Notes under the pieces: generated by a model
Database searches by the model: none
What the model saw: the letters and a program-made list of their open reading frames with translations, nothing else
Told to the model about the DNA's origin: nothing
Position numbers and translations under genes: made by a program
Shown: in pieces, positions 1 to 64,000 of the stretch
Numbering within the stretch: position 1 is the stretch's first letter
Layout: each line of letters starts with the position of its first letter
Assembly: GCA_963827965.1 (NCBI GenBank)
Contig: CAWHCW010000002.1
Span: forward strand, 141,694 to 205,693
Direction of reading: 5' to 3'
Origin: an uncultured Chloroflexia bacterium
Lineage (GTDB): Bacteria > Chloroflexota > Limnocylindria > Limnocylindrales > CSP1-4
DNA: 64,000 nucleotides

Positions 1-756
<756 letters not shown>

Positions 757-917
757 TCAACCGTGCAGGTCGATCAGGCGCCCAGGACCCCGTCCTCCAC
801 GCGGCGGGGCCGCCGGCGCATACACATCAGCCAGGCGACGGTCGTGATCTGCATCGTCGGCGGAGTGTGCCCGATCCCGGTGGGGAATGCAAACAGCCGT
901 CCGGGCGGGCGCGCCGA

Positions 918-1686
918 TCAGGCGAGGTCGGCCAGCACCTGGTGCAGATGGGCGAGGCGGTCGGGGGTGAGGCCGCGCTGGGCCGGCAGGGCCGCCAGCC
1001 AGGCCGGCACGTCGTCGGGGGCGACCACCGAGCAGGCCTCGGTCCGGCCGACGTCGGCCGGGTCGCCCAGCACGACGGCCTGCACGCGGACCACGAAGTC
1101 GCGCTCCTGCGCCTCGAGGTGACCACGGAGCCGCTCCGCGTCCCGGACGGCCCGCTGGAGCGGGTTCTCGATCGGGCGCCAGGTGCGGTCGGCGAAGCGG
1201 ACCTCCCATCGCTCGCCGGTGCGGCGGGCGGCGGCGGCAGGCGGGAGCGCCTCGAAGATCGCGATGCCGTGCGGCCCGACCACGACGTCGGGGATGCGCC
1301 GCCCGTCGGGAAGGCGGAGGCGGGCGATCACCGTGCAGCCCTCGGGGAGCAGCCGCGCGCGTCGGGCGACCGGAGGCGTCGCCCTGCCGCGCCGCGCGCG
1401 CGTGCCCGACTGCTCCGCTCAGCCGCGCGATCCCCACCACGGCGAAGGCGGCCGGCGCCGTGAGCGCCACGGCGAGCGCCGCCGCTCCCATCACCGGCGC
1501 CGCGGGACCGCTCGCTCCGAGGTCCAGCAGGCGCGACAGGAGCGGCGTGGCGAAGACGAGCCAGGCGGCCACCCCGGCGATGCCCAGCCAGGCTGTGCCG
1601 ACGACCGCAGGCGCGGCGGCGGACACGAGCCCGGAGGCGGGCTGCCGGGCGCGCGATCGCGCCGGGACGCGCATCGGTATCTGCAT
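918..1686 (-). CDS. NERD (nuclease-related domain) protein with N-terminal transmembrane segment; one frameshift near 1340-1420
   Basis: The N-terminal frame gives MQIPMRV..AVVGTAWLGIAGVAAWLVFATPLL..AAALAVALTAPAAFAVVGIA (TM). ORF 918-1331 gives RRIPDVVVGPHGIAIFE..RFADRTWRPIENPLQRAV, which is typical NERD. Confidence 0.6.
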
Positions 1687-1923
1687 CGTCTGATCGTGGG
1701 GCCGCCGCGGGCCGCGGGCAAATGGGCATATTGGGCCGGGGATCGTGACCCTACGGGGCGTTGCCCTGGAGCACCGGCCCGCTGAGCCGGCTCGCGGAAG
1801 GCCCCGCAGGTCATGGCCCGGGAGGACCCCCGTACCATTGAGGATGCCTCGCCCGCGCGCGATGCTCGGCCGGTCGAACGGGTGCGCCCCTGCGCCCGAC
1901 CCGCTCCGAGGAATCGCAGCGCC

Positions 1924-3322
1924 TTGAAGGTCCGCGGCCGCTCTCACCTCGCCCTGCCAGTCCTGCTGCCGGCGCTGCTCGCGTGGTTGCTCCTCGCCGT
2001 CGCGCCGGTTGCCGCCGCACCGGTCACCCTGTCGAGCCCGGCGATCACTCCGACCAGCGGAACCACCGACACGCTCGTCACCTTCGCGGTCACCTACCGG
2101 AACGCCAAGGCCGACCTTCCCGACTCCGTGCGGGTGGCCATCGGGAGCACGATCCAGCCGATGACCGCGATCGGCGGCACGCCGAAACAGGGCCTGCGGT
2201 TCGCGGTCGCGCTGCGGCTTCCCGCCGGATCGCACTCGATCACGTTCACGGCGCTCTCCCAGGGCCGGACGACGACCCTGGACGCCGGCTCGATCACGAT
2301 CACGGTCGCCCCGACGCCTCCGCCGACCCCGGTCCCGACCCCGCGGCCAACGCCGGTCCCCACCCCGGCCCCGACGCCGAAGCCGACCCCGGTCCCGACC
2401 CCGAGGCCAACACCCGCAAGCCGACCCCGAGCCAACACCCGCTCCCACGCCGAAGCCGACGCCCGCCCCGACCCCGAAGCCCACCCCGCTCCCACGCCGG
2501 AACCGGTGCGTCCCGCCGTCTCTCCAACGCCGTTGCCAACATCGAGCCCCGCAGCCGTGGTCATCCCGGGCGGCGGGAATCCCACGGCCCGGCCGTCGGC
2601 CGCCGCCCCCGGATCCACCCCGCGGCCGAGCGCAATCCCGGGCGTCGGTCGTCGGCCCTGCGCAGGGTGGACCGGGCGACGGTTCCCCGGACGACCCCGC
2701 CGTCGCCGGTCCGTTCGGCAATGACGGCATGTCCCGCCTCATCATCCCGGCGGCCATCGTCTCGACCGGCGTCACCCTCCTGGCCGCCTTCCTCCTGTTC
2801 GGGCGGCGGCGACGCACCGGCGAGCCGCGGGAGCTCGAGCTCGCGACCGCTGCGGCCATGGCCTACGGCGACGTCGTGGCGGTCCCGCCCGCGGCCTCCG
2901 TCGACCCCGGGACCGGCGGCACCGACGTCGACCTCCCGCGCTGGCGCCGGCCGTCGCTCCTCGCCGCGCGCAAGTCGGACCCGGCGCGGAGCGCCGGATC
3001 CGAGCCCACCGGGAACCTCGCCTTCGCCGGGCCGGCGGCCGACGCGGGCGTGGAGCGGCGGACGGTGCGCTACCGGATCGTTCGCCTCCTGGATCGGCCG
3101 GACGAGATGACCGGGAGCACCGTGGGGTCGCTCGACGAGGGCGACCAGGTGGCCGTGGTCGAGCAGAGCGGTCTCTATCGGCGCGTCGAGACCCCCGACG
3201 GGCGCACCGGCTGGATCCACAAGATGACGCTCGGCGACATCGTGGTCGCGCCCCCGGGACACGATGCCGAGATCGACCCCGACGTCCTGATGGCCTACCT
3301 CGCGGCGCGCGGTCGCGGCTGA
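1924..3322 (+). CDS. Single-pass membrane protein: signal peptide, Ig-like region, Pro/Thr-rich linker, TM helix, C-terminal SH3-like domain; at least 3 frameshifts; start uncertain (TTG 1924?)
   Basis: KVRGRSHLALPVLLPALLAWLLLAVAPVAAAP signal. PTPxPTP repeats. The frame of 2729-3322 is open upstream (GGPGDGSPDDPAVAGPFGNDGMSRLIIPAAIVSTGVTLLAAFLLFGRRRR). The tail VRYRIVRLLDRPDEMTGSTVGSLDEGDQVAVVEQSGLYRRVETPDGRTGWIHKMTL is SH3b-like. Confidence 0.55.
2313..2500 (+). repeat. Degenerate tandem Pro/Thr-coding repeat (PTPxPTP) inside the membrane protein gene
   Basis: ccgacgcc/ccgaccccggtcccgacc units repeat. The PT reading frame switches twice inside the repeat (EPTPAPTPKPTPAPTPKPTPLP is in another frame). 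Confidence 0.7.
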
Positions 3323-4247
3323 CGGCCCGAGCGCCGGCCGCCTTCGGGCTCGCGGCGCAGGATCATGACGTGCTGGTGGGTGATGTTGGGGACGAAGGCG
3401 CGCGGGTAGCCGTACGGGCGGAGCCGCGTGCCCGCCTGGTACCAGATCAGGTCCCCCTTCGGCACGAAGCCGACCCGCTGAGGCCCGGGCGGCGAGGTCG
3501 GCGCCCGTGAAGCGGTAGACCCCGTCGACGTAGGCGTCGCGGACGATGACCGCGGCGTAGCGGCCTGGCCGGAGCACCCTCACCAGCTCCCCGAAGACCC
3601 GCCTCCATCGCGTCGAGGTAGGCGTCGTGCGTCGCGGCGTTTGCCAGGTCGGCCGGGTCGTCGGAGACCATCGCGTAGTCCGTCCGGCGATTGGCGTGCG
3701 CCCTGGCCAGGCGGCCACCGGCCATCGTGAGGGGGAGCTGGACGGTGTAGGGCGGGTCCGTGGCGACGAAGTCGACGCTCGCGTCGGCGACCGCCGGGAG
3801 GAGCGCCAGCGCATCGCCCAACCGCATCTCGCAGCCGCCGGGATCGAAGCCGCGGGGCCCGCCCGGGTCGGCGCTGCCCAGGTCGGCGAGGAGCGGCCCC
3901 GCACCGTCACGCTCCGCGGCGAGCGCCGCCGCGACCTCCGCGTAGACGGCGACCCAGGCCGGGTTGATCTCGAGACCGATGGCCCGCCGCGGGCCGTGCG
4001 CGATGGCTGCCCCCAGGAGCGTGCCGCCGACCCCCGCGAAGGGGTCCAGCACGAGCTCGCCCGTCTTCGTGAAGAACTCGATGAGCCTGGCCATCAGGCG
4101 CGGCGGCTTGTTCGCGCCGTGCCGCTTCCGCGCCGCGTGCCCCAGCTCGGAAGGGTAGGCGGTCACCAGGAGCGACTTGGTGAAGTAGAGCCACTCCTCG
4201 CCGGTGAGCTCGTTGAGCTGGTTGGCGGGGTGGAGGTCGCGCGCCAT
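3295..4247 (-). CDS. DNA methyltransferase (N6/N4 amino-MTase family, DPPY motif) with permuted motif order; two frameshifts (about 3600 and 3470)
   Basis: HGANKPPRLMARLIEFFTKTGELVLDPFAGVGGTLLGAAIAHGPRRAIGLEINP (AdoMet motif) precedes VDFVATDPPYTV. VFGELVRVLRPGRYAAVIVRD and PKGDLIWYQAGTRLRPYGYPRAFVPNITHQHVMILRR follow in other frames. Confidence 0.7.
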
Positions 4248-4309
4248 GGGCGGGAGTATGCCCGACGGGCCCTCGGCGATCGTTCCCGCTGCCGGGCGGC
4301 GCCCGTAGA

Positions 4310-7300
4310 ATGGCCGGCATGACGGCAGGTGGCGCGGCGCCAGCGGCGTTCGTCGGGCGCGAGCGCGAGCTCGGGGCCATCCTGGACTCGGCCGCCGCCG
4401 GAGCGTCCGGGCGCTCGGCCACGGTCCTCCTCGAGGGATCGTCCGGCATGGGCGCGTCGCGGCTCATCGACGAGGCCCTCCGCCGGATCGCCGACCCGGC
4501 CAACGGTCCCGGCCGACCCGTCTCGATCATCCGCGCCGACAGCCTTCCCGCCTGGAGGGGCGCCCCCTACGCGCCGTTCAGGACTGCCGTGGATCGGTTC
4601 CTCGACGGACGCCCGATCGACCAGACCCTCGCGCTCCTCGATCCCGGTGCCGAGATCCTGCTGCCCCTCCTGCCCCGAACCGCCGGCCGGCTGGGGGGGA
4701 CGGATCGTCGATGGGCGACCCGCGAGCGCCTCGCCGACCGGATCCTGGAGGCCTTCCGGGGCGTCATCGGGAGGGCCTCCGAGCGGGGGCCCGTCATCCT
4801 CGTCCTGGAGGATCTCCACGTCCTCGACGCCGCGTCGCGGTCCCTGCTGGCCTTCCTGTCGCGCACGCTCGGCGATCGGCCGGTGACCATCATCGGGTCC
4901 TATCAGCCCGAGGCACTGGGGCCGGGCCATCCACTCCGGGCGACGCTCGAGGCCATCGACGGGGGTCCCCGTCCGAGCCGCCGGATCGCCCTTCCCCCGC
5001 TGGACCGAGCGGACCTGCGCCTGCTGATCACCAGCCACGAGGGCGTCGCCCCGTCCGCCCCCGTCCTCCTCCTGGTCGCGGAGCGCTCCGGCGGCAGCCC
5101 GCTGCTCGCCGAGGAGGTCCTGGTCGCCCGCCGCGAGCTCTCGGGCGCCTCGCTCACCGTGCCGCTGGGGCAGATGGTCGTGGCCAGGGCGGCACGGCGG
5201 ACGCCCGAGTGTCGCCGCGTCCTGCGCATCCTCGCCGTTGCGGACGGGCCGCTGGCGCCCTCCGAGCTGGGAGCGGTCGCCGCGGCGTATGACGCGGAGA
5301 TCGGGCGCCCGGCTCCGCGCTCCAGCACGACGCCCCGGCGCGCCGGTGACGGCCTGGACGGCGACCTCGCAGCCGGGGTCGCGGAAGCCGTGGCCCACGG
5401 CTTCGCGGAGCTGGCGCTCCCGTGGGCCGGCCCGCGGGACCCGTCGGGGCGCCGGCCCGTCGACGGGTCGACGGGGAACGAGCCTCACGCCCTGCGCATT
5501 CGAAACGAGCTCATCGCGGCGGCCCTCGCCGCGGACCTCCTGCCCGGCGCGCGCCGCCGCTTGCACGCGGCGCTGGGTGCGGTGCTCGCCGACCACCCGG
5601 CCGAGGCGAGCTGCCATTGGCACACCGCACACGAGGCACGCCAGGAGCTTGCCTGCACCCTCATCGCGGCCGCGGAGGCGGAGGAGATCGGGGCGGCCGC
5701 CGACGCCCTGGTCCACCTCGAGCGGGCGATCGAGCTCGCCGGGGCGCCGGTCACCGCCGGGGCGATCTCGGCCGCCGGGGAGGTCGAGCTCCTTGGCCGG
5801 GCCGCGGACGCGGCCGCCGCCTCGGGCGATGCCGGCCGCGCCGAGGCCTTCATCGAGGCGGCGATCGCCCGCCATGCCGATCGCACCGACCGCACCGTCC
5901 GGGCCGACCTCACCGCCCGGCTCGGGTTCTACCGCCTCGCCGGCGGCGACCGCGACGGGGCGGTGATTGCCTTCCAGCGGGCGTTGGAGCTCCTGTCGCC
6001 GGCGCCCGGCGCCGCCCGGGCCCGGCTGCTCGCGACGTTCGCCCAGGTGCGCATGCTGGAAGGCGCGTTCTCCGAGGCGACCCACCTGGCCGAGGACGCG
6101 ATCGCCGCCACGGCGGGGGCCGGGCCCGGCTGCCCGGGCCTGGCTCGGCCACGCGACCTGCACCCTGGGCGTGGTCGACGGGTGGCTCGGCCGGATGAGC
6201 GCCGCGATCGCCCGCCTCGAGGCGGCGCTGGGAATCGCCCTCGAGCTGGGCTGCCTTGACGACGCGTTCCGGGCGCGGGCCAACCTGGCCACGATCCTGG
6301 ACCTCGACGGCCGACGCGTCGCGGCGGTCGAGGTCACCTCGGAGGGCATCTCCGCTGCCACGGCGGCCGGCCTGGAGGTGGCCCACGGGAACCTCCTGCG
6401 CGGCAACGCGGCGGACTTCCTGGTCAGCCTCGGACGGTGGAGGGAGGCCCGGGACATGGCGCGCCGTGCCCTCGAGTGGGCCCCGTCCGGTGTGCCCCTC
6501 GTGAACGCGGCGCTCCGGCTTGCCTTCGTCGAGACCGAGACGGCCGGCGAGGAGGAGGCCGCCCGCCTGCTCGGGCGGCTCTTCCTCGAGCTCGAGACGA
6601 TTCCCGACGTCCAGTACGCGGCGCCCACCTACGAGGTCGCGGCATCCCTGGCGCTGTGGCGAGGCGATCTCAGCGACGCCGAGCGGGCCGCCCGTGCTGC
6701 CTGGGAGCGCATCCGCGAGACGGAGGACTGGCCGCTGGCGGCCCGCTCCGCCACGACGGTCCTGCGCGTTGCCGCCGCCGAGGTGCGGGCGGCGGGCCAG
6801 CGGAACGACCTCGCGGCGATCTCGACGGCGCGCGCCTGGGCGTCCCGCGTGCTCGCGGATGCCGAGCGGATGGTGGCGAAGGCCGACGTTCCCGACGATG
6901 CCCACGTTCGGAGGGGCGCCGCGGCCGACCTGGCCACGGGCAGGGCGTACCTCCGATCGCTGCGCGGCGGCGACGACCCGGCGTCGTGGTCGGCGGCGGC
7001 CGATCTCTGGGACGCGATCGAGCAGCCGTACGACGTCGCCCGGGCCCGCTTCCACGAGGCGGAGGCCATCCTCGGCGCGGCGCCGTCCGGCGGCACCCGC
7101 CGCGACGGGCGCCTGGACGCCCGCGCACCCCTCCTCGAATCGGCGTCGATCGCCGTGGCGCTCGGCGCCATCCCGCTCCTGCGCGCACTCGTCGACCTCG
7201 CCGAGCGGGCCAGGATCGAGCTTCCCGCTGCTGCCCTCGAGCTCGCGGCGTCACGGCCCGCGCCGCCCCCCGACGAGCCGCGCCCCGCGGCGCCATGGCA

Positions 7301-7610
7301 GGGTGTCGAGCGCGGACAATCCGCCGCCGCCCCATCGACCTTCGGTCTCAGTCCGCGCGAGGAGGGCGTCCTCGCCGAGATCGTGGCGGGTCGCACCAAC
7401 CGGGAGATCGGGGAGCGCCTGTTCATCAGCGAGAAGACCGTCGGCGTTCACGTCGGGAACATCCTGGCGAAGCTCGGCGTGGGCGGACGCGTCGAGGCGG
7501 CCACGGTCGCGCTTCGCCTCGGCCTCGTCGATGACCGGCTCGAGCGCACGAAGAAGCCCGGACCAACAGGTCCGGGCTTCAGGGGCCGGCGGCGCGGCGG
7601 CGCCGCCTGA
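4310..7610 (+). CDS. LAL/MalT-type large ATP-binding LuxR-family regulator; one frameshift near 6125
   Basis: N-terminus FVGRERELGAILD..ATVLLEGSSGMGASRL (P-loop) and ILVLEDLHVLD (Walker B). Long helical repeat region. C-terminal LSPREEGVLAEIVAGRTNREIGERLFISEKTVGVHVGNILAKLGV HTH. Confidence 0.8.
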
Positions 7611-7651
7611 GCCTCGGCCGCGGGGAGGGTCCGCGACCGCAGGCCGGAGGT

Positions 7652-7747
7652 CTACCAGCGCGACCCGTAGGCCGGCAGGAAGACGAAGCCGAAGAACGCC
7701 AGGGTGATCGAGAGGCCGAAGAGGCGGGCCTTGAGATCCTGCTTCAT
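7652..7747 (-). CDS. Possible 31-aa hydrophobic peptide (unknown family)
   Basis: MKQDLKARLFGLSITLAFFGFVFLPAYGSRW, with GGAG 6 nt upstream of ATG 7745-7747. There is no homology support. Confidence 0.3.
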   Translation of the reverse strand: MKQDLKARLFGLSITLAFFGFVFLPAYGSRW

Positions 7748-8098
7748 GTTGTGTCTCCGAGGCGCTATTGCCGGGATGATGCCGGTGGGGAGGTGGGCGG
7801 CCCTCTCGCGCCACTCGAGGGTCGCCGCTCTCGGCGCGTGCCCCGAAGGTACGGTGGGGCGCCGATGCCGGGAAATGGGACGTTCGTACCGGGGGGTCCC
7901 GGTTTCCTGGTACTTTTGGGCTAGGGACGGTTCCCAGGTGGTGCCCGGCGACACCGGACTGGGCCCGGGAGAGGGCAAGGCCGGTCCGCCACAGCCCGGT
8001 CGCCAGGCGCCGCCCCCGAGCCGGCCGTTCACGCCCGCGGCCCACGCGGCGAACCCATCCTCGGCCGGGCGTTCGTGGCGGGACCCGGTCACCCGCGC

Positions 8099-8104
8099 TA
8101 CAAT
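8099..8104 (+). promoter_or_regulatory. Candidate -10 box (TACAAT) for tRNA-Pro
   Basis: TACAAT lies 30 nt upstream of the tRNA 5' end. The -35 is weak. Confidence 0.3.
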
Positions 8105-8134
8105 CCACCGGCTCTGTTCAACGAGCACCTCGGT

Positions 8135-8211
<77 letters not shown>

Positions 8212-8445
8212 TTCCTGTTGCGTCGTGGTCTTCGGCGCGCACGCGGGCACCTCCCTGGTGCCCCCAGCGAACGGCCGCGCCGCCGGGTGGACCCGACCCC
8301 ACGTGCCGCGCTGATCGTCCTCCGCGCCGCTTATCTGCGACTTATCGCCGATCCACCGCGGGTGTCCGAAGGGTTCATGCGTCGAGGCTCGAGCTGGTTG
8401 GAGCGTTTCGGCAGTGACTGCGCGACCGCGCCGAGACCGCTTCGA

Positions 8446-9666
8446 CTAGATCGGCTCGACCGAGCGGAGGGGCACGACAGCTGGCCGGGTCTGGCCGTGC
8501 CGCGCGTGCTGGGCCCCGACCACCGCGGCGATCCCCGGGAGGCGAATTGCGGCTGCGGCCACCAGGGCCGATACCCCGACGCCGAGGGCGACATTGATGA
8601 CGAGCTTCGTCGAGGTGTCGAATGGCGAGGCGACGACGAGGGCCGAGATCGCGATCACGATGGGGAAATGGAGGACGTAGGTCGGCATCGAGGTCGCCCC
8701 TGCGAGACGGGGCAGGGGGCGTTTCATGAGCCCGCTGCGCATGCCTGCGCCGAGCAGCGCGAGCGCCGATGAGCAGTTGGCCGTGCGAGCAGGCTGACGA
8801 CGAGGACGTAGGTCGCGTCGTAGCGGCGCGCGCCGCCGGCGAAGACCACTGGCATGAAGCCGGTCACGGCGGCATCGCCTGCCAGGGCGACGCCCGTGGC
8901 CACGATCGCCGGCGCCAGGTCTCGCCGGACCGCGGCGACCAGGCGATCGTCGCTGAAGATCACGAACCCGAGCACGAACATCGCGCCGTACATGGCGAAC
9001 GATGCCCAGTCGTAGGGCGCGGTCGCGGAGGACACCGCGAAGAAGGGCAGCGTCACGAGCGTGATCGGGACCGCGAACAGGAGGGTGTCGCCGGGTTCCT
9101 GCTCCAGCTCGCGAGCGTGTCGATCAACGACGTGCCGCGCGCCGTCGAGAGGAACGCGAAGGCCGGCGACCCGACGGCGAAGAGGAACAGCCAGCCGAGG
9201 AACCACAGGTGCATGCTCGCCTGGAAGAGCAACGGCGAGAGGCCGAAACGTTCTTGACGTTGTAGTCGACGACGAGGCCGGGGTAGGCGACGAGGTACGC
9301 GAGGAACGATTTGGGAGCGGATCCCGCGTGGAGCGCGATGATGTAGCCCGTCAGTGGCGTCAACACGATCGTTCCGACGACGAACGGGACGAGCAATCGC
9401 GCGGCTCGTTCAGCGAGGAAGGCGCGCACCGTCCTCGTCCGCAGGGCCAGGCGGGCGCTCGCGCCGGCGAGCACGAAGAAGACCGGGAAGGCGAAGCCCA
9501 GCAACGCGGTCGCCAGCCCGAGGAAGCCGATGCGCTCCGGGTTCTGCACATGCCAGGGCCCGAAGCTGCCGAACGGCAGCACGGCGTGGAAGGCCACGAC
9601 CCGCCAGCACGGCGAAGCATCGCAGCCAGTCGACGAAGTGGACCCGCGTTCCGGCCATGGCGCTCA
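8446..9666 (-). CDS. Acyltransferase family 3 integral membrane protein; at least 3 frameshifts
   Basis: MSAMAGTRVHFVDWLRCFAVLA / VAFHAVLPFGSFGPWHV..FPVFFVLAGASARLAL, then hydrophobic segments in three frames, ending at ORF 8446-8742 (YVLHFPIVIAISALV). Confidence 0.7.
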
Positions 9667-9681
9667 TCGCACGCGGATCGG

Positions 9682-9905
9682 CGGCGTGCCGTCTCCTCGG
9701 CGGCAAGGACGCGGCGCAGGACCTTGCCTGTGAAGGCGAGGGGCAGCTGCGCCCGGAACTCGACTGCCTTCGGGACTTGTACGGCGCCAGCCTGGCGCGG
9801 AGGAACTCCAGCAACTCGTCGGGCTCGGCCCGCTCGCCGCAGCGCAGGACCACGAACGCCTTGGCACGCTGGTCCGGGCCGCAGGCTGGAACGCCGATGC
9901 GACGG
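9682..9905 (-). pseudogene. 3' remnant of an AMP-dependent acyl-CoA synthetase/ligase
   Basis: KAFVVLRCGERAEPDELLEFLRARLAPYKVPKAVEFRAQLPLAFTGKVLRRVL (ligase C-terminus) with no N-terminal body. It is fused directly to leader motif copy A. Confidence 0.6.
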
Positions 9906-9930
9906 CCAGTTCTCGGGGAGAAGGCTGCGG

Positions 9931-9981
9931 GTCAACCGGCACGGCGCACATCCACCGAAGGGTGAATGTGGCGGTTGATTC
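9931..9981 (-). promoter_or_regulatory. Recurrent leader motif, copy A (GAATCAACC..GGATGTGCGCCGTGCCGGTTGAC)
   Basis: Minus strand reads GAATCAACCGCCACATTCACCCTTCGGTGGATGTGCGCCGTGCCGGTTGAC. The inner 10-bp stem CACATTCACC/GGTGGATGTG is perfect. Confidence 0.6.
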
Positions 9982-9991
9982 GGGCGGTGAT

Positions 9992-12130
9992 TCAGTCGAG
10001 CAGGTGCAGCTCGCGGCCGCGAACGATCGCCTGGACGCGGTTCCCCGAGCCGAGCTTGCCGCAGATCGAATGGACGTGCGCCTTGACGGTGCCGACCGTG
10101 ACGAACAGCTCGGCCGCGATCTGCGTGTTGGAGCGACCCGCGGCAACGAGCCGCAGCACCTCGAGCTCGCGGGGCGAGATGACTTCGACGAACGGGAAGT
10201 CAGCGCGCCGAGCTGCGGCGCGTCCGGGACCGCTTGATGCCGAAGCGGAGAGCCGTTCGAGGAGCGCGCGAGCGTCGCGGAGGACGATGCCATCGCCGCT
10301 GTCGTGGGCGAGCCCGACGGCGCGGTCGCCGTACGCCAGCGCCTGAGCATGCTCGCCGAGCGCGGCCAGGGCCTCGGCCCGCGCCAGGTGGAGAGCGGCC
10401 GCTGCGGCGGACTGGGGGCCTTCCTCGGGTTGCATGAGCGAGTCGCAGAGTGCGAGCGCGCGGGCAGGATCGCCGCGGCGGAGCTCGATCCGGACGAGGT
10501 CGCGACCGCCGTGTCCGTAGCCCAGCATGTTGCCCACCCGCTGGAGAAGCGGAAGAGCGTCGCCGAACGCCGCTGCCGCGGCCTCGTCGTCGCCGGCCAG
10601 CTGATGTCCCCGCGCGAGCATGTACGTCGCGTCTCCACGACTCAGCGCCTCAATTCCGGGCCCCGCGGCCGTCGGCACCAGCTCGAGCGCCGCGCGCGCG
10701 TGGGCGACAACGGCTTCCGCGTCCTCCCGCAGCTCGAAGAGCTTCGCCTCGACCAGCTCGAGCTGGAACGGGACGAGGAGGCGATCGACTGGCTCGACGA
10801 GACTCGCGAATTCGAGCGCGGCACGTGCGTCCGCGATGTGCGCCTCGACGCCTTCGGTCTCGCCACGGAGCACCCGGCCGAAGGCATACGTGACGGACAG
10901 CTGGGCGTCCTCCCGGACGGTGCCGGGCGGAAGCGCGTCGAGCCAGTGCTGGACCGTCCAGAGATCGCCTCGATGCAGCACCTCCATCCAATGCTGCCGC
11001 AGCAGCCTCCGCGCGCGAGCCACGTCCGTTCCGCGGAGGGCGTGCTCGATCGCTTCGCCGAACAGACCCGCAGCCTCGTACCAGTCGGCGGCCAGCGCGT
11101 GGAGGACACACGGGAGCTGCGGGTTGCGCGCCGCCAGGCGAGCCCGCAGGAGGTCGGCGAACAGGTGGTGATAGCGATACCACCGTCGCTCCTCGTCGAG
11201 CGGAAAGAGAAGCATGTTCATACGCTCGAGTCGAGCGAGCATCGCGGCGCCGTCGTCGCGACCGGTCAGGGCATCGCAGAGCGGCCCCGTCAGCCGATCG
11301 AGGATCGCTGTCCGCAGCAGGAATTCCTGCGTTTCCTCGGCCTCGCTCGCGAGCACCTCCTCGACGACGAAGTCGAGCAAGAACCAATTCGACCCGCTGA
11401 ACTCGCGCACCGCGGGCCCCGGGTCCGCGCGGCTGCGCAGAGAAACGGCGGCGAGCTGCAGGACTGCGGCCCAGCCCTCCGTGCGCTTGACGAGCTCGTC
11501 GACGAGATCGGCACGGAGGTCGAGGCCCATGGACCCCGTCAGGAACGAGGCCGCTTCGTCCCGCGTGAAGCGGAGCGCGTCTGCCCGGATCTCGAGGAGC
11601 TCGCCCCGCGCGCGCAGTCGGGCCACCGCGAGCGGCGGATCGGCGCGAGTGGCAATCGCAAGGCTGCCGTTCGGCGGCAGGCGATCGATGAGCGTCGCGA
11701 CGATCGCGTGCACCTGGGGTGACTCGATGAGGTGGTAGTCGTCCATGACGAGCATGGCGGGGTCGGGCCGGCAGCCGTACGCGGCCAGGAGATCGGCGAC
11801 GACGATCTCGGGATCGGGTGCTGCGGCATCCGATGTCGCGGCCGTGCTCCCGCTGCCATCCTGGAGCGAACGGCCGGCTTCTCGGAGGTAGCGCATGAAG
11901 CGGCTCGGATCGTTGTCCGCGGAATCGAGAGACAGCCAGGCGAAGCGCCGCCGAGTTCCGAGGAGCCAGTGCCCGAGCAGCGCGCTCTTTCCGAATCCGG
12001 CGGGTGCCGAGACGAGGACGAGACGGGCTTCCGGCGCGTTCTCGAGCAGGGCGTGGAGCCGCTCGCGACTGACATACCGGACGCCGCGAGACTGCAACCC
12101 AAGCTTGGTCGTCAGCAGAGCCTCTGTCAT
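9992..12130 (-). CDS. LAL/MalT-type LuxR-family regulator, apparently intact
   Basis: MTEALLTTKLGLQSRGVRYVSRERLHALL..LVLVSAPAGFGKSALL (P-loop)..MLVMDDYHLI..C-terminal ISPRELEVLRLVAAGRSNTQIAAELFVTVGTVKAHVHSICGKLG. The ORF extends to 12226, but the MalT-like N-terminus fits ATG 12128-12130. Confidence 0.85.
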   Translation of the reverse strand: MTEALLTTKLGLQSRGVRYVSRERLHALLENAPEARLVLVSAPAGFGKSALLGHWLLGTRRRFAWLSLDSADNDPSRFMRYLREAGRSLQDGSGSTAATSDAAAPDPEIVVADLLAAYGCRPDPAMLVMDDYHLIESPQVHAIVATLIDRLPPNGSLAIATRADPPLAVARLRARGELLEIRADALRFTRDEAASFLTGSMGLDLRADLVDELVKRTEGWAAVLQLAAVSLRSRADPGPAVREFSGSNWFLLDFVVEEVLASEAEETQEFLLRTAILDRLTGPLCDALTGRDDGAAMLARLERMNMLLFPLDEERRWYRYHHLFADLLRARLAARNPQLPCVLHALAADWYEAAGLFGEAIEHALRGTDVARARRLLRQHWMEVLHRGDLWTVQHWLDALPPGTVREDAQLSVTYAFGRVLRGETEGVEAHIADARAALEFASLVEPVDRLLVPFQLELVEAKLFELREDAEAVVAHARAALELVPTAAGPGIEALSRGDATYMLARGHQLAGDDEAAAAAFGDALPLLQRVGNMLGYGHGGRDLVRIELRRGDPARALALCDSLMQPEEGPQSAAAAALHLARAEALAALGEHAQALAYGDRAVGLAHDSGDGIVLRDARALLERLSASASSGPGRAAARRADFPFVEVISPRELEVLRLVAAGRSNTQIAAELFVTVGTVKAHVHSICGKLGSGNRVQAIVRGRELHLLD

Positions 12131-12427
12131 CGCCGAAGTCCCCTGAGATCCCGACGCCAGTACTGTCCGGCGTGACCAGCTGGCTCGTCCAGTGCCGTTC
12201 GGCGCGACCTCGGGAGAGGCGCCCAAGGCCGCGCGCGGCCGTCTTCCTGCTCCGACGACCCTCTGCCGCTCTGAGGATGGTGAATGTGACGACTGAAGAT
12301 TTTGCCTTCGGGCTCGACGCCTCCCGCTGACGTGCGCGCGACCTATCCGGCCACGCTCCGCAGCTGACCGAGCTTCGCCTGAAGCTGAGCCCGGAACGTC
12401 ACCGGGCCGGCGTGCGGCAAGACTCGC

Positions 12428-12886
12428 CTATTCGGTCCAGACGTCGATCGTCTGGTGCTTCTCTTCGTCCTCGACGTGCACGATTTCTCCCTGCTCGCCT
12501 TCCTCGATCATGGCGCTGATCGCGTCCCAGTCGAGGTTCGCGTCCTTCAGCTCCGGAGAGAAGGTTCGCGCCATCTTCATGCCCCACTTGACCAGGCGGA
12601 CGGGGACCCGGACGTCGACCGGGCGGCCATTGCCGCCGGTGTCAACCACCTTTACGTGCAGCCATCTGGGCGCCTTCGCCAGCACCTGGTCCCCGCTCCC
12701 TTCCTTCTCCGCCTGCTGGATCGCCATGTCGAACCACCTTTCCGTGACTTCTGTGGACTGAGCGGCTCCTGCGACACGGACCTTCGGGTTGCTCCGGAGC
12801 CGCTTGACCTTGCCGCCCGTCGCGTCCGTGTGGTGGCTGCCGACCGGGCTCGCGTGATCAACCGGGCGAGCCACCACGGTCTCCAT
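12428..12886 (-). CDS. Hypothetical protein (about 152 aa), second gene after the small conserved protein
   Basis: AGGAGG 5 nt upstream of ATG 12884-12886. METVVARPVDH..RWLHVKVVDTGGNGRPVDVRVPVRLVKWGMKMARTFSPELKDANLDWDAISAMIEEGEQGEIVHVEDEEKHQTIDVWTE. The composition looks protein-like, not Arg/Pro-rich. Confidence 0.55.
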   Translation of the reverse strand: METVVARPVDHASPVGSHHTDATGGKVKRLRSNPKVRVAGAAQSTEVTERWFDMAIQQAEKEGSGDQVLAKAPRWLHVKVVDTGGNGRPVDVRVPVRLVKWGMKMARTFSPELKDANLDWDAISAMIEEGEQGEIVHVEDEEKHQTIDVWTE

Positions 12887-13136
12887 TGAGGCCTCCTGCG
12901 CTGGATCTCGGTTCGAGGTTTGCGACCGTGTCGATCGAGACGAGGGATAGCCCCATGTCTCGGATGGTGGCAAGCAACCCGTGCACGGCGGCCTGGTCCA
13001 TCAGTACGCCGCTGAGAAGCGAGGTGCCGTCAGGCTCGACCGTCAACACGAGATCAGAGAACAGGCCCGACCACCACATCGGCTCCAACTGGCCTTGCAC
13101 GCGCAATCGGATCCGGTAGCTGACCGACCCTGGCAT
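12858..13136 (-). CDS. Small conserved protein (about 92 aa), paralog of 18651-18896
   Basis: MPGSVSYRIRLRVQGQLEPMWWSGLFSDLVLTVEPDGTSLLSGVLMDQAAVHGLLATIRDMGLSLVSIDTV aligns along its length with MAPSASYRIRIRFQGELGPSFSAVFADLEVGPEPDGTTLISGDVPDQAALHGLLATIRDLGLSLVSVETV. GGAGG RBS. Confidence 0.65.
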   Translation of the reverse strand: MPGSVSYRIRLRVQGQLEPMWWSGLFSDLVLTVEPDGTSLLSGVLMDQAAVHGLLATIRDMGLSLVSIDTVANLEPRSSAGGLNGDRGGSPG

Positions 13137-13193
13137 CCCCGAACCTCCGTGGCTCCGGCACAATGTGGCCGGAGACCTGCCGATCAGCCTGCC

Positions 13194-13246
13194 GATCAAC
13201 CCCCGACGCGCGCATCTGCCCCCGGACATAGTCGGCCGGTTGATTC
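13194..13246 (-). promoter_or_regulatory. Recurrent leader motif, copy F
   Basis: Minus strand reads GAATCAACCGGCCGACTATGTCCGGGGGCAGATGCGCGCGTCGGGGGTTGATC, 59 nt upstream of ATG 13136. Confidence 0.5.
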
Positions 13247-13462
13247 TGTGAGGACTGGTCCAAGCACGTCCTTCACCACCTCACGCTCGCCCCTCGCGCG
13301 TGTAGCGCAGGGTCATCCGCTCGCAACTCGAGCCGGCTGTGAGCCCGCGAGTGGGCGAGTGGCAGCGGCGGTCCTCGCGTGTGGGCAGGACAGGATGGAG
13401 GAACGGCGGTCCGTGCTGGATGAGGGACGCAGAGGCGAGTCCCTGGCGCACCAGCACGTCGG

Positions 13463-14360
13463 TCACGCCGGCGAGGGCACCGGCACAGCGGCACTGCGCA
13501 ACTGATACGCGCGCGTGGCAGCCCCACCGGCGATCGCCCAGAGGAACCAGCTGCAGTAGAAGAGGCCGAAGACCCAGAGCTCGATCTCACCCGAGACGGT
13601 ATCGCTCCCGGTGGCCAACGTGCTGACGAAGGACCAGAAGGCCGCCGGCCCGATCATGGCGACGATGGCCGTGGCGGACCAGCCGGCGGCCAGCAACAGC
13701 CGGCGCGAGACCCAGGGGGGCGGCGAAACCAGGAGCAGGGAGAGCGCGGCGGCCAGCACCCACGGGATCGCAATCAGCACTGGTTCCCAGCCCTGGCCGG
13801 CCGCGCCGGGCGACTCGAGCCCGAGCGTTCCTCCCAGCGCCCAGTGCACCCTGAGAACCGGGTACGGCAGCGCGAGCAGGAACGCAGCGTGAGCCGTACC
13901 AGGTCGCTGGCCGGGTGGACGCCGGGGCGGCCGGGCGCGCCAGGGCGAGACGCGCGACCACGACCACGGCGGCAAGAGCCAGCGCCCGAGTCGCCAGCCC
14001 CGGCCAGTAGACGACAGACAGGACGATCGCACCGCTCGCCGTTTGGTGACCGATGAGCCCTGCCGCGGTGAGCACGTCGAACGGCAGGCCATTCGCCGCC
14101 CACACCATCAGCAGGAGACCGGTCCAGCGCAGCGCCCGCTGCACGCGCAGCCACCGGGGCGAACCAACCAGGGGCATGATCCCCGCCGCGGCGACCCCGG
14201 CGGCGGCGAGCGGGAGCCAGTCCGGGGCGAAGGCCTGGGAGCCGTCCGGATTCGCGACCAGCTGTTGCCAGGCCCAACCCAGCACCACCGCGACGCACAG
14301 GGCCAGCCCGATCCACGGCTCGGCCCTGGCGCCAAGTGAGTCGCTACCCTGCGATCGCAT
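13463..14360 (-). CDS. Integral membrane protein, unknown function; one frameshift near 13900
   Basis: ORFs 13587-14360 and 13463-14092 give consecutive hydrophobic helices (WIGLALCVAVVLGWAW..LLLMVWAANGLPF.. / ..VLIAIPWVLAAALSLLLV..IVAMIGPAAFWSFV..LFYCSWFLWAIAGG). Confidence 0.5.
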
Positions 14361-14628
14361 GATCCTTCCTCTCGTTGTCGGCGGGATCGAGTGACAGCCA
14401 TGCGTAGGCGAGACCGCGCGACGCGAGCCAGCCGGTCGCGGCGACCGTCTTGCCGTATCCCGGCGGCGCGGACAGGAGCGTCAGGCGGGCGGTGTCCTCG
14501 AGCCCTCGATCGAACAGCGCGCTGACCCGCGGGCGCCCGCGGTATCCGGAGACCGAGGCCGGCGCCTGGAGCCTCGTCCCGACGATTGGGACTCTCGATT
14601 CGGGGTGAGCCGATGCGGACGACGGCAC
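14344..14628 (-). pseudogene. N-terminal fragment (about 90 aa) of a LAL/MalT-type regulator
   Basis: RPRVSALFDRGLEDTARLTLLSAPPGYGKTVAATGWLASRGLAYAWLSLDPADNE parallels residues 20-110 of the 9992-12130 regulator, then stops. Confidence 0.6.
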
Positions 14629-14879
14629 AGACCGGATTATCGGTGGCCGTGACCCACCGCACGCAGCCGTCTTGCCCCTTCATTGCTCTTGGACGTTGCC
14701 CGCGCCCCGGTATGTTCGCGCGAGCGAGGCGCGAGCGGCGACCGTCGATGACTTGGCGGACGACACCTGCCTGCTCGCTCTTGAGCTCGGTGCATTCGGG
14801 TGCCAGGGACCCAGGAGGGATAGGGGACCGTCGGACGCGAGGGAAAGCGAGAGCGAAGGGCGAAGCCTCCCGGGCCTGG

Positions 14880-14961
14880 CGGTCTTGACGGCCCTGCCGT
14901 TGCTCCGGGAACCGCGTCCAGGCGATCGTTCGCGGCCGGCGAGCTGCACCTGCGCGACTGA
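14880..14961 (+). pseudogene. 3' remnant of a LuxR-family regulator gene
   Basis: Reads ..GNRVQAIVRGR / ELHLRD-stop across two frames, nearly identical to the C-terminus of the 9992-12130 gene (GNRVQAIVRGRELHLLD). Confidence 0.55.
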
Positions 14962-14971
14962 GCCGGCGCGC

Positions 14972-15022
14972 GAATCAACCGCCGAATTGACCCTGGGGTG
15001 CATGTGCGCCGTGCCGGTTGAC
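14972..15022 (+). promoter_or_regulatory. Recurrent leader motif, copy B
   Basis: GAATCAACCGCCGAATTGACCCTGGGGTGCATGTGCGCCGTGCCGGTTGAC. Downstream, CCTTCTC (15029-15035) is complementary to GAGAAGG (15070-15076), which overlaps the SD. Confidence 0.55.
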
Positions 15023-15079
15023 CCGCAGCCTTCTCGGCGAGAACTGGCCGTCGGAGGGCAGGGGCAGCGGAGAAGGGCG

Positions 15080-15326
15080 ATGGGCACCAACGGTTCGGAG
15101 TCGACCGGTCGGCGCTCCGCGCCGCGGCTCCGCCACTACGACCCGGGTGTGCCCGCGACGCTCGACTACGCCACGTGCCGCTGGACGCCCTCCTCAGCCG
15201 GTCTGCCGAGGGCGCGAGCTCCCGCTCGCCGTTACAGGCAAGGTCCGGCGCCGCGATGAGGAGGAACAACTCGAGCGCCGCTTGCGGGCGGCGTGTAGCG
15301 AAATACCACGCGTCATCGGGCGGTGA
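15080..15326 (+). pseudogene. Internally deleted acyl-CoA synthetase (N-terminal about 40 aa joined to extreme C-terminus)
   Basis: MGTNGSESTGRRSAPRLRHYDPGVPATLDY.. (ligase N-terminus) is followed within about 150 nt by ELPLAVTGKVRRR (ligase C-terminal motif). Confidence 0.55.
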
Positions 15327-15391
15327 GCGTGCGCGGCTTCGCCGTGACGGGATCTTCGATGCGCCCCGCGGACATCGCGCAGGAGGCTGAC

Positions 15392-16160
15392 ATGATCATC
15401 GCATCGGCGACCGTCCCGCACTGGGGAGGTATCGGGAGCATCCGCTTGTCGCTCGCCATGCTCATCGTCGTGGTGGTCCTGGCGACCGCCGCGCCGATCG
15501 CTCTCGGCGTCACCGTTGATGCCCCATACGCCATCGGGTCCAAGACCGTTCTGTGCGGCCTCGCGGTGGTTCTCCTCACGGGCCTCCGGTGGTGGCGGCG
15601 CGCCGGGTTCCTCGCGCTGCCAGGTCGTCGCGCACCTGGCCTGGCTCGCCCCGCCGGCTCTGCTCGTCCTGGGCGGCCCTGGTCGCGGTCCGGCGGTAGC
15701 CGGCCCGGTACCCATGGAGCCGATGCTCGGCGCCGGCCTTCGCGATCGCGGCGCTGGGGGACGGGCTTCTCGGAGGAGGCGCTCTTGCAGGGGCGCGCTG
15801 TTGGAGTCGCTGCGACCCCGGGGCGCTGTGTGGGCGATCACCGGCACGACACTTGCGTTCGCGGCCATCCACCTCGCAGGGCTCATGGGCGGGGCAACGC
15901 TCGAGGCGGCACACTGGCGCAAGCGCTCCTCGGGGGCCTCCCGCTCGGGCTGGCCTTCGCCGGGTCTGAGGCCGTCACCCGCTCCATCTGGCTGCTCGTT
16001 GTCATCCACACGGTCAACAACTTCACGTCCTATCTCATGAGTGGCCACTGGGAGGCCGTGAGCCAGGATACGACTCGCTTCGCGCTCGTCGGAGTCCTCC
16101 AACTCGGGCTGGTGGTCGGCGCCGGTCGCCCACGGCGTCCGGTTCCTCTGGCGCTTCAGT
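15392..16160 (+). CDS. CPBP-family intramembrane glutamic endopeptidase (CAAX protease-like); at least 3 frameshifts; 3' end uncertain
   Basis: AGGAGG at 15381-15386. MIIASATVPHWGGIGSIRLSLAMLIVVVVLATAAPIALGV. Motifs FSEEALCRGALLESL and FAAIHL, and VIHTVNNF, lie in different frames. Confidence 0.6.
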
Positions 16161-16364
16161 CGAGTCGGGTGACCTTGAAGGAGCAGGATCGCAGGGTCTG
16201 GGAGCTGGTCCCAGGGCTCCCACCCCGCCGACGCACCGCGTGGGCATGCCACGCATCGCGGGCGCGGGCGCGAGGCGGACGATGCCGACGTCGACGAGCG
16301 AGGGTCCCTCGCCGCGCACGATCACGTCGAATCACGCGTCGCCGACGAACCTGTGACTCCCGAC

Positions 16365-16557
16365 GAGCGCCCGCCATGCGGCGGCGTGAGGTCGGCTCAG
16401 ACCCCTCACGGCCGAGCTGTTCGTCACCGTCGGGACCGTCAAGGCGCACGTCTATTCGATCTGCGGCAAGGTCGGCGCGGGGAACCGCGCAGGCATCGCT
16501 CGCGACCGCGAGCGGCATATGCTCGACGAACCGCCGGCAAATCAACCGCCGCATTGA
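16365..16557 (+). pseudogene. Degenerate LuxR HTH-domain remnant
   Basis: AELFVTVGTVKAHVYSICGKVGAGNR matches the HTH of the 9992-12130 regulator. The upstream part is frameshifted and lacks the regulator body. Confidence 0.5.
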
Positions 16558-16584
16558 CCCTGCATGTGCGCCGTGCCGGTTGAC
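16539..16584 (+). promoter_or_regulatory. Recurrent leader motif, copy C (5-nt shorter inner region)
   Basis: AAATCAACCGCCGCATTGACCCTGCATGTGCGCCGTGCCGGTTGAC, followed by the same CCTTCTC..GGAGAAGG..ATG leader as copy B. Confidence 0.5.
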
Positions 16585-16739
16585 GCGCAGCCTTCTCGGC
16601 GAGAACTGGCCGTCGGAGCCAGGGGCAGCGGAGAAGGGCGATGGCCACCAACGGTTCGGAGTCGACCGGGCCGGCGTCCCGTCCGTGGCTCCGCCACGCC
16701 CGGACACTCCCACGTCGCACGCAAGGAAGGAGTCGAGCG

Positions 16740-17686
16740 ATGTCCGACGTCATCGAGGCGACTGGGCTGACCAGGCGATACGGCTCTCGCCGGGGGGTGG
16801 CCGACCTCAGCTTCAGCGTCGCCCAGGGGGAAGTCTTCGGCTTCCTCGGCCCGAACGGTGCCGGCAAGACGACGACGATCCGCCTGTTGCTGGGGGCGAT
16901 CCGTCCCCACGGGGGCAGTGCCCGTGTATTCGGTTTCGACACCTGGTCGCAGGCAACGGCGGTCCACCGCAGCCTTGCCTCCCTGGGAAGTGACCCGGGG
17001 TTCCTCGGCCAGCTGACCGTCGAGGAGCAGCTGGATTGGCTGGCCGGCCTCCGCGGGCTTCCGCGAGGCGCGTGGCGACGACTGGCCGAGCGCCTCGAGC
17101 TCGACCGCAGCACCCGGATCCGCAAGCTTTCGCGTGGCAACCGTCAGAAGGTCGGGGTGGTCTCGGTCTTCATGGGGCACGAGCGCCTGCTCGTGATGGA
17201 TGAGCCGACGAGCGGCCTCGACCCGCTCATGCAGCGCGAGTTTCTCTCGTTGGTCTCAGAGGCGAAGTCCGAAGGCCGGACGGTGTTCCTGTCCTCGCAC
17301 AACCTGCCCGAGGTGGAGCGATGCTGCGACCGGGTGGCAGTGATCCGGGACGGGCGTGTTGCCGAGGTCGGGCCCGTGCAGGCGCTGCTCGGCGAGCACT
17401 GGCGGTCGGTCAACCTCGTTCTCTCGGAGGTGCATCCGCCAGGTGTGTTCGCGATGCCCGACGTGCAGGTGATCGCCGATACGGGTCGCGAGGCCCACCT
17501 GATGGTTCGCGGTGACGTGCGCCCGTTGCTGCGGCGGATCGTCGACCTCGAGGTGCGGGACCTGGCCATCACCACGCCCGACGTCGAGGACGTCTTCCTC
17601 CGCTTCTACGGCGCAGAGGGCACCGCGGTCGTGCCTGCCGGCGACGTCGCCAAGCGATGCCGCGTGACCGAGGAGATCTCCGATGA
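16740..17686 (+). CDS. ABC transporter ATP-binding protein (ABC-2/DrrA-like); stop obscured (probable frameshift near 3' end)
   Basis: AAGGAAGGAG RBS. MSDVIEATGLTRRYGSRRGVADLSFSVAQGEVFGFLGPNGAGKTTTIRLL (Walker A), LSRGNRQKVG (signature), LLVMDEPTSGLD (Walker B). Confidence 0.85.
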
Positions 17687-18485
17687 ACGCGCTCGTCCTC
17701 CGTCTCGAGATCCGGCGAAGTCGCGTCCTGCTCTTCTGGCTCGCCCTCACCGCGGTCCTCTACGCGGTGTTCATGGCCGCCTACTACCCGACCCTCGTGG
17801 CCGACACCGAGCTCGTCGACACGATGATCAAGAACTTCCCGAAGGCGATGATCGCGGCGTTCGGGATCGAGGGGAACCTCGCCGACCAGGGAACCTACTT
17901 CAACGTCTACCTGCTCTCGATGGTCTGGCCACTGCTGGCCGCCATCGCGGCGATCCTGATCCCGACGCGAACGCTCGGCGCGGATGTCGAGCACGGCTTC
18001 CTGGAGCTGCCGCAGGCGACGCCCGTCTCGCGGACCCGGTACCTGGTGACGGCGATCGCGGCCCAGTCGTCGTGCTGGCCACGCTCGTGACCGCGACCGT
18101 GGCGGCCATCGTCGGAACGCTCCTCGTCGTCGGAGTCACCGTCGATCTCGCCCGCTGGGGTCTCGTCGCCGTCCTCGCCCTGTCGTTCGGCTGCGCGATC
18201 GCGGCGCTGACGACGCTGCTCTCGGTGCTGACGCTCAGTCGCGGTCAGGCCGGCGGTCTGGTCGCCGGACTCCTCGTCGCGATGTACCTGGGCCACACGA
18301 TCGCGAGGCTCGCGCCGGATCTCGGCGCTGTCTCGTACCTGAGCGCCTTCCGCTACTTCTCGCCGGCCCCCGTCATCAATGTCGGGAGCGTCCCCGTGGA
18401 GGGGCTCGCGATCTTCGGGGCCGTGGCGGTGATCGCCTGGACTGGCGCGATACGCGCATTCGGTCGCCGAGACCTGCTGAGGTGA
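17683..18485 (+). CDS. ABC-2 type transporter permease; one frameshift near 18065
   Basis: MNALVLRLEIRRSRVLLFWLALTAVLYAVFMAAYYP..LLSMVWPLLAAIAAIL, then in another frame VVVLATLVTATVAAIVGTLLVVG..LSAFRYFSPAPV..AIFGAVAVIAWTGAIRAFGRRDLLR. Confidence 0.75.
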
Positions 18486-18538
18486 TCGCGATCGCGAGGT
18501 CCGCTCCCTCGACGCTCCGATCCCTTGCATCCCCGCCC

Positions 18539-18591
18539 GAAATCAACCCTCCGTATCCATCCCCGGATGGATGCGGGTGCCGGTGGTTGAG
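18539..18591 (+). promoter_or_regulatory. Recurrent leader motif, copy D
   Basis: GAAATCAACCCTCCGTATCCATCCCCGGATGGATGCGGGTGCCGGTGGTTGAG. The inner stem CCGTATCCATCC/GGATGGATGCGG is fully complementary. It lies 60 nt upstream of ATG 18651. Confidence 0.6.
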
Positions 18592-18650
18592 CGACACGCT
18601 CCTCGTGTGATCCGGCCAGCCATCGCGCCGGACCAGACGGAGGCTCGCGA

Positions 18651-18896
18651 ATGGCGCCCTCGGCCAGCTACCGGATCCGCATCCGCTTCCAGGGCGAGCT
18701 CGGCCCGAGCTTCTCGGCGGTGTTCGCGGATCTCGAGGTGGGGCCCGAGCCCGACGGAACCACCCTCATCTCGGGCGACGTGCCCGACCAGGCGGCCCTG
18801 CACGGGCTGCTCGCCACGATCCGCGACCTCGGCCTGTCGCTCGTCTCGGTCGAGACCGTCGCGAGTCCTTCATCAGCGTCCCGAACAGGAGACTAG
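18651..18896 (+). CDS. Small conserved protein (81 aa), paralog of 12858-13136
   Basis: GGAGG RBS. The ORF is intact. See the paralog alignment under 12858-13136. Confidence 0.7.
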   Translation: MAPSASYRIRIRFQGELGPSFSAVFADLEVGPEPDGTTLISGDVPDQAALHGLLATIRDLGLSLVSVETVASPSSASRTGD

Positions 18897-18898
18897 TC

Positions 18899-19318
18899 AT
18901 GTCGCTTTTGCTCGGCCTCTTCCTCGTCCTCCACGGCGGCGTCCACGTCGGCTATCTGTGCAGCCGCTCGTGGCCCTTCGCCGCCGGCGATCCGTGGCTC
19001 GTCACCGGTCTCGGCGCCGGTTCCGACGCGGTCAACGCGATCGCCGCCGCGGTCGTGATCGTGACCTTCTTCTCCTTCCTGCTCGCCGGCCTGGCCACCG
19101 CGGCACCCCTGCCCCGGGCGTTCTGGGCGCCGCTCGTGACCGGCGGGTCGATCGCCTCGGCGATCGTGCTCGTCGTCTTCGTCACCCCCGGCACCCTGCC
19201 CGGCCTCGCGATCGATGCCGCGCTGCTGTGGGCGGTGCTCTCCGGCGCACGCCCGACGCCCTTCTTCGGCCGCCACGGCGACCGGGAGCGCCCGGGGCAG
19301 GTCCTTGGTTCCCGCTGA
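18899..19318 (+). CDS. Small integral membrane protein (139 aa), unknown function
   Basis: MSLLLGLFLVLHGGVHVGYL..AIAAAVVIVTFFSFLLAGLATAA..GSIASAIVLVVFVTPGTLPGLAIDAALLWAVL. Four predicted helices. AGGAG RBS. Confidence 0.6.
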   Translation: MSLLLGLFLVLHGGVHVGYLCSRSWPFAAGDPWLVTGLGAGSDAVNAIAAAVVIVTFFSFLLAGLATAAPLPRAFWAPLVTGGSIASAIVLVVFVTPGTLPGLAIDAALLWAVLSGARPTPFFGRHGDRERPGQVLGSR

Positions 19319-19348
19319 GGGATCGGCACCGCCCAGAGGAGCTGACCG

Positions 19349-19916
19349 ATGAACGTGCTCATCGCCTACGCCACCCACCACGGCTCCACCCGCGAGATCG
19401 CCGAACGCATCGGGGGCCTGCTCGACCGCCGGGGACTCGGCGTCACGGTCGCGCGGGCTGACCAGGTTCGCGACATCCGCCCGTTCGACGCCGTCGTGGT
19501 CGGCAGCGCCCTGTACTGCGGATGGCTCAAGGAGGCCACCGAGCTCGTCAAGCGCAACCGCCATGCGCTTGCCGCGCGCCCGGCCTGGCTGTTCAGCAGC
19601 GGCCCCCTTGGCACCGAGACGATCGACGTCAAGGGTCGCGACGTCCGGGAAGCCGCCGTCACGAAGGATGTCGCCGAGCTCATCTCCGCGATCCGTCCGC
19701 GAGGCCACCAGGTCTTCTTCGGCGCCTACGACCCAACGGCCGCACCCGTCGGGTTCCTCGAGCGGACGATGCGGCTCGCGCCGCGCGGCTGCAACGTCCT
19801 GCCCGCCGGCGACTTCCGTGATTGGGCGGAGATCGAGGGGTGGGCCGCCGCCATCGCCGACGAGCTGGCGACCCGACTCGGGCATCCCGTCGCGAGCGGC
19901 AGCGCCACCCGCCTGA
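19349..19916 (+). CDS. Flavodoxin-domain protein (HemG-like flavodoxin_5); stop uncertain, as the ORF reads on in frame into the next gene
   Basis: MNVLIAYATHHGSTREIAERIGGLL..FDAVVVGSALYCGWLKEATELVKRN..AARPAWLFSSGPLG..GDFRDWAEIEGWAAAIADEL. It is a paralog of 23184-23762. Confidence 0.7.
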
Positions 19917-19984
19917 GGCGAGCGAGGCACCAAGCATCCCGCCCGTCGATTTACCATCGCACATCGAACGAAGAGAGGATCCTC

Positions 19985-20524
19985 GTGGCTACCGCAACGC
20001 AACGAAGCGCATCTCCCGTCGGCATCGCCGGCGACACGACACGGAACCGCAGCCTGACCAGCGAAGCCGTGTGGAACGAGATCTCGAAGGCGTCGTTCGC
20101 GATCGTGGCCTACGTCACGCCCGCCGGCGAGCCACGCTGCAGCGGCATCAGCTTCAAGTCCTCGGGCCGGCGGCTGTACCTGGCCGTCGATCCGGACAGC
20201 TGGAAGGCGAAGCACATCGCGGCCGGCGGGCGGGTCTCGGTGACCGTGCCGGTGCGCCGTGGCGGAATCCTGACGCTGCTCCTCCCGATACCGCCCGCCA
20301 CCATCAGCTTCCAGGCGACAGCGGTCGTCCATCCGGCAGGTCCGATCGACGAGTCACCGTGGCTGCCGAAGGAGCTGGCGTCGCTCCTGCCCGTGGATCG
20401 TCGGACCCTCGTGCGCGTCATCGAGCTCATCCCCGAGGGCGAGTTCCTGACCTACGGGATCGGCGTCTCACTCATGGACATGAAGCAACCGGACGTGGCA
20501 CAGGGCCGCGTCGCGGTCGGATAG
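19985..20524 (+). CDS. Pyridoxamine 5'-phosphate oxidase-like (split beta-barrel, FMN/F420-binding type) protein
   Basis: GAGAGGA RBS then GTG 19985. SEAVWNEISKASFAIVAYVTPAGEPRCSGISFKSSGRRLYLAVDPDSWKAKHIAAGGRVSVTVPV. Confidence 0.6.
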   Translation: MATATQRSASPVGIAGDTTRNRSLTSEAVWNEISKASFAIVAYVTPAGEPRCSGISFKSSGRRLYLAVDPDSWKAKHIAAGGRVSVTVPVRRGGILTLLLPIPPATISFQATAVVHPAGPIDESPWLPKELASLLPVDRRTLVRVIELIPEGEFLTYGIGVSLMDMKQPDVAQGRVAVG

Positions 20525-20528
20525 GGGC

Positions 20529-21599
20529 ATGGCGACTCGGAGCTGGCCACGGGTGGCCGCCTACCTCGCCCCGGCCTGGTCGTTGGGCTACGGGCTCCTC
20601 GCCCTGGCCTGGGCGCTCGGCGCCGGCGGATATCCGTTCGACGAGGCCGTCGACCCGGATGCGCGCCTGTCACTCCTCGGCGGCGTGGCGCCGCAGGTCG
20701 GCGCTGCGGGCCTCGCGGCGCTGGCACTGCTGGGCGCCGTCGTGGGCGCCGCGATGGTTGCTGGCCGTGGCCACGGCATTGGTCGCCTGCTCGCGATCGG
20801 CCTCGGAGGGCTCAGCGCCGTCACGTTCGCGGTCCTGCTGCCCGATTTCCGCGTCCTCGTCACCATGGCCTACACGCCCATCCTCCTGGTCCTCGCACCG
20901 TTCGGCTGGCCGCCGGGCGTCAGCCTCGCATCGGAGCTCAGCTGGCCCCTCGTTCATCAGCTCGTCGTGATGGCAGGCGGCATCGCGTGGGCCGGGGCGA
21001 CGATCCGCTACCGACGGCGGACGGCCGGCGCCTGCGAGCGATGCGGCCGAGTTCCGAGCGCGCCCCACGAGCACGAAGTCGCCTGGGCCTTCCGGTGGGG
21101 TCGCCGGGCCGTCGCGGTGGCGGTGGTCATCCCGCTGCTCTACGTGGCCACCCGCTGGGCGTGGGCGCTCGACATCCCGCTGGGCATGCCGGCGGACGAC
21201 CTTCGCGCCTACGTCGGCAACCAGCGGCTCGGCGGCGTGCTGCTGGCCTCCGTCGCCGCCCTCGGTGCGCTCCTGACGACCGGCCTTGTCCGGCGCTGGG
21301 GCGAGGTCGTGCCCGGCTGGGTGCCCGCCATCGGCCGGCGACGGATCCCGCCCGGACTCGCGATCGTGCCGGCCTCCCTGATGGCGATCGTCATCACGTC
21401 GGCTGGCGTGGCGTTCGTGCGCAGTGTCCTCGTCGGCGAGCTGCCGTTCCTGATAGACGAATGGGGCGTGATCGGGCCCACCCTCCTGTGGGCGATCTGG
21501 GGCCTGGCCCTCGGCGTTGCGACCCTCGCCTACTCCTACCGGCGCCGGGGGAGGTGCGGGACGTGCGGCGGCGGGGGCAGTGGGCGCGAGGAGCGGTGA
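20529..21599 (+). CDS. Integral membrane protein (356 aa) with cytoplasmic CxxC motifs, unknown function
   Basis: Intact ORF with multiple hydrophobic helices. CERCG (mid) and CGTCGG (C-terminus). Confidence 0.6.
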   Translation: MATRSWPRVAAYLAPAWSLGYGLLALAWALGAGGYPFDEAVDPDARLSLLGGVAPQVGAAGLAALALLGAVVGAAMVAGRGHGIGRLLAIGLGGLSAVTFAVLLPDFRVLVTMAYTPILLVLAPFGWPPGVSLASELSWPLVHQLVVMAGGIAWAGATIRYRRRTAGACERCGRVPSAPHEHEVAWAFRWGRRAVAVAVVIPLLYVATRWAWALDIPLGMPADDLRAYVGNQRLGGVLLASVAALGALLTTGLVRRWGEVVPGWVPAIGRRRIPPGLAIVPASLMAIVITSAGVAFVRSVLVGELPFLIDEWGVIGPTLLWAIWGLALGVATLAYSYRRRGRCGTCGGGGSGREER

Positions 21600-21600
21600 T

Positions 21601-22947
21601 GTGTCCGGGGCGACCCCTGCTGCGAATGCCCTCGGTCCTCCCGTCGCTTCGTCGCCCCTGAAGATCCGCGACTTCCGACTCCTTTGGCTCGGGGAGGCGA
21701 TCTCGGCCCTCGGTGACCAGTTCACGATCGTCGCGCTGCCATGGCTCGCGCTCCTCATGACCGGCAGCGCGCTGGCGCTGGGCACGGTTCTCGCCGTCAT
21801 GGCGATCCCCCGAGGGCTGCTCATGCTCGTGGGCGGCGTGTTGGTCGACCGGAAGTCCCCCCGCCGGTTGATGATCGCGGCGAACCTGGTGCGTCTGGGC
21901 ACGGTCGTCGCGCTCGGGTCGCTCGTGCTCTGGGGAGCCGTCGAGGTGTGGATGCTGTACGCGTTCGCCCTCGCCTACGGCGTGGCCGACGCGATGTTCT
22001 TCCCGGCGCAGCATGCCATCGTTCCCGCCCTTGTCGACGAGAGCCGGCTCCAGCAGGCGAACGGGATCGTCCAGGGCACAGGGCAGCTCGCGCTGTTCGC
22101 CGGGCCGGCGATCGCGGGCTTGTTCGTCGCCACGCTCGGGGCGAGCGGCAGCACGCCGAACCTCTCGGGGCTCGGCGCGGCACTCCTCGTCGACGGCCTG
22201 AGCTTCGCAGGCTCCCTGACGACGTTGCTGTTCATCCGGGGCGGCTCTGCCGGCGGCGGTGCCGGCGAGCGAATGATCGATGCGATGAGGGCCGGCATCG
22301 ACTTCGTCTGGCGTTCCCCGACAAAGCGCTTCGTCCTGTTGTTCGTGATGGCCATCAACCTGCTCGTCGTGGGGCCGTTCACGATTGCCGTCCCGCTGAT
22401 CTCGTATGCCCGCCTGCCCGAGGGTGCCGCGGCATTTGGCGCCATCCTCTCGGCGATGGGCGGAGGGGCGCTCCTCGGCATGCTTGCGGCTGGCGCGCTG
22501 CCATCGCCCCGGCCGGCCCTGTTCGGCCCGACCGTGCTGTCCGTCCTTGCCATCACGGGGCTCGGCGTCGCGGCACTGGCGTTCACGGGCTCGATGCTGG
22601 CCGCGGTCGTGATTGCCGCGGTGATGGGAACAGCCAGCGGCTACGGCAACATCCTGCTCGTCACCTGGACACAGCGGCGCATCCCGCGAGCCCTCATGGG
22701 ACGGGTCATCAGCCTGATCGGCCTTGCCTCGACGGCGCTGGTGCCGGTCTCGCAGGTCATCACCGCGATGACGGTGCAGGTCAGCCTCGACGCCACCCTG
22801 TTGCTGGCCGGGGGCGCCCTGACGCTGATCGCCGTCCTGAGCGCGGTGACGCCGACGGTCCGGACGATGGGCCTCGAGCCGACTCTCCGGGAGGCGTCCG
22901 TGCCGTCGGCGCAGCCTGGCTCGTCCTCGCAGCGGGCTTCGTCCTGA
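21601..22947 (+). CDS. MFS transporter (EntS/MFS_3-like)
   Basis: GTG 21601 overlaps the upstream stop. LKIRDFRLLWLGEAISALGDQFTIVALPWLAL..VGGVLVDRKSPRRLMI. 12 TM-like segments. Intact. Confidence 0.8.
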   Translation: MSGATPAANALGPPVASSPLKIRDFRLLWLGEAISALGDQFTIVALPWLALLMTGSALALGTVLAVMAIPRGLLMLVGGVLVDRKSPRRLMIAANLVRLGTVVALGSLVLWGAVEVWMLYAFALAYGVADAMFFPAQHAIVPALVDESRLQQANGIVQGTGQLALFAGPAIAGLFVATLGASGSTPNLSGLGAALLVDGLSFAGSLTTLLFIRGGSAGGGAGERMIDAMRAGIDFVWRSPTKRFVLLFVMAINLLVVGPFTIAVPLISYARLPEGAAAFGAILSAMGGGALLGMLAAGALPSPRPALFGPTVLSVLAITGLGVAALAFTGSMLAAVVIAAVMGTASGYGNILLVTWTQRRIPRALMGRVISLIGLASTALVPVSQVITAMTVQVSLDATLLLAGGALTLIAVLSAVTPTVRTMGLEPTLREASVPSAQPGSSSQRASS

Positions 22948-23007
22948 CATCCAAGGGGACCTCGGCCGTCGACCGAGGCGCTCGCCCGGCACCGGATCGC
23001 GCCTTCC

Positions 23008-23059
23008 GAATTCAACCCCCCGGTCCGTCCAACGATGGATGTGCCAGGTGCCGGTTGAG
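23008..23059 (+). promoter_or_regulatory. Recurrent leader motif, copy E
   Basis: GAATTCAACCCCCCGGTCCGTCCAACGATGGATGTGCCAGGTGCCGGTTGAG. The inner stem GGTCCGTCCA/TGGATGTGCC pairs, with G-U pairs and one mismatch. Confidence 0.55.
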
Positions 23060-23183
23060 CCCCATCCTGCTCTCCGTTGGCGCTGCAGCAGTCGACGCCC
23101 CGTGTGACCGTCACGGGCCCGCCGCAAGCACCGACCCGCGCAAGTCATCATGGGAATGGCAATTCGCGATCGAGGAGGCTCCG

Positions 23184-23762
23184 ATGACCAGGGTTCAAGT
23201 TGTCTACGCCAGCCGTCACGGTGGCACGGCCGGGATCGCCGCCCGGATCGCCGAGGTTCTGCGGACCGAAGGCGCAAGCGCCGTGGTCGCCGACGCCGCC
23301 GAGCGGCCCGATCCGGCAGGCTTCGACGCGTACGTGATCGGCAGCGGCGTCCAGATCGGCAAGTGGCACGGAGAGGGGTTCGAGTTTCTCGAGCGGAACC
23401 AGTCGACGCTCGCCACGCGGCCGGTGTGGCTCTTCAGCAGCGGGCCCCTGCCCGGCTCGACGAAGGAGACGGCGGCGACGGATCCGCTGACGAATGCCCT
23501 GGGCCCCGAGGAGGGACCGGGGAGCGGCGGTCGCAAGAAGATCGCCGCGCTCTCGGCCGCGATCCACCCTCGCGACCATCGCGTCTTCCAGGGCGCCTTC
23601 GACCCGAACGACCCCCCCAAGTCGATGCAGGAGCGGCTGGTTCGCCTGATGCCGGCAGCGAAGAAGATCCTCCCCGCCGGCGACTTCCGCGAGTGGCACG
23701 CCATCGAAGCCTGGGCCCACGAGATCGCGGCGGAGCTGGTCGCCAAGGTCCCTGCCGGCTGA
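23184..23762 (+). CDS. Flavodoxin-domain protein (192 aa)
   Basis: GAGGAGG RBS. MTRVQVVYASRHGGTAGIAARIAEVL..FDAYVIGSGVQIGKWHGEGFEFLERN..RPVWLFSSGPL..GDFREWHAIEAWAHEIAAEL. Confidence 0.8.
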   Translation: MTRVQVVYASRHGGTAGIAARIAEVLRTEGASAVVADAAERPDPAGFDAYVIGSGVQIGKWHGEGFEFLERNQSTLATRPVWLFSSGPLPGSTKETAATDPLTNALGPEEGPGSGGRKKIAALSAAIHPRDHRVFQGAFDPNDPPKSMQERLVRLMPAAKKILPAGDFREWHAIEAWAHEIAAELVAKVPAG

Positions 23763-23763
23763 G

Positions 23764-23816
23764 CTTCCGGCTACGGCGTCATCGACTCGGTCAGGCCGAA
23801 GCCGCGGAGGCGGAGC
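23764..23816 (+). repeat. 53-bp direct repeat, left copy (duplicate of the 3' end of the saccharopine dehydrogenase gene)
   Basis: cttccggctacggcgtcatcgactcggtcaggccgaagccgcggAggcggagc differs from 27224-27276 at one base. Confidence 0.9.
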
Positions 23817-23834
23817 CAAACGCGCGCCTCCGTC

Positions 23835-24305
23835 TCAGGAGCGGACGACCTGCTCGCCATGAATCTCGCCCTGCCACGCACCGGTTGGGACGCGGCGCTC
23901 CTCGATGAACGCCTTGAACCGTTCGAGGTCACCCTGGATCTGGCGGTCGAGGAGCCCGGCCGCATCCCCGATGTGCTCGACGATCCCGTCGGGCTGCGCC
24001 TCGATCGAGAGCGTCACTCGTGTATGGCCGCCATCAAGCGGCGCGAACAGCACGGCGCCGGCGTTCTTGGTGCCCTGCGTGCTCTTCCAGGCGATCCGCG
24101 TGTTGGGCGTCTGGTCGACGATCTCGGCCGTCCATTCCTCGCGCTTTCCGGCGATCTTCACCCACCACGTCAGCGTCTTGTCGTCGTGCTGGACCACTCG
24201 TTCGACGCCCTCCATGAAGGATGGGAACGACTCGAACTGGGTCCACTGGTCATACGCGGCCTCGACCGGGACATCCACCACAATCTGCTTTTCCACGCGC
24301 GACAT
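23835..24305 (-). CDS. SRPBCC-family (polyketide cyclase/dehydrase-like) protein
   Basis: GGAGGAG RBS. MSRVEKQIVVDVPVEAAYDQWTQFESFPSFMEGVERVVQHDDKTLTWWVKIAGKREEWTAEIVDQTPNTRIAWKSTQG. Confidence 0.8.
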   Translation of the reverse strand: MSRVEKQIVVDVPVEAAYDQWTQFESFPSFMEGVERVVQHDDKTLTWWVKIAGKREEWTAEIVDQTPNTRIAWKSTQGTKNAGAVLFAPLDGGHTRVTLSIEAQPDGIVEHIGDAAGLLDRQIQGDLERFKAFIEERRVPTGAWQGEIHGEQVVRS

Positions 24306-24846
24306 CCACATCTCCTCCTGGACTGTCGGGGCCGACGGGCGTCGCCCGGCGACGCTCAGGGTGCATGTCGGCAGGGCCCGAACGGACCGGCGCCAGCGGC
24401 TGCGGCGTTGCAGTCGCCTCAAAAGGCCGCTCCGGCCGCCCCAGCGCCCGTGTGATCGACGGCGGTCCTCGTCTTCCTGACGGTTCGGTCCGCGATGGGT
24501 CGTGGCGTTCGGCCGAACAGACTCGTCAACTGACGCGCCGCTTGACGGGCGCCATCCCATCTGTAACAGTAATGGTGATTGGTCGTAGAAATGACCATCC
24601 GCGACGCCACCCGGAGATGCGGCGAGCTCCGGGTGCCCCGCGACTTCCGCTGCCACCTCAACCTCGAACGATCGGACCGGCCAATGAGGGCGATCCCGCC
24701 CCACGTCCCGAAGCAGCACTGACCGATGGCACCGGCCGCCCTCGACACACTCGGCGCCGTCCTTCCGGAATACCGGCCTCTGCTGACCGACCAGCTGTTC
24801 CTTCGCTATGGGCTGACCGGACATCTCGAGGCACGGGAGAACGAGC

Positions 24847-26123
24847 ATGACTGACATCGAGACGACCGTGATCATCGGCGCGAGCCTCGCGGGCGTGAAC
24901 GCGGCCGAAGCCCTGCGCAAGGAGGGCTATGACGGCCAGATCGTGATGTTCGGCGAGGAGCCACAGCCGCCATACCTGCGGCCGCCGCTCTCGAAGGAGT
25001 ACCTGCGGGGCGAGGGCGAGCTGGACCACGTGTTCGTGCATCCCGAGGCGTGGTACGCGGAGCAGCGGATCGAGCTGCGTCTGTCGACTCCGATCCGCGC
25101 CATCGATCCGGCGACACGCGGAGGTCGTGCTCGACGACGGACAGCGCCGTCGCATTCGACCGCCTGCTGATCGCGACTGGCGCCGCGCCGCGACGGTTGA
25201 CCATCCCAGGAAGTGACCTCGCCGGCGTCCACTACCTGCGCACGTTGGAGGATGCCGACGCGATCCGTGATGCCATCACCGGAGCACACCGCGTGGTCGT
25301 GATCGGTGGGGCTGGATCGGCGCCGAGGTCGCGGCGTCGGTTCGTCAGCTCGGCCTGCCCGTCGCGATGATCGCCGACGGTTCCGTTCCCCTCGAGCGCG
25401 TGCTCGGGACCGAGGTCGGGACCGTCTACCGCGACCTCCACGCCGAGCATGGCGTCGAACTGGTCATGAACCAGCGCGTCGTGGCATTCCGCGGTCGGAG
25501 CGCGGTCGAGGCCGTCGAGACGGCCGACGGCACGCGGATCGAGGGCGACCTCGTCGTGGTCGGGGTCGGCGCACAGCCGCGAACGGAGCTCGCCGACGAC
25601 GGCCGGGCTCGAGGTCGGCGACGGGATCCTTGTCGACGAGCACCTCGAGACGAGCGTGCGCCGGGATCTTCGCCGCCGGGGACGTCGCCGCGGCGTGGCA
25701 TCCGTTGCTCGGGGCGCGGATCCGCGTCGAGCACTGGGACAACGCGCGGCGCCAGGGCCGGGCGGCGGCCCGCAACATGCTCGGCAAGGTCGAACCGTAT
25801 CTTCGGCTCCCGTACTTCTACTCCGACCAGTACGACCTCGGCATGGAGTACGTCCGGGTACGCGCCGACGTGGGACCGGGTCGTGTTCCGGGGCGAGCCC
25901 TCCGAGCCGCGCGTTCGTCGCCTTCTGGCTCAGCGATGGCCGCGTCGTGGCCGGCATGAACGCCAACGTCTGGAAGGTCAACGACGCCATCGCGGCGATC
26001 GTCCGGTCTCGCGGAGAAGGTGGACATCGAGCGTCTCGTCGACCCGTCGTCCCGCTCGACGATCTCGAGTCACTGCTGGCTCGCGGGCAGAGCATGGGCT
26101 GCGCCGAACGTCGCACATCGTGA
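24847..26123 (+). CDS. FAD-dependent ferredoxin--NAD(P)+ reductase (pyridine nucleotide-disulfide oxidoreductase); about 8 frameshifts
   Basis: [53 protein letters not shown]. Then [66 protein letters not shown] and [20 protein letters not shown] are spread over all three frames. Confidence 0.75.
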
Positions 26124-26165
26124 CTCGGGCGTCGCCCGTCTGACACCCATGGAGAGGTCAAGGTC

Positions 26166-26469
26166 ATGTTGGTACGGATCGGCAACGCGTCGGACGTCCG
26201 TCGATGGGACGATGCACGTCTTCGACGTCGCGGGGACAAAGGTGAACGTGTCGAACGCGGACGGTCACCTGTACGCGTTCGATGACACCTGCACGCACGC
26301 GGGGTGCTCGCTCGCGGACGGGGGAGCTGGACGGGACCACGGTGACCTGCGCCTGCCATGGCAGTCAATTCGACGTGACCACTGGCGCCGTCCTGCGCGG
26401 ACCGCCCAGCGGCCCGTTCGTTCCCGGGCCGTGCAGGTCGAGGGCGCGGACCTGCTTGCCGAGGCGTGA
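26166..26469 (+). CDS. Rieske [2Fe-2S] ferredoxin; 2-3 frameshifts
   Basis: MLVRIGNASDV / GTMHVFDVAGTKVNVSNADGHLYAFDDTCTHAGCSLADG / TVTCACHGSQFDVTTGAVLRGP / AVQVEGADLLAEA. Carries the CxH..CxxH Rieske motifs. Confidence 0.75.
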
Positions 26470-26624
26470 GGAGAATGCTCATCCGGGTCTCGGGCGTCAG
26501 GCGACCAGGGCTGCGGCGGCGTCCGCTTCGAGGCAGCCTACCGGGTCACCCCGAGCGGCGAGAGACCCTCTGGCCGCACGCGATCCTTCGGGACCTGATC
26601 GGCTGAACAGGCGCCGAGCGAGCG

Positions 26625-27167
26625 TCAGTCGGCGTGCTCGTGCGCCTCGCCGTGCTCCTCGTGGGGACCGGCCGAGGCGCAGGCGTAGAGCTTGTGGGAC
26701 CAGACCTCGAGGCCGAGCATCGCCTCCACGTACTGGCGGGCGGACGCGACACCCTCGCCGGCGTGGTGCTTGAGGGTCATCGCCCGCCCGAACCGCTCGA
26801 GGACCTCGCGGCGGACCTTCTCGGTCAGGACCTGGACCAGCTCGTCGGGCGAGCCTGACTCGATCGCCCGCTCGGCGACCGGCACGACCGGCCCGAATCC
26901 CAGGCCCGCCGGCTTGAGGCCCGTGTACGGTGCACCCTCGCCGGCGCGATGGACGCGGACCGCAGCCTCATAGAAGTAGAGGTCGGCGAGTTCGTTCGCC
27001 GCGGCGTTGCCATCGTGGGCCGCGAGCGTCCGCTCGAACGCCGCGAGGACCTCGGCCTCACCATCGGTCTTCACGTACGGGAGGATGAGCTTCGGGTCGC
27101 GCTCGGCGAGCGCCCGCTTCGCAGCCAGGACGACCGGACCATCCATCGAGTCACAGTGCGGAGGCAT
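26625..27167 (-). CDS. DUF6448-like protein (180 aa)
   Basis: Intact ORF MPPHCDSMDGPVVLAAKRALAERDPKLILPYVKTDGEAEVLAAFERTLA..HHAGEGVASARQYVEAMLGLEVWSHKLY. The family assignment is from memory of the MPPHCDSxDGPVV N-terminus. Confidence 0.6.
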   Translation of the reverse strand: MPPHCDSMDGPVVLAAKRALAERDPKLILPYVKTDGEAEVLAAFERTLAAHDGNAAANELADLYFYEAAVRVHRAGEGAPYTGLKPAGLGFGPVVPVAERAIESGSPDELVQVLTEKVRREVLERFGRAMTLKHHAGEGVASARQYVEAMLGLEVWSHKLYACASAGPHEEHGEAHEHAD

Positions 27168-27223
27168 CCGACGATCTCCTTTCGGGTACGGCTTCAGGCG
27201 CCCGACGGCGCCACGTTCACGGA

Positions 27224-27276
27224 CTTCCGGCTACGGCGTCATCGACTCGGTCAGGCCGAAGCCGCGGCGGCGGAGC
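27224..27276 (+). repeat. 53-bp direct repeat, right copy (native 3' end of saccharopine dehydrogenase gene plus 7 nt)
   Basis: See 23764-23816. Confidence 0.9.
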
Positions 27277-28407
27277 TCCTCGGCGTAGAGCGGGCCCGGC
27301 ACCGCGATCTCGGCCGGGTGCGCGCCGCGTGGCGTCACGCCCCGGGCGTTCAGGATGGCCTTGATCGAGCCGTCCCAGCCCGTCGTCCGCTCCATCGCCG
27401 TGAACCCGGTCGCCTCGTCGAAGCGGTCGATCAGCTCGACGACGACCTGGGCCGCGTGCCCGTCGCGTCGCCCCTTCGCCAGCACCCGGACGATCACCAG
27501 GTCCGGTTCGCCGGGCTGCGCCCGCAGCTTCGGGTCGAGGAGGGCGTGGAGGACCTCGCGGGGGACGACGGGCGCCCCGCCGACCTCGATCGGCTCGGTC
27601 TCGAGGAGGCCGGCGTCCATGTAGGCCTTCCAGGCGGCGAAATGGCCGGGCCAGCGGAGGGTCTTGTTCCAGAGCGTCCGCAGCTTCCCCTCGAAGGTCC
27701 ACGGCATCGTCGAGGTGCCGCCCCCGGCGACGAAGGCCTCCATCCGCCCGATCGGCGCGGGGAAGTCGACGGTCTCGTAGTCCTCCTCGCGGAACGTCGG
27801 GCACCTCGACGCGCTGTCCGTCGCGGAGGAAGTGGGCGACGCCGTGGTACTCGTTCGTGAGGCCGGCGATGTTGAAGGTGAGGATGTAGTTGAAGGGCGG
27901 CTTCGGATGGAGCGGGTTGCCGCCGTCCCAGAACGTGACCTCGTCCGTCTCGTCGAGGAGCGACATCGCGTAGACGCTGAGGCTCGTGCCCATCCCCGGG
28001 ACCTGGCCGCAGTCGGGGATCATGGCGATGCCGGCCGCCTCGGCCTCGGGCGAAAGCGCGAGCTGACGGCGCACGAGGTCCGTGTTGCCGCCAAGGTCGG
28101 TCATGCTGGCCCGGGCCTCGATCGCCACCCGGGCGATGGCCGGGTTCAGCCAGTACGGCACGGCGGACAGGAAGGAGTCGACGTCGTCGAGGAACCCCCG
28201 CAGCGCCACCGGATCGGCCGCGTCCACGGCGAACGGATGGGCGATCTCGCAGCCCGCGAGGGCGTTGACGCGGGCGGCGGCCCGGCTTGCAGCCGCGAGG
28301 TCGACGTCGGCGATCTTGACGCGGGCCGCGTCGCCGAAGCGGGCCATGTCGTACGCGGCGGCGGTGCCCTGCCGTCCGGCGCCGACGACTGCGTAGGTGA
28401 AGCTCAC
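27231..28407 (-). CDS. Saccharopine dehydrogenase family protein; one frameshift near 27790
   Basis: MSFTYAVVGAGRQGTAAAYDMARFGDAARVKIADVD..IPDCGQVPGMG..then MEAFVAGGGTSTMPWTFEGKLRTLWNKTLRWPGHFAAWKAYMDAGLL in a second frame. Confidence 0.8.
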
Positions 28408-28546
28408 GAGATCGCTCCTGTCGGGTGGGCCTGCGCGCGAGAGGACGCCACGGACAGCCTACCGGTCCCGGGAATCGAACGAGCGCCGGTCCCTGGGGTT
28501 CCGGCGCTCGGATGATTGCGGGCCGATGGCGGACCGGCAGTGGCGC

Positions 28547-28732
28547 TCAGCGCGACCCCGTGCGGTTCGCGGCGACGTGCGAGCTCCACTCGGAGGGGCG
28601 CGTGTCCGGGGACGCGCTGCTGCCCTGCCAGCCGCACTCGCAGGTGACCATCTGGAGCCGGTGGCGGTACTCGGCGATCACGTGGCGGGGACCCGGATCG
28701 ATCACCGGTCGGCGGGGAATGGGAGATGCCAT
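28547..28732 (-). CDS. Possible small protein (61 aa)
   Basis: GGAGG about 10 nt upstream. MASPIPRRPVIDPGPRHVIAEYRHRLQMVTCECGWQGSSASPDTRPSEWSSHVAANRTGSR. No family recognised. Confidence 0.35.
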   Translation of the reverse strand: MASPIPRRPVIDPGPRHVIAEYRHRLQMVTCECGWQGSSASPDTRPSEWSSHVAANRTGSR

Positions 28733-28954
28733 GGGCGGTGGCCTCCGTTGGTCCGAGCGGCGGGCACTCCGCGGGGACAGGAAACTCCGGGCGGACGGCA
28801 GTGCCGCCCGTCGCGTCGGGAAGTGTCAATCGTACTCCATTTGGCCAGATTCCGGTTCCGCGGCTGGACCACCAGGCCGCCGGCCCGCGTCGCGCGGTAC
28901 GCTGGCCCGGGACGCCGGCGTTCGTCGGCCCCATCTGCCGCAGGAGGTCCTGCC

Positions 28955-29418
28955 ATGGCGTCCGACGAGTCGCCCCCCTCCGCATCGGCCTGGTCGCCCA
29001 CGACCACAAGAAGCGCGACCTCGTCGAGTGGGCGCGCTACAACCTCGCCTTCCTGGCCCGCCACGAGCTGTGGGCGACGGGCACGACCGGCACCCTCCTG
29101 GAGCGCGAGCTGGACCAGCCCGTCGGGAAGCTCCAGAGCGGGCCGCTGGGCGGCGACCAGCAGATGGGCGCCCTCATCGCCGAGGGCAAGATCGACTTCC
29201 TGGTCTTCTTCTCGGATCCGCTCGAGCCGCAGCCCCACGACCCCGACGTGAAGGCCCTCCTCCGCCTGGCGGTCGTGTGGAACATCCCGATCGCGTGCAA
29301 CCGGGCCTCGGCCGACCTCATGGTCTCGTCGCCCCTCCTGGAGGGCAGCTACGTGCGAACGCAGCCCGACTACGGGACGTACATCGGACGCGCCGTGGAA
29401 GATGGCGGCCCGGCCTGA
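28955..29418 (+). CDS. mgsA: Methylglyoxal synthase; frameshift inside a C6 homopolymer at 28973-28978
   Basis: AGGAGG RBS and ATG 28955 (MASDESPP), then RIGLVAHDHKKRDLVEWARYNLAFLARHELWATGTTGTLLERE..GPLGGDQQMGALIAEGKIDFLVFFSDPLEPQPHDPDVKALLRLAVVWNIPIACN in the next frame. Confidence 0.85.
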
Positions 29419-29460
29419 GGTCCGCCGTCCGGACTGGTGACGGCGTGCCGCGGCCCGCCG

Positions 29461-29512
29461 CCGGGGCCGCTCCGCCCGGCCGGGGCCGCTCCGCCCGGCC
29501 GGGCCCGCGCGG
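29461..29512 (+). repeat. 19-bp tandem repeat (2 exact units plus a partial third) in the mgsA-fumC intergenic region
   Basis: ccggggccgctccgcccgg occurs at 29461-29479 and 29480-29498, then ccgggcccgcgcgg. Confidence 0.85.
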
Positions 29513-29554
29513 CAGGCGTACGCTGGCCGCGAGCACCAGCCAGCGAGGGACGTC

Positions 29555-30980
29555 ATGACCGCCGCCGCACCGCACGCTCCCGTCGCCACCCGGACCGAGT
29601 CGGACTCGATGGGCCCGATCGAGGTCCCCGCCGACCACTACTGGGGCGCCCAGACCCAGCGCTCCCTCCACCACTTCGCGATCAGCCGGGACACGATGCC
29701 CGTCCCGATCGTGCGCGCCTTCGGCATCCTCAAGCGGGCCGCAGCCGAGGTGAACGCCGACCTGGGCCTGCTCCCCCCCGACAAGCGCGACCTGGTCGTC
29801 CGGGCGGCCGGCGAAGTCGTCGACGGGACCCTTGCCGGGGAGTTCCCGCTCCGCGTCTGGCAGACCGGCTCCGGAACCCAGTCGAACATGAACGTCAACG
29901 AGGTGATCGCGGGCCGGGCCAACGAGCTGGCGACAGGGTCGCGGGGCGGCAAGGCGCCGATCCACCCGAACGACCACGTGAACATGAGCCAGTCGTCGAA
30001 TGACACGTTCCCGACGGCGCTCCACATGGCCGTCGCCGCGGAGATCGAGGAGCGCCTCATCCCGTCCGTGACCGCCCTCCGCGACGCCCTCGACGCCAAG
30101 GCGCAGGCGTGGATGGGGATCGTGAAGATCGGCCGCACCCACCTCCAGGACGCCGTCCCGCTGACCCTGGGCCAGGAGTTCTCCGGCTACGTCGCGATGC
30201 TCGACGGCGACCTCGGCGCGGCTGCGGGCCGTCCTCCCGGGCCTCCACGAGATCGCCCTCGGCGGCACCGCCGTGGGGACCGGCCTCAACGCCCACCCCG
30301 CGTTCGCCGAGCGCTCCGCCGCCCGGATCGCCGAGCTGACCGGCCTCGGCTTCGTCTCCGCGCCGAACAAGTTCGCCGGGCTCGCCGGCCAGGAGGCGAC
30401 CGTCTTCGCCTCGGGTGCCCTCAAGACCCTGGCCACGAGCTGCATGAAGATCGCCAACGACGTCCGCTGGCTCGGCTCGGGGCCGCGGGCCGGCCTGGGC
30501 GAGCTGCGGCTGCCGGAGAACGAGCCGGGCTCCTCGATCATGCCCGGCAAGGTGAACCCGACCCAGAGCGAGATGCTCACGATGGTCGCCGTCCAGGTGA
30601 TGGCCTACGACGTCGCGGTCGGGATCGCCGGCAGCCAGGGCAACTTCGAGCTCAACGTCTTCAAGCCGATCATCGCCCACGACCTGCTCCACGGCATCGA
30701 GCTGCTGACGGACGGCTGCCGCTCGTTCCGGGAGCACTGCATCGAGGGCCTCGAGGCCGACGAGGAGCGGATCGCCGACCACGTGGCGAGCTCGCTGATG
30801 CTCGTCACCGCGCTCGCCCCGCACATCGGCTACGACAAGGCGGCGAAGATCGCCAAGACGGCCCACCACGAGGGCTCGACCCTCCGGGCGGCGGCGGTCG
30901 CCTCCGGCTTCCTGACGGCCGAGGAGTTCGACGCCTGGGTCAAGCCGGAGGAGATGACCCGCCCGACGCTGGCGGGGTAG
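29555..30980 (+). CDS. fumC: Class II fumarate hydratase; frameshift(s) near 30210-30275
   Basis: [65 protein letters not shown], then [20 protein letters not shown] (signature) in ORF 30273-30980. Confidence 0.9.
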
Positions 30981-30996
30981 ACGCGCGACGGCCGGG

Positions 30997-31821
30997 TCAG
31001 CTGAAGAGCCGGCGCAGGCCCGGCAGCGGTCGGCGTCCGTTCTCCGCCCGGGTGGCAGCCTCCAGCCTGGCGACAGCGGGCGTCAGGGCCACCCGGAGCT
31101 CATCGGTCGCCGCGCGGGCGGCGCGCATGCCGGCTGGCGTGGTCGGGTCCGGGCCCGGCGGCGCCAGCGGGTCGAGGACGAGCAGGCGGTAGCGCGTCCC
31201 CAGGCCCGTCTCCAGGAAGCCGGCGATCGCGACCGGGACGAGCGGCACGGCGCCGGCGGCGGCGAGCCAGGCCGCCCCCGGGGCGATCGTGCGGGTCGTG
31301 CCCGGCGCGCTCGGTGGCCCCTTCTCGGGGAAGACCACCAGGCAGCAGCCGCGGGCCAGGACGGTTCGTGCGTCGGCAAGGTGCTCCGCGACGGCTCCGG
31401 GCGTGACCCGCGGCGAGATCGGGATCATCCCCAGGCGCGGCAGGAGGCGCCGCCGCCACCACGAGCGGACCATCGTCCGGCCGTCGCCGAACCAGGTGAG
31501 CCGGGGCGCGTCGCGGGGCCACGTCAGGAGCAGCAGGAAGGGGTCGATCCAGCCCCGGTGCGGGGCGACGGCGACGACGCAGGGGACGACCCGTCCGGCC
31601 GCATCGCGCGGCAGGCGCTCATAGCCGGCGGCCCGGATCCGCCATCCCACGAGCGCGAACCCGGAGCGGACGATGAGCCGGACGAGGCGATCCAGCCACC
31701 CCGGGCGCGCCGACAGGCCGCCGAGCGCTGCGCGCATCCGCTCGCCCTCCGCCCGGATCGCCGCCGCCTCGGTTGGCACGTCATCCTCCCCGTCCCCCCC
31801 GGCCAGCATACGGCGGACCAT
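30997..31821 (-). CDS. Lysophospholipid (1-acyl-sn-glycerol-3-phosphate-type) acyltransferase
   Basis: Intact [19 protein letters not shown] (HX4D motif), [16 protein letters not shown]. Confidence 0.7.
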
Positions 31822-31913
31822 GGTGGTGCACGTGGTGGCGTGGTCCCGCGGCGGCCGGCCAGGCGACCGGGTCGCGGTGCGCGGTCAGGCGGCCGGCGCC
31901 GAGGCCCTCGGGG

Positions 31914-33152
31914 TCAGAGGCAGGCGGCGAGGATCCCCGCGATCTCGACGTCCGCCAGGACGACCGGGTTCGTGCGCATGCTGCTGCCGCGACTCTCGGC
32001 CACGAGCCCGGGGAGGTCGCGCGGCGCCGCGCCGAAGTCCGCCAGGCGGGGGATCCGGAGCGCGATCGTCCAGGCGTCGAGGGTCGCCTGCAGCGCATCC
32101 AGCGCCTGGTCGTCGGGGAGCGCGCCGTCGCCTGCCATGATCCGTCCGGCTTCGGCGTAGCGGCCCAGCGCCGACGAGCCGGGCGCCCGGGCGGCGAGCG
32201 CCGCGAGGTTCGCTCGCGTCGTCGCCGCCAGCAGGATCCCGCAGCCGGTCCCGTGGGGCACGGGGAGCGCCGCTCCGAGGGCCGCCACGATGCCGTGGAC
32301 CGCGCCCAGCCCGGCATTGGCGAGGGCGATCCCGGAGCAGCAGGCTGCCCAGGACATCGCCGCCCGGGCCGCCGCGCTCGCCTCCGGCGGCGATCCCGCC
32401 GCGGCCGCCGCGTGCCAGGCGGGCAGGGCGCCGGCCGCGGCCTCCAGGCCTGCCCGGGCGATCGCGTCCGTGAACGGCGAGGCGCCCGTGGAGGTGAACG
32501 CCTCCAGCAGCTGGGTCACCGCGTCCATCCCGTCGCCCGCGACGACGGCCGCCGGGCAGCCGGCGAGGAGGTCGGGGTCCAGGAGCGCCACCTGGGCTAC
32601 CAGGCGCTCGTCGCGGAACGACTTCTTGAACGGCGGCGTCCCGCCGGCGGCCCCCGGCAGGCGCCCCGCGAGGACCGCGTTCTTCGTCACCTCGCTGCCG
32701 GTCCCGGCCGTCGTCGGCACGGCGACGAACGGGGTGGCGGGCCCGGGGTAGGGGATCCCGCGGCCGACGCCCTCGAGGTGGTCGAGGGCGACCGTCCCGC
32801 TGCGGAGGAGGCCGGCGATGGCCTTGGCGGCGTCCAGCGCGCTCCCGCCGCCGATCCCCACCACGACATCCGGCGGATCGGAGCGCCGGGCGGCCACCGC
32901 CCCGTCCACGATCTCCGGCGATGGCTCCCCGGCGACCGCGACGTGGTCCCAGGCCAGGCCGGCGGTCTCGAGGCCGGCGACCAGCGGCGCCCAGGCGGCG
33001 CTCTCGCGGAACGAGCGCGTCCCGCTGACGAGGAGGACGCTGCGGCCCAGCGAGGCGACGAGCGCCGGCAGCTCGGCGATGCGGCCCGGCCCGACGACGA
33101 GCCGCGGCAGGCGGGCGACGGCGAACGGCGGAGGCGCCGCGTCCCGGCCCAC
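31914..33152 (-). CDS. Iron-containing alcohol dehydrogenase family protein
   Basis: Intact ORF. VVGIGGGSALDAAKAIA, VAVPTTAGTGSEVTKNAV, GLGAVHGIVAALG. Confidence 0.8.
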   Translation of the reverse strand: MGRDAAPPPFAVARLPRLVVGPGRIAELPALVASLGRSVLLVSGTRSFRESAAWAPLVAGLETAGLAWDHVAVAGEPSPEIVDGAVAARRSDPPDVVVGIGGGSALDAAKAIAGLLRSGTVALDHLEGVGRGIPYPGPATPFVAVPTTAGTGSEVTKNAVLAGRLPGAAGGTPPFKKSFRDERLVAQVALLDPDLLAGCPAAVVAGDGMDAVTQLLEAFTSTGASPFTDAIARAGLEAAAGALPAWHAAAAAGSPPEASAAARAAMSWAACCSGIALANAGLGAVHGIVAALGAALPVPHGTGCGILLAATTRANLAALAARAPGSSALGRYAEAGRIMAGDGALPDDQALDALQATLDAWTIALRIPRLADFGAAPRDLPGLVAESRGSSMRTNPVVLADVEIAGILAACL

Positions 33153-33154
33153 CG

Positions 33155-33454
33155 TCAGCCGACCCCGGGGTAGAGCCCCACGAAGGTTTCGCCGCGGCGG
33201 GCCTCGGCCATCATGGGGGCCACGACCTCGCGCCAGGCCCGGTAGTGGTCGGTCTCCTTGTGGGCGCCGGCGGCCGACACGTCCGCATACGCCTCGTAGA
33301 TCACGAACCGGGTCGGGTCATCCGGCGCCTGGAGCACGTCGAAGCGGACGTTGCCGGGCTCCTTGACGGAGGCGAGGTGGTTCTCCCGGGTGGCGCTGAT
33401 GAAGTCGGCGACGCGCCCGGGCACGACGCGGACATGGACGAGCGTGACGTGCAT
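33155..33454 (-). CDS. Antibiotic-biosynthesis-monooxygenase (ABM/dimeric alpha-beta barrel) domain protein
   Basis: GGGAGG RBS. MHVTLVHVRVVPGRVADFISATRENHLASVKEPGNVRFDVLQAPDDPTRFVIYEAYADVSAAGAHKETDHYRAWRE. Confidence 0.7.
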   Translation of the reverse strand: MHVTLVHVRVVPGRVADFISATRENHLASVKEPGNVRFDVLQAPDDPTRFVIYEAYADVSAAGAHKETDHYRAWREVVAPMMAEARRGETFVGLYPGVG

Positions 33455-33571
33455 CGTCGGCCTCCCTGCGAACGATCGGCTCCGGGGGCAGGATACGCCG
33501 GAGCGCGGCTCGCTCGGCGCAGCATCGCGGGGGTCGCTGCCCGGCGCCCGCGCATGCAGGAGGTGCAGCTC

Positions 33572-33934
33572 ATGGCCGGCGGATCCGTCCAGGTGGACTA
33601 CTACTACCGGACCCGGTGGGGCGCCCACGCGGCGTTCGTCGATCTCTTCTTGCGCAACCACTGGCCCATCCTGCGCGAGCAGATCGCGGAGGGCCGCTTC
33701 CTCGACGTGACCATGCACGCGCCGCGCTTCCACGGCGACGGCCGGGCCGACTGGGACCTCATGGTCACGATCGTCTACCGCGACTGGGAGGCGATGGAGG
33801 CTCACGCCGAGACGGAGATCGCCGCCCGGCTCTATCCCGACCAGGCAACCTTCCGGGCCGAGGAGCTGCGCCGCTTCGAGCTCCTGGAGGCCCACTGGGA
33901 CGTGCCGCTGGAGGCGATCCCGCTCCCGCGCTGA
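33572..33934 (+). CDS. Hypothetical protein (about 120 aa), possibly alpha-beta-barrel fold
   Basis: AGGAGG 8 nt upstream of ATG 33572. MAGGSVQVDYYYRTRWGAHAAFVDLFLRNHWPILREQIAEGRFLDVTMHAPRFHGDGRADWDLMVTIVYRDWEAMEAH. Confidence 0.55.
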   Translation: MAGGSVQVDYYYRTRWGAHAAFVDLFLRNHWPILREQIAEGRFLDVTMHAPRFHGDGRADWDLMVTIVYRDWEAMEAHAETEIAARLYPDQATFRAEELRRFELLEAHWDVPLEAIPLPR

Positions 33935-33969
33935 CGCCCCGGCGCTTGCCCCGCGTGACGCCGGCGCGC

Positions 33970-34053
33970 CTGCGCCCGTGATGCCCGCGCGACTGCGCCC
34001 GTGACGGCGGCGCTGCGCCCGTGATGCCCGCGCGATGCGCACACGGGCATCAC
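33970..34053. repeat. Three copies of CTGCGCCCGTGA(Y)G plus a 10-bp-stem hairpin between convergent genes (likely bidirectional terminator)
   Basis: ctgcgcccgtga starts at 33970, 33993 and 34013. gtgatgcccg (34021-34030) pairs with cgggcatcac (34044-34053). Confidence 0.6.
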
Positions 34054-35659
34054 ATCGAGGAGGGTGATCCTCAGCCCGGGTCTCGTCGGGTCCGTCGGGA
34101 CCGGTGCTGCGTCCACGTGGCGTCCGCGTCCCAGCCCGACGAGGTTGACGGCCGCGCCGGCGGCCAGCAGCGCGGCGGCCACGACCATCGCGAGGTGGAA
34201 CGCGTCGGTCGATGCCGCCCGGATCGCCACCGCGAGCTCGGTCGGGAGCCCTGCGGGCGGCGCCGCCAGGGGGACGATCCCGAGACCGGCCGCGGTGCCG
34301 GCGTCGAAGCCGGGGACCGCGGCGACGAGGGCCGGCGCGAAGGTCGCGGTGATCGCGATGAAGAGGGCCGCGCTCGCCAGCGGCGCCCCCACCCGCGAGA
34401 TGGCGTTGTTGATCGCTGACCCGAGCCCGGCGCGGTGGACCGGGATCGAGCCCATGAGCGCCGTCGTGAGGGGCGCCACCAGCAGCGCGAGGCCGATCCC
34501 GAACAGCAGGCTGCCGGGCAGGACGTCCACGAGATAGGCGACCGGCGGCATGAAGCTCGCCGGGTTCCCGGGGTCGGCCGCCCAGCCCTGGCTCGTGGGC
34601 GGGATGCGGGCCAGCCAGAGCAGCCCGCCCGCCATCAGGAGCGGCCCGATCACCAGGAACGGCCGGGCCCCGATTCGCCCGGCGAGACGGCCCGCGGGCG
34701 TCGAGACGAGGGCGAGGAGGACGCCCGTCGGGACGCCCAGCACGCCCGCGGCGAGCGGCGTGTAGCCGAGGGTGCCCTGCAGGAAGAGGCTCTGGAACGT
34801 GAACGAGACGTAGAGCGCCCCGTAGATCACGAGGGTCGAGAGGTTGACGACCGCGAAGGTGCGCCGCCGGAAGAGCTCCAGGGGCACGAGCGGGTTCGGC
34901 CGGACCGCCATGAGCACGGGGAACGCCACCAGCGCGACGGCCCCGATCGCGAGCGCCGCAAACGCGACGGGGTCCTGCCATTGCCGCTCCTGGCCCCGCG
35001 TCGCCCCGAAGGCCAGCCCGCCCACGGCGACGATCGCGACGAATGCGCCCACCCAGTCCACCCGCCCGCTGGCGTGCTCGTCGCGCGACTCGGGCACCCG
35101 CCGCAGGGCCAGCACGGCGACGGCGACGAGGGGCAGGTTCACGAGGAAGGCCGCCCGCCAGGTGAGCGTCTGCACCAGCAGCCCCCCGACGAGGGGACCC
35201 AGGGTCGTGAGCACCGCCGTCGCCGCGGCCCACGAGCCCGATCGCCCGCCCGCGCTCCTCCCCCTCGAAGGTGGCGGTGATGATCGACAGTGCGCCCGGC
35301 ACCAGGAGCGCACCCGCGGCCCCCTGGAGGAGGCGGAAGACGATGAGGAGCTCCATCGTCGGGGCGAGACCACAGGCGGTCGAGGCGACGCCGAACGCCA
35401 GGAGCCCGACGCCGAAGACGCGGCGGCGGCCGAAGGCGTCCGCCAGGGCCCCGGCGGGGATGAGCAGCGCGGCAAGGACCGCGAGGTAGCCGCCGCTGAC
35501 GTAGGTCAGACCCTCCAGCTGGCCGACGAGGGTACCCGGCAGCTCGCGCCCGATCGTCTCGAGGGCGACGTTGACGACCGTCCCGTCGAGGAAGACGATC
35601 CCCGACCCGAGGACGACCGCGAGGAGGACGGGACCCCGCTGGAGCGTCGATGCCGACAT
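34040..35659 (-). CDS. MFS transporter, DHA2 (EmrB/QacA-like, 14-TMS) family; one frameshift near 35250; 3' end uncertain (in-frame stop only at 33832)
   Basis: MSASTLQRGPVLLAVVLGSGIVFLDGTVVNVALETIGREL..LADAFGRRRVFGVGLLAFG..RLLQGAAGALLVPGALSII, then LGPLVGGLLVQTLTWRAAFLVNLPL.. in a second frame. Confidence 0.8.
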
Positions 35660-35672
35660 CGCTGCCGTGGCT

Positions 35673-36026
35673 TCAGCGCTTCGGCGGCAGGGTTCGGACG
35701 TGGGCAATTGCCCGGTCCACCCATCCGTCGAGCGCGGTCGGCTCGGCAGCCATGTCCGCCGGCAGCACCACGTACTCCTTCATCGGGCGGCCCGGCATCG
35801 GCTCGAACGGAGCCGCTCCGGGTGTCGCCAGGAGCTCGGCGCGATCGTCCACGGGGAGCCGGACGATCCAGCGATCCTCGTGGAGGGCCGTCGTCATGTG
35901 GCCCCCGACGAACGCGGCGGGGTAGCCGAACATCTTCCGGGCGGTGAGCTCCGGGCGGCGCCCGATGAGCGCCTCGAATGCCGCCACGAGCTCCGGCGGC
36001 GACTTCTTCCAGGACGATCCGGCCAT
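35673..36026 (-). CDS. TfoX N-terminal domain protein
   Basis: GGAGGGGGAG RBS. MAGSSWKKSPPELVAAFEALIGRRPELTARKMFGYPAAFVGGHMTTALHEDRWIVRL. Confidence 0.65.
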   Translation of the reverse strand: MAGSSWKKSPPELVAAFEALIGRRPELTARKMFGYPAAFVGGHMTTALHEDRWIVRLPVDDRAELLATPGAAPFEPMPGRPMKEYVVLPADMAAEPTALDGWVDRAIAHVRTLPPKR

Positions 36027-36070
36027 CTCCCCCTCCACGATGTCCGAGGAGTGTATGCGGATTGACCGCG

Positions 36071-37190
<1,120 letters not shown>

Positions 37191-37194
<4 letters not shown>

Positions 37195-38377
37195 CCCGCG
37201 GTCTCGACCGCCGGGACCACGACGAAGCCCGGGTGCTCCTCGCGCGCGGCCACCGCGACCGCCTGGAGCCGGACGGCGCTCGCCTCGGGCAGCGTGTCGT
37301 TGATGAAGAGGAGCGTCGAGGTCTCGACGGATGCCCGGATCTTGGTCAGTCGCGGCGAACGATGGGGCGGATAGAGCTCCACCGCGAGGTGCCAGTCCGT
37401 GGCTCCCCGCGGCGCCTCGTAGCACGACCATCATGTAGGGGAGCTCGAAGCCGAAGAGCCCGTTGTAGCGTGCGACGACCGCGTGGAGCGACCCGGCGAG
37501 CGCCCGCGACTCCGCGGCCGTCAGATCGGTCAGCCGCCGGGCTCCGTGGCGGACCGCCCGCACGTGCACCTCGTACGGCCAGCGCGGGGCGAAGGGGACG
37601 CCGACCGCCCAGTGGGGATCGTCGTGGACGAGGCGATCGGAGCGCAGCTCGTCGGCGACCACCGCGCAGGAGACGCACGACCCCGTTCGCGCCCGGCCCT
37701 CCGCGAGCGCCGTGACGCGCCGCTCGATCCAGGGCGGGACGTGCCCGAAGGCGTAGATCTGGCCGTGGGGGTGCGACAGCGTGGCCCCCACCTCGCCGCC
37801 GCGATTCTCGAAGGGAAGGACGCAGGCGAGCCGCTCGTCCGACCAGAGGTCCGCGGTCCGGTCGCGCCAGACGGCGACGACGCGGGCGGTCTCCTCCGGC
37901 GTCAGGGTCGCGAAGTCGCCCTCGTGGCGCTCGGTGAACATGACGACCTCGCAGGCGCCCAGCGACGGGGCGAACCGCGGGTCGCCCGGGTCGGGCAGGG
38001 CCGGCGGATCGAGCGTGAACGTCGGGTAGCGGTTGCCGAAGACCGCGGCCTCGTAGCCGAAGGCGAGCTCCGGGCCGCCCGGGCAGAGCGGACAGCGGAA
38101 CCGCTCCGCCGGGCTGCCGGGCGACCATTCCGCCCCCGCTCGGCGCCGAGCTGTGCGGCCGCACGTTCCGGGCCGGCGAGACGGCGACCCATGACCCGGA
38201 CAGCTCGTCGCGGCGCAGGTGGAGCGCGGTCGGCTCGGAGCGCGGCGCGTCCGCGGGCGGCGCTCCGCGCACCTCGCCGTACACGTGGATCTGCCGCCCG
38301 TCCGGTTGGGCGAACGTCGTCCGGCGGAGGGGAAGCTGCGCCCCGCCGGGGGCCGGCACGCGGCGCTCATCGGTCAT
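37191..38377 (-). CDS. galT: Galactose-1-phosphate uridylyltransferase; 2 frameshifts
   Basis: MTDERRVP..HLRRDELSGSWVAVSPARN / RCPLCPGG..EVVMFTERHE..FENRGGEVGATLSHPHGQIYAF (HxHxQ) / ELYPPHRSPRLTKIRASVE. Confidence 0.85.
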
Positions 38378-38386
38378 GGTGACGCG

Positions 38387-38392
38387 ATGGTA
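38387..38392 (-). promoter_or_regulatory. Candidate -10 box TACCAT 9 nt upstream of the galT ATG (leaderless or near-leaderless)
   Basis: Minus strand reads GTACCATCGCGTCACCATG. It resembles the selD/selA/selC contexts. Confidence 0.35.
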
Positions 38393-38498
38393 CGGGTTGG
38401 CGACGGCGTCGTCGCCCTTCCGGATGCCGTCGACCAGCCCGCGCGCGTAGACTGGCGCCGGCGCGCGCCGGTGTGCGCCCTGGAGCGAACGAGGGACG

Positions 38499-39537
38499 AT
38501 GCCGACGAACAGCGGAGCGCGCGAGGAGCGACGCAGTCGGCTCGGAGCCATCCGGCCGCGTCTGCCCCGGCCCACGCGTCCCGGCACTCCGCCCGAGTCG
38601 CCGGGCGAGGTGGCGGCGCCGGCTGTCGCAACCGTCGAGGACAACGGGCTGCGCTGGATCCACATCGAGCGTCCGAAGCTCGCCGAGCGGGAGTGGCTCG
38701 GCGAGCACTTCGACTTCCATCCCCTCGCCTTCGAGGACCTGGTCTCGCGCAACCAGCGGCCCAAGGTGGACGTCTACGACGACTACCTCTTCATCGTCCT
38801 GTACTTCCCCAGCTACGACAAGGCGACCGGCCGCCTGAAGGCCGTCGAGCTCGACCTCTTCGTCGGGCCCGACTACGTCATCACCCTCCCGAACGAGCGG
38901 TTCGTGCAGCTGTCCCGCCTCTTCGACCGGGTGGCCGAGAACGAGGAGACCCGGACGGAGCTCTTCGCCTACGGCTCCGGCTACCTCCTCTACCGGATCG
39001 TCGACGAGGCGGTCGACTCCGGGCTTCCCGATGCTCCGCCAGATGGGGAGCAAGCTCGAGGACATCGAGGACGAGCTCTTCGAGGGCCGCTCGCGGGAGC
39101 TGGTGCGCGACATCTCCTCGGTGAAGTCGGAGATCATCAACTTCCGGCGGATCGTGCGCCCCCAGCGCGTGGTCTACCGGGACCTCGAGCGCGCCGTCAG
39201 CCGCTACCGCGCCCCCGACCTCGACCTCTACTTCGACGACGTCACCGACGCCTCGGAGCGGATCTGGGACGTCCTCGAGAACTACAAGGAGCAGGTCGAG
39301 TCGATCGAGTCGACGAACGAGTCGGTCATCGGCCACCGGGGCAACGACGTCCTCCGGGTCCTGACGATCTTCTCGGTCCTCCTCCTGCCCCTCACGTTCG
39401 TCGCCAGCGTCTGGGGGATGAACGTCAAGGTGCCGTTCGGCGAACGCGGAGCTTCGGCTTCGAGATCGTCGTGGCGATCATGGTCGCGGTGCTCGTCCTC
39501 ACCCTGCTGCGCCTTCCGCCGCCGCGGCCTCCTGTAG
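38499..39537 (+). CDS. corA: CorA-family Mg2+/Co2+ transporter; at least 3 frameshifts
   Basis: LRWIHIERP..HPLAFEDLVSRNQRPKVDVYDDYLFIVLYFP.. / FRRIVRPQRVVYRDLER..LTIFSVLLLPLTFVASVWGMNV (GMN motif) / FGFEIVVAIMVAVLVLTLL. Confidence 0.85.
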
Positions 39538-39546
39538 GCGCGACCG

Positions 39547-40270
39547 TCAGGGCGTCACCAGGCCCAGCTCGGTCGCCAGGGATCGCCCTGCCTCCCAGTC
39601 CGGGCCGAACGAGCCGGTCAGCCGCTGCCGCTCGCGGCCGCACCAGGCGGCGAAGTCGGCGTGGGACGCGCGCAGCTCGTCCGACGCCTCGAAGCGGGCC
39701 TGCACCGAGGCGTGGAATGCCGCGTAGACGGCCATCGGCGAGGACTCCGCGATCCGGGCCTCCGCACCGGGGGTGAAGTCGATGGGGATCATCATCCGGG
39801 CGAAGAACGCCCCGACCTCGCCGGTCGAGAGGTCGACCCCCTGGCTGTGGCCCGTGGAGCGGAGGATGGGCGCGTGGGAGGAGAGAACGACGAGGGTCGT
39901 CGCCTGGTCCCGGGCCACCGCGCGCACGGTCCCCCCGAAGGTGAGGAACGAGTTGAAGACCTCCAGGCGGTCCACGACCCGGATCGTGCCCCACGAGAAG
40001 GGCCGCTCCAGGGGCACCGCGGTCGTCCGGGTGATCTCGGCGGGCCGGCCGCGGCCACCAGCGGCGGCCCAGTGCTCCACGCGCTCGGGGTCGAAATGGG
40101 TCAGGGTCGGGCGCTCGCGCAGGGCGACCACGAGGTTCGCGCCGCCGGCGCGCCTGGGGCGACGTGCCGTTCACGTCGAGGAACCCGAGCTGTTCCACGT
40201 GACGCGCGGCCTCGTCGAACGAGATGCCGAGCTGGGGCGGCCTGCCCGGGACCGCCGCATCGATGGTCAT
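39547..40270 (-). CDS. Hypothetical protein (about 240 aa); one frameshift near 40140
   Basis: MTIDAAVPGRPPQLGISFDEAARHVEQLGFLDVNGTSPQA joins VVALRERPTLTHFDPERVEHW..FFARMMIPIDFTPGAEARIAESSPMAVYAAFHASVQARFE. Confidence 0.5.
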
Positions 40271-40389
40271 GCCGCCACCTCCGGGAGCGATCCATTGTCG
40301 CGCTCTTCGGGGCCCCGCGGCATCCGCCGGTGCACCCCGCTCGCGCGGGCCGAACGGCCCCTCCCGCCGGGCTGGTAGCCTCTCCAGCC

Positions 40390-41124
40390 GTGACCCTCCG
40401 CGCCCGACTCGTCGAGCTGCTCGTCGGCGACCCGCCGCCCTGGCCCGCGGCCGCCCGCGATCGGGCCGAGCTGAACCTCCTCGGGTTGCGCGTGCCGGCG
40501 CTGGCGACCGCGTTCCTCCTCCTCGCCTGCGCGCTCCTCATGCTGGACCGCAACTACGACGTGCTGCCACGGTTCGGCCCCATCGACCCGCGGAGCCTTC
40601 GCAACCAGGGGATCGAGCGGCTCGTCCTGTTCGGGCTCCTGCCGCTGGCGATCCTCCTCGCCCTCCGCGAGGATCCGCGGCGCTACGGTCTCGGGCGCGG
40701 CGACGTCCGCCGGGCTCTGGTCCTCGGCGGGTTCGCGACGCTGGTCACGGTGCCCGTGATCGCCCTGGTCGCGGCCGTCCCGGCGATGCGGGACTGGTAC
40801 GGCCCGTCGATGACGACGGTGCCCGGCGTTCTCCTGACGAACGTCCTCGACCTCGTCCCGACGGAGTTCCTCCTGCGCGGCTTCCTCCTGTTCGCGCTCG
40901 TTCGCGCGATCGGGCCCTTCGGCGTCGTCGTGGCCGTCGTCCCCTTCGTGATGGTCCACATCGGGAAGCCCGACCTGGAGGCCCTCTCGACGCTTGGGGG
41001 CGGCCTCGTCTTCGGCTGGCTGAACTGGCGGACGGGGGCGATCTGGGCCTCGGCGGCGTATCACGTGGCCATCCAGGCGACGGTCATCGTCGCCGCCGCC
41101 GCGTGGGCCGCGACGCCGGCCTGA
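40390..41124 (+). CDS. CPBP-family intramembrane protease (CAAX protease-like)
   Basis: GTG 40390. Hydrophobic helices. LVPTEFLLRGFLLFAL (EExxxR-type motif region) and HIGKP..FGWLNWRTGAIWASAAYH. Confidence 0.65.
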   Translation: MTLRARLVELLVGDPPPWPAAARDRAELNLLGLRVPALATAFLLLACALLMLDRNYDVLPRFGPIDPRSLRNQGIERLVLFGLLPLAILLALREDPRRYGLGRGDVRRALVLGGFATLVTVPVIALVAAVPAMRDWYGPSMTTVPGVLLTNVLDLVPTEFLLRGFLLFALVRAIGPFGVVVAVVPFVMVHIGKPDLEALSTLGGGLVFGWLNWRTGAIWASAAYHVAIQATVIVAAAAWAATPA

Positions 41125-41386
41125 GCTCTCCGGCGGCGTGGGCGCATCAGGCCTCGGCCACCAGGCGACGGCACCACGGGGAGGTGCGCACCCTCGGGCA
41201 TCGGGACACGTCCGCCGAATCCCCCTTCCCATGTTCCGGACGATGGTCTACTGTTGCCCGGCACATCCCCGCATGGCGCGGGGTCATACCGGTCGGCGCA
41301 ACACGATCGCTCCCCAACTCACGGGCTCCCGCGAGGATCAACGGTCAAGGGTCGCGGAAGCCGGCGAGAGCAAGGAGCGGTTTTTC

Positions 41387-41767
41387 TTGTATTCGGACAA
41401 GGTCCTCACCTGCGCCGATTGCGGCCAGGAGTTCGTCTTCAGCGCGCGGGAGCAGGAGTTCTACGCCACCCGGCAGTTCACCGAGCCGCGGCGCTGCGGC
41501 TCGTGCCGCGCCAGCCGCAAGGCGTCCCGCGGTGATACCGGCGGTGCCGGCTACGGCAACCGCGGCGGCGGCAGCAGCTACGGCGGGGCCGGCAGCTACG
41601 GCGGCGGCAGCAGCTACGGCGGCGACGGTGGCTACGGCAACCGCGGCCCCCGCGAGATGTTCACGGCGACCTGCTCGTCCTGCGGCAAGGACGCCCAGGT
41701 GCCCTTCCGGCCGACGAGCGGCAAGCCCGTCTACTGCAGCGACTGCTTCGCCCTCCGGCGCGCCTAG
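41387..41767 (+). CDS. Double zinc-ribbon protein with Gly/Ser/Tyr-rich linker
   Basis: AAGGAG RBS plus TTG 41387. YSDKVLTCADCGQEFVFSAREQEFYATRQFTEPRRCGSCRASRK..GGSSYGGAGSYGGGSSYGGDGGYGNRG..ATCSSCGKDAQVPFRPTSGKPVYCSDCF. Confidence 0.7.
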   Translation: MYSDKVLTCADCGQEFVFSAREQEFYATRQFTEPRRCGSCRASRKASRGDTGGAGYGNRGGGSSYGGAGSYGGGSSYGGDGGYGNRGPREMFTATCSSCGKDAQVPFRPTSGKPVYCSDCFALRRA

Positions 41768-41796
41768 CACGCCGGCGCGAACGCGCCGCCATCGTC

Positions 41797-41830
41797 ACGG
41801 CCCCGGGACATCCCGGGGCCGTTTCGTTTC
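41797..41830 (+). terminator. Rho-independent terminator
   Basis: ACGGCCCCGGGA-CA-TCCCGGGGCCGT followed by TTCGTTTC. Confidence 0.7.
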
Positions 41831-41893
41831 CCCTCTCGTCTCTCCTCCTGGACCGACGCCCCGGTGTCCGCCGGTTCGCGGCGGCGCCTCGGC

Positions 41894-41899
41894 TAGACT
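41894..41899 (+). promoter_or_regulatory. Candidate -10 box TAGACT 10 nt upstream of the fdhD ATG
   Basis: TAGACTCCGCCGcacgATG. The same 12-mer TAGACTCCGCCG precedes the nuoEF-like start on the opposite strand. Confidence 0.4.
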
Positions 41900-41909
41900 C
41901 CGCCGCACG

Positions 41910-42780
41910 ATGGCCGCTTCGCTTCCTCCCGCCGACCGCTCCACCACGGTCCGCGACGTCCTGGTCGTGCGACCGGGCGGCGCGGAGCGCGCCGCACGGG
42001 GTCGAGCGGCGCCCCGATCGGCTGGCCGGCGAGGAGCCCATGGCGATCCGCGTCGCCGGCCCCGGGCAGGCGCCCGTGGACGTGGCCGTCACGATGCGCA
42101 CACCAGGCAGCGACGCCGAGCTGGCAGTCGGATTCCTCGTCAGCGAGGGGCTCCTCGGCCCGGCGGACCTCGTCGGGCTGACCGTGGAGGTCGGCGACCC
42201 CGCCGCCATCGCCACCCCGGAGAACGAGCTGGTCGTCCGGATCGCCCGCCGGTTCGACGCCGCCGACGTGCCGGCCCGCGCCTTCGTGGCGTCCGCCAGC
42301 TGCGGTATCTGCGGCAAGGCGACGCTCGACGACATCGCGGTCCGCTGCGCCCCCCTCCCTGCGGGGCCGCGCGTCGCCGCCGCCGTCATTGCCGCGCTCC
42401 CCGATCTCCTGCGCGCCGGCCAGGTCGTCTTCGAGCAGACCGGCGGGCTGCACGCAGCGGGGCTGTTCGACCCCGCCGGGACGCTCCTGGCGGCCCGCGA
42501 GGACGTCGGCCGCCACAACGCCCTCGACAAGCTGATCGGCGCGGCGGCGCTGGCCGGGGAGCTGCCGCTCCACGACCGCGTCCTCGCCGTCTCCGGCCGG
42601 GTCAGCTTCGAGATCGTCCAGAAGGCGGCGGTGGCCGGGATCTCGATCGTCGCGGCCGTGTCCGCGCCCACCGACCTTGCCGTCTCGGCCGCGGAGCGGC
42701 TGGGCCTGACGCTCGTCGGGTTCGTTCGCGGCGGCGGCTTCAACGTGTACGCCGGCGAGGAGCGGATCGCCATCGGATGA
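41910..42780 (+). CDS. fdhD: Formate dehydrogenase accessory sulfurtransferase FdhD; one frameshift near 42000
   Basis: MAASLPPADRSTTVRDVLVVRPGG.. / EEPMAIRVAG..VDVAVTMRTPGSDAELAVGFLVSEGLL..ASASCGICGKATLDDI..GGLHAAGLF..REDVGRHNALDKLIG. Confidence 0.85.
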
Positions 42781-42889
42781 CGCCGCGGGACCTGAGCGGC
42801 CTGCGGCTGACCTGCGCGGCCGAGCGCGCCGCGCGCCGTGGCCGAGGCCTCGAGGAGCCGCGGCGCGGCCGGCCTCGGGCCGACCGCTC

Positions 42890-43875
42890 CTGCACGAACT
42901 GGAACCCGAAGCGGCCCTTGATGCAGAGGTGGCCCTCGGTGATCGAGGAGTCCAGCGGCGAGGTCACCTTCACCACGGAGTTGTCCTGGACGTGGAGGGT
43001 CAGGGTGCAGCCGACGCCGCAGTACGGGCAGATCGTGTCCGTCAGCGCCTGCGCCGCCTCGTTCCAGGTGCCGGCAGCCCGCATCTCGTGCTCGGAGCGG
43101 AACATCAGGGCGCCCGTCGGGCAGACCCCGATGCAGTTGCCGCAGTAGACGCAGGCCGACGCCGTGAGCGGGGCGTCGTACTCGGTGGAGATCCGGGCGT
43201 CGAAGCCGCGCCCCGCCACCGCGATCGCGAACGTGTTCTGGGCGTCCGTCGCCGCAGGCCTCCACGCACTTGTAGCAGAGGATGCAGCGCGAGTAGTCGC
43301 GGACGTAGAGGTCGTTGTCCACCTTGACCGGCTGGGCGACGGTCTCCGCGACGGCGCCCGTCGGCGGCTCGTGGTGCCCCGGCTCGCGGAGGTCACGCAT
43401 GACCGCGAGGGCGTGCTCTGCCCGAGGAGCGGGCGGCCCGAACCGGGCGGGGTCCGCCTCGTACTCGGCCATCATCTCGGCCGACGCCCGGCGCCAGCGA
43501 CAGGTCCACCGACGAGCCGAGCAGCTCCAGGACGAGCTTCCGGCTGTGGCGCACCCGCTCCGACCTGGTCTGCACCTCCATCCCGGCCTCCACCGGGCGC
43601 GAACAGGCCGGCACCAGCACCCGGCTCCCCGTCACCTCCACGACGCACACGCGGCAGACGTTGACCGGGGTGAGGCTCTCGAGGTAGCAGAGGGTCGGGA
43701 CGTCGATCCCCTCGGCCCGGCAGGCGTCGAGGATCGTCGAGCCGGCGGGGACGGCGACCGCCCGGCCGTCCAGGGTGACCTCGACGGCCGGCGGCGGGAC
43801 GACGGAGGGTGCGACCGGGATGGCGGTCGGCCGGGCCGGTGGCTCGTAGAAGATCCGCTCGATCTCGGCGCTCAC
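42890..43875 (-). CDS. Fe-S N-terminal module of NAD-dependent formate dehydrogenase alpha subunit (2Fe-2S, 4Fe-4S ferredoxin domains, Mo-enzyme FS0 cluster) ending at the FS0/Mo-domain boundary; 2 frameshifts
   Basis: GGGAGG RBS and GTG overlapping the nuoF-like stop. VEVTLDGRAVAVPAGSTILDACRAEGIDVPTLCYLESLTPVNVCRVCVVEV / YVRDYSRCILCYKCVEACGD / ASACVYCGNCIGVCPTGALM..TICPYCGVGCTLTLHVQDNSVVKVTSP..GHLCIKGRFGFQFVQ. After that there is no further FDH similarity. Confidence 0.75.
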
Positions 43876-45855
43876 GGCGGACCTCCCGCGGCGCCCGCCT
43901 CGGCTGCGCCCGTGGCCGGCCCGGCCGCCGGCGCGCACTGCCTGGCGCCCGCGGCCCGGAAGTCGACGAGCCCGGCGCGGAGCGCCGACTCGATCGCCGT
44001 CGAGGCCGTCTGGCCGAGGCCGCAGATGCTCGCGTCGCGCATCGCCCCTCCCAGGTCGGCAAGGAGCGCCAGCTCGTCGGCGAGCGTCCCCTTGGGCCGT
44101 CCGGCCGCGACCCGCGCCAGCAGCTCCTCCTGGCGCACGGTGCCGATCCGGCAGGGGACGCACTGCCCGCAGGACTCGTCGCGGAAGAAGGCGGCGATCC
44201 GGACGAGGGCGCGCGCCGAGGTCGGCGGTCTCGTCGAAGACCATGACGACGCCCGAGCCGAGGGTCGCGCCCGCGGCGCGCGTCGCCTCGAAGGTGAGCG
44301 GGAGATCGAGGGCCTCGGGGCCGACGAAGACGCCGGCCGCGCCGCCCAGCAGGACCGCCTTCAGCGCCCGCCCGCCGGCGACCCCTCCGGCCAGGGCAAG
44401 CAGCTCCCCGAGCGTCGCCCCGAAGGGGAGCTCGTAGACGCCGGGTCGCTCGACGGCGCCGGAGAGGCAGAAGAGCTTCGTGCCCGTGCTTCCCTCCGTG
44501 CCGATCGCCGCGAAGGCGGCGCCGCCGTCGGCGACGATCGCCGGCACGTTCACCAGCGTCTCGATGTTGTTGACGGCCGTCGGCTTGCCGAACAGGCCGA
44601 CCTCCACCGGGAACGGCGGCTTGTTGCGCGGCTCGCCGCGCCTCCCTTCGATCGAGTTGAAGAGGGCCGTCTCCTCCCCGCAGATGTAGGCGCCGGCTCC
44701 GCGCCGGACCTCGATGTCGAAGGAGAAGCCCGAGCCGAGGATGTCGTCGCCAAGGTAGCCCGCCGCCCGGGCGGTCGCGAGGGCGTGGGCCATGCGGAGG
44801 GCGGAGAGCGGGTACTCGGCCCGCAGGTAGAGGAAGCCGCGCGCGCTGCCGGTGGCGTAGCCCTCGATCGTCATCGCCTCGACGATCGCGTACGGATCCT
44901 CCTCCATGAGCACGCGGTCCTTGAAGGTCCCGGGCTCCGACTCGTCGGCGTTGCAGACGGTGTAGTGGGGAGCGGCTCCCTGGGCGGCGACGGCGGCCCA
45001 CTTGCGACCGGTGGGGAAGGCGGCACCGCCGCGGCCCAGGAGGCGGGAGGCCGAGATCTCCGCGATCACCCCGCCCGGTCCGATCGCGAAGGCCTGCCGA
45101 AGCCCCCGGTAGCCGCCGCTGGCAAGGTAGTCATCGAGGCTGCGCGGGTCGGTGACGCCGGCGCGGGCCAGGAGGCGGAGCCCGGGACCTCCCGCCTGGG
45201 GGATCGAACGGCGGACGTTCTCGAGGTGCGCCTCGTCGGGCGCGGTGACCCTCCGAGGCGGGACGAGCTGGCGCCCCGCGATCGAGCGCTCCAGCTCCTC
45301 GATCACGGACGCCGCGTCGACCGGGGCGACGGCGATCGTCTCGGGGACCAGGCCGGCGACCGTGAAGAGCGCCGTCGGCCCGCGCTCGCAGCGGCCGAGA
45401 CAGGGGGTCCGGAGCCAGGTCGCCTCGCCGCCCAGCGCCGGCTCACCGGCCGGCCCGAGGGCCCGTTCCAGGTCGGCGCAGACGTCCTCTGCCCCGTTGA
45501 GCCGGCAGGCCAGGTCCTCGCAGACGTGGGCCACGACGGGGGGCCGGGGGACCGTCGAGAACATCTGGTAGAAGGCGGCCACGCCGTAGGCCTCGGCGGG
45601 CGGGACGGTCAGGCGCCGGCAGGCGTACTCGAGCGCGGGCTGGCTGATCCAGCCGACGCGAGCCTGGATCGCGTGGAAGACCGGCAGCAGGAGGTGGCGC
45701 CGCTCGCGGGCCGCGTGGCCGCCGCGGGCGAACCGGTCGTCGGCCGGGACGTCGCGGTCGCCCCCCTCCCAGCGCGTGGTCGCCAGGCCCAGGACGCCGT
45801 CGACGGCGGCCCGCTCCTCGGCGGACGCGCGGGGGGCGAGCGTGACAAGGTCCAT
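43872..45855 (-). CDS. NuoE-NuoF-like fusion (FDH diaphorase, FdsG/FdsB-type: 2Fe-2S + FMN/NAD + 4Fe-4S); one frameshift near 44230
   Basis: AHVCEDLACRLNGAE..CLGRCERGP (NuoE-like). GRGGAAFPTGRKW..VCNADESEPGTFKDR..GAGAYICGEETALFNSIEG (NuoF). Then ESCGQCVPCRIGT-type region and ASICGLGQTA in a second frame. Confidence 0.85.
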
Positions 45856-45861
45856 CGGCGG

Positions 45862-45867
45862 AGTCTA
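45862..45867 (-). promoter_or_regulatory. Candidate -10 box TAGACT 6 nt upstream of the nuoEF-like ATG (leaderless start)
   Basis: Minus strand reads GCTTAGACTCCGCCGATGGAC. There is no SD. Confidence 0.4.
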
Positions 45868-46781
45868 AGCGCTCGAACTGCGTCGATCGACATGAAGCCG
45901 TCCGACCCGCGGTGGAGCGGGATGAAGCAGTACGGGTATGCCCGAGCATCCGGCAGGTCGCGATGCGCGTGCTCGACCTGGAACTCGAGGACCTTGCTGC
46001 TCGGCCGCGAGCAGCTGGTCCGGGCGCTGGCGGAGGTCGAGGAAGATGCCCGCGCATGCCGCGCAGGGTGTCCGACATGAAGTCGAACGGCGCCTCGATC
46101 AGGGCGCCAGCCAGGTCGACCGGCGGGACGCCGACCGCGGCGAGCGCCTGCGCCTGCGCGACCTGGCATCGCCGATCCACGTCACCTGCGGCGCCGGCGG
46201 CCTTGTGCATCGCCGCGAACGCCGCCTGGACCGGCGGGCCGTGAGGGCGGGCAGGTTGAAGGATGTTGTAGTAGCCGAACGAGGCTCATGCCCGAGCGGC
46301 GGCAGGTGCGCGAGGCCCTCGAGCTCGCTGAACGCGCGCGGCAGGTAGGTCCGGATCGCCCAGTCGGACGTGTCCTCGAGGAACGCCGTCGTAGTCCTCG
46401 GCCTTCATGAACTCGTGCTCGTCGAACTGGTAACGAGCTGTCGTCGCGGGAGCGACCAGCCCGGCCACTTGCGTCATCCGGTCGCCGAGCGCGGCGCTGG
46501 GCCGCGGGTCGTGCCACGGGCCCGAGGGACTCGTCGGGGCCGAAGCGCAGAGCGGCCGCCTCCACGCAGGCGGCGTCTGGAGCGCGGGGTCGCGGTACAG
46601 GTCGGCGTGGCTGACGCCGCCGAGCTCGGCCGCGAAGTAGCCGAGCCGGCATGCGAGATCGGGATGCGGTCCGGCTGCCCATCGCATAGGCGGTCCGGAT
46701 GCGGGTGGCGCGCTCGACGAGCAGCTGCCTCGGGCGTCTTGGCCAGGTCGGGATTGACCCAGGTCGGTACGTCCGTGTCAT
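45866..46781 (-). pseudogene. Uroporphyrinogen-decarboxylase-family (MtaA/MtvB-like) corrinoid methyltransferase, about 6 frameshifts and apparently lacking its C-terminal third
   Basis: MTRT..LLVERATRIRTAYAM / RLGYFAAELGGVSHADLYRDPAL / YQFDEHEFMKAEDYD / FSELEGLAHLPPLG / EAPFDFMSDTLRGMRG / YPYCFIPLHRGSDGFMS..QFERL. It then runs straight into the nuoEF promoter. Confidence 0.6.
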
Positions 46782-46782
46782 C

Positions 46783-47430
46783 TCAGCCTGCCTCCGTCCA
46801 GCCCTTGGCCAGGTTGACGGCGGCCATGGCGTCGAGCCCGAAGGCGTCGGCGCCGGCGAAGACGCGGACCTGCTCGTCGACGGTCGCCGCCGCCGATCAT
46901 GATCTTCACGCCGGTCGCGCAGCCCGGCGGCGTCGAGCGCCGCGACGGTGTCGCGCATCGCGTCGTACGAGAGGGTGAGGAAGCCCGACAGCGCGACGAC
47001 CGTCGGGCTGGTCGGCCCGGACCGTCGTCGACGAACGTCTCGACCGGGACGTCGACGCCGAGGTCGTGGACCTCGAAGCCGTTCACGTCGAGCATGAAGT
47101 GGACGATGTCCTTGCCGATGTCGTGGATGTCGCCCTGGACCGTGCCGAGGAGGACCTTGCCGAGCTTGGGCGCGTCGCCGTCGGCCGACAAGGTGCGGCT
47201 TCACGAGCGTCGCTGATCTGCGCGGAGCATCTCGCCCGCGAGGATCAGCTCCGGGACGAAGTACTCGCCGCGCCTCGAAGCGCTCGCCGACGATCGCCAT
47301 GGCCGGCCTTGCAGGCGTCGAGGATCTCGAGCGGCGACGTGCCGTCGTCGATGGCATCGGTCGCGAGCCGGATCAGGCGTCCTCGTCCTCCATCTCCGCG
47401 ATGGCGTCGACCAGGTGCGTCGTCGATCAT
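46783..47430 (-). CDS. Corrinoid (B12-binding) protein, MtaC/MtvC-like; at least 4 frameshifts
   Basis: GAGGAGGG RBS. LIRLATDAIDDGTSPLEILDACKAG / MAIVGERFEA / KVLLGTVQGDIHDIGKDIVHFMLDVNGFEVHDLGVDVP (DxHxxG) / PTVVALSGFLTLSYDAMRDTVAALDAAGLRD / NLAKGWTEAG. Confidence 0.75.
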
Positions 47431-47536
47431 GCCCTCCTCGGCGGTTCCTGCCCTGCTGGCCGACAGCGTGACGGGCAGCGGTCGGCGAGCATGCCGCTGG
47501 CGTCCTCCTGGGCGGCGCATGGCGGGCGGCCCGAGC

Positions 47537-48341
47537 TCAGCAGGCCGGCCCGGAACGCGCGGGTGTAGGCGAGGCAGTGGCGGTCGTTGCCGAGGAGGAG
47601 CTCGGTCGCGAGGAGCGTGGCGCGGAGCTCGCGGTCGAGCGGGATCGAGGATCGCGCGTGTCCAGGCCCGCCTCGACCGCGAGGGTCAGGTAGGTGCGGT
47701 TGACGAGGCTCCGGACCGGCAGCCCGAAGCGAGACGTTGGAGAGGCCCTGAGGTCAGGTGGACCTCGGGGAACTCGGCCCGGACCGCGCGCATCGTCGCG
47801 ATGGCGATGTTGGCGCTCTGGATGTTGGTGGAGATGGTCATCACGAGCGGGTCGACGTAGACCCTGTCGTCGGCGATGCCGGCGCGCGGGTCGCCTCGAC
47901 GAGGCGGCGGATGACCGCCATCCGCTCCTCGATGGTGGCCGGGATGCCGCTTGTCGTCCAGGGCGAGCGCGACGACCGCGGCACCGGCTGGCCGCGGCCT
48001 GCGGGAGGACGCCCTCGAGGCGGCGCCGGCTCGCCGGAGATCGAGTTGACGAGCGGCGTCCGTGCGTCACGGCCGGGAGCGCCGCCGCGAGGGCCTTGGG
48101 GTTGGCGGTGTCGATCGAGAGCGGCAGGTCGACGCACGCCCTGGACCGTCTCGACGAGCCAGACGAGGTCCGTCGGGCTCGCGCTCCGGGCTGGTCCCGG
48201 CGTTGACGTCGATCCAGGTGGCGCCGGCCGCGGCCTGGCGCGGTCGCGAGGTCCGCGATGAACGCCGCGTCGCGCGCGACGACGGCCGCGCCGACGCGTC
48301 TTGCGGGTGCCGTTGATCTTCTCGGCGATGATCTGGAACAT
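47537..48341 (-). CDS. Pterin-binding methyltetrahydrofolate:corrinoid methyltransferase (MeTr/AcsE/MtvA-like); at least 4 frameshifts
   Basis: GGAGGGAG RBS. MFQIIAEKINGTRK / GATWIDVNAGTSPE..LVWLVETVQGV / DLPLSIDTANPKALAAAL / IPATIEERMAVIRRLVEATRA / GLSNVSFGLPVRSLVNRTYLTLAVEAGLD. Confidence 0.75.
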
Positions 48342-48346
48342 GCCTG

Positions 48347-50236
48347 TCAGCTCCCTCCGCGGCGCGGCGGCGGGGGAAGAGCATCGATCGCGGCAAACCG
48401 GCGCTGGAAGCCGGGGTACGTGGTGAGCTCGAGGTACGCCGTCCGTGCGCGATCCGGCGGGCGCGGGCCGCTCGCGGAGCGACAGGAGCGCCGCCTGGGC
48501 GCCCGGCCCCGGCGGCGTTGCCGACCTGGACGTAGGCGTGCGCGCGGAAGCCGCGGCAGCAGCCCGATGTCGAGCGCGCTCTCGAGGTTGAGGATAGGTC
48601 CCGAAGGCGCCGGCGACGACCACCTCGTCGACCGTCTCCGGCGACGTCCCGGTCGCCTCGAGGAGGATCGCGATCCCGACCTCGATCGCGCCCTTGGCGA
48701 GCTGGATCTCGTTGACGTCGCCCTGGGTGATGGCGACTGTCGCGGCCGATGCCCGACGCCGAGCGCCGGCGCGAGGATGAACTCGAGGCCGCGTCGCCCC
48801 GTCGCGGACGCCCGGCGCCGCCGCGCTGGAGGCGGCCACGGTCGTCGATCCGCCCGGTCCGGTACAGCTCGGCGACGGCGTCGACGATCCCCGAGCCGCA
48901 GATCCCGACCGCGGGCGCGCCGCCGATCGTCCGGATCTCGGCGCCCGGTCGTCGTCGATCCGGACACGCCTCGATGGCGCCGGTCGCGGCGCGCATCCCG
49001 TCGCGGATGTGGGCGCCCTCGAACGCGGGACCGGAGGCGCACGAGGTCGAGGCGAGGTGGCCCAGGCCGGGCCGCCGCAGGACGATCTCCGTGTTCGTGC
49101 CGATGTCCACGCCGACCGTGACCGCGATCGACCCGGTCGAGGTCCGCGCCGAGGATCATCGCCACGTGGTCGGCGCCCGACGAAGCCGCCGATGTCAGGG
49201 GGGCACGTGGATCCGCGCGTCGGGGCGAGGGCGAGGCCGAGGTCGCGGGCCCGCGACGTCCATCGGGGCCGACGTCGGCGGCGACGAACGGCGCCCGGGC
49301 GAGCTGGCGCGTGGGCAGGCCGAGGAGCAGGTGGTGCATCGCCGTGTTGCCGACGATGCAGGCGTCGACGACCTGGTCGCGCGCCACGCCGGCGCTCGGC
49401 CGCACAGCGAGCCGACGAGCCCATCGAGGCGTGGTCGCGGACCACGCGGGCGAGCTCCGGCCCGCCGTCGTGGCGCGCCGCGTAGGCGAACGCCAGGCGG
49501 CTGATGACGTCCTCGCCGTAGCGCGATCTGGGGGTTCATCACCCTCGGCGCCGCGAGCTCCTCGCCGGTCTCGAGGTCGACGAGGTAGCCCGCGATCTTG
49601 GTCGTGCCGAGGTCGACGGCGAGGCCGACGGGCGGGCGACCCGGCGCAGCGACGCCGACCATGGTGCGGCCCCGGACGTAGGCAGTGAGCGTGCCAGCCG
49701 GTCCGGCGGGCGAGCGGCGTCAGCTGGCGGACCACCGCGGGCCCGGCCGTCGAGCGCGGCGCAGGCCGTGGGCGGATGTCGAGGGCGCGGCCGACCCGGT
49801 CGAAGTCGGAGCGCGGACGTCGAGCGAGGGTGGCGGCCGGCTCGATCTCGTACGGCGCGCACGGCTGCCTCGACGGCGACGGTGCGCGGCAGGCCCGTCG
49901 ACCTGGAGCCGCTGGTCCGGTGACGAGCGACGCCTTGGGGACGTGGACCTTGACGGGCTCCGTCGACGTGCGACCCGGCAGGCGAGCCGCTGCCCGGCGG
50001 CGATCTCGGTCTGTGCGAGAGGAACGGCGGTCGGCGGACTGCGGCGGGGACAGCGGTGCCGGTCCATCACGACGACCCGGCAGCGGCCGCAGGTCCCGTC
50101 GCCGCCGCAGATCGGACGCGAGCCCGATCGCCGGCGCGCCGCGCGGCGTCGAGCAGATCGACGTGCCGGCGGCGACGTCGACGCGCCGGCCGGCCGGCTC
50201 GAAGTCGACTTCGACAGCGCGATCCGGCTCAGCCAC
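48347..50236 (-). CDS. Reductive activator of corrinoid proteins (RACo-type: N-terminal 2Fe-2S ferredoxin + ASKHA ATPase); at least 8 frameshifts
   Basis: VEVDFEPAGRRVDVAAG / ICGGDGTCGRCRVVVMD / TTKIAGYLVDLETGEEL / VVDACIVGNTAMHHLLLGLP / DIGTNTEIVL..SCASGPAFEGAHIRDGMRA / ICGSGIVDAVAELYRTG / ITQGDVNEIQLAKGAIEVGI, spread over all three frames. Confidence 0.75.
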   Translation of the reverse strand: MAEPDRAVEVDFEPAGRRVDVAAGTSICSTPRGAPAIGLASDLRRRRDLRPLPGRRDGPAPLSPPQSADRRSSRTDRDRRRAAARLPGRTSTEPVKVHVPKASLVTGPAAPGRRACRAPSPSRQPCAPYEIEPAATLARRPRSDFDRVGRALDIRPRPAPRSTAGPAVVRQLTPLARRTGWHAHCLRPGPHHGRRRCAGSPARRPRRRPRHDQDRGLPRRPRDRRGARGAEGDEPPDRATARTSSAAWRSPTRRATTAGRSSPAWSATTPRWARRLAVRPSAGVARDQVVDACIVGNTAMHHLLLGLPTRQLARAPFVAADVGPDGRRGPATSASPSPRRADPRAPLTSAASSGADHVAMILGADLDRVDRGHGRRGHRHEHGDRPAAARPGPPRLDLVRLRSRVRGRPHPRRDARRDRRHRGVSGSTTTGRRDPDDRRRARGRDLRLGDRRRRRRAVPDRADRRPWPPPARRRRASATGRRGLEFILAPALGVGHRPRQSPSPRATSTRSSSPRARSRSGSRSSSRRPGRRRRRSTRWSSPAPSGPILNLESALDIGLLPRLPRARLRPGRQRRRGRAPRRRSCRSASGPRPPDRARTAYLELTTYPGFQRRFAAIDALPPPPRRGGS

Positions 50237-50259
50237 GGCCGAGCCCGGCAGCCGCGGCG

Positions 50260-50930
50260 GCGGCGCTGCGGTCGCAGCGAACTGCTCGTACGGCGATCGT
50301 CCCGCCGAGCTCCACGACGACGCACTCCTCGTCCCACGGGCCGAAGAGGAGCTTCTCGACGAGCGATCGGGCTTCCCTCGATCTCCTCGAACCGGAGGCC
50401 GAACCGCTCGGCGTTCGGCGCGCGTAGGCTCGGTAGCGCTCGATGCTCGTAGACGCCGGTGTCGATGAAGGCGACGCGGGTGTAGTTGCGGAGCATCAGC
50501 CTCACCATCCGGTCGGCCTTCGCCTCGCCGTAGCTGCGCGGCGAGCTCGCTGCTGCCTCGTCGAACGGGCTGTCCTCCGACCTCGATCCAGCCCTTGGTC
50601 AGGTAGTAGGTGCCGGGCTCGCGTCGGGCCTGGTCGTCGTACGCCGTCGCGCGAGCCGAGGAAGATCGCGATGCAGTCGTCCACCCGCGGGATCGACGAG
50701 CCGGCAGTGGTCGCCGGAGGCCCGACCACCGCGCGCGAGCAGAGCCCGTAGCCGAGCAGGATCGCGTCGAAGCCGGGCGAGGCGTCGATCGCCGTCCTGG
50801 AGCGCGGCCGTCAGCCCGCCCGGGATGGAGTGGAGCCCGAAGTCGAGGACCTCGCGCGCCATCTCCGGGCATGCGCGGGGCCATCTCCTCGATGAGGGCT
50901 CGCGGCTCTCGGCCCGCGGGAGCGGCCGGC
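50260..50930 (-). CDS. DUF1638-family protein (commonly linked to corrinoid methyltransferase systems); several frameshifts; 5' end merges with the fdhA reading frame
   Basis: EMAREVLDFGLHSIPGGLTAALQD / FDAILLGYGLC / IPRVDDCIAIFLGSR / PGTYYLTKGWIE / MVRLMLRNYTRVAFIDTGVYEH. Confidence 0.6.
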
Positions 50931-50939
50931 TGCGATGCG

Positions 50940-52857
50940 TCCGCCGCGTCCGCGGTCGCAGCCTCTCCACGCGGATCGCCGTGGCCTTGAACTCGGCCGT
51001 GCCGGACTTCGGGTCCGTGGCGTCGATCGTCAGGAGGTTCGTCGCCACGTCGTCCTGGAAGTGGAGGGTCATGAAGGCGAGGCCCGGGCGGAGGCCCTCG
51101 TCCACCCGCACGGGTGCCTCCACGGCCCCCCGGCGGGAGACGACGCGGACCCGCTCGCCTTCGGCCACGCGCAGGCGGGCGGCGTCCTCCGGCGAGAGGT
51201 CGATCGTCTCGCCGCGCCGGAGCGGGGACCGGTAGCCGGCCGTCTGGACGCCCGTGTTGTACGAGTCCAGGCGCCGGCCGGTGGTCAGGCGGATCGGGAA
51301 GTCGGCGTCGAGGCGGTCGACCGGCGGGTCGTGGTCGACCGGGACGAACGGCGCGCGGCTCCCCGGGACAGGGTCCTCCCAGAGCCGGGAGTGGAGGAAG
51401 AGCTCGCCCGGGTGCTGCTCGTCGTAGCAGGGCCACTGGAGCCCGCCCTCGGCCTCCAGGCGGGCGTAGCTCATGCCCGCGTGCACCGGGGAGAGGAGTC
51501 GGACCTCGTTCCAGACGGCCTCGGCGGAGGGCTCGCCCCAGGCGGCGCCGAGGCGCTGCGCCAGGTCGAAGATGATCGCCAGGTCGTCGCGCGCCTCGCC
51601 CGGCGGGCGCAGCGCCGCCCGGACGCGCTGGACGCGCCGCTCGGAGTTGGTGACGGTGCCCTCGGTCTCGGCCCACGCGGCGGCCGCGGGGAGGACGACG
51701 TCGGCGAGCTGGGCGGTCCTCGTCAGGAAGATGTCCTGGACGACGAGGTGCTCGAGGCGCGAGAGGGCTGCGATCGCCTTCGCCTGGTCGGCCTCGGACT
51801 GGACGGGGTTCTCGCCGATCACGTAGAGGGCGGTCAGCTCGCCCTGCTCCATGGCGTGGAACATCCCGGTCAGGTTCCAGCCGCGCTTCGGCGGGACGGA
51901 GACCCCCCACGCCGCGTCGAAGCGGGCCCGGAGCGGGTCGTTCTCCACGTGCTGGAAGCCCGGCAGGCGGTCGGGGAGGGCGCCCATGTCGCCGCCGCCC
52001 TGGACGTTGTTCTGGCCGCGCAGCGGGTTCAGGCCGCTCCCGTAGCGGCCCACGTGCCCGGTCAGCAGCGCCAGCGAGATCAGGGAGATGACGTTGTCGA
52101 CCGCGTTGTGGTGCTCGGTGATCCCCAGCGTCCAGCAGATCATCGCCCGCGGCGCCGTCGCGTAGGCGTGGGCAAGCTCGCGGATGAGCGGGCCCGGGAC
52201 GCCGGTCTCGCGCTCGGCGTACTCGAGGGTGTAGGAGTCGACGCGGGCCCGGTACTCGTCGAAGCCGGTCGTCGCGCGAGCGATGAACTCCCGGTCGTGC
52301 AGGCCGGCGGCGATGATCTCGCGCCCGACGGCGTTGGCCAGGGCGATGTCGCTGCCGACGTCGAGGCCCAGCCAGGCGTCGGCCCACTGGGCGGAGCTGG
52401 TCCGGCGCGGGTCGACGGCGTAGAGGCGGGCGCCGTTGTGGACTCCGCGCAGGACGTGGTGGAAGAAGATCGGGTGGGTCTCGCGCGCGTTCGAGCCCCA
52501 CAGGACGACGAGGTCCGTCTCCTCCACCTCGCGGTAGGAGCTGGTGCCGCCCCCGGCACCGAAGATGGTCGCCAGACCGGCGACCGACGGAGCGTGTCAG
52601 GTCCTGTTGCAGCTGTCGATGTTGTTGCTGCCGACGACCGCCCGGGCCAGCTTCTGGGCCGCGAAGTTGACCTCGTTGGTCGCCTTCGAGCAGGAGAAGC
52701 AGCCGTAGGTGGTGGGACCGTGGCGGTGGACGGCGTCGCGGATCCCCGCGGCGGCCCGGTCCAGGGCCTCGTCCCAGGTCGCCGGGCGGAGGACGCCGGT
52801 CGCGCGGTCGCCGTCGCGGACGAGCGGCTGGGTGAGCCGGACGTAGCCCTTCGCCAT
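50940..52857 (-). CDS. fdhA: Formate dehydrogenase catalytic molybdopterin subunit lacking the FS0 domain, selenocysteine-containing (UGA at 52597-52599); single uninterrupted frame; true stop unclear (next in-frame stop at 50599)
   Basis: GGAGGG 7 nt upstream of ATG 52855-52857. [117 protein letters not shown]. Confidence 0.85.
52567..52585 (-). promoter_or_regulatory. Bacterial SECIS hairpin 11 nt downstream of the fdhA UGA
   Basis: UGA-CACGCUCCGUC-GGUCGCC-GGUCU-GGCGACC. It has the same spacing and GGUCU apical loop as the E. coli fdhF SECIS as I recall it. Confidence 0.8.
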
Positions 52858-52907
52858 GCCTCTTCCCTCCACTGGGGGCCGGGTCACCGCACCCCTTCGT
52901 GCCGCGG

Positions 52908-52913
52908 AGTGTA
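52908..52913 (-). promoter_or_regulatory. Candidate -10 box TACACT about 50 nt upstream of the fdhA (Mo-subunit) ATG
   Basis: Minus strand reads GGGCTACACTCCGCGG..GGAGGGAAGAGGCATG. Confidence 0.25.
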
Positions 52914-53003
52914 GCCCGGGGACGCCCACCCGGCCAGATCGGAGCGCACCCGGTCCGTCCGGGGCGCAGGCCTCCGGGCGGCGCCCGGCGGGGTTCGACC
53001 CGG

Positions 53004-54018
53004 TCAGCCAGTCGCCCGAAGCACCCGGCAGGCGCGGAGCGTGACCCAGCGGCTCGGCGCCCCGGGCGCGTCGATGTCGCGCCACATCTTCCCGGCATAC
53101 GGGTACCGGTTTGCCCAGCGGCCCTGCGCATCCTGCTGGGCCAGCAACCACTCGACGGCATGCTCCAGCCGGGGGTCGCCCCCGGCGCCGGCCTCGACGA
53201 GCGCCTCCAGGACCTGCAGGACGTCGGTCACGTACCCCGACGGGAAGCCCAGCTTGAACCATGAGCCGTTCGGCTTCGTGTTGCCGTAGCCCATCGGGTA
53301 GTCGGCGACGGCCGGGTCACGGGACAGGAGGAAGTCGACGGAGACCTCGAGCGCCCGGGCGACCTCGGGCGAGCGTCGCTCGGGCGGGATCCGGGCGAGG
53401 GCCGAGGAGCGCCTTCGTCGCGCCCCAGGCACAGGGCAGCCCCTCGTTGGCACCGCAGCGGAAGCCCGGCCCGGGGGTGATCGCGTTCCAGGGCGGGTCG
53501 CCGCTGCCCGTGATGGCCGACGTCTCCCAGGCGACGGCGCGGCCGACCCGCTCGTCGTCGAGCCAGCCGAAGCCGATGAGCGCGCGGAGGAGGTTCCCGT
53601 TGAGGCAGTGGATGACGGTGGACGGCGGGGGAGGGGCCTCGCGTGCGACACCCGACGCCGCGAACCCGCCGGTCCGAGCCTGGCTGTGGGCGAGGACGTA
53701 GGCGCAGGCGGCGCGGACCCGTGGCTCGGCCGGATCGGCGCCGAGCTGGTCGAGGAAGATCAGCGACCAGGTCGTGCCCCGGTACTTCGACGCGTAGCCG
53801 TGGCCCGGCTTCTCCCACCAGCCGGCGGGGTCCTGGGCGGCGAGGATCGCCGCGATCGGCTCGGCCCGGGTGGCCGCCTCGCGCGCCGCCCGCACGTCCG
53901 GGTCGTCGGCGGCACGTCCGAGCAGGGCGCGCAGGGCGAGGTGGCGAACGGCCGGATTCGCCTCGTCGAGCAGCCAGGGGAGCGGGTCGCCCCGCAATCG
54001 GTCGCGCCAGTCGTTCAT
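53004..54018 (-). CDS. Prenyltransferase/squalene-cyclase-repeat (alpha-alpha toroid) protein; one frameshift near 53400
   Basis: GGAGG RBS. MNDWRDRLRGDPLPWLLDEANPAVRHLALRALL..QDPAGWWEK..TTWSLIFLDQLG..then YPMGYGNTKPNGSWFKLGFPSGYVTDVLQVLEALV..AVEWLLAQQDAQGRW. Confidence 0.6.
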
Positions 54019-54148
54019 CGCGGACCTCCGCCACCATGCTCGCGAGCCGGGAAGCAGGTGGCACGAATTGCCCCGTCCCATCTTCGCCGCCCGGTGCGTC
54101 GATCGTGCCGCCGGAGATGCGCGATGACAATACCCGGGCCGGCCTGCT

Positions 54149-54266
54149 CAGCCGAGAACGCGCTCAGCGTCCGTGGTCCAGCCGAATGCATGGCCGGCCC
54201 AGTACCCGAGCCAGCCGCCGACGATGCCCGTCACCACCAGAACACGACGATGACCCACGCTCGCAC
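54149..54266 (-). CDS. Possible small membrane peptide (about 38 aa) needing one frameshift
   Basis: GGGGAGGG then GTG. VRAWVIVVF / VVTGIVGGWLGYWAGHAFGWTTDAERVLG. Weak support. Confidence 0.25.
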
Positions 54267-54348
54267 GACACGTCCCTCCCCAGGGCGGTGTCGCGGGTCG
54301 GTCTCGCCAGTGGCCGCGCGGTCCGGCGGCCGGAGTGTGGGCCGCGCG

Positions 54349-55512
54349 TCAGAGCCTCCCACGCTGCAGGTCAGTCTCCTGCGACCGGAAGAGCATCGCC
54401 AGTGCCCTTTGGCCTCGTCGACCCGGTGGGCGAGGCTGGCCGCGCGGGCGGTCGTTGCCTTGCTCGAGCGTGATGCCCGGCTCGCCGGCGGCATCGACCC
54501 GTCCCACCCGCCACGAGTCGACGCCGGCCGCCTCCAGCGCATCCTCCACGGCCCGCACTGCGTCCGGGGGCACGGCGGCGAGCAGCCCGCCGGAGGTCTG
54601 CGGGTCGTGGGCGAGCGTCACGAGCGGCTGGGAGACGCCGGGCGCGACGTCCAGCGCCGAGGCGACGAAGCGGCGGTTGTGAGCTGCCCCGCCCGTCTCC
54701 ACGCCGGCCGCCGCCAGCGCGAGCGCCCCCGGGAGGGCCGGGATGGCGGCCGCGTCGAAGACGAGCCGCACCCCCGAGGCCCGTGACATCTCCAGGCCGT
54801 GGCCCAGGAGCCCGAAGCCGGTGACGTCGGTGGCCGCGCGAATCCCGGCCCCCACGAGCACGCCCGCCGCCGCCCGGTTCAGCTGGCGCATGGACGCGAT
54901 CGCAGCGTCGAGGTCCGCTGGTGCCGCCCTCCCCTGGCGGGCCCCGGAGACCAGGAGGCCCGTCCCGAGCGGCTTCGTCAGCAGCAGCACGTCGCCGGGC
55001 CGGGCGCCTCCCTTGCGCAGGAGATGGTCGGGGTGACCGACGCCGACCACGGCCAGGCCGAACTTCGGCTCCGGGTCGCGGATGGTGTGCCCCCCGGCGA
55101 GCGTCCCGCCGGCCTCGCGGACGACCTCCGCCGCGCCGCCGATGATGGCCGCCATCACCTCCGCCGGCAGCTCCTCCGGGAAGGCCGCCACGGAGAGGGC
55201 GAAGAGCACCCGCCCGCCCATCGCGAAGACGTCGGAGCAGGCGTTGGCGGCGGCGATCGCCCCGAACGTCGCCGGGTCGTCAACGAGCGGAGGAAAGAAG
55301 TCCACCGTCCCGATGACGGCGAGGTCGTCCGTCAGGCGATAGACGGCGGCGTCGTCGGGCGGAGACAGGCCGGCGATGAGCTCCGGCGGCGCGGGCGTGG
55401 CGCCGAGGCCGGCGAGGACCTCGGCCAGCACGTCCGCCCCCAGCTTCGCCGCGCACCCGCCGCAGTCGGTCAGGTCGGTCAGCGCGATCGGAGAGGGGTC
55501 GGGCGTGATCAT
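54349..55512 (-). CDS. selD: Selenide, water dikinase (selenophosphate synthetase), Cys-type; intact; last about 35 codons look non-coding, so the true stop may be earlier
   Basis: MITPDPSPIALTDLTDCGGCAAKLGADVL..DDAAVYRL..VDFFPPLVDDPATFGAIAAANACSDVFAMGG..GGHTIRDPEPKFGLAVVG..TKPLGTG..ATDVTGFGLLGH. Confidence 0.9.
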   Translation of the reverse strand: MITPDPSPIALTDLTDCGGCAAKLGADVLAEVLAGLGATPAPPELIAGLSPPDDAAVYRLTDDLAVIGTVDFFPPLVDDPATFGAIAAANACSDVFAMGGRVLFALSVAAFPEELPAEVMAAIIGGAAEVVREAGGTLAGGHTIRDPEPKFGLAVVGVGHPDHLLRKGGARPGDVLLLTKPLGTGLLVSGARQGRAAPADLDAAIASMRQLNRAAAGVLVGAGIRAATDVTGFGLLGHGLEMSRASGVRLVFDAAAIPALPGALALAAAGVETGGAAHNRRFVASALDVAPGVSQPLVTLAHDPQTSGGLLAAVPPDAVRAVEDALEAAGVDSWRVGRVDAAGEPGITLEQGNDRPRGQPRPPGRRGQRALAMLFRSQETDLQRGRL

Positions 55513-55519
55513 GGCCGCG

Positions 55520-55525
55520 ATGATA
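55520..55525 (-). promoter_or_regulatory. Candidate -10 box TATCAT 7 nt upstream of the selD ATG (leaderless)
   Basis: Minus strand reads CCGTATCATCGCGGCCATG. Confidence 0.4.
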
Positions 55526-55555
55526 CGGGCCGGCGGCGACGGCTCCGCCGCGCGC

Positions 55556-55561
55556 TACCAT
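55556..55561 (+). promoter_or_regulatory. Candidate -10 box TACCAT 9 nt upstream of tRNA-Sec
   Basis: GCTACCATccggcgcac precedes the tRNA 5' end at 55571. It is divergent from selD. Confidence 0.35.
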
Positions 55562-55570
55562 CCGGCGCAC

Positions 55571-55667
55571 GGGGGCGGTTGGGTCCCGGTGGGCTCCCCG
55601 GTCTTCAAAACCGGTGCGGTCGCGCGTGACGCGGCCGGGTGGGTTCGACTCCCATGCGCTCCCGCCA
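55571..55667 (+). tRNA. selC: tRNA-Sec (anticodon UCA), 97 nt, CCA encoded
   Basis: Acceptor GGGGGCGG/GCGCUCCC (7 pairs plus a G-G mismatch). 6-bp D-stem GGGUCC-CGGU-GGGCUC. Anticodon arm CCGGU-CUUCAAA-ACCGG. Long variable arm GGUCGCG-CGUGA-CGCGGCC. T-arm GUGGG-UUCGACU-CCCAU. Discriminator G plus CCA. Confidence 0.85.
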
Positions 55668-55787
55668 CGTGAACTCCCGCGCACCCGTCGGAGCGGCCGA
55701 GGAGGCGAGTCGTTGGCGGATGGGGACGACGCACCCGGGTCAACTGCCGCAGTAGCCGGCTCACCGGCCGAGCGTTAGGATCCGATC

Positions 55788-57174
55788 GTGGGAAACGACC
55801 CCTCACCCACGGTCAGCAGCTCGCTGCCCTGCCGGCCCGTCGACGGAGGCGCGACCCCACGCCTGCGAGCGGCGCACGCCTGCTCGTCCTCTTGCTCGCT
55901 CTTCCGATCGCGTCCTGCGCGCGCGGGCCGACTCCGCAGCCCGCGTCGCCTTCTCCGCCGCGGCCGCCCGCCACCGCCACGATCGCTCCGCCCGGGCCCC
56001 CTTCGTTCACGCCCAGGCCATCGATCCCGACGCCATCGGTCACGCCAGCGTCGACGCCGACGCCGACGCCATCTGCGTCCGGCGGCTGGGCACTCGCACC
56101 ATCGTCGCCCGTGTTCGACGGGGCGGAGATCATGGACGTCGCCGCTGCCGCCCAGCGGTACGTGGCCGTCGGAGTCGTGCCCGGCAACGACGCCTCGGGA
56201 CGATCCGTTCCCACGACCGGCGCGTGGACGTCCCTCGATGGCCTGCGCTGGACGCGAGCGCGCGGTGCGCTCACCCCTGGTCGGATGGTGGCGCTGGCGG
56301 CGGGCCATGGGCAGAGTGGTGGCGGTGGGCGAGCGCCTCCACCCTGCCGGGCGAGACAGATCAGCGGGGCGCGATCTGGGTCTCGCCCGACGGTCGCTCC
56401 TGGACCCGCGTGACCGACCTGCCGGTCCCCACCCCCAGCATCCTGGCGGACGTGGTGGCGACCCCGACCGGGTTCGTCGCCGTCGGCTCCTTCTTCAGCA
56501 CCTCCCAGCCGGTGCACGCGATGGCCCTGGTCTCGCGGGACGGCGTCTCCTGGGAGCGTGCGGCCATGATCGAGAAGGCGACAGGACGCGCGATGAGCGG
56601 GATCCTCGTCGGTGGGCCGGGCCTCATCGCCTATGGGTTCGAGGACGCCCAGGATGCGGTCGCCGGCGTCATCTGGTCGTCCCGCGACGGACGTACCTGG
56701 GCCAAGTCCCAGGACGCCCCCGGGTTCCTGGCGGACGAGGGGGGTGGCTGCTGCTCGCGCAGGATCGAGCTGGTCTTCGGCGTGAAGGACCAGTGGTTCG
56801 CGATCGCCACGCCGGGGCCGGCAACCTTCCCGACGTTCAGCTCGGCCGACGGGATCCACTGGACGGCGCTCGGCGCGACCGGCCTGACGAGCATCCGGCC
56901 GCGCGCGGTGATCCGGTCCGGAGGCGAATGGCTGGCGGTGGGAGTGACCGCCCCCGGTGCGACGGCGCCACTCGAGGCCGCCGCCTGGCGTTCGCAGGAC
57001 GGGATGACCTGGATGCCCATCCCCGTGGAAGGCATCGCCGAACCGGAGGTGGACCGCCAGGTGACGGCGCTCGCGGCGGGTCCGCACGGTCCCGTCGCGG
57101 TCGGCTACCGTCGGACGGGGGACGGTCGGGTGCGCGGGCTCGTGTGGGTCCTCGGGTCGACGAGCCGACCGTAG
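55788..57174 (+). CDS. Putative lipoprotein with Pro/Thr/Ser linker and beta-propeller-like (W-x-S-x-DG-x-x-W) repeats; at least 2 frameshifts; start uncertain
   Basis: ARLLVLLLALPIASC lipobox. [25 protein letters not shown] linker. Repeats AWTSLDGLRWTRA, IWVSPDGRSWTRV, LVSRDGVSWERA, IWSSRDGRTWAKS, FSSADGIHWTAL, WRSQDGMTWMPI. Confidence 0.6.
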
Positions 57175-57325
57175 CGCGCGATCGGCCGATGGCTCACGGC
57201 AGCCGCGAGACCGCGCGAGGGGAGGACCGGTGCCCGCCACGGGAGACGTCCGGAGAGCCGGTCTCCGGGAGTGCGGCCGCTGTCCGATGCGACCGCGCTC
57301 CTGTCGCACGGCGGGGCCCATCTGC

Positions 57326-57331
57326 GATCAT
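57326..57331 (+). promoter_or_regulatory. Candidate -10 box GATCAT 7 nt upstream of the selA GTG (leaderless)
   Basis: GCGATCATCGCGGGTGTG. Compare selD GTATCATCGCGGCCATG. Confidence 0.35.
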
Positions 57332-57338
57332 CGCGGGT

Positions 57339-58717
57339 GTGACCGCGCCCGCCGTGCCCCGTCCCCCATCCGTCGAGCGGCTGCTCTCCGCCGCGCGAAC
57401 CCGCGTCGGGGATCGAGAGCACGCGGCGCTGGTCGCCGCGGCCCGCGACGAGATCGCCGTGCGAGCGGGCACGGCTGGCGTCGGCGGCGCCACGCCCCGC
57501 GACATCGGCGCCCTCGCGGACGCGCTGCTCGGCCGCCTTGCAGGCCTCGAGGCGGGTGGCGGGCCGGCCCCCGTCATCAACGCCACGGGCGTGATCGTCC
57601 ACACGAACCTTGGGCGTGCGCCATGGCCGGAGGCCGCCATCCGGGCCGCCGAGGCCGCGACCCGCGAGCCGCTCCTTCCTGGAGCTGGACCCGGCGACTG
57701 GCCGGCGCGGACGCCGCGTATCGCGCGGCCGAGGAGCACCTGCTCGCCCTCAGCGGCGCGGAGGACGCCCTCGTCACGAACAACTGCGCCGCCGCGCTTG
57801 TCCTCGCCGTGGGGCTCGCCGGCCGGAAGGGCGTCGTCGTCGGTCGGGGCGAGCTGGTCGAGATCGGGGGCGGCGTTCGGATTCCGGAGATCGTCCGGCG
57901 GGCCGGAGCGCGCCTGGTCGAGGTCGGGACGACGAACCGCACCCGCGTCGGAGACTACGAAGCGCCGCTCCGCGAAGGCCGCGCCGCGCTGGTCCTCCGC
58001 GTCCACCCCTCCAACTTCACCATGGCCGGCTTCACCGAATCCCCCGACCCGGCGGAGCTCGCCGCCCTCGCCCACGCCCACGGCGCCCTCGTCGTCGACG
58101 ACCTCGGCAGCGGCGCCCTCCTCGACACGGCGGCCTTCGGCCTGGCCCACGAGCCGACCCCGGCCGAGCGCCTGGCGGCCGGCGCGGACCTCGTCGCTCT
58201 TCTCCGGCGACAAGCTCGTCGGCGGGCCCCAGGCGGGGCTGGTCGTCGGCCGCGCGGACCTCGTCGGCCGCCTCCGCAGGGATCCGCTGGCGCGCGCGAT
58301 GCGCCCCGACAAGGCGACCCTCGCCGGCGTGGCCGCCACCCTCGGCCTCTACCGGGCGGGGCTGGCGATCCGGGAGATCCCGGTCTGGCGGATGATCGCG
58401 ACGCCGCCGGACGCCCTGCGGGAGCGGGCGGAGGCGCTGGCGGCTCGCGTGCCGGGGGCCGCGACCGTGGCCCTGGTCGCGACGATCGGCGGGGGATCGC
58501 TGCCGGGCGAGACGCTGCCGTCCTTCGGGATCGCCGTCGCCGCACGATCGGCCAGACGGCTGCTCGACGCGCCTCCGCCGCGGCGACCCGGCCGTCGTCG
58601 GGCGGATCGAGGAGGGGCGGGTCCTCCTCGACCTCCGGACGGTCGATCCGCGGGCCGACGACGAGCTGGCCGGGGCGCTCGACTGGTGCGCTGGCGGCGA
58701 CCGGGGATGCCGGATGA
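57339..58717 (+). CDS. selA: L-seryl-tRNA(Sec) selenium transferase; at least 4 frameshifts
   Basis: PSVERLLSAA..VINATGVIVHTNLGRAPW / ELDPATG.. / AEEHLLALSGAEDALVTNNCAAALVLA..GELVEIGGGVRIPEI..VGTTNRT..VHPSNF / LFSGDKLVGGPQAGLVVG (PLP Lys)..RPDKATLAGVAATL / VVGRIEEGRVLLDLRTV. Confidence 0.85.
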
Positions 58718-60611
58718 CGGTCGTCGTCGGGACCGCCGGTCACATCGACCACGGCAAGACGACGCTCCTGCGGGCGCTCACCGGGATCGACGCCGACCGG
58801 CTTCCCGAGGAGCGGCGGCGGGGGATGACGATCGAGGTCGGCTACGCGCACCTGCGCCTGCCCGACGGCGACGTCCTCGACTTCGTCGACGTCCCCGGCC
58901 ACGACCGGCTCGTCGGGAACATGCTCGTCGGGGCCGGCGAGATCGACGCGGTCCTCCTCGTGGTCGCGGCCGATGACGGGCCGCGGGCGCAGACCCGCGA
59001 GCACGTGGAGCTGCTGGATGCGCTGGGGCTGCGCCACGCGGTGGTGGCCGTGACCAAGGCGGACGCGGTCGATGCGGCGAGGGCCGCGGAGGTCGTCGAT
59101 GCCGTCGGGGACCTCCTCCGGCCAACGACGTTCGCGGGTGCGCCGGTCGTCATCGTCTCGGCCGTGACCGGCACCGGAATCGGGGCGCTGGTCGGGGCGC
59201 TCGTCGCGCTGCGGGACCGTGCCCGCGCCGACGGGGCAGGCGCGGAGGGGCCGGCGCGCCTGGCGATCGACCGGGTCTTCGGCGTCAAGGGCCGTGGCAC
59301 GGTCGTCACGGGCACGCTCCGCGGCGGGCCGCTGACGCGCGGCATGTCGCTGCGCCTGGAGCCGGGCGGGGCGGCCGTGCGGGCGCGGGAGCTGCAGGCG
59401 CGTGGCACGGCCGTCGATGCGGGCGGACCGGGCGGTCGGCTGGCGGCGAACGTGACCGGTGTCGAACGAGCGGCGATCGCGCGCGGCGTCGTCCTCACCG
59501 ACAGACCCGAGCGTCGTGGCGACCGACCGCCTCCTGGTCGCCCTGCGGCCGGCGCTTGCGCTCACGGCGGGGGGAGCCCGGCGACGGGACGCGATCGCGG
59601 GCGGCACGGCCGTCCGGCTGCACCTCGGGACGGCGCAGGTGGCGGGCGTCGTGCGCCGGTCGAGACGCGACGTCGACGACCTGCCGGCCGGCGAGGCGAC
59701 CGCGATCCTGCGGCTGGCGGCCCCGATCGCGGCGGCGCCCGGGGACCGGTTCGTGCTCCGGCGACCGTCCCCGGCCGAGCCGCTGGCCGGCGGCCGCGTC
59801 CTGGATCCCCGGCCGCCCTCGGGTGCCGCCTGGCGGCGCGCGACCAGCGCGGACGTGGGCGCCCTGGCCCGGGCGGCGAGCCCGGAAGAGCGCGGCGTGG
59901 CTCTCCTGTCGCTGCACGGGGCACTCCCCCGGGGGCACGCGGCCGGCGGGTCGTTCCCGGCGGGTTCGACGGTGGCGGCCGGTCGCCTGGCCCTGTCCCC
60001 GGGCGTCGCGTCCGCGGTCGCCGCCGAGGCGCTCGCCGCGGTCGACACGGCTCCCGGCGACGGGATCCTGCTCGCCGAGCTGCGGGGACGCCTGGGCCGT
60101 GCCCTCCGCCGGCGGACGTCGGTCGACGCCGAGACGGCAGCAGGCGCCGGTGGCGCGCTCGTCGAGGCCCTCGTCGCGGCCGGCCGGCTGGCGCGGACCG
60201 GGGACCTCGTCCACCTGCCGGGCCGGGCCGTGGGCCTGGCGCCGGAGGTCGAGGCGGCGATGGACAGGCTGACGGCGATCCTCGACGCGCCTGCCCCCCC
60301 GGGCCTCGCCGAGGCCGCGCGCTCGGCTGCGTGCCCGCCGGCGGGGATCGCCGCCCTCGAGGCGGCCGGCCGGATCGTCCGCGTCGAGGAGGACCTCGCC
60401 TGGTCGGCGCCGGCCTTCGCCCGCCTCGCAGGCGGCGGCCCTCCGGCTCGTCGCCGCGGGCCCGCTCACGCCGGCGTCCCTGCGCGACGCCACCGGCACC
60501 AGCCGCAGGTACGTCATGGCCCTCCTCGAGGAGCTCGACCGGCGGGGCGTGCTGGCCCGGACGCCCGACGGGCATGTCCCCGGGCCGCGAGCGGGGACGG
60601 CGGGGAGGTGA
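58714..60611 (+). CDS. selB: Selenocysteine-specific translation elongation factor; 2 frameshifts (about 59500, 60430)
   Basis: ATGA overlap with sel[65 protein letters not shown]-terminal winged-helix region [32 protein letters not shown] in another frame. Confidence 0.85.
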
Positions 60612-61225
60612 GCGTTCCGCGCGTGACCGGCATCGTCCTGGCCGGCGGGCGCTCGACCCGCTTCGGCGGCGACAAGCTGGCGGCGCAGGTCCGCGGTCGA
60701 CCGCTCCTGCACCTGGCGATCGCCGCCGTGGCCGCGGTCGCCGACGAGGTCGTGGTCGTCGTCGGGCTCGACGGGCCCGAACCGGCGCTGCCGCCCGACC
60801 TCCCGGTGCCGGTCGTCGTGGCGCACGATGCCGTCGCCGGCCAGGGCCCCCTCGCCGGGCTCGCGGCGGGCCTCGCCTCCGCCTCCCACCCGCTGGCCCT
60901 GCTCGTGGGAGGCGACCAGCCCGCCCTGCGACCCGAGCTCCTCCGCGAGCTCCTGCGCGGGCTCGCCCCGGGCGCCGCCGATCCGCCGCTCGACGTCATC
61001 GGGCTCGAGGAGGACGGGACCCTGCGGCCGCTCCCGGTCGCCCTCCGGGTCGCGACGGCCGGCCCGGCCGCGGAGGTCGCGCTGGCCGGCGGAACGCGGA
61101 GCCTCGTGGGGCTGTTCGGCGGGCTTCGCGCCGCCACGCTGGACCCGGGGCGGTGGCGCGAGCTCGACCCCGCTGGAGACTCGCTGCGGGACGTGGACAC
61201 GCGCGACGACCTCCAGCGGTCCTGA
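60608..61225 (+). CDS. mobA: Molybdenum cofactor guanylyltransferase
   Basis: GTGA overlap with selB. VTGIVLAGGRSTRFGGDKLAAQVRGRPLL..GQGPLAGLAAGL..LLVGGDQPAL. Intact. Confidence 0.8.
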   Translation: MSVPRVTGIVLAGGRSTRFGGDKLAAQVRGRPLLHLAIAAVAAVADEVVVVVGLDGPEPALPPDLPVPVVVAHDAVAGQGPLAGLAAGLASASHPLALLVGGDQPALRPELLRELLRGLAPGAADPPLDVIGLEEDGTLRPLPVALRVATAGPAAEVALAGGTRSLVGLFGGLRAATLDPGRWRELDPAGDSLRDVDTRDDLQRS

Positions 61226-61367
61226 CGGGCGGCGGGTATCCTCGGCGGGCCACCAACCCGGACGACCAGCGCGGAGCTCCCCGTGACCCACTTCCACCCT
61301 CGGGCCGTTCGCCGAGCCGATCCGCACCGGGGGCGCCTGGGGCGCCTGGTGGCGAGGGTGGTACCGC

Positions 61368-61841
61368 GTGCTTCGCCTCTTCGGCGGCCCGCTCGGCCGG
61401 TTGGCCGCGCAGCCCGGCTTCGGGAACCTGGTCCTCCTGCGGGTGGTCGGCCGACGCTCCGGTTCCGAGCGATCCCTCCCCCTCGGGCTGCTGACCGTGG
61501 AGGGGCGGCGCTACCTGGGCCACCCCAGCGGCGACGCTGCCTGGACGCTGAACCTCCGGGCGGCCGCGTCGGCGACGATCGAGAGCGCCCGGGTCCCCCG
61601 CACCCGCGTCCGGCCCGTCCTCCTGGGGCCGGGCAGGGAGCGCGACGAGGCAGTCCGCGCCAGCTTTCGCCAGCACCCGTTCCCCGGCAACGCGATGTAC
61701 CGGCTCGCCGGCCGCCACGTCGAGGGGACCGGTGTCTTCTTCCGCCTCGAGCCGGTGAACGCGGCGGCCGTGGCGCCCGTGGCCGTGGCGCCCGTTGCGC
61801 CCGTGGCGCCGGTCGAGCCACCCCCAGGAGGCCCCACCTGA
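61368..61841 (+). CDS. Deazaflavin-dependent nitroreductase-like (DDN/split-barrel) protein; N-terminus may extend upstream; C-terminal APV repeats
   Basis: FGNLVLLRVVGRRSGSERSLPLGLLTVEGRRYLGHPSGDAAWTLNLRAAASATIE..VRPVLL. Tail AAVAPVAVAPVAPVAPVEP from a 9-bp tandem repeat. Confidence 0.5.
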   Translation: MLRLFGGPLGRLAAQPGFGNLVLLRVVGRRSGSERSLPLGLLTVEGRRYLGHPSGDAAWTLNLRAAASATIESARVPRTRVRPVLLGPGRERDEAVRASFRQHPFPGNAMYRLAGRHVEGTGVFFRLEPVNAAAVAPVAVAPVAPVAPVEPPPGGPT

Positions 61842-62389
61842 GCACGTCCGTCCACGTCCTCACCGCAGGCTACGCCGACGAGCGGGTCGCCAGCAGCGTC
61901 ACCCTCGTCCGCGACGGCGACGCCCTGATCGTCGCGGATCCCGGCATGGTGGCCAGCCGTGGCCGGATCCTCGACCCGCTCGCCGCGCTCGGCGTCGCAC
62001 CGGGGGACGTGACCCACGTCTTCCTCTCCCATCACCACCCCGACCACACGATCAACGTGGCCCTCTTCCCGAACGCCGAGGTCGTCGACTTCTGGGCCCG
62101 CTACCGGGCCGACGAGTGGCTCGACCACGACGGCGACGGCTACCTCCTGGCGCCCAACGCAGCGCTCTGGCTGACGCCCGGCCACACGGAGGAGGACGCG
62201 TCGCTGATCGTCCGCGCGGACGACGCGGTCTACGCCCTCACCCATCTCTGGTGGCGCGGCGACCGGACGCCGCTCGTCGACCCGCTTGCCTGGGACCAGG
62301 CGAAGCTGGAGGCGGGCCGCGAACGCCTCCTCCGCGGCGGAATCGACATCGTGATTCCCGGCCACGGCGAAGCGTTCCGCCTGCGGTAG
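61838..62389 (+). CDS. MBL-fold metallo-hydrolase; start codon uncertain (CTG 61838 after AGGAGG, or internal)
   Basis: VHVLTAGYADERVASSVTLVRDGDALIVADPGM..THVFLSHHHPDHTINVALF (HxHxDH)..LWLTPGHTEEDASLIV..VIPGHGEAF. Confidence 0.7.
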   Translation: MSTSVHVLTAGYADERVASSVTLVRDGDALIVADPGMVASRGRILDPLAALGVAPGDVTHVFLSHHHPDHTINVALFPNAEVVDFWARYRADEWLDHDGDGYLLAPNAALWLTPGHTEEDASLIVRADDAVYALTHLWWRGDRTPLVDPLAWDQAKLEAGRERLLRGGIDIVIPGHGEAFRLR

Positions 62390-62435
62390 CCCCAACGTCC
62401 CGGTCCGGGCGGGCCGCTCGGCCCTTCCCGCCGGC

Positions 62436-62465
62436 TTGACGGCCCCGTGACACTCGCAGTACTGG
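62436..62465 (+). promoter_or_regulatory. Candidate sigma70-type promoter (TTGACG-N18-TACTGG)
   Basis: Seen about 120 nt upstream of ATG 62586. Sequence match only. Confidence 0.25.
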
Positions 62466-62585
62466 ACGACCGCCGGGCCCTTGCCGGGAACCGGCTCGTT
62501 CGCCGACGTCGTCGCCGGCGCGCGCCCGGGCGCACACCGCCCCCGCGCGAGCGTTCCCCGCGACGGCCTGGAGGACGGACGAACC

Positions 62586-63948
62586 ATGGACCGCATGAAG
62601 GTCGTGATCATGGGGGCCGCCGGGCGCGACTTCCACGACTTCAACGTCGTCTATCGGGACGACCCGACGGTGGAGGTCGTCGCCTTCACCGCCACGCAGA
62701 TCCCGGGCATCGCCGACCGGCGCTACCCGCCCGAGCTCGCCGGGCCGCTCTATCCGGCCGGCATCCCGATCGTCCCCGAGGACGACCTCGACAGGATCTT
62801 CGCGACCCAGAGGATCGACCGCGTCGTCTTCGCCTACAGCGACGTCGCCCACGAGAACGTGATGCACCAGGCGAGCCGGGTGCTCGCCGGGGGCGCCGAC
62901 TTCGTCCTCCTCGGCCCGTCCGCACGATGATCTCCAGCACCAAGCCGCTCGTCGCCACCGGCGCCACCCGCACCGGCGCCGGCAAGAGCCAGACGACCCG
63001 CTACCTCGCCAGCCTCCTCGAGGCGCAGGGGCTGCGCGTCGTCGTCGTCCGCCACCCGATGCCCTACGGCGATCTCGTGAAGCAGCGCGTCCAGCGCTTC
63101 GCGACGTACGCGGACCTCGACCGCCACGAGACGACGATCGAGGAGCGCGAGGAGTACGAGCCGCATCTCGACGCCGGGCGCGTCCTCTACGCCGGCGTCG
63201 ACTACGAGGCGATCCTCCGCGAGGCCGAGAAGGAGGCCGACGTCGTCCTCTGGGACGGCGGCAACAACGACTTCCCCTTCTACCGGCCGGACCTGTTCGT
63301 CGTCGTCGCCGACCCGCTCCGCCCGGGCCACGAGATGCACTACCACCCGGGCGAGACGAACGTCCGGATGGCCGACGTCGTCGTCATCAACAAGGTCGAC
63401 AGCGCGACGCCCGAGCAGGTCGCGACGGTCCGCGACGAGCATCGCCCGCCTCAACCCCCGGGCCGCGGTGATCCTGGCCCGCTCCGCGCTCCAGCTCATC
63501 GGCGGCGAGATCGCCGGCAAGCGGGTCGCGGTCGTCGAGGACGGCCCGACGCTCACCCACGGCGGGATGACCTACGGAGCCGGCGTCGTCGCCGCGCGTC
63601 GCTTCGGTGCGGCCGAGCTCGTCGATCCGCGTCCGTACGCCAGGGGCGACCTCGCCCGGACGCTCGCCAAGTACCCGGCTCTCGAGAACCTCCTGCCGGC
63701 GATGGGCTACGGCCGGGAGCAGATGGACGAGCTCGCAGGAGACGCTCAACGCGATGCCGGCCGACCTCGTCCTCGCCGCCACCCCGATCGACCTCACCCG
63801 GATCCTGACCCTGGACAAGCCGGTCGTCCGCGTCCGCTACGAGCTCGAGGAGCTCGAGCCGGAGCCGGAGGCTCCGTCGCTCGGCGACCTGCTGGCCCCG
63901 ATCGTGGCCCGGGCCCGGGCGGCCGGCGCGGACGCCCCGACGGCATAG
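62586..63948 (+). CDS. COG2403-type predicted P-loop GTPase (family often annotated cyclic 2,3-diphosphoglycerate synthetase-like); at least 3 frameshifts
   Basis: MDRMKVVIMGAAGRDFHDFNVVYRDDPTVEVVAFTATQIPGIADRRYPPELAG..FAYSDV / ATRTGAGKSQTTR..VRHPMPYGDL..TIEEREEYEPH..WDGGNNDFPFYRPDL..INKVD / VVEDGPTLTHGGMTYGAG..LPAMGYG / TPIDLTRILTLDKPVVRVRYEL. Confidence 0.7.
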
Positions 63949-63958
63949 GGGGACCACG

Positions 63959-64000
63959 ATGACCGACCACTTCCTGACCCTCGATTCCCTCGGCGCCGAG
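63959..64000 (+). CDS. 5' end of a gene running off the window; N-terminus resembles carbamoyltransferases (ornithine/putrescine)
   Basis: MTDHFLTLDSLGAE. Only 14 codons are visible, and the call rests on the HFL..L...L pattern and on the COG2403 neighbour. Confidence 0.3.
   Translation, partial: MTDHFLTLDSLGAE

Follow-up and report, generated by a model that had tools for sequence, protein, structure and literature searches.

NarL binding sites have a 7-2-7 form, and the lux box has its centre at −42.5. Proteins of the LuxR family recognize inverted repeats; LAL proteins attach to palindromes, both in the promoters of their targets and in their own (PMC9628970). The window analysed here, a 64-kb stretch of DNA, encodes a MalT-like LAL regulator with AAA_16 and GerE (2.3e-16) domains. 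It matches the MalT structure 8bob with E = 3.8e-57 and scores 349 bits against NF003420 (MalT), below the cut-off of 537, and its helix-turn-helix also matches the NarL, VraR and GerE structures. Six copies of a motif of about 60 bp lie in this region, and our reading of the sequence, to which we assign a probability of roughly 0.75, is that they are activator-dependent promoters with operators, forming the regulon of this adjacent regulator.

The exact pattern TCAACC-N25-45-GGTTGA has six directional matches in the 64 kb, compared with 0.01 in shuffles, reproducing the number, positions and orientations of the copies in the original prediction (Table 1). The gaps between the two elements, in position order (A, F, B, C, D, E), are 35, 36, 35, 30, 36 and 35 nt, as described there (35-36 nt, with 30 nt in copy C). 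When a covariance model using sequence alone, trained on 52 family members, was run over the 64 kb, only these six copies were found; the next matches of the model, at 19 bits or less, were antisense echoes of the same sites. All six fall within 13 kb, with none in the other 50 kb by this model, and every copy faces a gene. GGTTGA precedes the start codon by 58 nt in copy B, 57 in C, 60 in D and 59 in F (57-60 nt had been reported) and by 125 nt in E. The paralogy of the small proteins faced by D and F was confirmed, copy E does face a flavodoxin-like gene, and the broader claim of an unassigned, directional regulatory motif at a fixed distance before accessory operons stood. Copy A faces a decayed AMP-binding-like ORF; Pfam gave no confirmation of the label 'acyl-CoA ligase remnant' applied at A, B and C, which goes back to AMP-binding-like peptide motifs recognized by eye. 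Because A, B and C have in common a remnant of the 3′ end of the LAL gene, the copies represent about four independent loci rather than six, as had been cautioned.

Table 1 Features of the motif region in the window; scores are from the covariance model.
Feature	Position	Strand	Score (bits)	Remarks
Exact-pattern matches	9932-9978, 13196-13243, 14975-15021, 16542-16583, 18543-18590, 23012-23058			Pattern scan
Copy A, class II type	9922..9981	-	48.7	Begins 11 nt past LAL stop codon
LAL regulator, presumed binding protein	9992..12226	-		MalT-like STAND NTPase region and C-terminal GerE/LuxR helix-turn-helix
Paralogous small protein	12858..13136	-		Predicted copy F target
Copy F, predicted promoter-operator	13186..13247	-	42.9	Precedes small-protein paralogue, 181-aa ORF and LAL regulator
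Copy B	14972..15031	+	42.9	Paralogue of A; left half of palindrome decayed
LAL C-terminal remnant	16405-16527			5′ of copy C
Copy C	16539..16593	+	28.5	Paralogue of A and B; 5-nt deletion within palindrome
ABC/ABC-2 ORF	16641-18485			Faced by copy C
Copy D, full promoter-operator (predicted)	18539..18600	+	53.6	
Copy D TCAACC	18543-18548	+		
Copy D 7-2-7 palindrome	18556-18571	+		TCCATCC-CC-GGATGGA; dyad between 18563 and 18564
Copy D GGTTGA	18585-18590	+		
Copy D −10-like element	18595-18600	+		CACGCT; begins 31 nt past dyad
Copy D predicted transcription start	~18607-18610	+		Inferred
Copy D operon, predicted 5′UTR	18611..18653	+		
Copy D 5′UTR inverted repeat	18611-18615 / 18628-18632	+		TCCGG / CCGGA
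Copy D operon Shine-Dalgarno	18639-18643	+		GGAGG; ATG at 18651
81-aa small protein	18651..18896	+		First gene of copy D operon; conserved LAL-gene partner across genomes
Remaining copy D operon	18899..22947	+		139-aa membrane protein, flavodoxin_5-PNPOx fusion, 356-aa ORF, MFS transporter
Copy E, class II type	23008..23068	+	57.7	TCCGTCC-AA-CGATGGA; 125 nt before flavodoxin-like gene
Flavodoxin-like gene	23184..23762	+		Predicted copy E target

A search of related genomes, as originally proposed, showed that the motif is not confined to the duplicated region of the window: about 55 copies were found in soil MAGs, mostly labelled Chloroflexia. Recurrence before flavodoxin, PNPOx and exporter genes elsewhere, which together with compensatory changes would have spoken for a riboswitch-like reading, was observed; the compensatory changes were not, and covariation was absent. 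In nearly every case the motif adjoins a MalT-like LAL regulator gene, occurring both before and after it. A LAL homologue lies within the fetched stretch in 32 of 38 motif-bearing loci, the usual pattern being one copy to either side, and a gene for a conserved 81-aa protein, whose structure model has an ACT-like or ferredoxin-like fold, usually stands behind one copy per locus. At L001-L008, which comprise every locus that was retrieved by protein for close homologues of the small protein, the motif is found 56-59 nt before the start codon and adjoins an AAA_16/WHD_MalT/GerE gene. Non-family loci with a LAL homologue were limited to L020 and L062 (duplicates of L003 and L006) and the actinobacterial-type loci L009 and L010, and none of the chance-hit loci had one.

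The conserved blocks of the motif are TCAACC, a 7-2-7 palindrome (TCCATCC-NN-GGATGGA), GGTTGA and an invariant CA-NNN-T, which begins exactly 31 nt after the dyad. As a profile they read (A/G)AA(C/T)CAACC, TCC(A/G)TCC, GATGGATG(C/T)G, GGTTGA and CA-NNN-T, conserved by sequence and not by pairing. CA-NNN-T shows no preference at its three middle bases, and 55 of 56 copies have T at +15, which was not a requirement of the scan. A pyrimidine occupies +22 in 46 of 56 copies and a purine +23 in 50 of 56, resembling a transcription start. Between −160 and +60, the NAnnnT at +10 is the only positionally conserved one, with essentially no TAnnnT upstream of the motif; the tRNA genes of this organism are preceded by TACAAT and TACCAT. 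No conserved −35/−10 pair at ECF spacing was seen, which leaves the ECF promoter once considered without support. Several features count against the promoter-operator reading. The first base of the −10 is C (G in L126 and L017) rather than T and is apparently more conserved than a −10 needs, an impression on which the scan bears, having itself required the CA of CAnnnT. In addition, TCAACC and GGTTGA are asymmetric about the dyad, and the roles we give them are guesses.

Homologous loci that are more distant and have a different palindrome provide a comparison. Loci retrieved by protein alone (80 metagenome loci, along with L009 and L010) contain 37 distinct TCACCAC-NN-GTGGTGA palindromes with TAnnnT at exactly 31 nt. 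Both motif types accompany the LAL/small-protein gene pair and are built alike, with an additional half-site 12 bp 5′ of the left arm, an X-2-X palindrome with GC after it, a spacer site and a −10 offset by exactly 31 nt from the dyad. The actinobacterial type differs in its half-site (TCACCAC, compared with TCCATCC/TCAACC here), in its canonical TAnnnT −10 with many leaderless genes, and in its third site, which is direct and about 7 bp further upstream; that GGTTGA is inverted relative to this site counts against the promoter-operator reading. In 11 of the 37, the start codon of the small protein lies 6-7 nt past the TAnnnT hexamer, a leaderless layout in which the dyad falls at about −42.5, ahead of the transcript. 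That the 31-nt offset recurs in leaderless homologues, together with the absence of covariation, suggests a class-II-type activator-dependent promoter and leaves a riboswitch unsupported.

The original prediction had preferred a hairpin-forming RNA. In that form, which we now consider improbable, a transcribed leader of about 105 nt would sense a ligand or protein through a TCAACC...GGTTGA hairpin, with a second hairpin controlling the Shine-Dalgarno sequence. The directionality of the motif and its fixed distance to the start codon are consistent with this, as is folding in ViennaRNA, which reproduced the inner stems drawn by hand for A, D and E with z of −2.96, −3.19 and −3.28, better than shuffles and a point against the promoter-operator reading. 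F, B and C, however, fold no better than shuffles (−0.95, −0.40 and −0.46), leaving half of the copies unfolded beyond chance, and antisense strands fold as well (z = −3.55 for A), hairpin potential being a consequence of palindromic and inverted half-sites. Non-Watson-Crick cells of the inner stem on the sense strand comprise 32 G.U against 6 A.C, an excess expected of an RNA, but mostly reflecting one inherited class II motif variant, TCCGTCC. Class II copies also lie in the LAL 3′ flank, where read-through transcripts would include them, and among 23 class I leaders the TCCGG...CCGGA repeat ahead of the Shine-Dalgarno varies only by three one-sided, G.U-compatible changes. Against these observations, covariation is absent, with 75.7% paired cells compared with 76.4 ± 0.5% in column shuffles and a covariation score below the shuffle mean; the RNAalifold consensus retains only a 5-bp hairpin (−4.8 kcal/mol); and single changes in the outer stem (AGTTGA, GGTAGA, GGTCGA, and GATCGG in L017) are uncompensated. 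Stem sequences are themselves kept across distant copies, the opposite of typical RNA stems. No conserved promoter was found upstream (−160 to +60), transcription is predicted to start 3′ of GGTTGA, and homologous actinobacterial-type sites stand upstream of leaderless genes. Rfam gave no match even at E ≤ 1, in line with the earlier failure to match a known riboswitch class. Comparative evidence favours what had been the secondary proposal, in which the motif serves the LAL/LuxR regulator as a DNA operator.

As a promoter-operator, the motif would have its transcription start about 7-8 nt past the CAnnnT hexamer. TCAACC would then be an upstream half-site at about −64 to −59, 12 bp 5′ of the palindrome's left half, and TCC(A/G)TCC-NN-GGATGGA, centred at about −43.5/−44.5, would be the expected site of a GerE/LuxR-type helix-turn-helix dimer. 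A poor −35 (aTGyGc), a further half-site in the spacer (GGTTGA, about −23 to −18) and a non-canonical −10, (C/G)A-NNN-T, would follow, with a predicted 5′UTR of 27-110 nt containing a Shine-Dalgarno. Upon ligand sensing the STAND ATPase may oligomerize, occupy the palindrome and flanking half-sites and recruit RNA polymerase in the class-II manner of MalT and LuxR. Targets would be activated, not repressed, and would include the operon of the small ACT-like protein, flavin/PNPOx-type enzymes, exporters and, in other genomes, a beta-lactamase-like hydrolase. Since copy F lies ahead of the regulator gene in the window, the regulator would also switch on its own expression.

It is also unlikely that the LAL protein, or a second regulator, binds TCAACC...GGTTGA as a repressor, looping or occluding a promoter of which the GGATGGATG block would be part. 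GGTTGA does sit where repressors classically bind, between the inferred −35 and −10, its centre is 41-42 bp from that of TCAACC (about four helical turns, and so on the same DNA face), and SCO6993 is a LAL repressor acting on palindromes (PMC9628970). However, the poor −35 and non-canonical −10 argue for activator dependence, the dyad is at about −43, close to the −42.5 of leaderless homologues, MalT itself is an activator, and no second regulator gene was consistently linked among the called neighbours at motif loci. A structural or mobile repeat (an integron attC-like site, a MITE/REP element or a U-less intrinsic terminator of the upstream gene) is very improbable: although the motif is an imperfect intergenic inverted repeat of about 50 bp, its AAC...GTT ends recall attC R″/R′ boxes, class II copies lie about 11 nt past a stop codon and the region adjoins a tRNA gene and holds duplicated remnants, the copies are restricted to the LAL neighbourhood, are always directed at a gene with fixed spacing, occur in both orientations, unlike cassette arrays, and, in class I, lie between divergent genes, where no co-oriented gene precedes them that a terminator could serve, and neither terminator-like sites at the copies nor an integrase among called neighbours was found.

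Among described systems, the MalT-dependent promoters of the E. coli maltose regulon are similar in that the regulator is a MalT homologue and each promoter has several short sites, the most proximal of them overlapping a poor −35. The MalT box core GGA(T/G)GA (PMC9628970) resembles the half-sites GGATGGA and GGTTGA, but no exact box is present. MalT boxes are asymmetric, whereas a genuine 7-2-7 palindrome forms the core of the present motif; our regulator is about 160 aa shorter than MalT as well as below the equivalog cut-off, and its predicted target genes are unrelated to maltodextrin use. With NarL sites the motif shares an inverted repeat of 16 bp whose centre is 2 bp, and with the LuxR/TraR-type lux box the class II position, its dyad falling about −42.5 to −44.5 from the putative start; the helix-turn-helix matches NarL, VraR and GerE structures. 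Unlike these proteins, the regulator is a large STAND ATPase, neither an acyl-homoserine-lactone receptor nor a response regulator, and two extra conserved half-sites flank the dyad, with CAnnnT as the −10. Streptomyces LAL regulators (PikD, SCO6993 and others) have the same domain architecture, and SCO6993 binds palindromes in target and own promoters (PMC9628970), as we presume here. They are mostly found in antibiotic biosynthetic clusters, SCO6993 represses, and they have no known consensus operator; here, by contrast, a sharply defined regulon motif is kept in dozens of genomes, and a small-protein partner is obligatory.

The motif TCAACC...GGTTGA is best explained, on the strength of its sequence and setting, as a promoter with its operator that depends on the linked LAL regulator, a MalT-like STAND/LuxR-type protein. 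All six copies (A-F) lie where they had been predicted: the pattern TCAACC-N25-45-GGTTGA matched six times in 64 kb compared with 0.01 times in shuffled sequence, and tolerating two mismatches added a single, unrelated match in the window. A sequence-only covariance model trained on 52 family members returned exactly these six sites on the predicted strands (28.5-57.7 bits), with its remaining matches in the window being antisense echoes or noise. Alignment of the flanks revealed an invariant ATG(C/T)G 8 nt before GGTTGA and CA..CT..TC after it. The spacing of 57-60 nt from GGTTGA to the start codon was confirmed for copies B, C, D and F, and is 125 nt for copy E. Copies A, B and C are paralogous, as proposed; because all three share a remnant of the 3' end of the regulator gene, the independent loci number about four. 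The copies are found, together with gene remnants and a module present three times (3' end of the LAL gene, motif, 5' end of an acyl-CoA ligase), in a stretch of lower G+C content that is bordered by a tRNA-Pro gene and could represent an island or accessory sequence undergoing decay.

Positions in the window of the motif copies, the associated genes and other features
Feature	Position	Strand	Detail
Copy A	9922-9981	-	
Copy F	13186-13247	-	
Copy B	14972-15031	+	
Copy C	16539-16593	+	
Copy D	18539-18600	+	
Copy E	23008-23068	+	
LAL regulator gene	9992-12226	-	
Small-protein gene (81 aa)	18651-18896	+	behind copy D
Small-protein paralogue	12858-13136	-	behind copy F
TCCGG...CCGGA repeat	18611-18632	+	
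TCCGG...CCGGA repeat	13164-13145	-	
Second GerE-type coding stretch	7332-7532	+	
tRNA-Pro(CGG)	8135-8211	+	
Lower-G+C stretch	~8000-28000		0.68-0.72 vs ~0.75 elsewhere
c-di-GMP-II-GAG riboswitch aptamer	54287-54368	-	Rfam 55.1 bits (gathering score 40)
Selenocysteine tRNA	55571-55667	+	Rfam 68.4 bits; ARAGORN anticodon TCA; TACCAT -10-like hexamer in front

The LAL regulator is a large LuxR-family protein with AAA_16 and GerE domains (GerE E = 2.3e-16). Over its first 410 residues it aligns with the solved structure of MalT, 8bob (E = 3.8e-57), and its C terminus gave matches to the DNA-binding domains of NarL, VraR and GerE. Against the NCBI MalT model NF003420, the protein (744 aa versus a 903-position profile) scored 349 bits; as this is below the cut-off of 537, it is a homologue of MalT and not MalT itself. 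Copy A starts 11 nt past the stop codon of this gene, and the gene order behind copy F is small protein, a 181-aa ORF and then the LAL regulator. Copy D fronts the 81-aa small protein, a membrane protein, a flavodoxin-PNPOx fusion, an ORF without assigned function and an MFS transporter, and copy E a flavodoxin-like gene. Neither the small protein nor the remnant at copy A matched any Pfam or NCBIfam entry, and the same holds for the ORFs of 139, 181 and 356 aa. The small protein, which is the conserved partner of the LAL gene, was modelled by AlphaFold (pLDDT 78.7) with a beta-alpha-beta-beta-alpha-beta ferredoxin-like or ACT-like fold, and the best PDB matches of this model in Foldseek, weak and all with E>0.05, were the AHAS regulatory subunit, acylphosphatases and the DriD C-domain. 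A second stretch coding for a GerE-type helix-turn-helix is located shortly upstream of the tRNA-Pro gene; it shares 43% identity with residues 678-744 of the LAL regulator and has no associated motif copy.

To assess how widely this arrangement is conserved, we retrieved close homologues of the 81-aa protein, mainly from soil metagenomes, by protein and not by motif, and fetched the longer contigs of those looked up. In every fetched contig the motif occupies the equivalent position, its GGTTGA ending 56-59 nt short of the start codon, and there is an adjoining, usually divergent gene for a MalT-like protein (AAA_16/WHD_MalT/GerE). In three of these loci (L003, L007 and L008), a second copy lies just past the regulator stop codon and faces the next gene, the same layout as copy A. 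Scanning a collection of species-representative genomes once with a permissive pattern yielded 115 stretches, which we sorted by inspection. About 55 distinct copies belong to the family, mostly from MAGs labelled uncultured Chloroflexia and a few from those labelled Chloroflexi, Limnocylindrales or Binatia; ~60 matches in other phyla were set aside as chance or coding-sequence matches. The false positives included a conserved coding stretch, CAACCGTCAGCCAAAAGATATACGGATGGGGATTCAGCAGGTTGACCAGCA, unrelated to the motif and found in many Binatia-labelled genomes (L021, L036, L043, L051, L052, L055, L071, L075 and others). A LAL homologue was encoded inside the fetched stretch in 32 of 38 family loci, commonly with one motif copy on each side, and in no chance-hit locus. 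Outside the family, one was present only in L020 and L062, duplicates of L003 and L006, and in L009 and L010, which carry the actinobacterial-type operator discussed below. Class I copies precede the small protein, and class II copies follow the regulator or stand alone; the targets of the latter include, by Pfam label, a beta-lactamase-like hydrolase, PNPOx-like proteins and a 250-aa membrane protein, among others.

A conservation profile of 56 distinct copies anchored on GGTTGA resolved the motif into blocks, in 5' to 3' order (A/G)AA(C/T)CAACC, TCC(A/G)TCC, GATGGATG(C/T)G, GGTTGA followed by GCC, and CA-NNN-T. The last sits 4 nt past GGTTGA, and its three middle bases vary freely. Its T occurs in 55 of 56 copies (the scan demanded CA, not T), and both its A and its T are kept in copies collected independently of the pattern, namely the six in the window, L001-L008 and those found by the model only; its first base is G in L126 and L017. 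At 7-8 nt beyond the hexamer, a pyrimidine (46/56) is followed by a purine (50/56). The inner blocks form a 7-2-7 palindrome, TCC(A/G)TCC-NN-GGATGGA, of a size that suits a helix-turn-helix dimer. Its left arm is 80-98% conserved per position; its right arm does not vary among the collected copies, for which GGATG was a selection criterion, and does vary in model-only copies (GGATTGA in L014 and L101). CAnnnT starts exactly 31 nt past the dyad of this palindrome and is the only conserved NAnnnT hexamer, with no other positioned -10-like sequence from -160 to +60 of the motif. The tRNA genes of this organism are preceded by TACAAT and TACCAT. A scan of 14 kb for consensus promoters found 0 sites and is uninformative on the motif.

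The same geometry recurs with a different recognition sequence. Among 80 more distant small-protein loci (L126-L205), fetched from metagenomes by protein similarity alone, the motif of the window was found in only one, L126. Many of the others, ~35 in total (for example, L175, L130, L192 and L194), as well as L009 and L010, bear at the same place the motif ATCACCAC-N4-ATCACCAC-NN-GTGGTGAT-GC-N4-CTCACCAC ... TAnnnT, and the clade that uses this operator is probably actinobacterial. In a strict scan covering 24-40 nt from the dyad, 28 forward-oriented palindromes had 27 TAnnnT matches, all at exactly 31 nt, with L160 as the one palindrome lacking a TAnnnT in that range; under looser settings, 37 distinct palindromes had TAnnnT at this spacing. 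For 11 of them, the ATG or GTG of the small protein lies 6-7 nt past the hexamer, the signature of a leaderless gene, in which the hexamer would be the -10, transcription would begin at the start codon and the dyad, at -42.5, would lie outside the transcript. The window motif has in common with this operator the 31-nt offset, the two-base palindrome centre and an additional half-site placed 12 bp before the left arm. A third upstream type, ..AACACC.AAAGTGTCTATACG..AACACCGTG..GATATACT, occurs in lower-GC relatives of the small-protein gene (L163, L176, L187-L189, L196, L198, L203 and L204) and may be a further operator variant of the LAL/small-protein module. One other distant locus, L200, has ~8 tandem TTTCACG heptamers ~130-40 nt upstream of the start of its small-protein homologue.

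Collectively, the linked LAL gene, the lack of covariation and the 31-nt offset common with leaderless homologues favour the DNA operator that the original prediction had offered as its alternative. The palindrome near -43 is the predicted operator for the GerE-type helix-turn-helix, at a promoter that would have a poor -35 and a non-canonical -10. Additional subunits of the oligomerising STAND protein plausibly contact the TCAACC and GGTTGA half-sites, by analogy with the multiple boxes of MalT. We infer the position of the transcription start, LAL binding, activation rather than repression and the function of the outer half-sites. The CCTTCTC element, which the original prediction had paired with the Shine-Dalgarno in copies B and C, would overlap the -10 and, under the promoter model, be largely untranscribed.

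The reading preferred in the original prediction, a cis-regulatory RNA or riboswitch, is not supported. Rfam gave no match to the motif at the gathering score in the whole window or at E<=1 in 9500-23500, and neither Rfam nor a literature search yielded a description of it. The hand-drawn stems were reproduced for copies A, D and E (z ~ -3) and not for F, B and C (z -0.4 to -0.95), and the opposite strands of the copies also fold. RNAalifold, applied to the 52-sequence alignment, kept only a five-pair inner hairpin (-4.84 kcal/mol, covariation term -0.23). For the full proposed structure, 75.7% of cells pair compared with 76.4 +/- 0.5 in column-preserving shuffles, 464 of 500 of which pair at least as well, and its covariation score of 0.097 is below the shuffle mean of 0.104, with power lower in the 3' arms, part of which the collection scan had fixed. 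The middle stem, which the scan left unconstrained, paired in only 41-50% of cells in two registers, no better than shuffles. Because pairing does not exceed that of shuffles, it stems from conserved columns rather than from bases that co-vary within a sequence. The outer stem shows uncompensated single changes (AGTTGA, GGTAGA and GGTCGA) and an equally uncompensated loss of GGTTGA in L017. The motif does recur before PNPOx-like genes in other genomes, as anticipated for a riboswitch, but without the compensatory changes anticipated with it. Among the non-canonical cells of the inner stem, G.U on the sense strand predominates over A.C (32 versus 6), as an RNA would predict, although most trace to a single class II variant, TCCGTCC. 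That the motif lies within the transcript is indirectly disfavoured by the absence of a conserved promoter upstream and by the leaderless genes that follow homologous sites. A terminator scan found four sites, none at motif copies and with no excess over shuffles. The predicted 5'UTRs of class I copies, in the window and among L001-L124, contain, just before the Shine-Dalgarno, an invariant inverted repeat, TCCGG-N8-12-CCGGA, the variants of which are three one-sided, G.U-compatible changes with no compensatory ones; it may fold into a hairpin at the 5' end of the mRNA or provide a second site for a protein.

We consider it very unlikely that a single joint reading holds, in which the motif is both operator-promoter and RNA hairpin within an LAL/ACT-like sensory module with a rewritten operator. 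Class II copies lie 11-90 nt past the LAL stop codon, so read-through LAL transcripts would carry them, and the sense-biased G.U pairs could let the hairpin serve as an RNA terminator, a processing signal or a feedback element. The TCCGG...CCGGA repeat in the predicted 5'UTR could likewise be a second RNA switch, and the LAL regulator with its ACT-like small protein may constitute a sensory module, so far uncharacterised, common to Chloroflexota and Actinobacteria, its operator rewritten while the geometry (dyad at -42.5, half-site at 12 bp, -10 at 31 nt) would have been kept.

Other promoter classes and a leader peptide were rejected: TTGAGC/TTGACC as a sigma-70 -35 has no -10 16-18 nt on in any class, ECF-type or SigR-type promoters (GGAAT/GGAAC ... 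GTT/CGTC) misfit in spacing, and a peptide from the internal ATG (ATG-TGC-GCC...) is inconsistent in frame and stop across aligned copies. An integron attC site is not supported either. Such sites have R'' RYYYAAC ... R' GTTRRRY boxes, a uniform array orientation and a nearby IntI integrase; AATCAAC and GTTGACC/GTTGATC are each one position off this consensus in several copies, the copies lie on both strands and no integrase was found among annotated neighbours in related loci.

As a LAL-dependent promoter, the motif would mark the regulon of an unstudied, MalT-like STAND regulator of uncultured soil bacteria with a sharply conserved signature, and would supply a candidate operator ready for binding and ligand-screening work. 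The regulon, with its small ACT-like partner, flavodoxin/PNPOx-type redox enzymes, beta-lactamase-like hydrolase and exporters, looks like a ligand-induced detoxification or stress response. The comparison with the actinobacterial-type operator offers a clean natural case in which promoter geometry is kept while the recognition sequence changes. It also carries a caution, as nested palindromic half-sites of an oligomeric regulator can mimic a two-stem RNA with apparent 'compensatory' changes.

Judged by its sequence, the motif most likely represents a familiar kind of operator-promoter for a transcription factor, not a new RNA class. Like class II sites of the LuxR/GerE family, it has an inverted repeat sized for a helix-turn-helix and a LuxR-type regulator co-occurring nearby. 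An LAL protein is known to bind palindromes in its target promoters and in its own promoter, and the MalT box is quoted as GGA(T/G)GA (PMC9628970). GGATGGA and GGTTGA are similar to this box without matching it, and the motif has a palindromic core, whereas MalT boxes are asymmetric.

Follow-up and report, generated by a model that had tools for sequence, protein, structure and literature searches.

A likely NAD(H)-linked selenocysteine formate dehydrogenase with a naturally split alpha subunit and a circularly permuted gene order

FdsABG(D) of Rhodobacter capsulatus and Cupriavidus necator (6TGA, 6VW7) is an NAD+-dependent molybdenum formate dehydrogenase (FDH) that combines a NuoE-like module, a NuoF-like module, a NuoG-N-like Fe-S chain, an FS0 domain, and a bis-PGD domain. 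In the R. capsulatus enzyme, clusters A1, A2, A3, and A5 are on-pathway and A4 is off-pathway (PMC7171172). The tungsten enzyme Fdh1AB of Methylorubrum extorquens (7E5Z, 7VW6) has a NuoE-NuoF fusion as its beta subunit. Its alpha subunit, Fdh1A, is one chain of 989-995 aa with the Fe-S extension and FS0. The Fdh1A active site uses cysteine. A Mo/W-bisPGD catalytic unit is also naturally split in two polypeptides in formylmethanofuran dehydrogenase (FwdB/FwdD); there domain IV, at the C-terminus, is where the split lies, and the pterin-binding part retains FS0. In HylABC-FdhF2 of Gottschalkia acidurici, the NuoG-N-like HylA is apart from the Sec-containing FdhF-type catalytic subunit, a precedent for a NuoG-N-like Fe-S module on its own polypeptide (PMC5736913).

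We analyzed a 64,000-nucleotide stretch of DNA from an uncultured Chloroflexia bacterium (the window), which carries the same module set as FdsABG. An earlier note on this DNA had described two minus-strand pieces of an FDH alpha subunit, and their coordinates and motifs were all located again. The product of the locus is likely a Mo/W FDH that is cytoplasmic, contains selenocysteine, is linked to NAD(H), and is related to FdsABG and Fdh1AB, with a naturally split alpha subunit (FdhN and FdhC) and a circularly permuted gene order. The features are listed in Table 1.

Table 1. Features of the FDH locus and its surroundings, with positions in the window.
Feature	Position	Strand	Basis or remark
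fdhD (FdhD/NarQ sulfurtransferase, FDH maturation)	41911..42780	+	Convergent with fdhN
fdhN, NuoG-N-terminal-like Fe-S subunit, ~340 aa	42850..43875	-	Domains, FdsA match
nuoEF, NuoE-NuoF fusion, ~660 aa	43872..45855	-	Pfam and PDB matches
Inserted corrinoid-dependent methyltransferase cassette, ~5 kb	45872..50937	-	Missing in L001
fdhC, Mo/W-bisPGD catalytic subunit	50959..52857	-	Pfam, TIGR01591, and PDB matches
SECIS-like hairpin GGUCGCC-GGUCU-GGCGACC	52567..52585	-	Minimum-free-energy fold
In-frame UGA, selenocysteine codon of fdhC	52597..52599	-	TGA at the equivalent position in 80/80 related loci checked (first scan)
fdhC expression signals (TACACT and GGAGGG)	52865..52913	-	Sequence inspection
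selD-like gene	54349..55554	-	AIRS and AIRS_C domains; syntenic in L001
tRNA-Sec, anticodon TCA	55571..55667	+	68.4 bits
selA, selB, MobA-like NTP transferase	57719..61105	+	selA and selB frameshifted

As the earlier note had stated, fdhC is a single frame of ~1.9 kb (633 codons, ending in AIRVERL at ~50959) with the UGA as its sole interruption. Its ATG (52857-52855) is preceded by a GGAGGG ribosome-binding site (52870-52865) with a 7-nt spacer and by the -10-like box TACACT (52913-52908), and in most Chloroflexota loci GCTACACTC occurs again at 33-97 nt before fdhC. After VERL, the frame has no stop codon and is open until 50599, into the inserted cassette. The only Pfam domains of FdhC are Molybdopterin (PF00384, 237 bits) and Molydop_binding (PF01568, 93.5 bits). 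The FS0 domain Molybdop_Fe4S4 (PF04879) was absent from FdhC in the Pfam search and lies on FdhN, an arrangement seen in all loci examined. FdhC carries the active-site motifs NRT-U-HAPS and PLRGQ, and has the Sec/Cys-His pair and catalytic Arg of an FdhF/FdsA-type catalytic subunit. It matched E. coli FdhF 61-687 and PDB FDHs with E-values of 1e-125 to 1e-142; the top PDB match was HDCR FdhF (7QV7, 479 bits), the Fdh1AB alpha subunit scored 420 bits, and the match to TIGR03129 was weak. Against TIGR01591 (Fdh-alpha), an NCBIfam equivalog with a whole-protein cutoff, FdhC matched positions 53-672 (637.6 bits) and FdhN positions 1-49 (49 bits), both below the curated 666.25 bits.

The SECIS-like hairpin begins 11 nt 3' of the UGA and has a GGUCU loop; the stability of the 68-nt stretch that holds it was not above that of shuffles (z = -1.35). 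In loop and spacing it presumably resembles the SECIS of E. coli fdhF. Genes for selenocysteine and for maturation surround fdhC and fdhN (selD, tRNA-Sec, selA, selB, mobA-like, and fdhD), and a tRNA-Sec was also found near fdhC in L001, L002, and L008. A UGA at the metal-ligand position, a SECIS-like hairpin, and the Sec machinery, the features of bacterial selenoprotein FDHs, occur together at this locus.

FdhN contains a 2Fe-2S site, two 4Fe-4S sites, and then a C-terminal FS0 domain (CPYCGVGC...LCIKG), and closes with ...LCIKGRFGFQFVQE at ~42888. Its start codon, GTG, shares bases with the stop of nuoEF (GTGA). Of the best 120 FdhN homologs, nearly all measure 298-360 aa (two reach 380-392); they have the Fer2_4, Fer4, and Molybdop_Fe4S4 domains and no Molybdopterin domain. 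FdhN has ligands for every on-pathway cluster, and its four FS0 cysteines, like the Lys next to them, vary little or not at all. The only cluster of R. capsulatus FDH that is missing is the off-pathway A4; its His-ligated motif, H-x3-C-x2-C-x5-C, was found in 0/18 aligned FdhN sequences.

The earlier note was right on the motifs and the end of this Fe-S piece, but in the window fdhN is not a single open reading frame. The frame hops at 43483 and 43251, and the stop is broken by an extra C at 42852 (T[C]GA). An extra base at 44213 shifts nuoEF, selA is shifted near 58199, and selB is shifted between 59208 and 59590. On a rival reading, these shifts and those of the cassette are true mutations, and this copy of a real family is decaying and dead; the inserted bases do not extend homopolymers, which favors such a reading. 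However, insertions in the cassette (65 of +1, 12 of +2) exceed the 13 deletions of 1-2 nt by ~6:1, and the shifts in the flanking genes are all +1. Pseudogene decay in bacteria proceeds mainly by deletion, and long-read consensus errors can favor insertions. fdhN is intact on the SPAdes contig L154, which is 97.7% identical to the window, has no extra C at either 43483 or 43251, and reads TGA where the window reads TCGA; its product (P0001, 339 aa) is 98% identical to FdhN. fdhC (1.9 kb), selD, and fdhD are intact in the window, and GC3 holds at 0.95-1.0 in the frameshifted genes. Because L154 lacks the fdhN shifts and the indels of the window are strongly insertion-biased, the frameshifts are probably long-read sequencing errors, and decay of this copy is unlikely.

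NuoEF unites the Pfam domains Complex1_51K, SLBB, NADH_4Fe-4S, and 2Fe-2S_thioredx in one fusion protein, with a 2Fe-2S, an FMN/NAD(H) site, and one 4Fe-4S. NuoE-like and NuoF-like modules thus stand beside the alpha-subunit genes, as in FdsABG and Fdh1AB. The top solved-structure matches are HydB of bifurcating hydrogenases (7t2r_B, 407 bits; 7q4v_B, 395 bits); C. necator FdsB scored 377 bits and Fdh1B 294 bits. NuoEF is marginally nearer to Bfu-type HydB than to FdsB, which leaves its cofactor specificity and the stoichiometry uncertain. An electron-bifurcating FDH of the Bfu/HylABC-FdhF2 type, using ferredoxin and NAD, would agree with these scores and with the separate Fe-S subunit, which recalls HylA (PMC5736913). 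Such an enzyme is nevertheless improbable here. The alignment to 7t2r_B halts at residue 517 of 597, and in the Pfam search NuoEF lacked any Fer4-type domain past its NuoF 4Fe-4S region. It is reportedly the ferredoxin-like clusters at the C-terminus of Bfu HydB that separate bifurcating from non-bifurcating enzymes. The locus has neither the C-terminal 2x[4Fe-4S] on the flavin subunit, a ferredoxin domain present in HylABC-FdhF2, nor FS0 on the catalytic subunit; FS0 is kept there in HylABC-FdhF2 and HDCR FdhF2 (7QV7), whereas at this locus the Fe-S subunit has taken it over. The hosts also appear to be mostly aerobic soil lineages.

FdhN 30-325 aligned to R. capsulatus FdsA 24-302 (PDB E-value 1e-47), and FdhC 7-630 to FdsA 308-931 (1e-125). 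By these alignments, both well beyond what chance would give, the two proteins tile FdsA exactly, with the cut at the domain I/II linker and nothing missing; an overlap or an omission of essential residues, which the earlier note had named as a possible refutation, was not found. Across the junction, the closest relative with a fused chain, P0126 (46% identity), has ...GRYAYDFVHHPERLTRPLIR. Compared with FdsABG, on-pathway A1, A2, A3, and A5 are all conserved and an FdhD/FdsC-type maturation gene is likewise present, but two genes encode the alpha subunit, with the cut just past FS0, the order is Mo, NuoEF, Fe-S instead of fdsG-B-A, Sec stands in place of cysteine, NuoE and NuoF form one protein, and the His-ligated A4 of the FdsA dimer interface is missing. 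No fdsD was seen at the locus. The beta subunit of Fdh1AB is fused as NuoEF is, whereas its single alpha chain is split here; the Fe-S extension that FdsABG and Fdh1AB fuse to the catalytic subunit, A4 included, is the separate fdhN.

A total of 113 distinct fdhC loci were collected, 85 of which contain fdhC, nuoEF, and fdhN, and in 85/85 the three genes lie in this order on a single strand. The loci span seven phyla (Chloroflexota, Acidobacteriota, Planctomycetota, Methylomirabilota, Actinomycetota, Eremiobacterota, and Dormibacterota). Their sources include short-read contigs with SPAdes or MEGAHIT names, MAGs assembled to chromosome level, and one isolate in culture, Aquisphaera insulae JC669 (L083). 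The break point is identical across loci: FdhC begins 3-8 residues ahead of RLTxPLVR, several loci have an in-frame stop 1-12 codons upstream of the fdhC start, and in most FdhN terminates within 20 codons past GRFGFxFVQ. Both genes are under purifying selection (dN/dS 0.13-0.26 for fdhC and 0.19-0.30 for fdhN).

The earlier note had also drawn a long operon from fdhC through the corrinoid genes to nuoEF and the Fe-S gene. This does not fit the closest relative, L001, which is syntenic with the window on either side, lacks the 5-kb block, and has a fdhC-nuoEF gap of 22 nt; in addition, nuoEF has its own -10-like box (TAGACT, 6 nt upstream of its ATG). The block encodes a DUF1638 protein, a RACo activator, a pterin-binding methyltransferase, a B12-binding protein, and a URO-D-like methyltransferase, and unrelated cargo occupies its position in other relatives. 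Judged by its distribution, it is a lineage-specific insertion. fdhC and nuoEF are >1 kb apart, with unrelated genes between, in 26 loci; together with the conserved -10-like box, this spacing means that the products must meet as separate proteins.

The same spacing could be taken to mean that FdhC, without a cluster, works with another partner, and that NuoEF-FdhN is a HoxEFU-like diaphorase whose FS0 is a structural relic. Some Mo-bisPGD enzymes do lack a cluster, and N7 in the NuoG subunit of complex I, a comparable case, is off-pathway (PMC5123574). Two separate enzymes are nonetheless very unlikely: gene linkage is strict in every locus of the seven phyla, the FS0 cysteines and Lys are near-invariant, the tiling at the linker is complete, and besides nuoEF/fdhN no redox partner gene is conserved beside fdhC.

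The first reading of the earlier note, one fdsA-type gene broken and rejoinable by circularising or swapping a ~10-kb block, whether by misassembly or by a rearrangement unique to this genome, draws on an error-prone assembly with many single-base insertions and a 5-kb block far denser in errors than its flanks, but is refuted by synteny, because the non-collinear layout and its break point recur across phyla in short-read assemblies and an isolate genome, the closest relative L001 is syntenic, and every gene has its own start and stop and its own ribosome-binding or promoter signals. The note's fallback, in which the gene underwent a functional fission between the FS0 and Mo domains, is supported because the order is conserved, the proteins tile FdsA, and the Sec and maturation genes adjoin. 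The note knew of no FDH with FS0 off the Mo polypeptide, and no description of the split layout was found in the open-access literature, although an earlier account may exist.

In the proposed enzyme, FdhC would bind the bis-PGD cofactor and contain the Sec/His/Arg active site but no Fe-S cluster; FdhN would hold a [2Fe-2S], two [4Fe-4S], and the C-terminal, proximal FS0 [4Fe-4S] with its adjacent conserved Lys; and NuoEF would hold FMN, one [4Fe-4S], and one [2Fe-2S]. FdhC may dock on FdhN at its FS0 domain. Formate electrons would then leave the Mo/W-pterin for FS0 in trans and travel by way of the FdhN clusters, the NuoF cluster, and FMN to NAD+, and the reverse reaction, CO2 reduction, is possible. 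Assembly of the FdhC-NuoEF-FdhN complex, its electron path, its specificity for NAD, and its activity are predictions from sequence. The layout would represent an FDH whose Mo subunit has lost its own FS0 domain to a partner protein, an arrangement conserved across many soil phyla.

The gene map of the window was built from third-position GC tracking and translations; mechanical ORF lists are uninformative here because the G+C content is approximately 74%. Tracking and translations bore out the coordinates and motifs that an earlier note had assigned to two pieces of a formate dehydrogenase (FDH) alpha subunit. The genes are fdhC, for a selenocysteine-containing Mo/W-bisPGD catalytic subunit, and fdhN, for a NuoG-N-like Fe-S subunit that carries the proximal 4Fe-4S domain (FS0). 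The nuoEF stop codon and the fdhN GTG start overlap as GTGA. A point absent from that note is that nuoEF and fdhN can be read only with frame changes. Extra bases are present at 44213, 43483, and 43251 relative to the closest relative (L001), and an extra C at 42852 relative to a 97.7%-identical SPAdes contig turns the fdhN stop TGA into TCGA. fdhC has no stop codon past ...VERL, and an open frame (50599-50958, minus) enters the start of the DUF1638 gene in the adjacent block; the L001 counterpart has a TGA 15 codons beyond the equivalent VEKL.

Features of the formate dehydrogenase region (window coordinates)
Feature	Position	Strand	Remarks
fdhC	52857 to ~50959	minus	633 codons, one in-frame UGA at 52599-52597
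fdhC upstream signals	TACACT at 52913-52908	minus	GGAGGG 7 nt before ATG
~5-kb block between fdhC and nuoEF	50937-45872	minus	
nuoEF	45855-43872	minus	NuoE-NuoF fusion
fdhN	43875-42850	minus	C-terminal end ...CPYCGVGC...LCIKGRFGFQFVQE
fdhD	41911-42780		convergent with fdhN
selD	54349-55554		
tRNA-Sec	55571-55667		
selA, selB, MobA-like gene		plus	

The Pfam domains of FdhC are Molybdopterin and Molydop_binding only. FdhN contains Fer2_4, a 2x[4Fe-4S] ferredoxin-like region, and Molybdop_Fe4S4, and NuoEF contains 2Fe-2S_thioredx, Complex1_51K, SLBB, and NADH_4Fe-4S. Against proteins of solved structure, FdhN residues 30-325 align with residues 24-302 of Rhodobacter capsulatus FdsA (E = 1e-42), and FdhC residues 7-630 align with FdsA 308-931 and Escherichia coli FdhF 61-687. 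Positions 1-49 of the NCBIfam FDH-alpha model TIGR01591 fall on FdhN and positions 53-672 on FdhC; because the model is divided in this way, FdhC scores 637.6 bits, just under the curated cutoff of 666.25 bits. Judged by these alignments, FdhN and FdhC together tile a full-length alpha subunit, and the chain is broken within the linker that joins structural domain I (FS0) to domain II. The earlier note had raised the possibility that the pieces overlap or omit essential residues; relative to FdsA and TIGR01591, there is no overlap and nothing is missing.

One genome per GTDB species was scanned with FdhC as the query, and a second scan was run with an Isosphaeraceae ortholog. The two scans yielded 113 distinct fdhC loci from Chloroflexota, Acidobacteriota, Planctomycetota, Methylomirabilota/Rokubacteria, Actinomycetota (Gaiellales), Eremiobacterota, and Dormibacterota. 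The set includes a cultured isolate, Aquisphaera insulae JC669, along with MAGs at chromosome level and contigs named by short-read assemblers (SPAdes/MEGAHIT). The order fdhC, nuoEF, fdhN on one strand was found in all 85 loci long enough to hold the three genes, and synteny of the window with L001 holds on either flank. The misassembly or private rearrangement considered in the earlier note is thereby excluded.

The ends of the two proteins were compared in the 80 loci of the first scan, where the active-site codon is TGA without exception (80/80). FdhC starts 3-8 residues ahead of RLTxPLVR, with in-frame stops just 1-12 codons upstream in several loci, and FdhN ends within 20 codons past GRFGFxFVQ in most. 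In a protein database search, the 120 best FdhN homologs were nearly all 298-360 aa long, and none of them contains a Molybdopterin domain. An independently called Cys-type (NRTCHAPS) Mo subunit without FS0 (P0137) is 68% identical to FdhC and has the same start; hence, the split also occurs outside selenoproteins. Identity to the nearest fused relative (P0126), which reads uninterrupted across the junction as GRYAYDFVHHPERLTRPLIR, is only 46%. dN/dS values of 0.13-0.30 for fdhC and fdhN indicate that both genes are under purifying selection. Two further arrangements were observed. P0234 (620 aa, 37% identical) is likewise without FS0 and has neither Cys nor Sec at the ligand position, and in a Gaiellales MAG (L076, 11564-14341) NuoE, NuoF, and the FdhN Fe-S/FS0 module form one ORF of approximately 931 aa, with the Mo subunit separate.

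The GCTACACTC box upstream of fdhC is conserved in most Chloroflexota loci, and both the window and L001 have TAGACT boxes 6-8 nt ahead of the ATG of nuoEF. A -10-like box of the form GCTA(C/G)ACTC or GCTTAGACTC precedes fdhC (52907-52915, minus), nuoEF (45861-45870, minus), and fdhD (41892-41900, plus), and occurs in L001 at 11963-11971. For nuoEF and fdhD, this box lies 6-10 nt ahead of the ATG and no Shine-Dalgarno sequence is present, which suggests that their mRNAs are leaderless. In 26 loci, unrelated genes take up more than 1 kb between fdhC and nuoEF. With boxes of their own and such gaps between them, the two halves are apparently expressed independently, and they must therefore come together as separate proteins. 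Joining the pieces by split-intein trans-splicing was rejected: split-intein halves need more room than the at most about 20 residues that follow GRFGFxFVQ in FdhN (in most loci) and the 3-8 residues that precede RLT in FdhC. Read-through or a programmed frameshift is ruled out by the gene order.

Limnocylindria-like Chloroflexota (L002, L006, L011, L026, L038, L050, and others) carry 0.5-7 kb of unrelated cargo at the fdhC-nuoEF junction, including genes for a DUF2339 membrane protein, an acyltransferase, two-component systems, a Na/Ca exchanger, and a serine dehydratase. This pattern suggests that the junction is a recurrent insertion site. In the window, the segment 45872-50898 is collinear with an intact cassette in a Chloroflexota MAG (L155, 3738-8675) that encodes a DUF1638 protein, a RACo activator, a pterin-binding methyltransferase, a corrinoid protein, and a URO-D-like methyltransferase. 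No homolog of the insert was found in the first 80 FDH loci by blastn or tblastx; the tblastx matches obtained were rejected as compositional noise at 74% GC. The earlier note had envisaged a long operon running through the corrinoid methyltransferase genes. Because the cassette is absent from L001, where the fdhC-nuoEF gap is 22 nt, and is not adjacent to FDH genes in L155, the comparison identifies the block as a lineage-specific insertion and not as an ancestral operon part. A functional connection, with demethylation leading by way of methyl-THF to formate, would be plausible.

Relative to L155, the cassette contains 65 one-base and 12 two-base insertions (~77 in total) versus 13 deletions of 1-2 nt, approximately one per 60 nt. 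Outside the cassette, frame-breaking insertions run at approximately one per kb of the window (53403, 44213, 43483, 43251, 42852, and in selA and selB, both of which are frame-shifted), and the flanking shifts compared with relatives are +1 insertions. Such a bias towards insertions is better explained by consensus error in long reads than by gene decay; the 97.7%-identical contig encodes an intact FdhN of 339 aa. If the cassette belongs to a variant that only part of the population carries, low coverage might, speculatively, account for the much higher error density there.

A hairpin (GGUCGCC-GGUCU-GGCGACC) begins 11 nt past the UGA of fdhC, with a spacing and loop that resemble those of the E. 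coli fdhF SECIS. The neighbouring genes fit a working selenocysteine FDH. A match to the c-di-GMP-II-GAG riboswitch (Rfam RF03169; 54287-54368, minus) scores 55.1 bits against a gathering score of 40. It lies just upstream of a gene of no assigned function (54081 to 53004) situated between selD and fdhC, and inside approximately 380 nt that are missing from L001. The riboswitch was not found in any of the four related loci checked (L001, L002, L008, and L013).

FdhN retains the ligands of the 2Fe-2S cluster, both ferredoxin-type 4Fe-4S clusters, and FS0, and it also keeps the Lys in the CIKG motif. The H-x3-C-x2-C-x5-C motif is absent from FdhN; in R. capsulatus FDH, it binds cluster A4, which is located at the dimer interface and off the Mo-to-FMN pathway (PMC7171172). 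At the position of this His-ligated 4Fe-4S motif in FdsA and NuoG, the FdhN alignment (window ~43480-43350, minus) shows a cysteine-free variable insert, often with GHH(H/E), that is deleted in L063, L078, and A. insulae (L083). The most likely electron path is from formate through FdhC, FdhN, and NuoF/FMN to NAD+. Formate would be oxidised at the Sec-Mo/W-bisPGD site of FdhC, and electrons would pass to FS0 on FdhN, through its two 4Fe-4S clusters and 2Fe-2S cluster, and on to the 4Fe-4S cluster and FMN of NuoF, where NAD+ would be reduced. NuoEF is slightly closer to Bfu-type HydB than to FdsB. Because it lacks the C-terminal ferredoxin domain of Bfu-type HydB, a non-bifurcating enzyme is favoured.

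In FdsA, Fdh1A, and ForC, all modules are fused, whereas the alpha subunit is split here. HylA/FdhF2 has a separate NuoG-like module but keeps FS0 on the catalytic subunit; here, FS0 resides on the Fe-S subunit. Textbooks and reviews assign FS0 to the archetypal catalytic subunit, and its insertion is described as a prerequisite for Moco insertion (PMC5123574). The deviations listed for Mo/W-bisPGD enzymes are loss of the cluster or the addition of Fe-S extensions; a move to another chain is not among them (PMC5123574; PMC7171172). No description of FS0 on a separate polypeptide or in trans was found in the open-access texts searched, including a 2026 Chem Rev review of FDH. We consider the chances evenly balanced that these loci represent a widespread, undescribed class of Mo/W FDH with FS0 and the pterin cofactor on different polypeptides, recorded to date from soil Chloroflexota, Acidobacteriota, Planctomycetota, Methylomirabilota, Actinomycetota, and candidate phyla. 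Judging by the permuted gene order, the arrangement may have arisen when an fdsGBA-type operon was duplicated in tandem and the outer parts were then lost.

If this is true, electrons pass between subunits in the very first transfer, and Mo cofactor insertion cannot depend on FS0 having been inserted earlier into the same chain, which is the sequence of events reported for NarG and DmsA. Maturation of the Mo subunit, with FdhD, might be a separate process, after which the subunit would dock onto an already assembled flavin/Fe-S module. A conserved enzyme that naturally has FS0 in trans would serve as an existing test case for the FS0-first maturation model and for how far the pterin-to-FS0 step tolerates a protein interface. 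It would also offer a modular catalytic subunit for CO2-reduction engineering, with A. insulae available as a cultured host. FdhN is currently annotated only as "2Fe-2S iron-sulfur cluster-binding protein", "YjgC", or "HndD", and the Mo subunit, besides falling under the NCBIfam FDH cutoff, is cut by gene callers at the UGA. As a result, the capacity for formate oxidation in abundant soil lineages is likely under-called.
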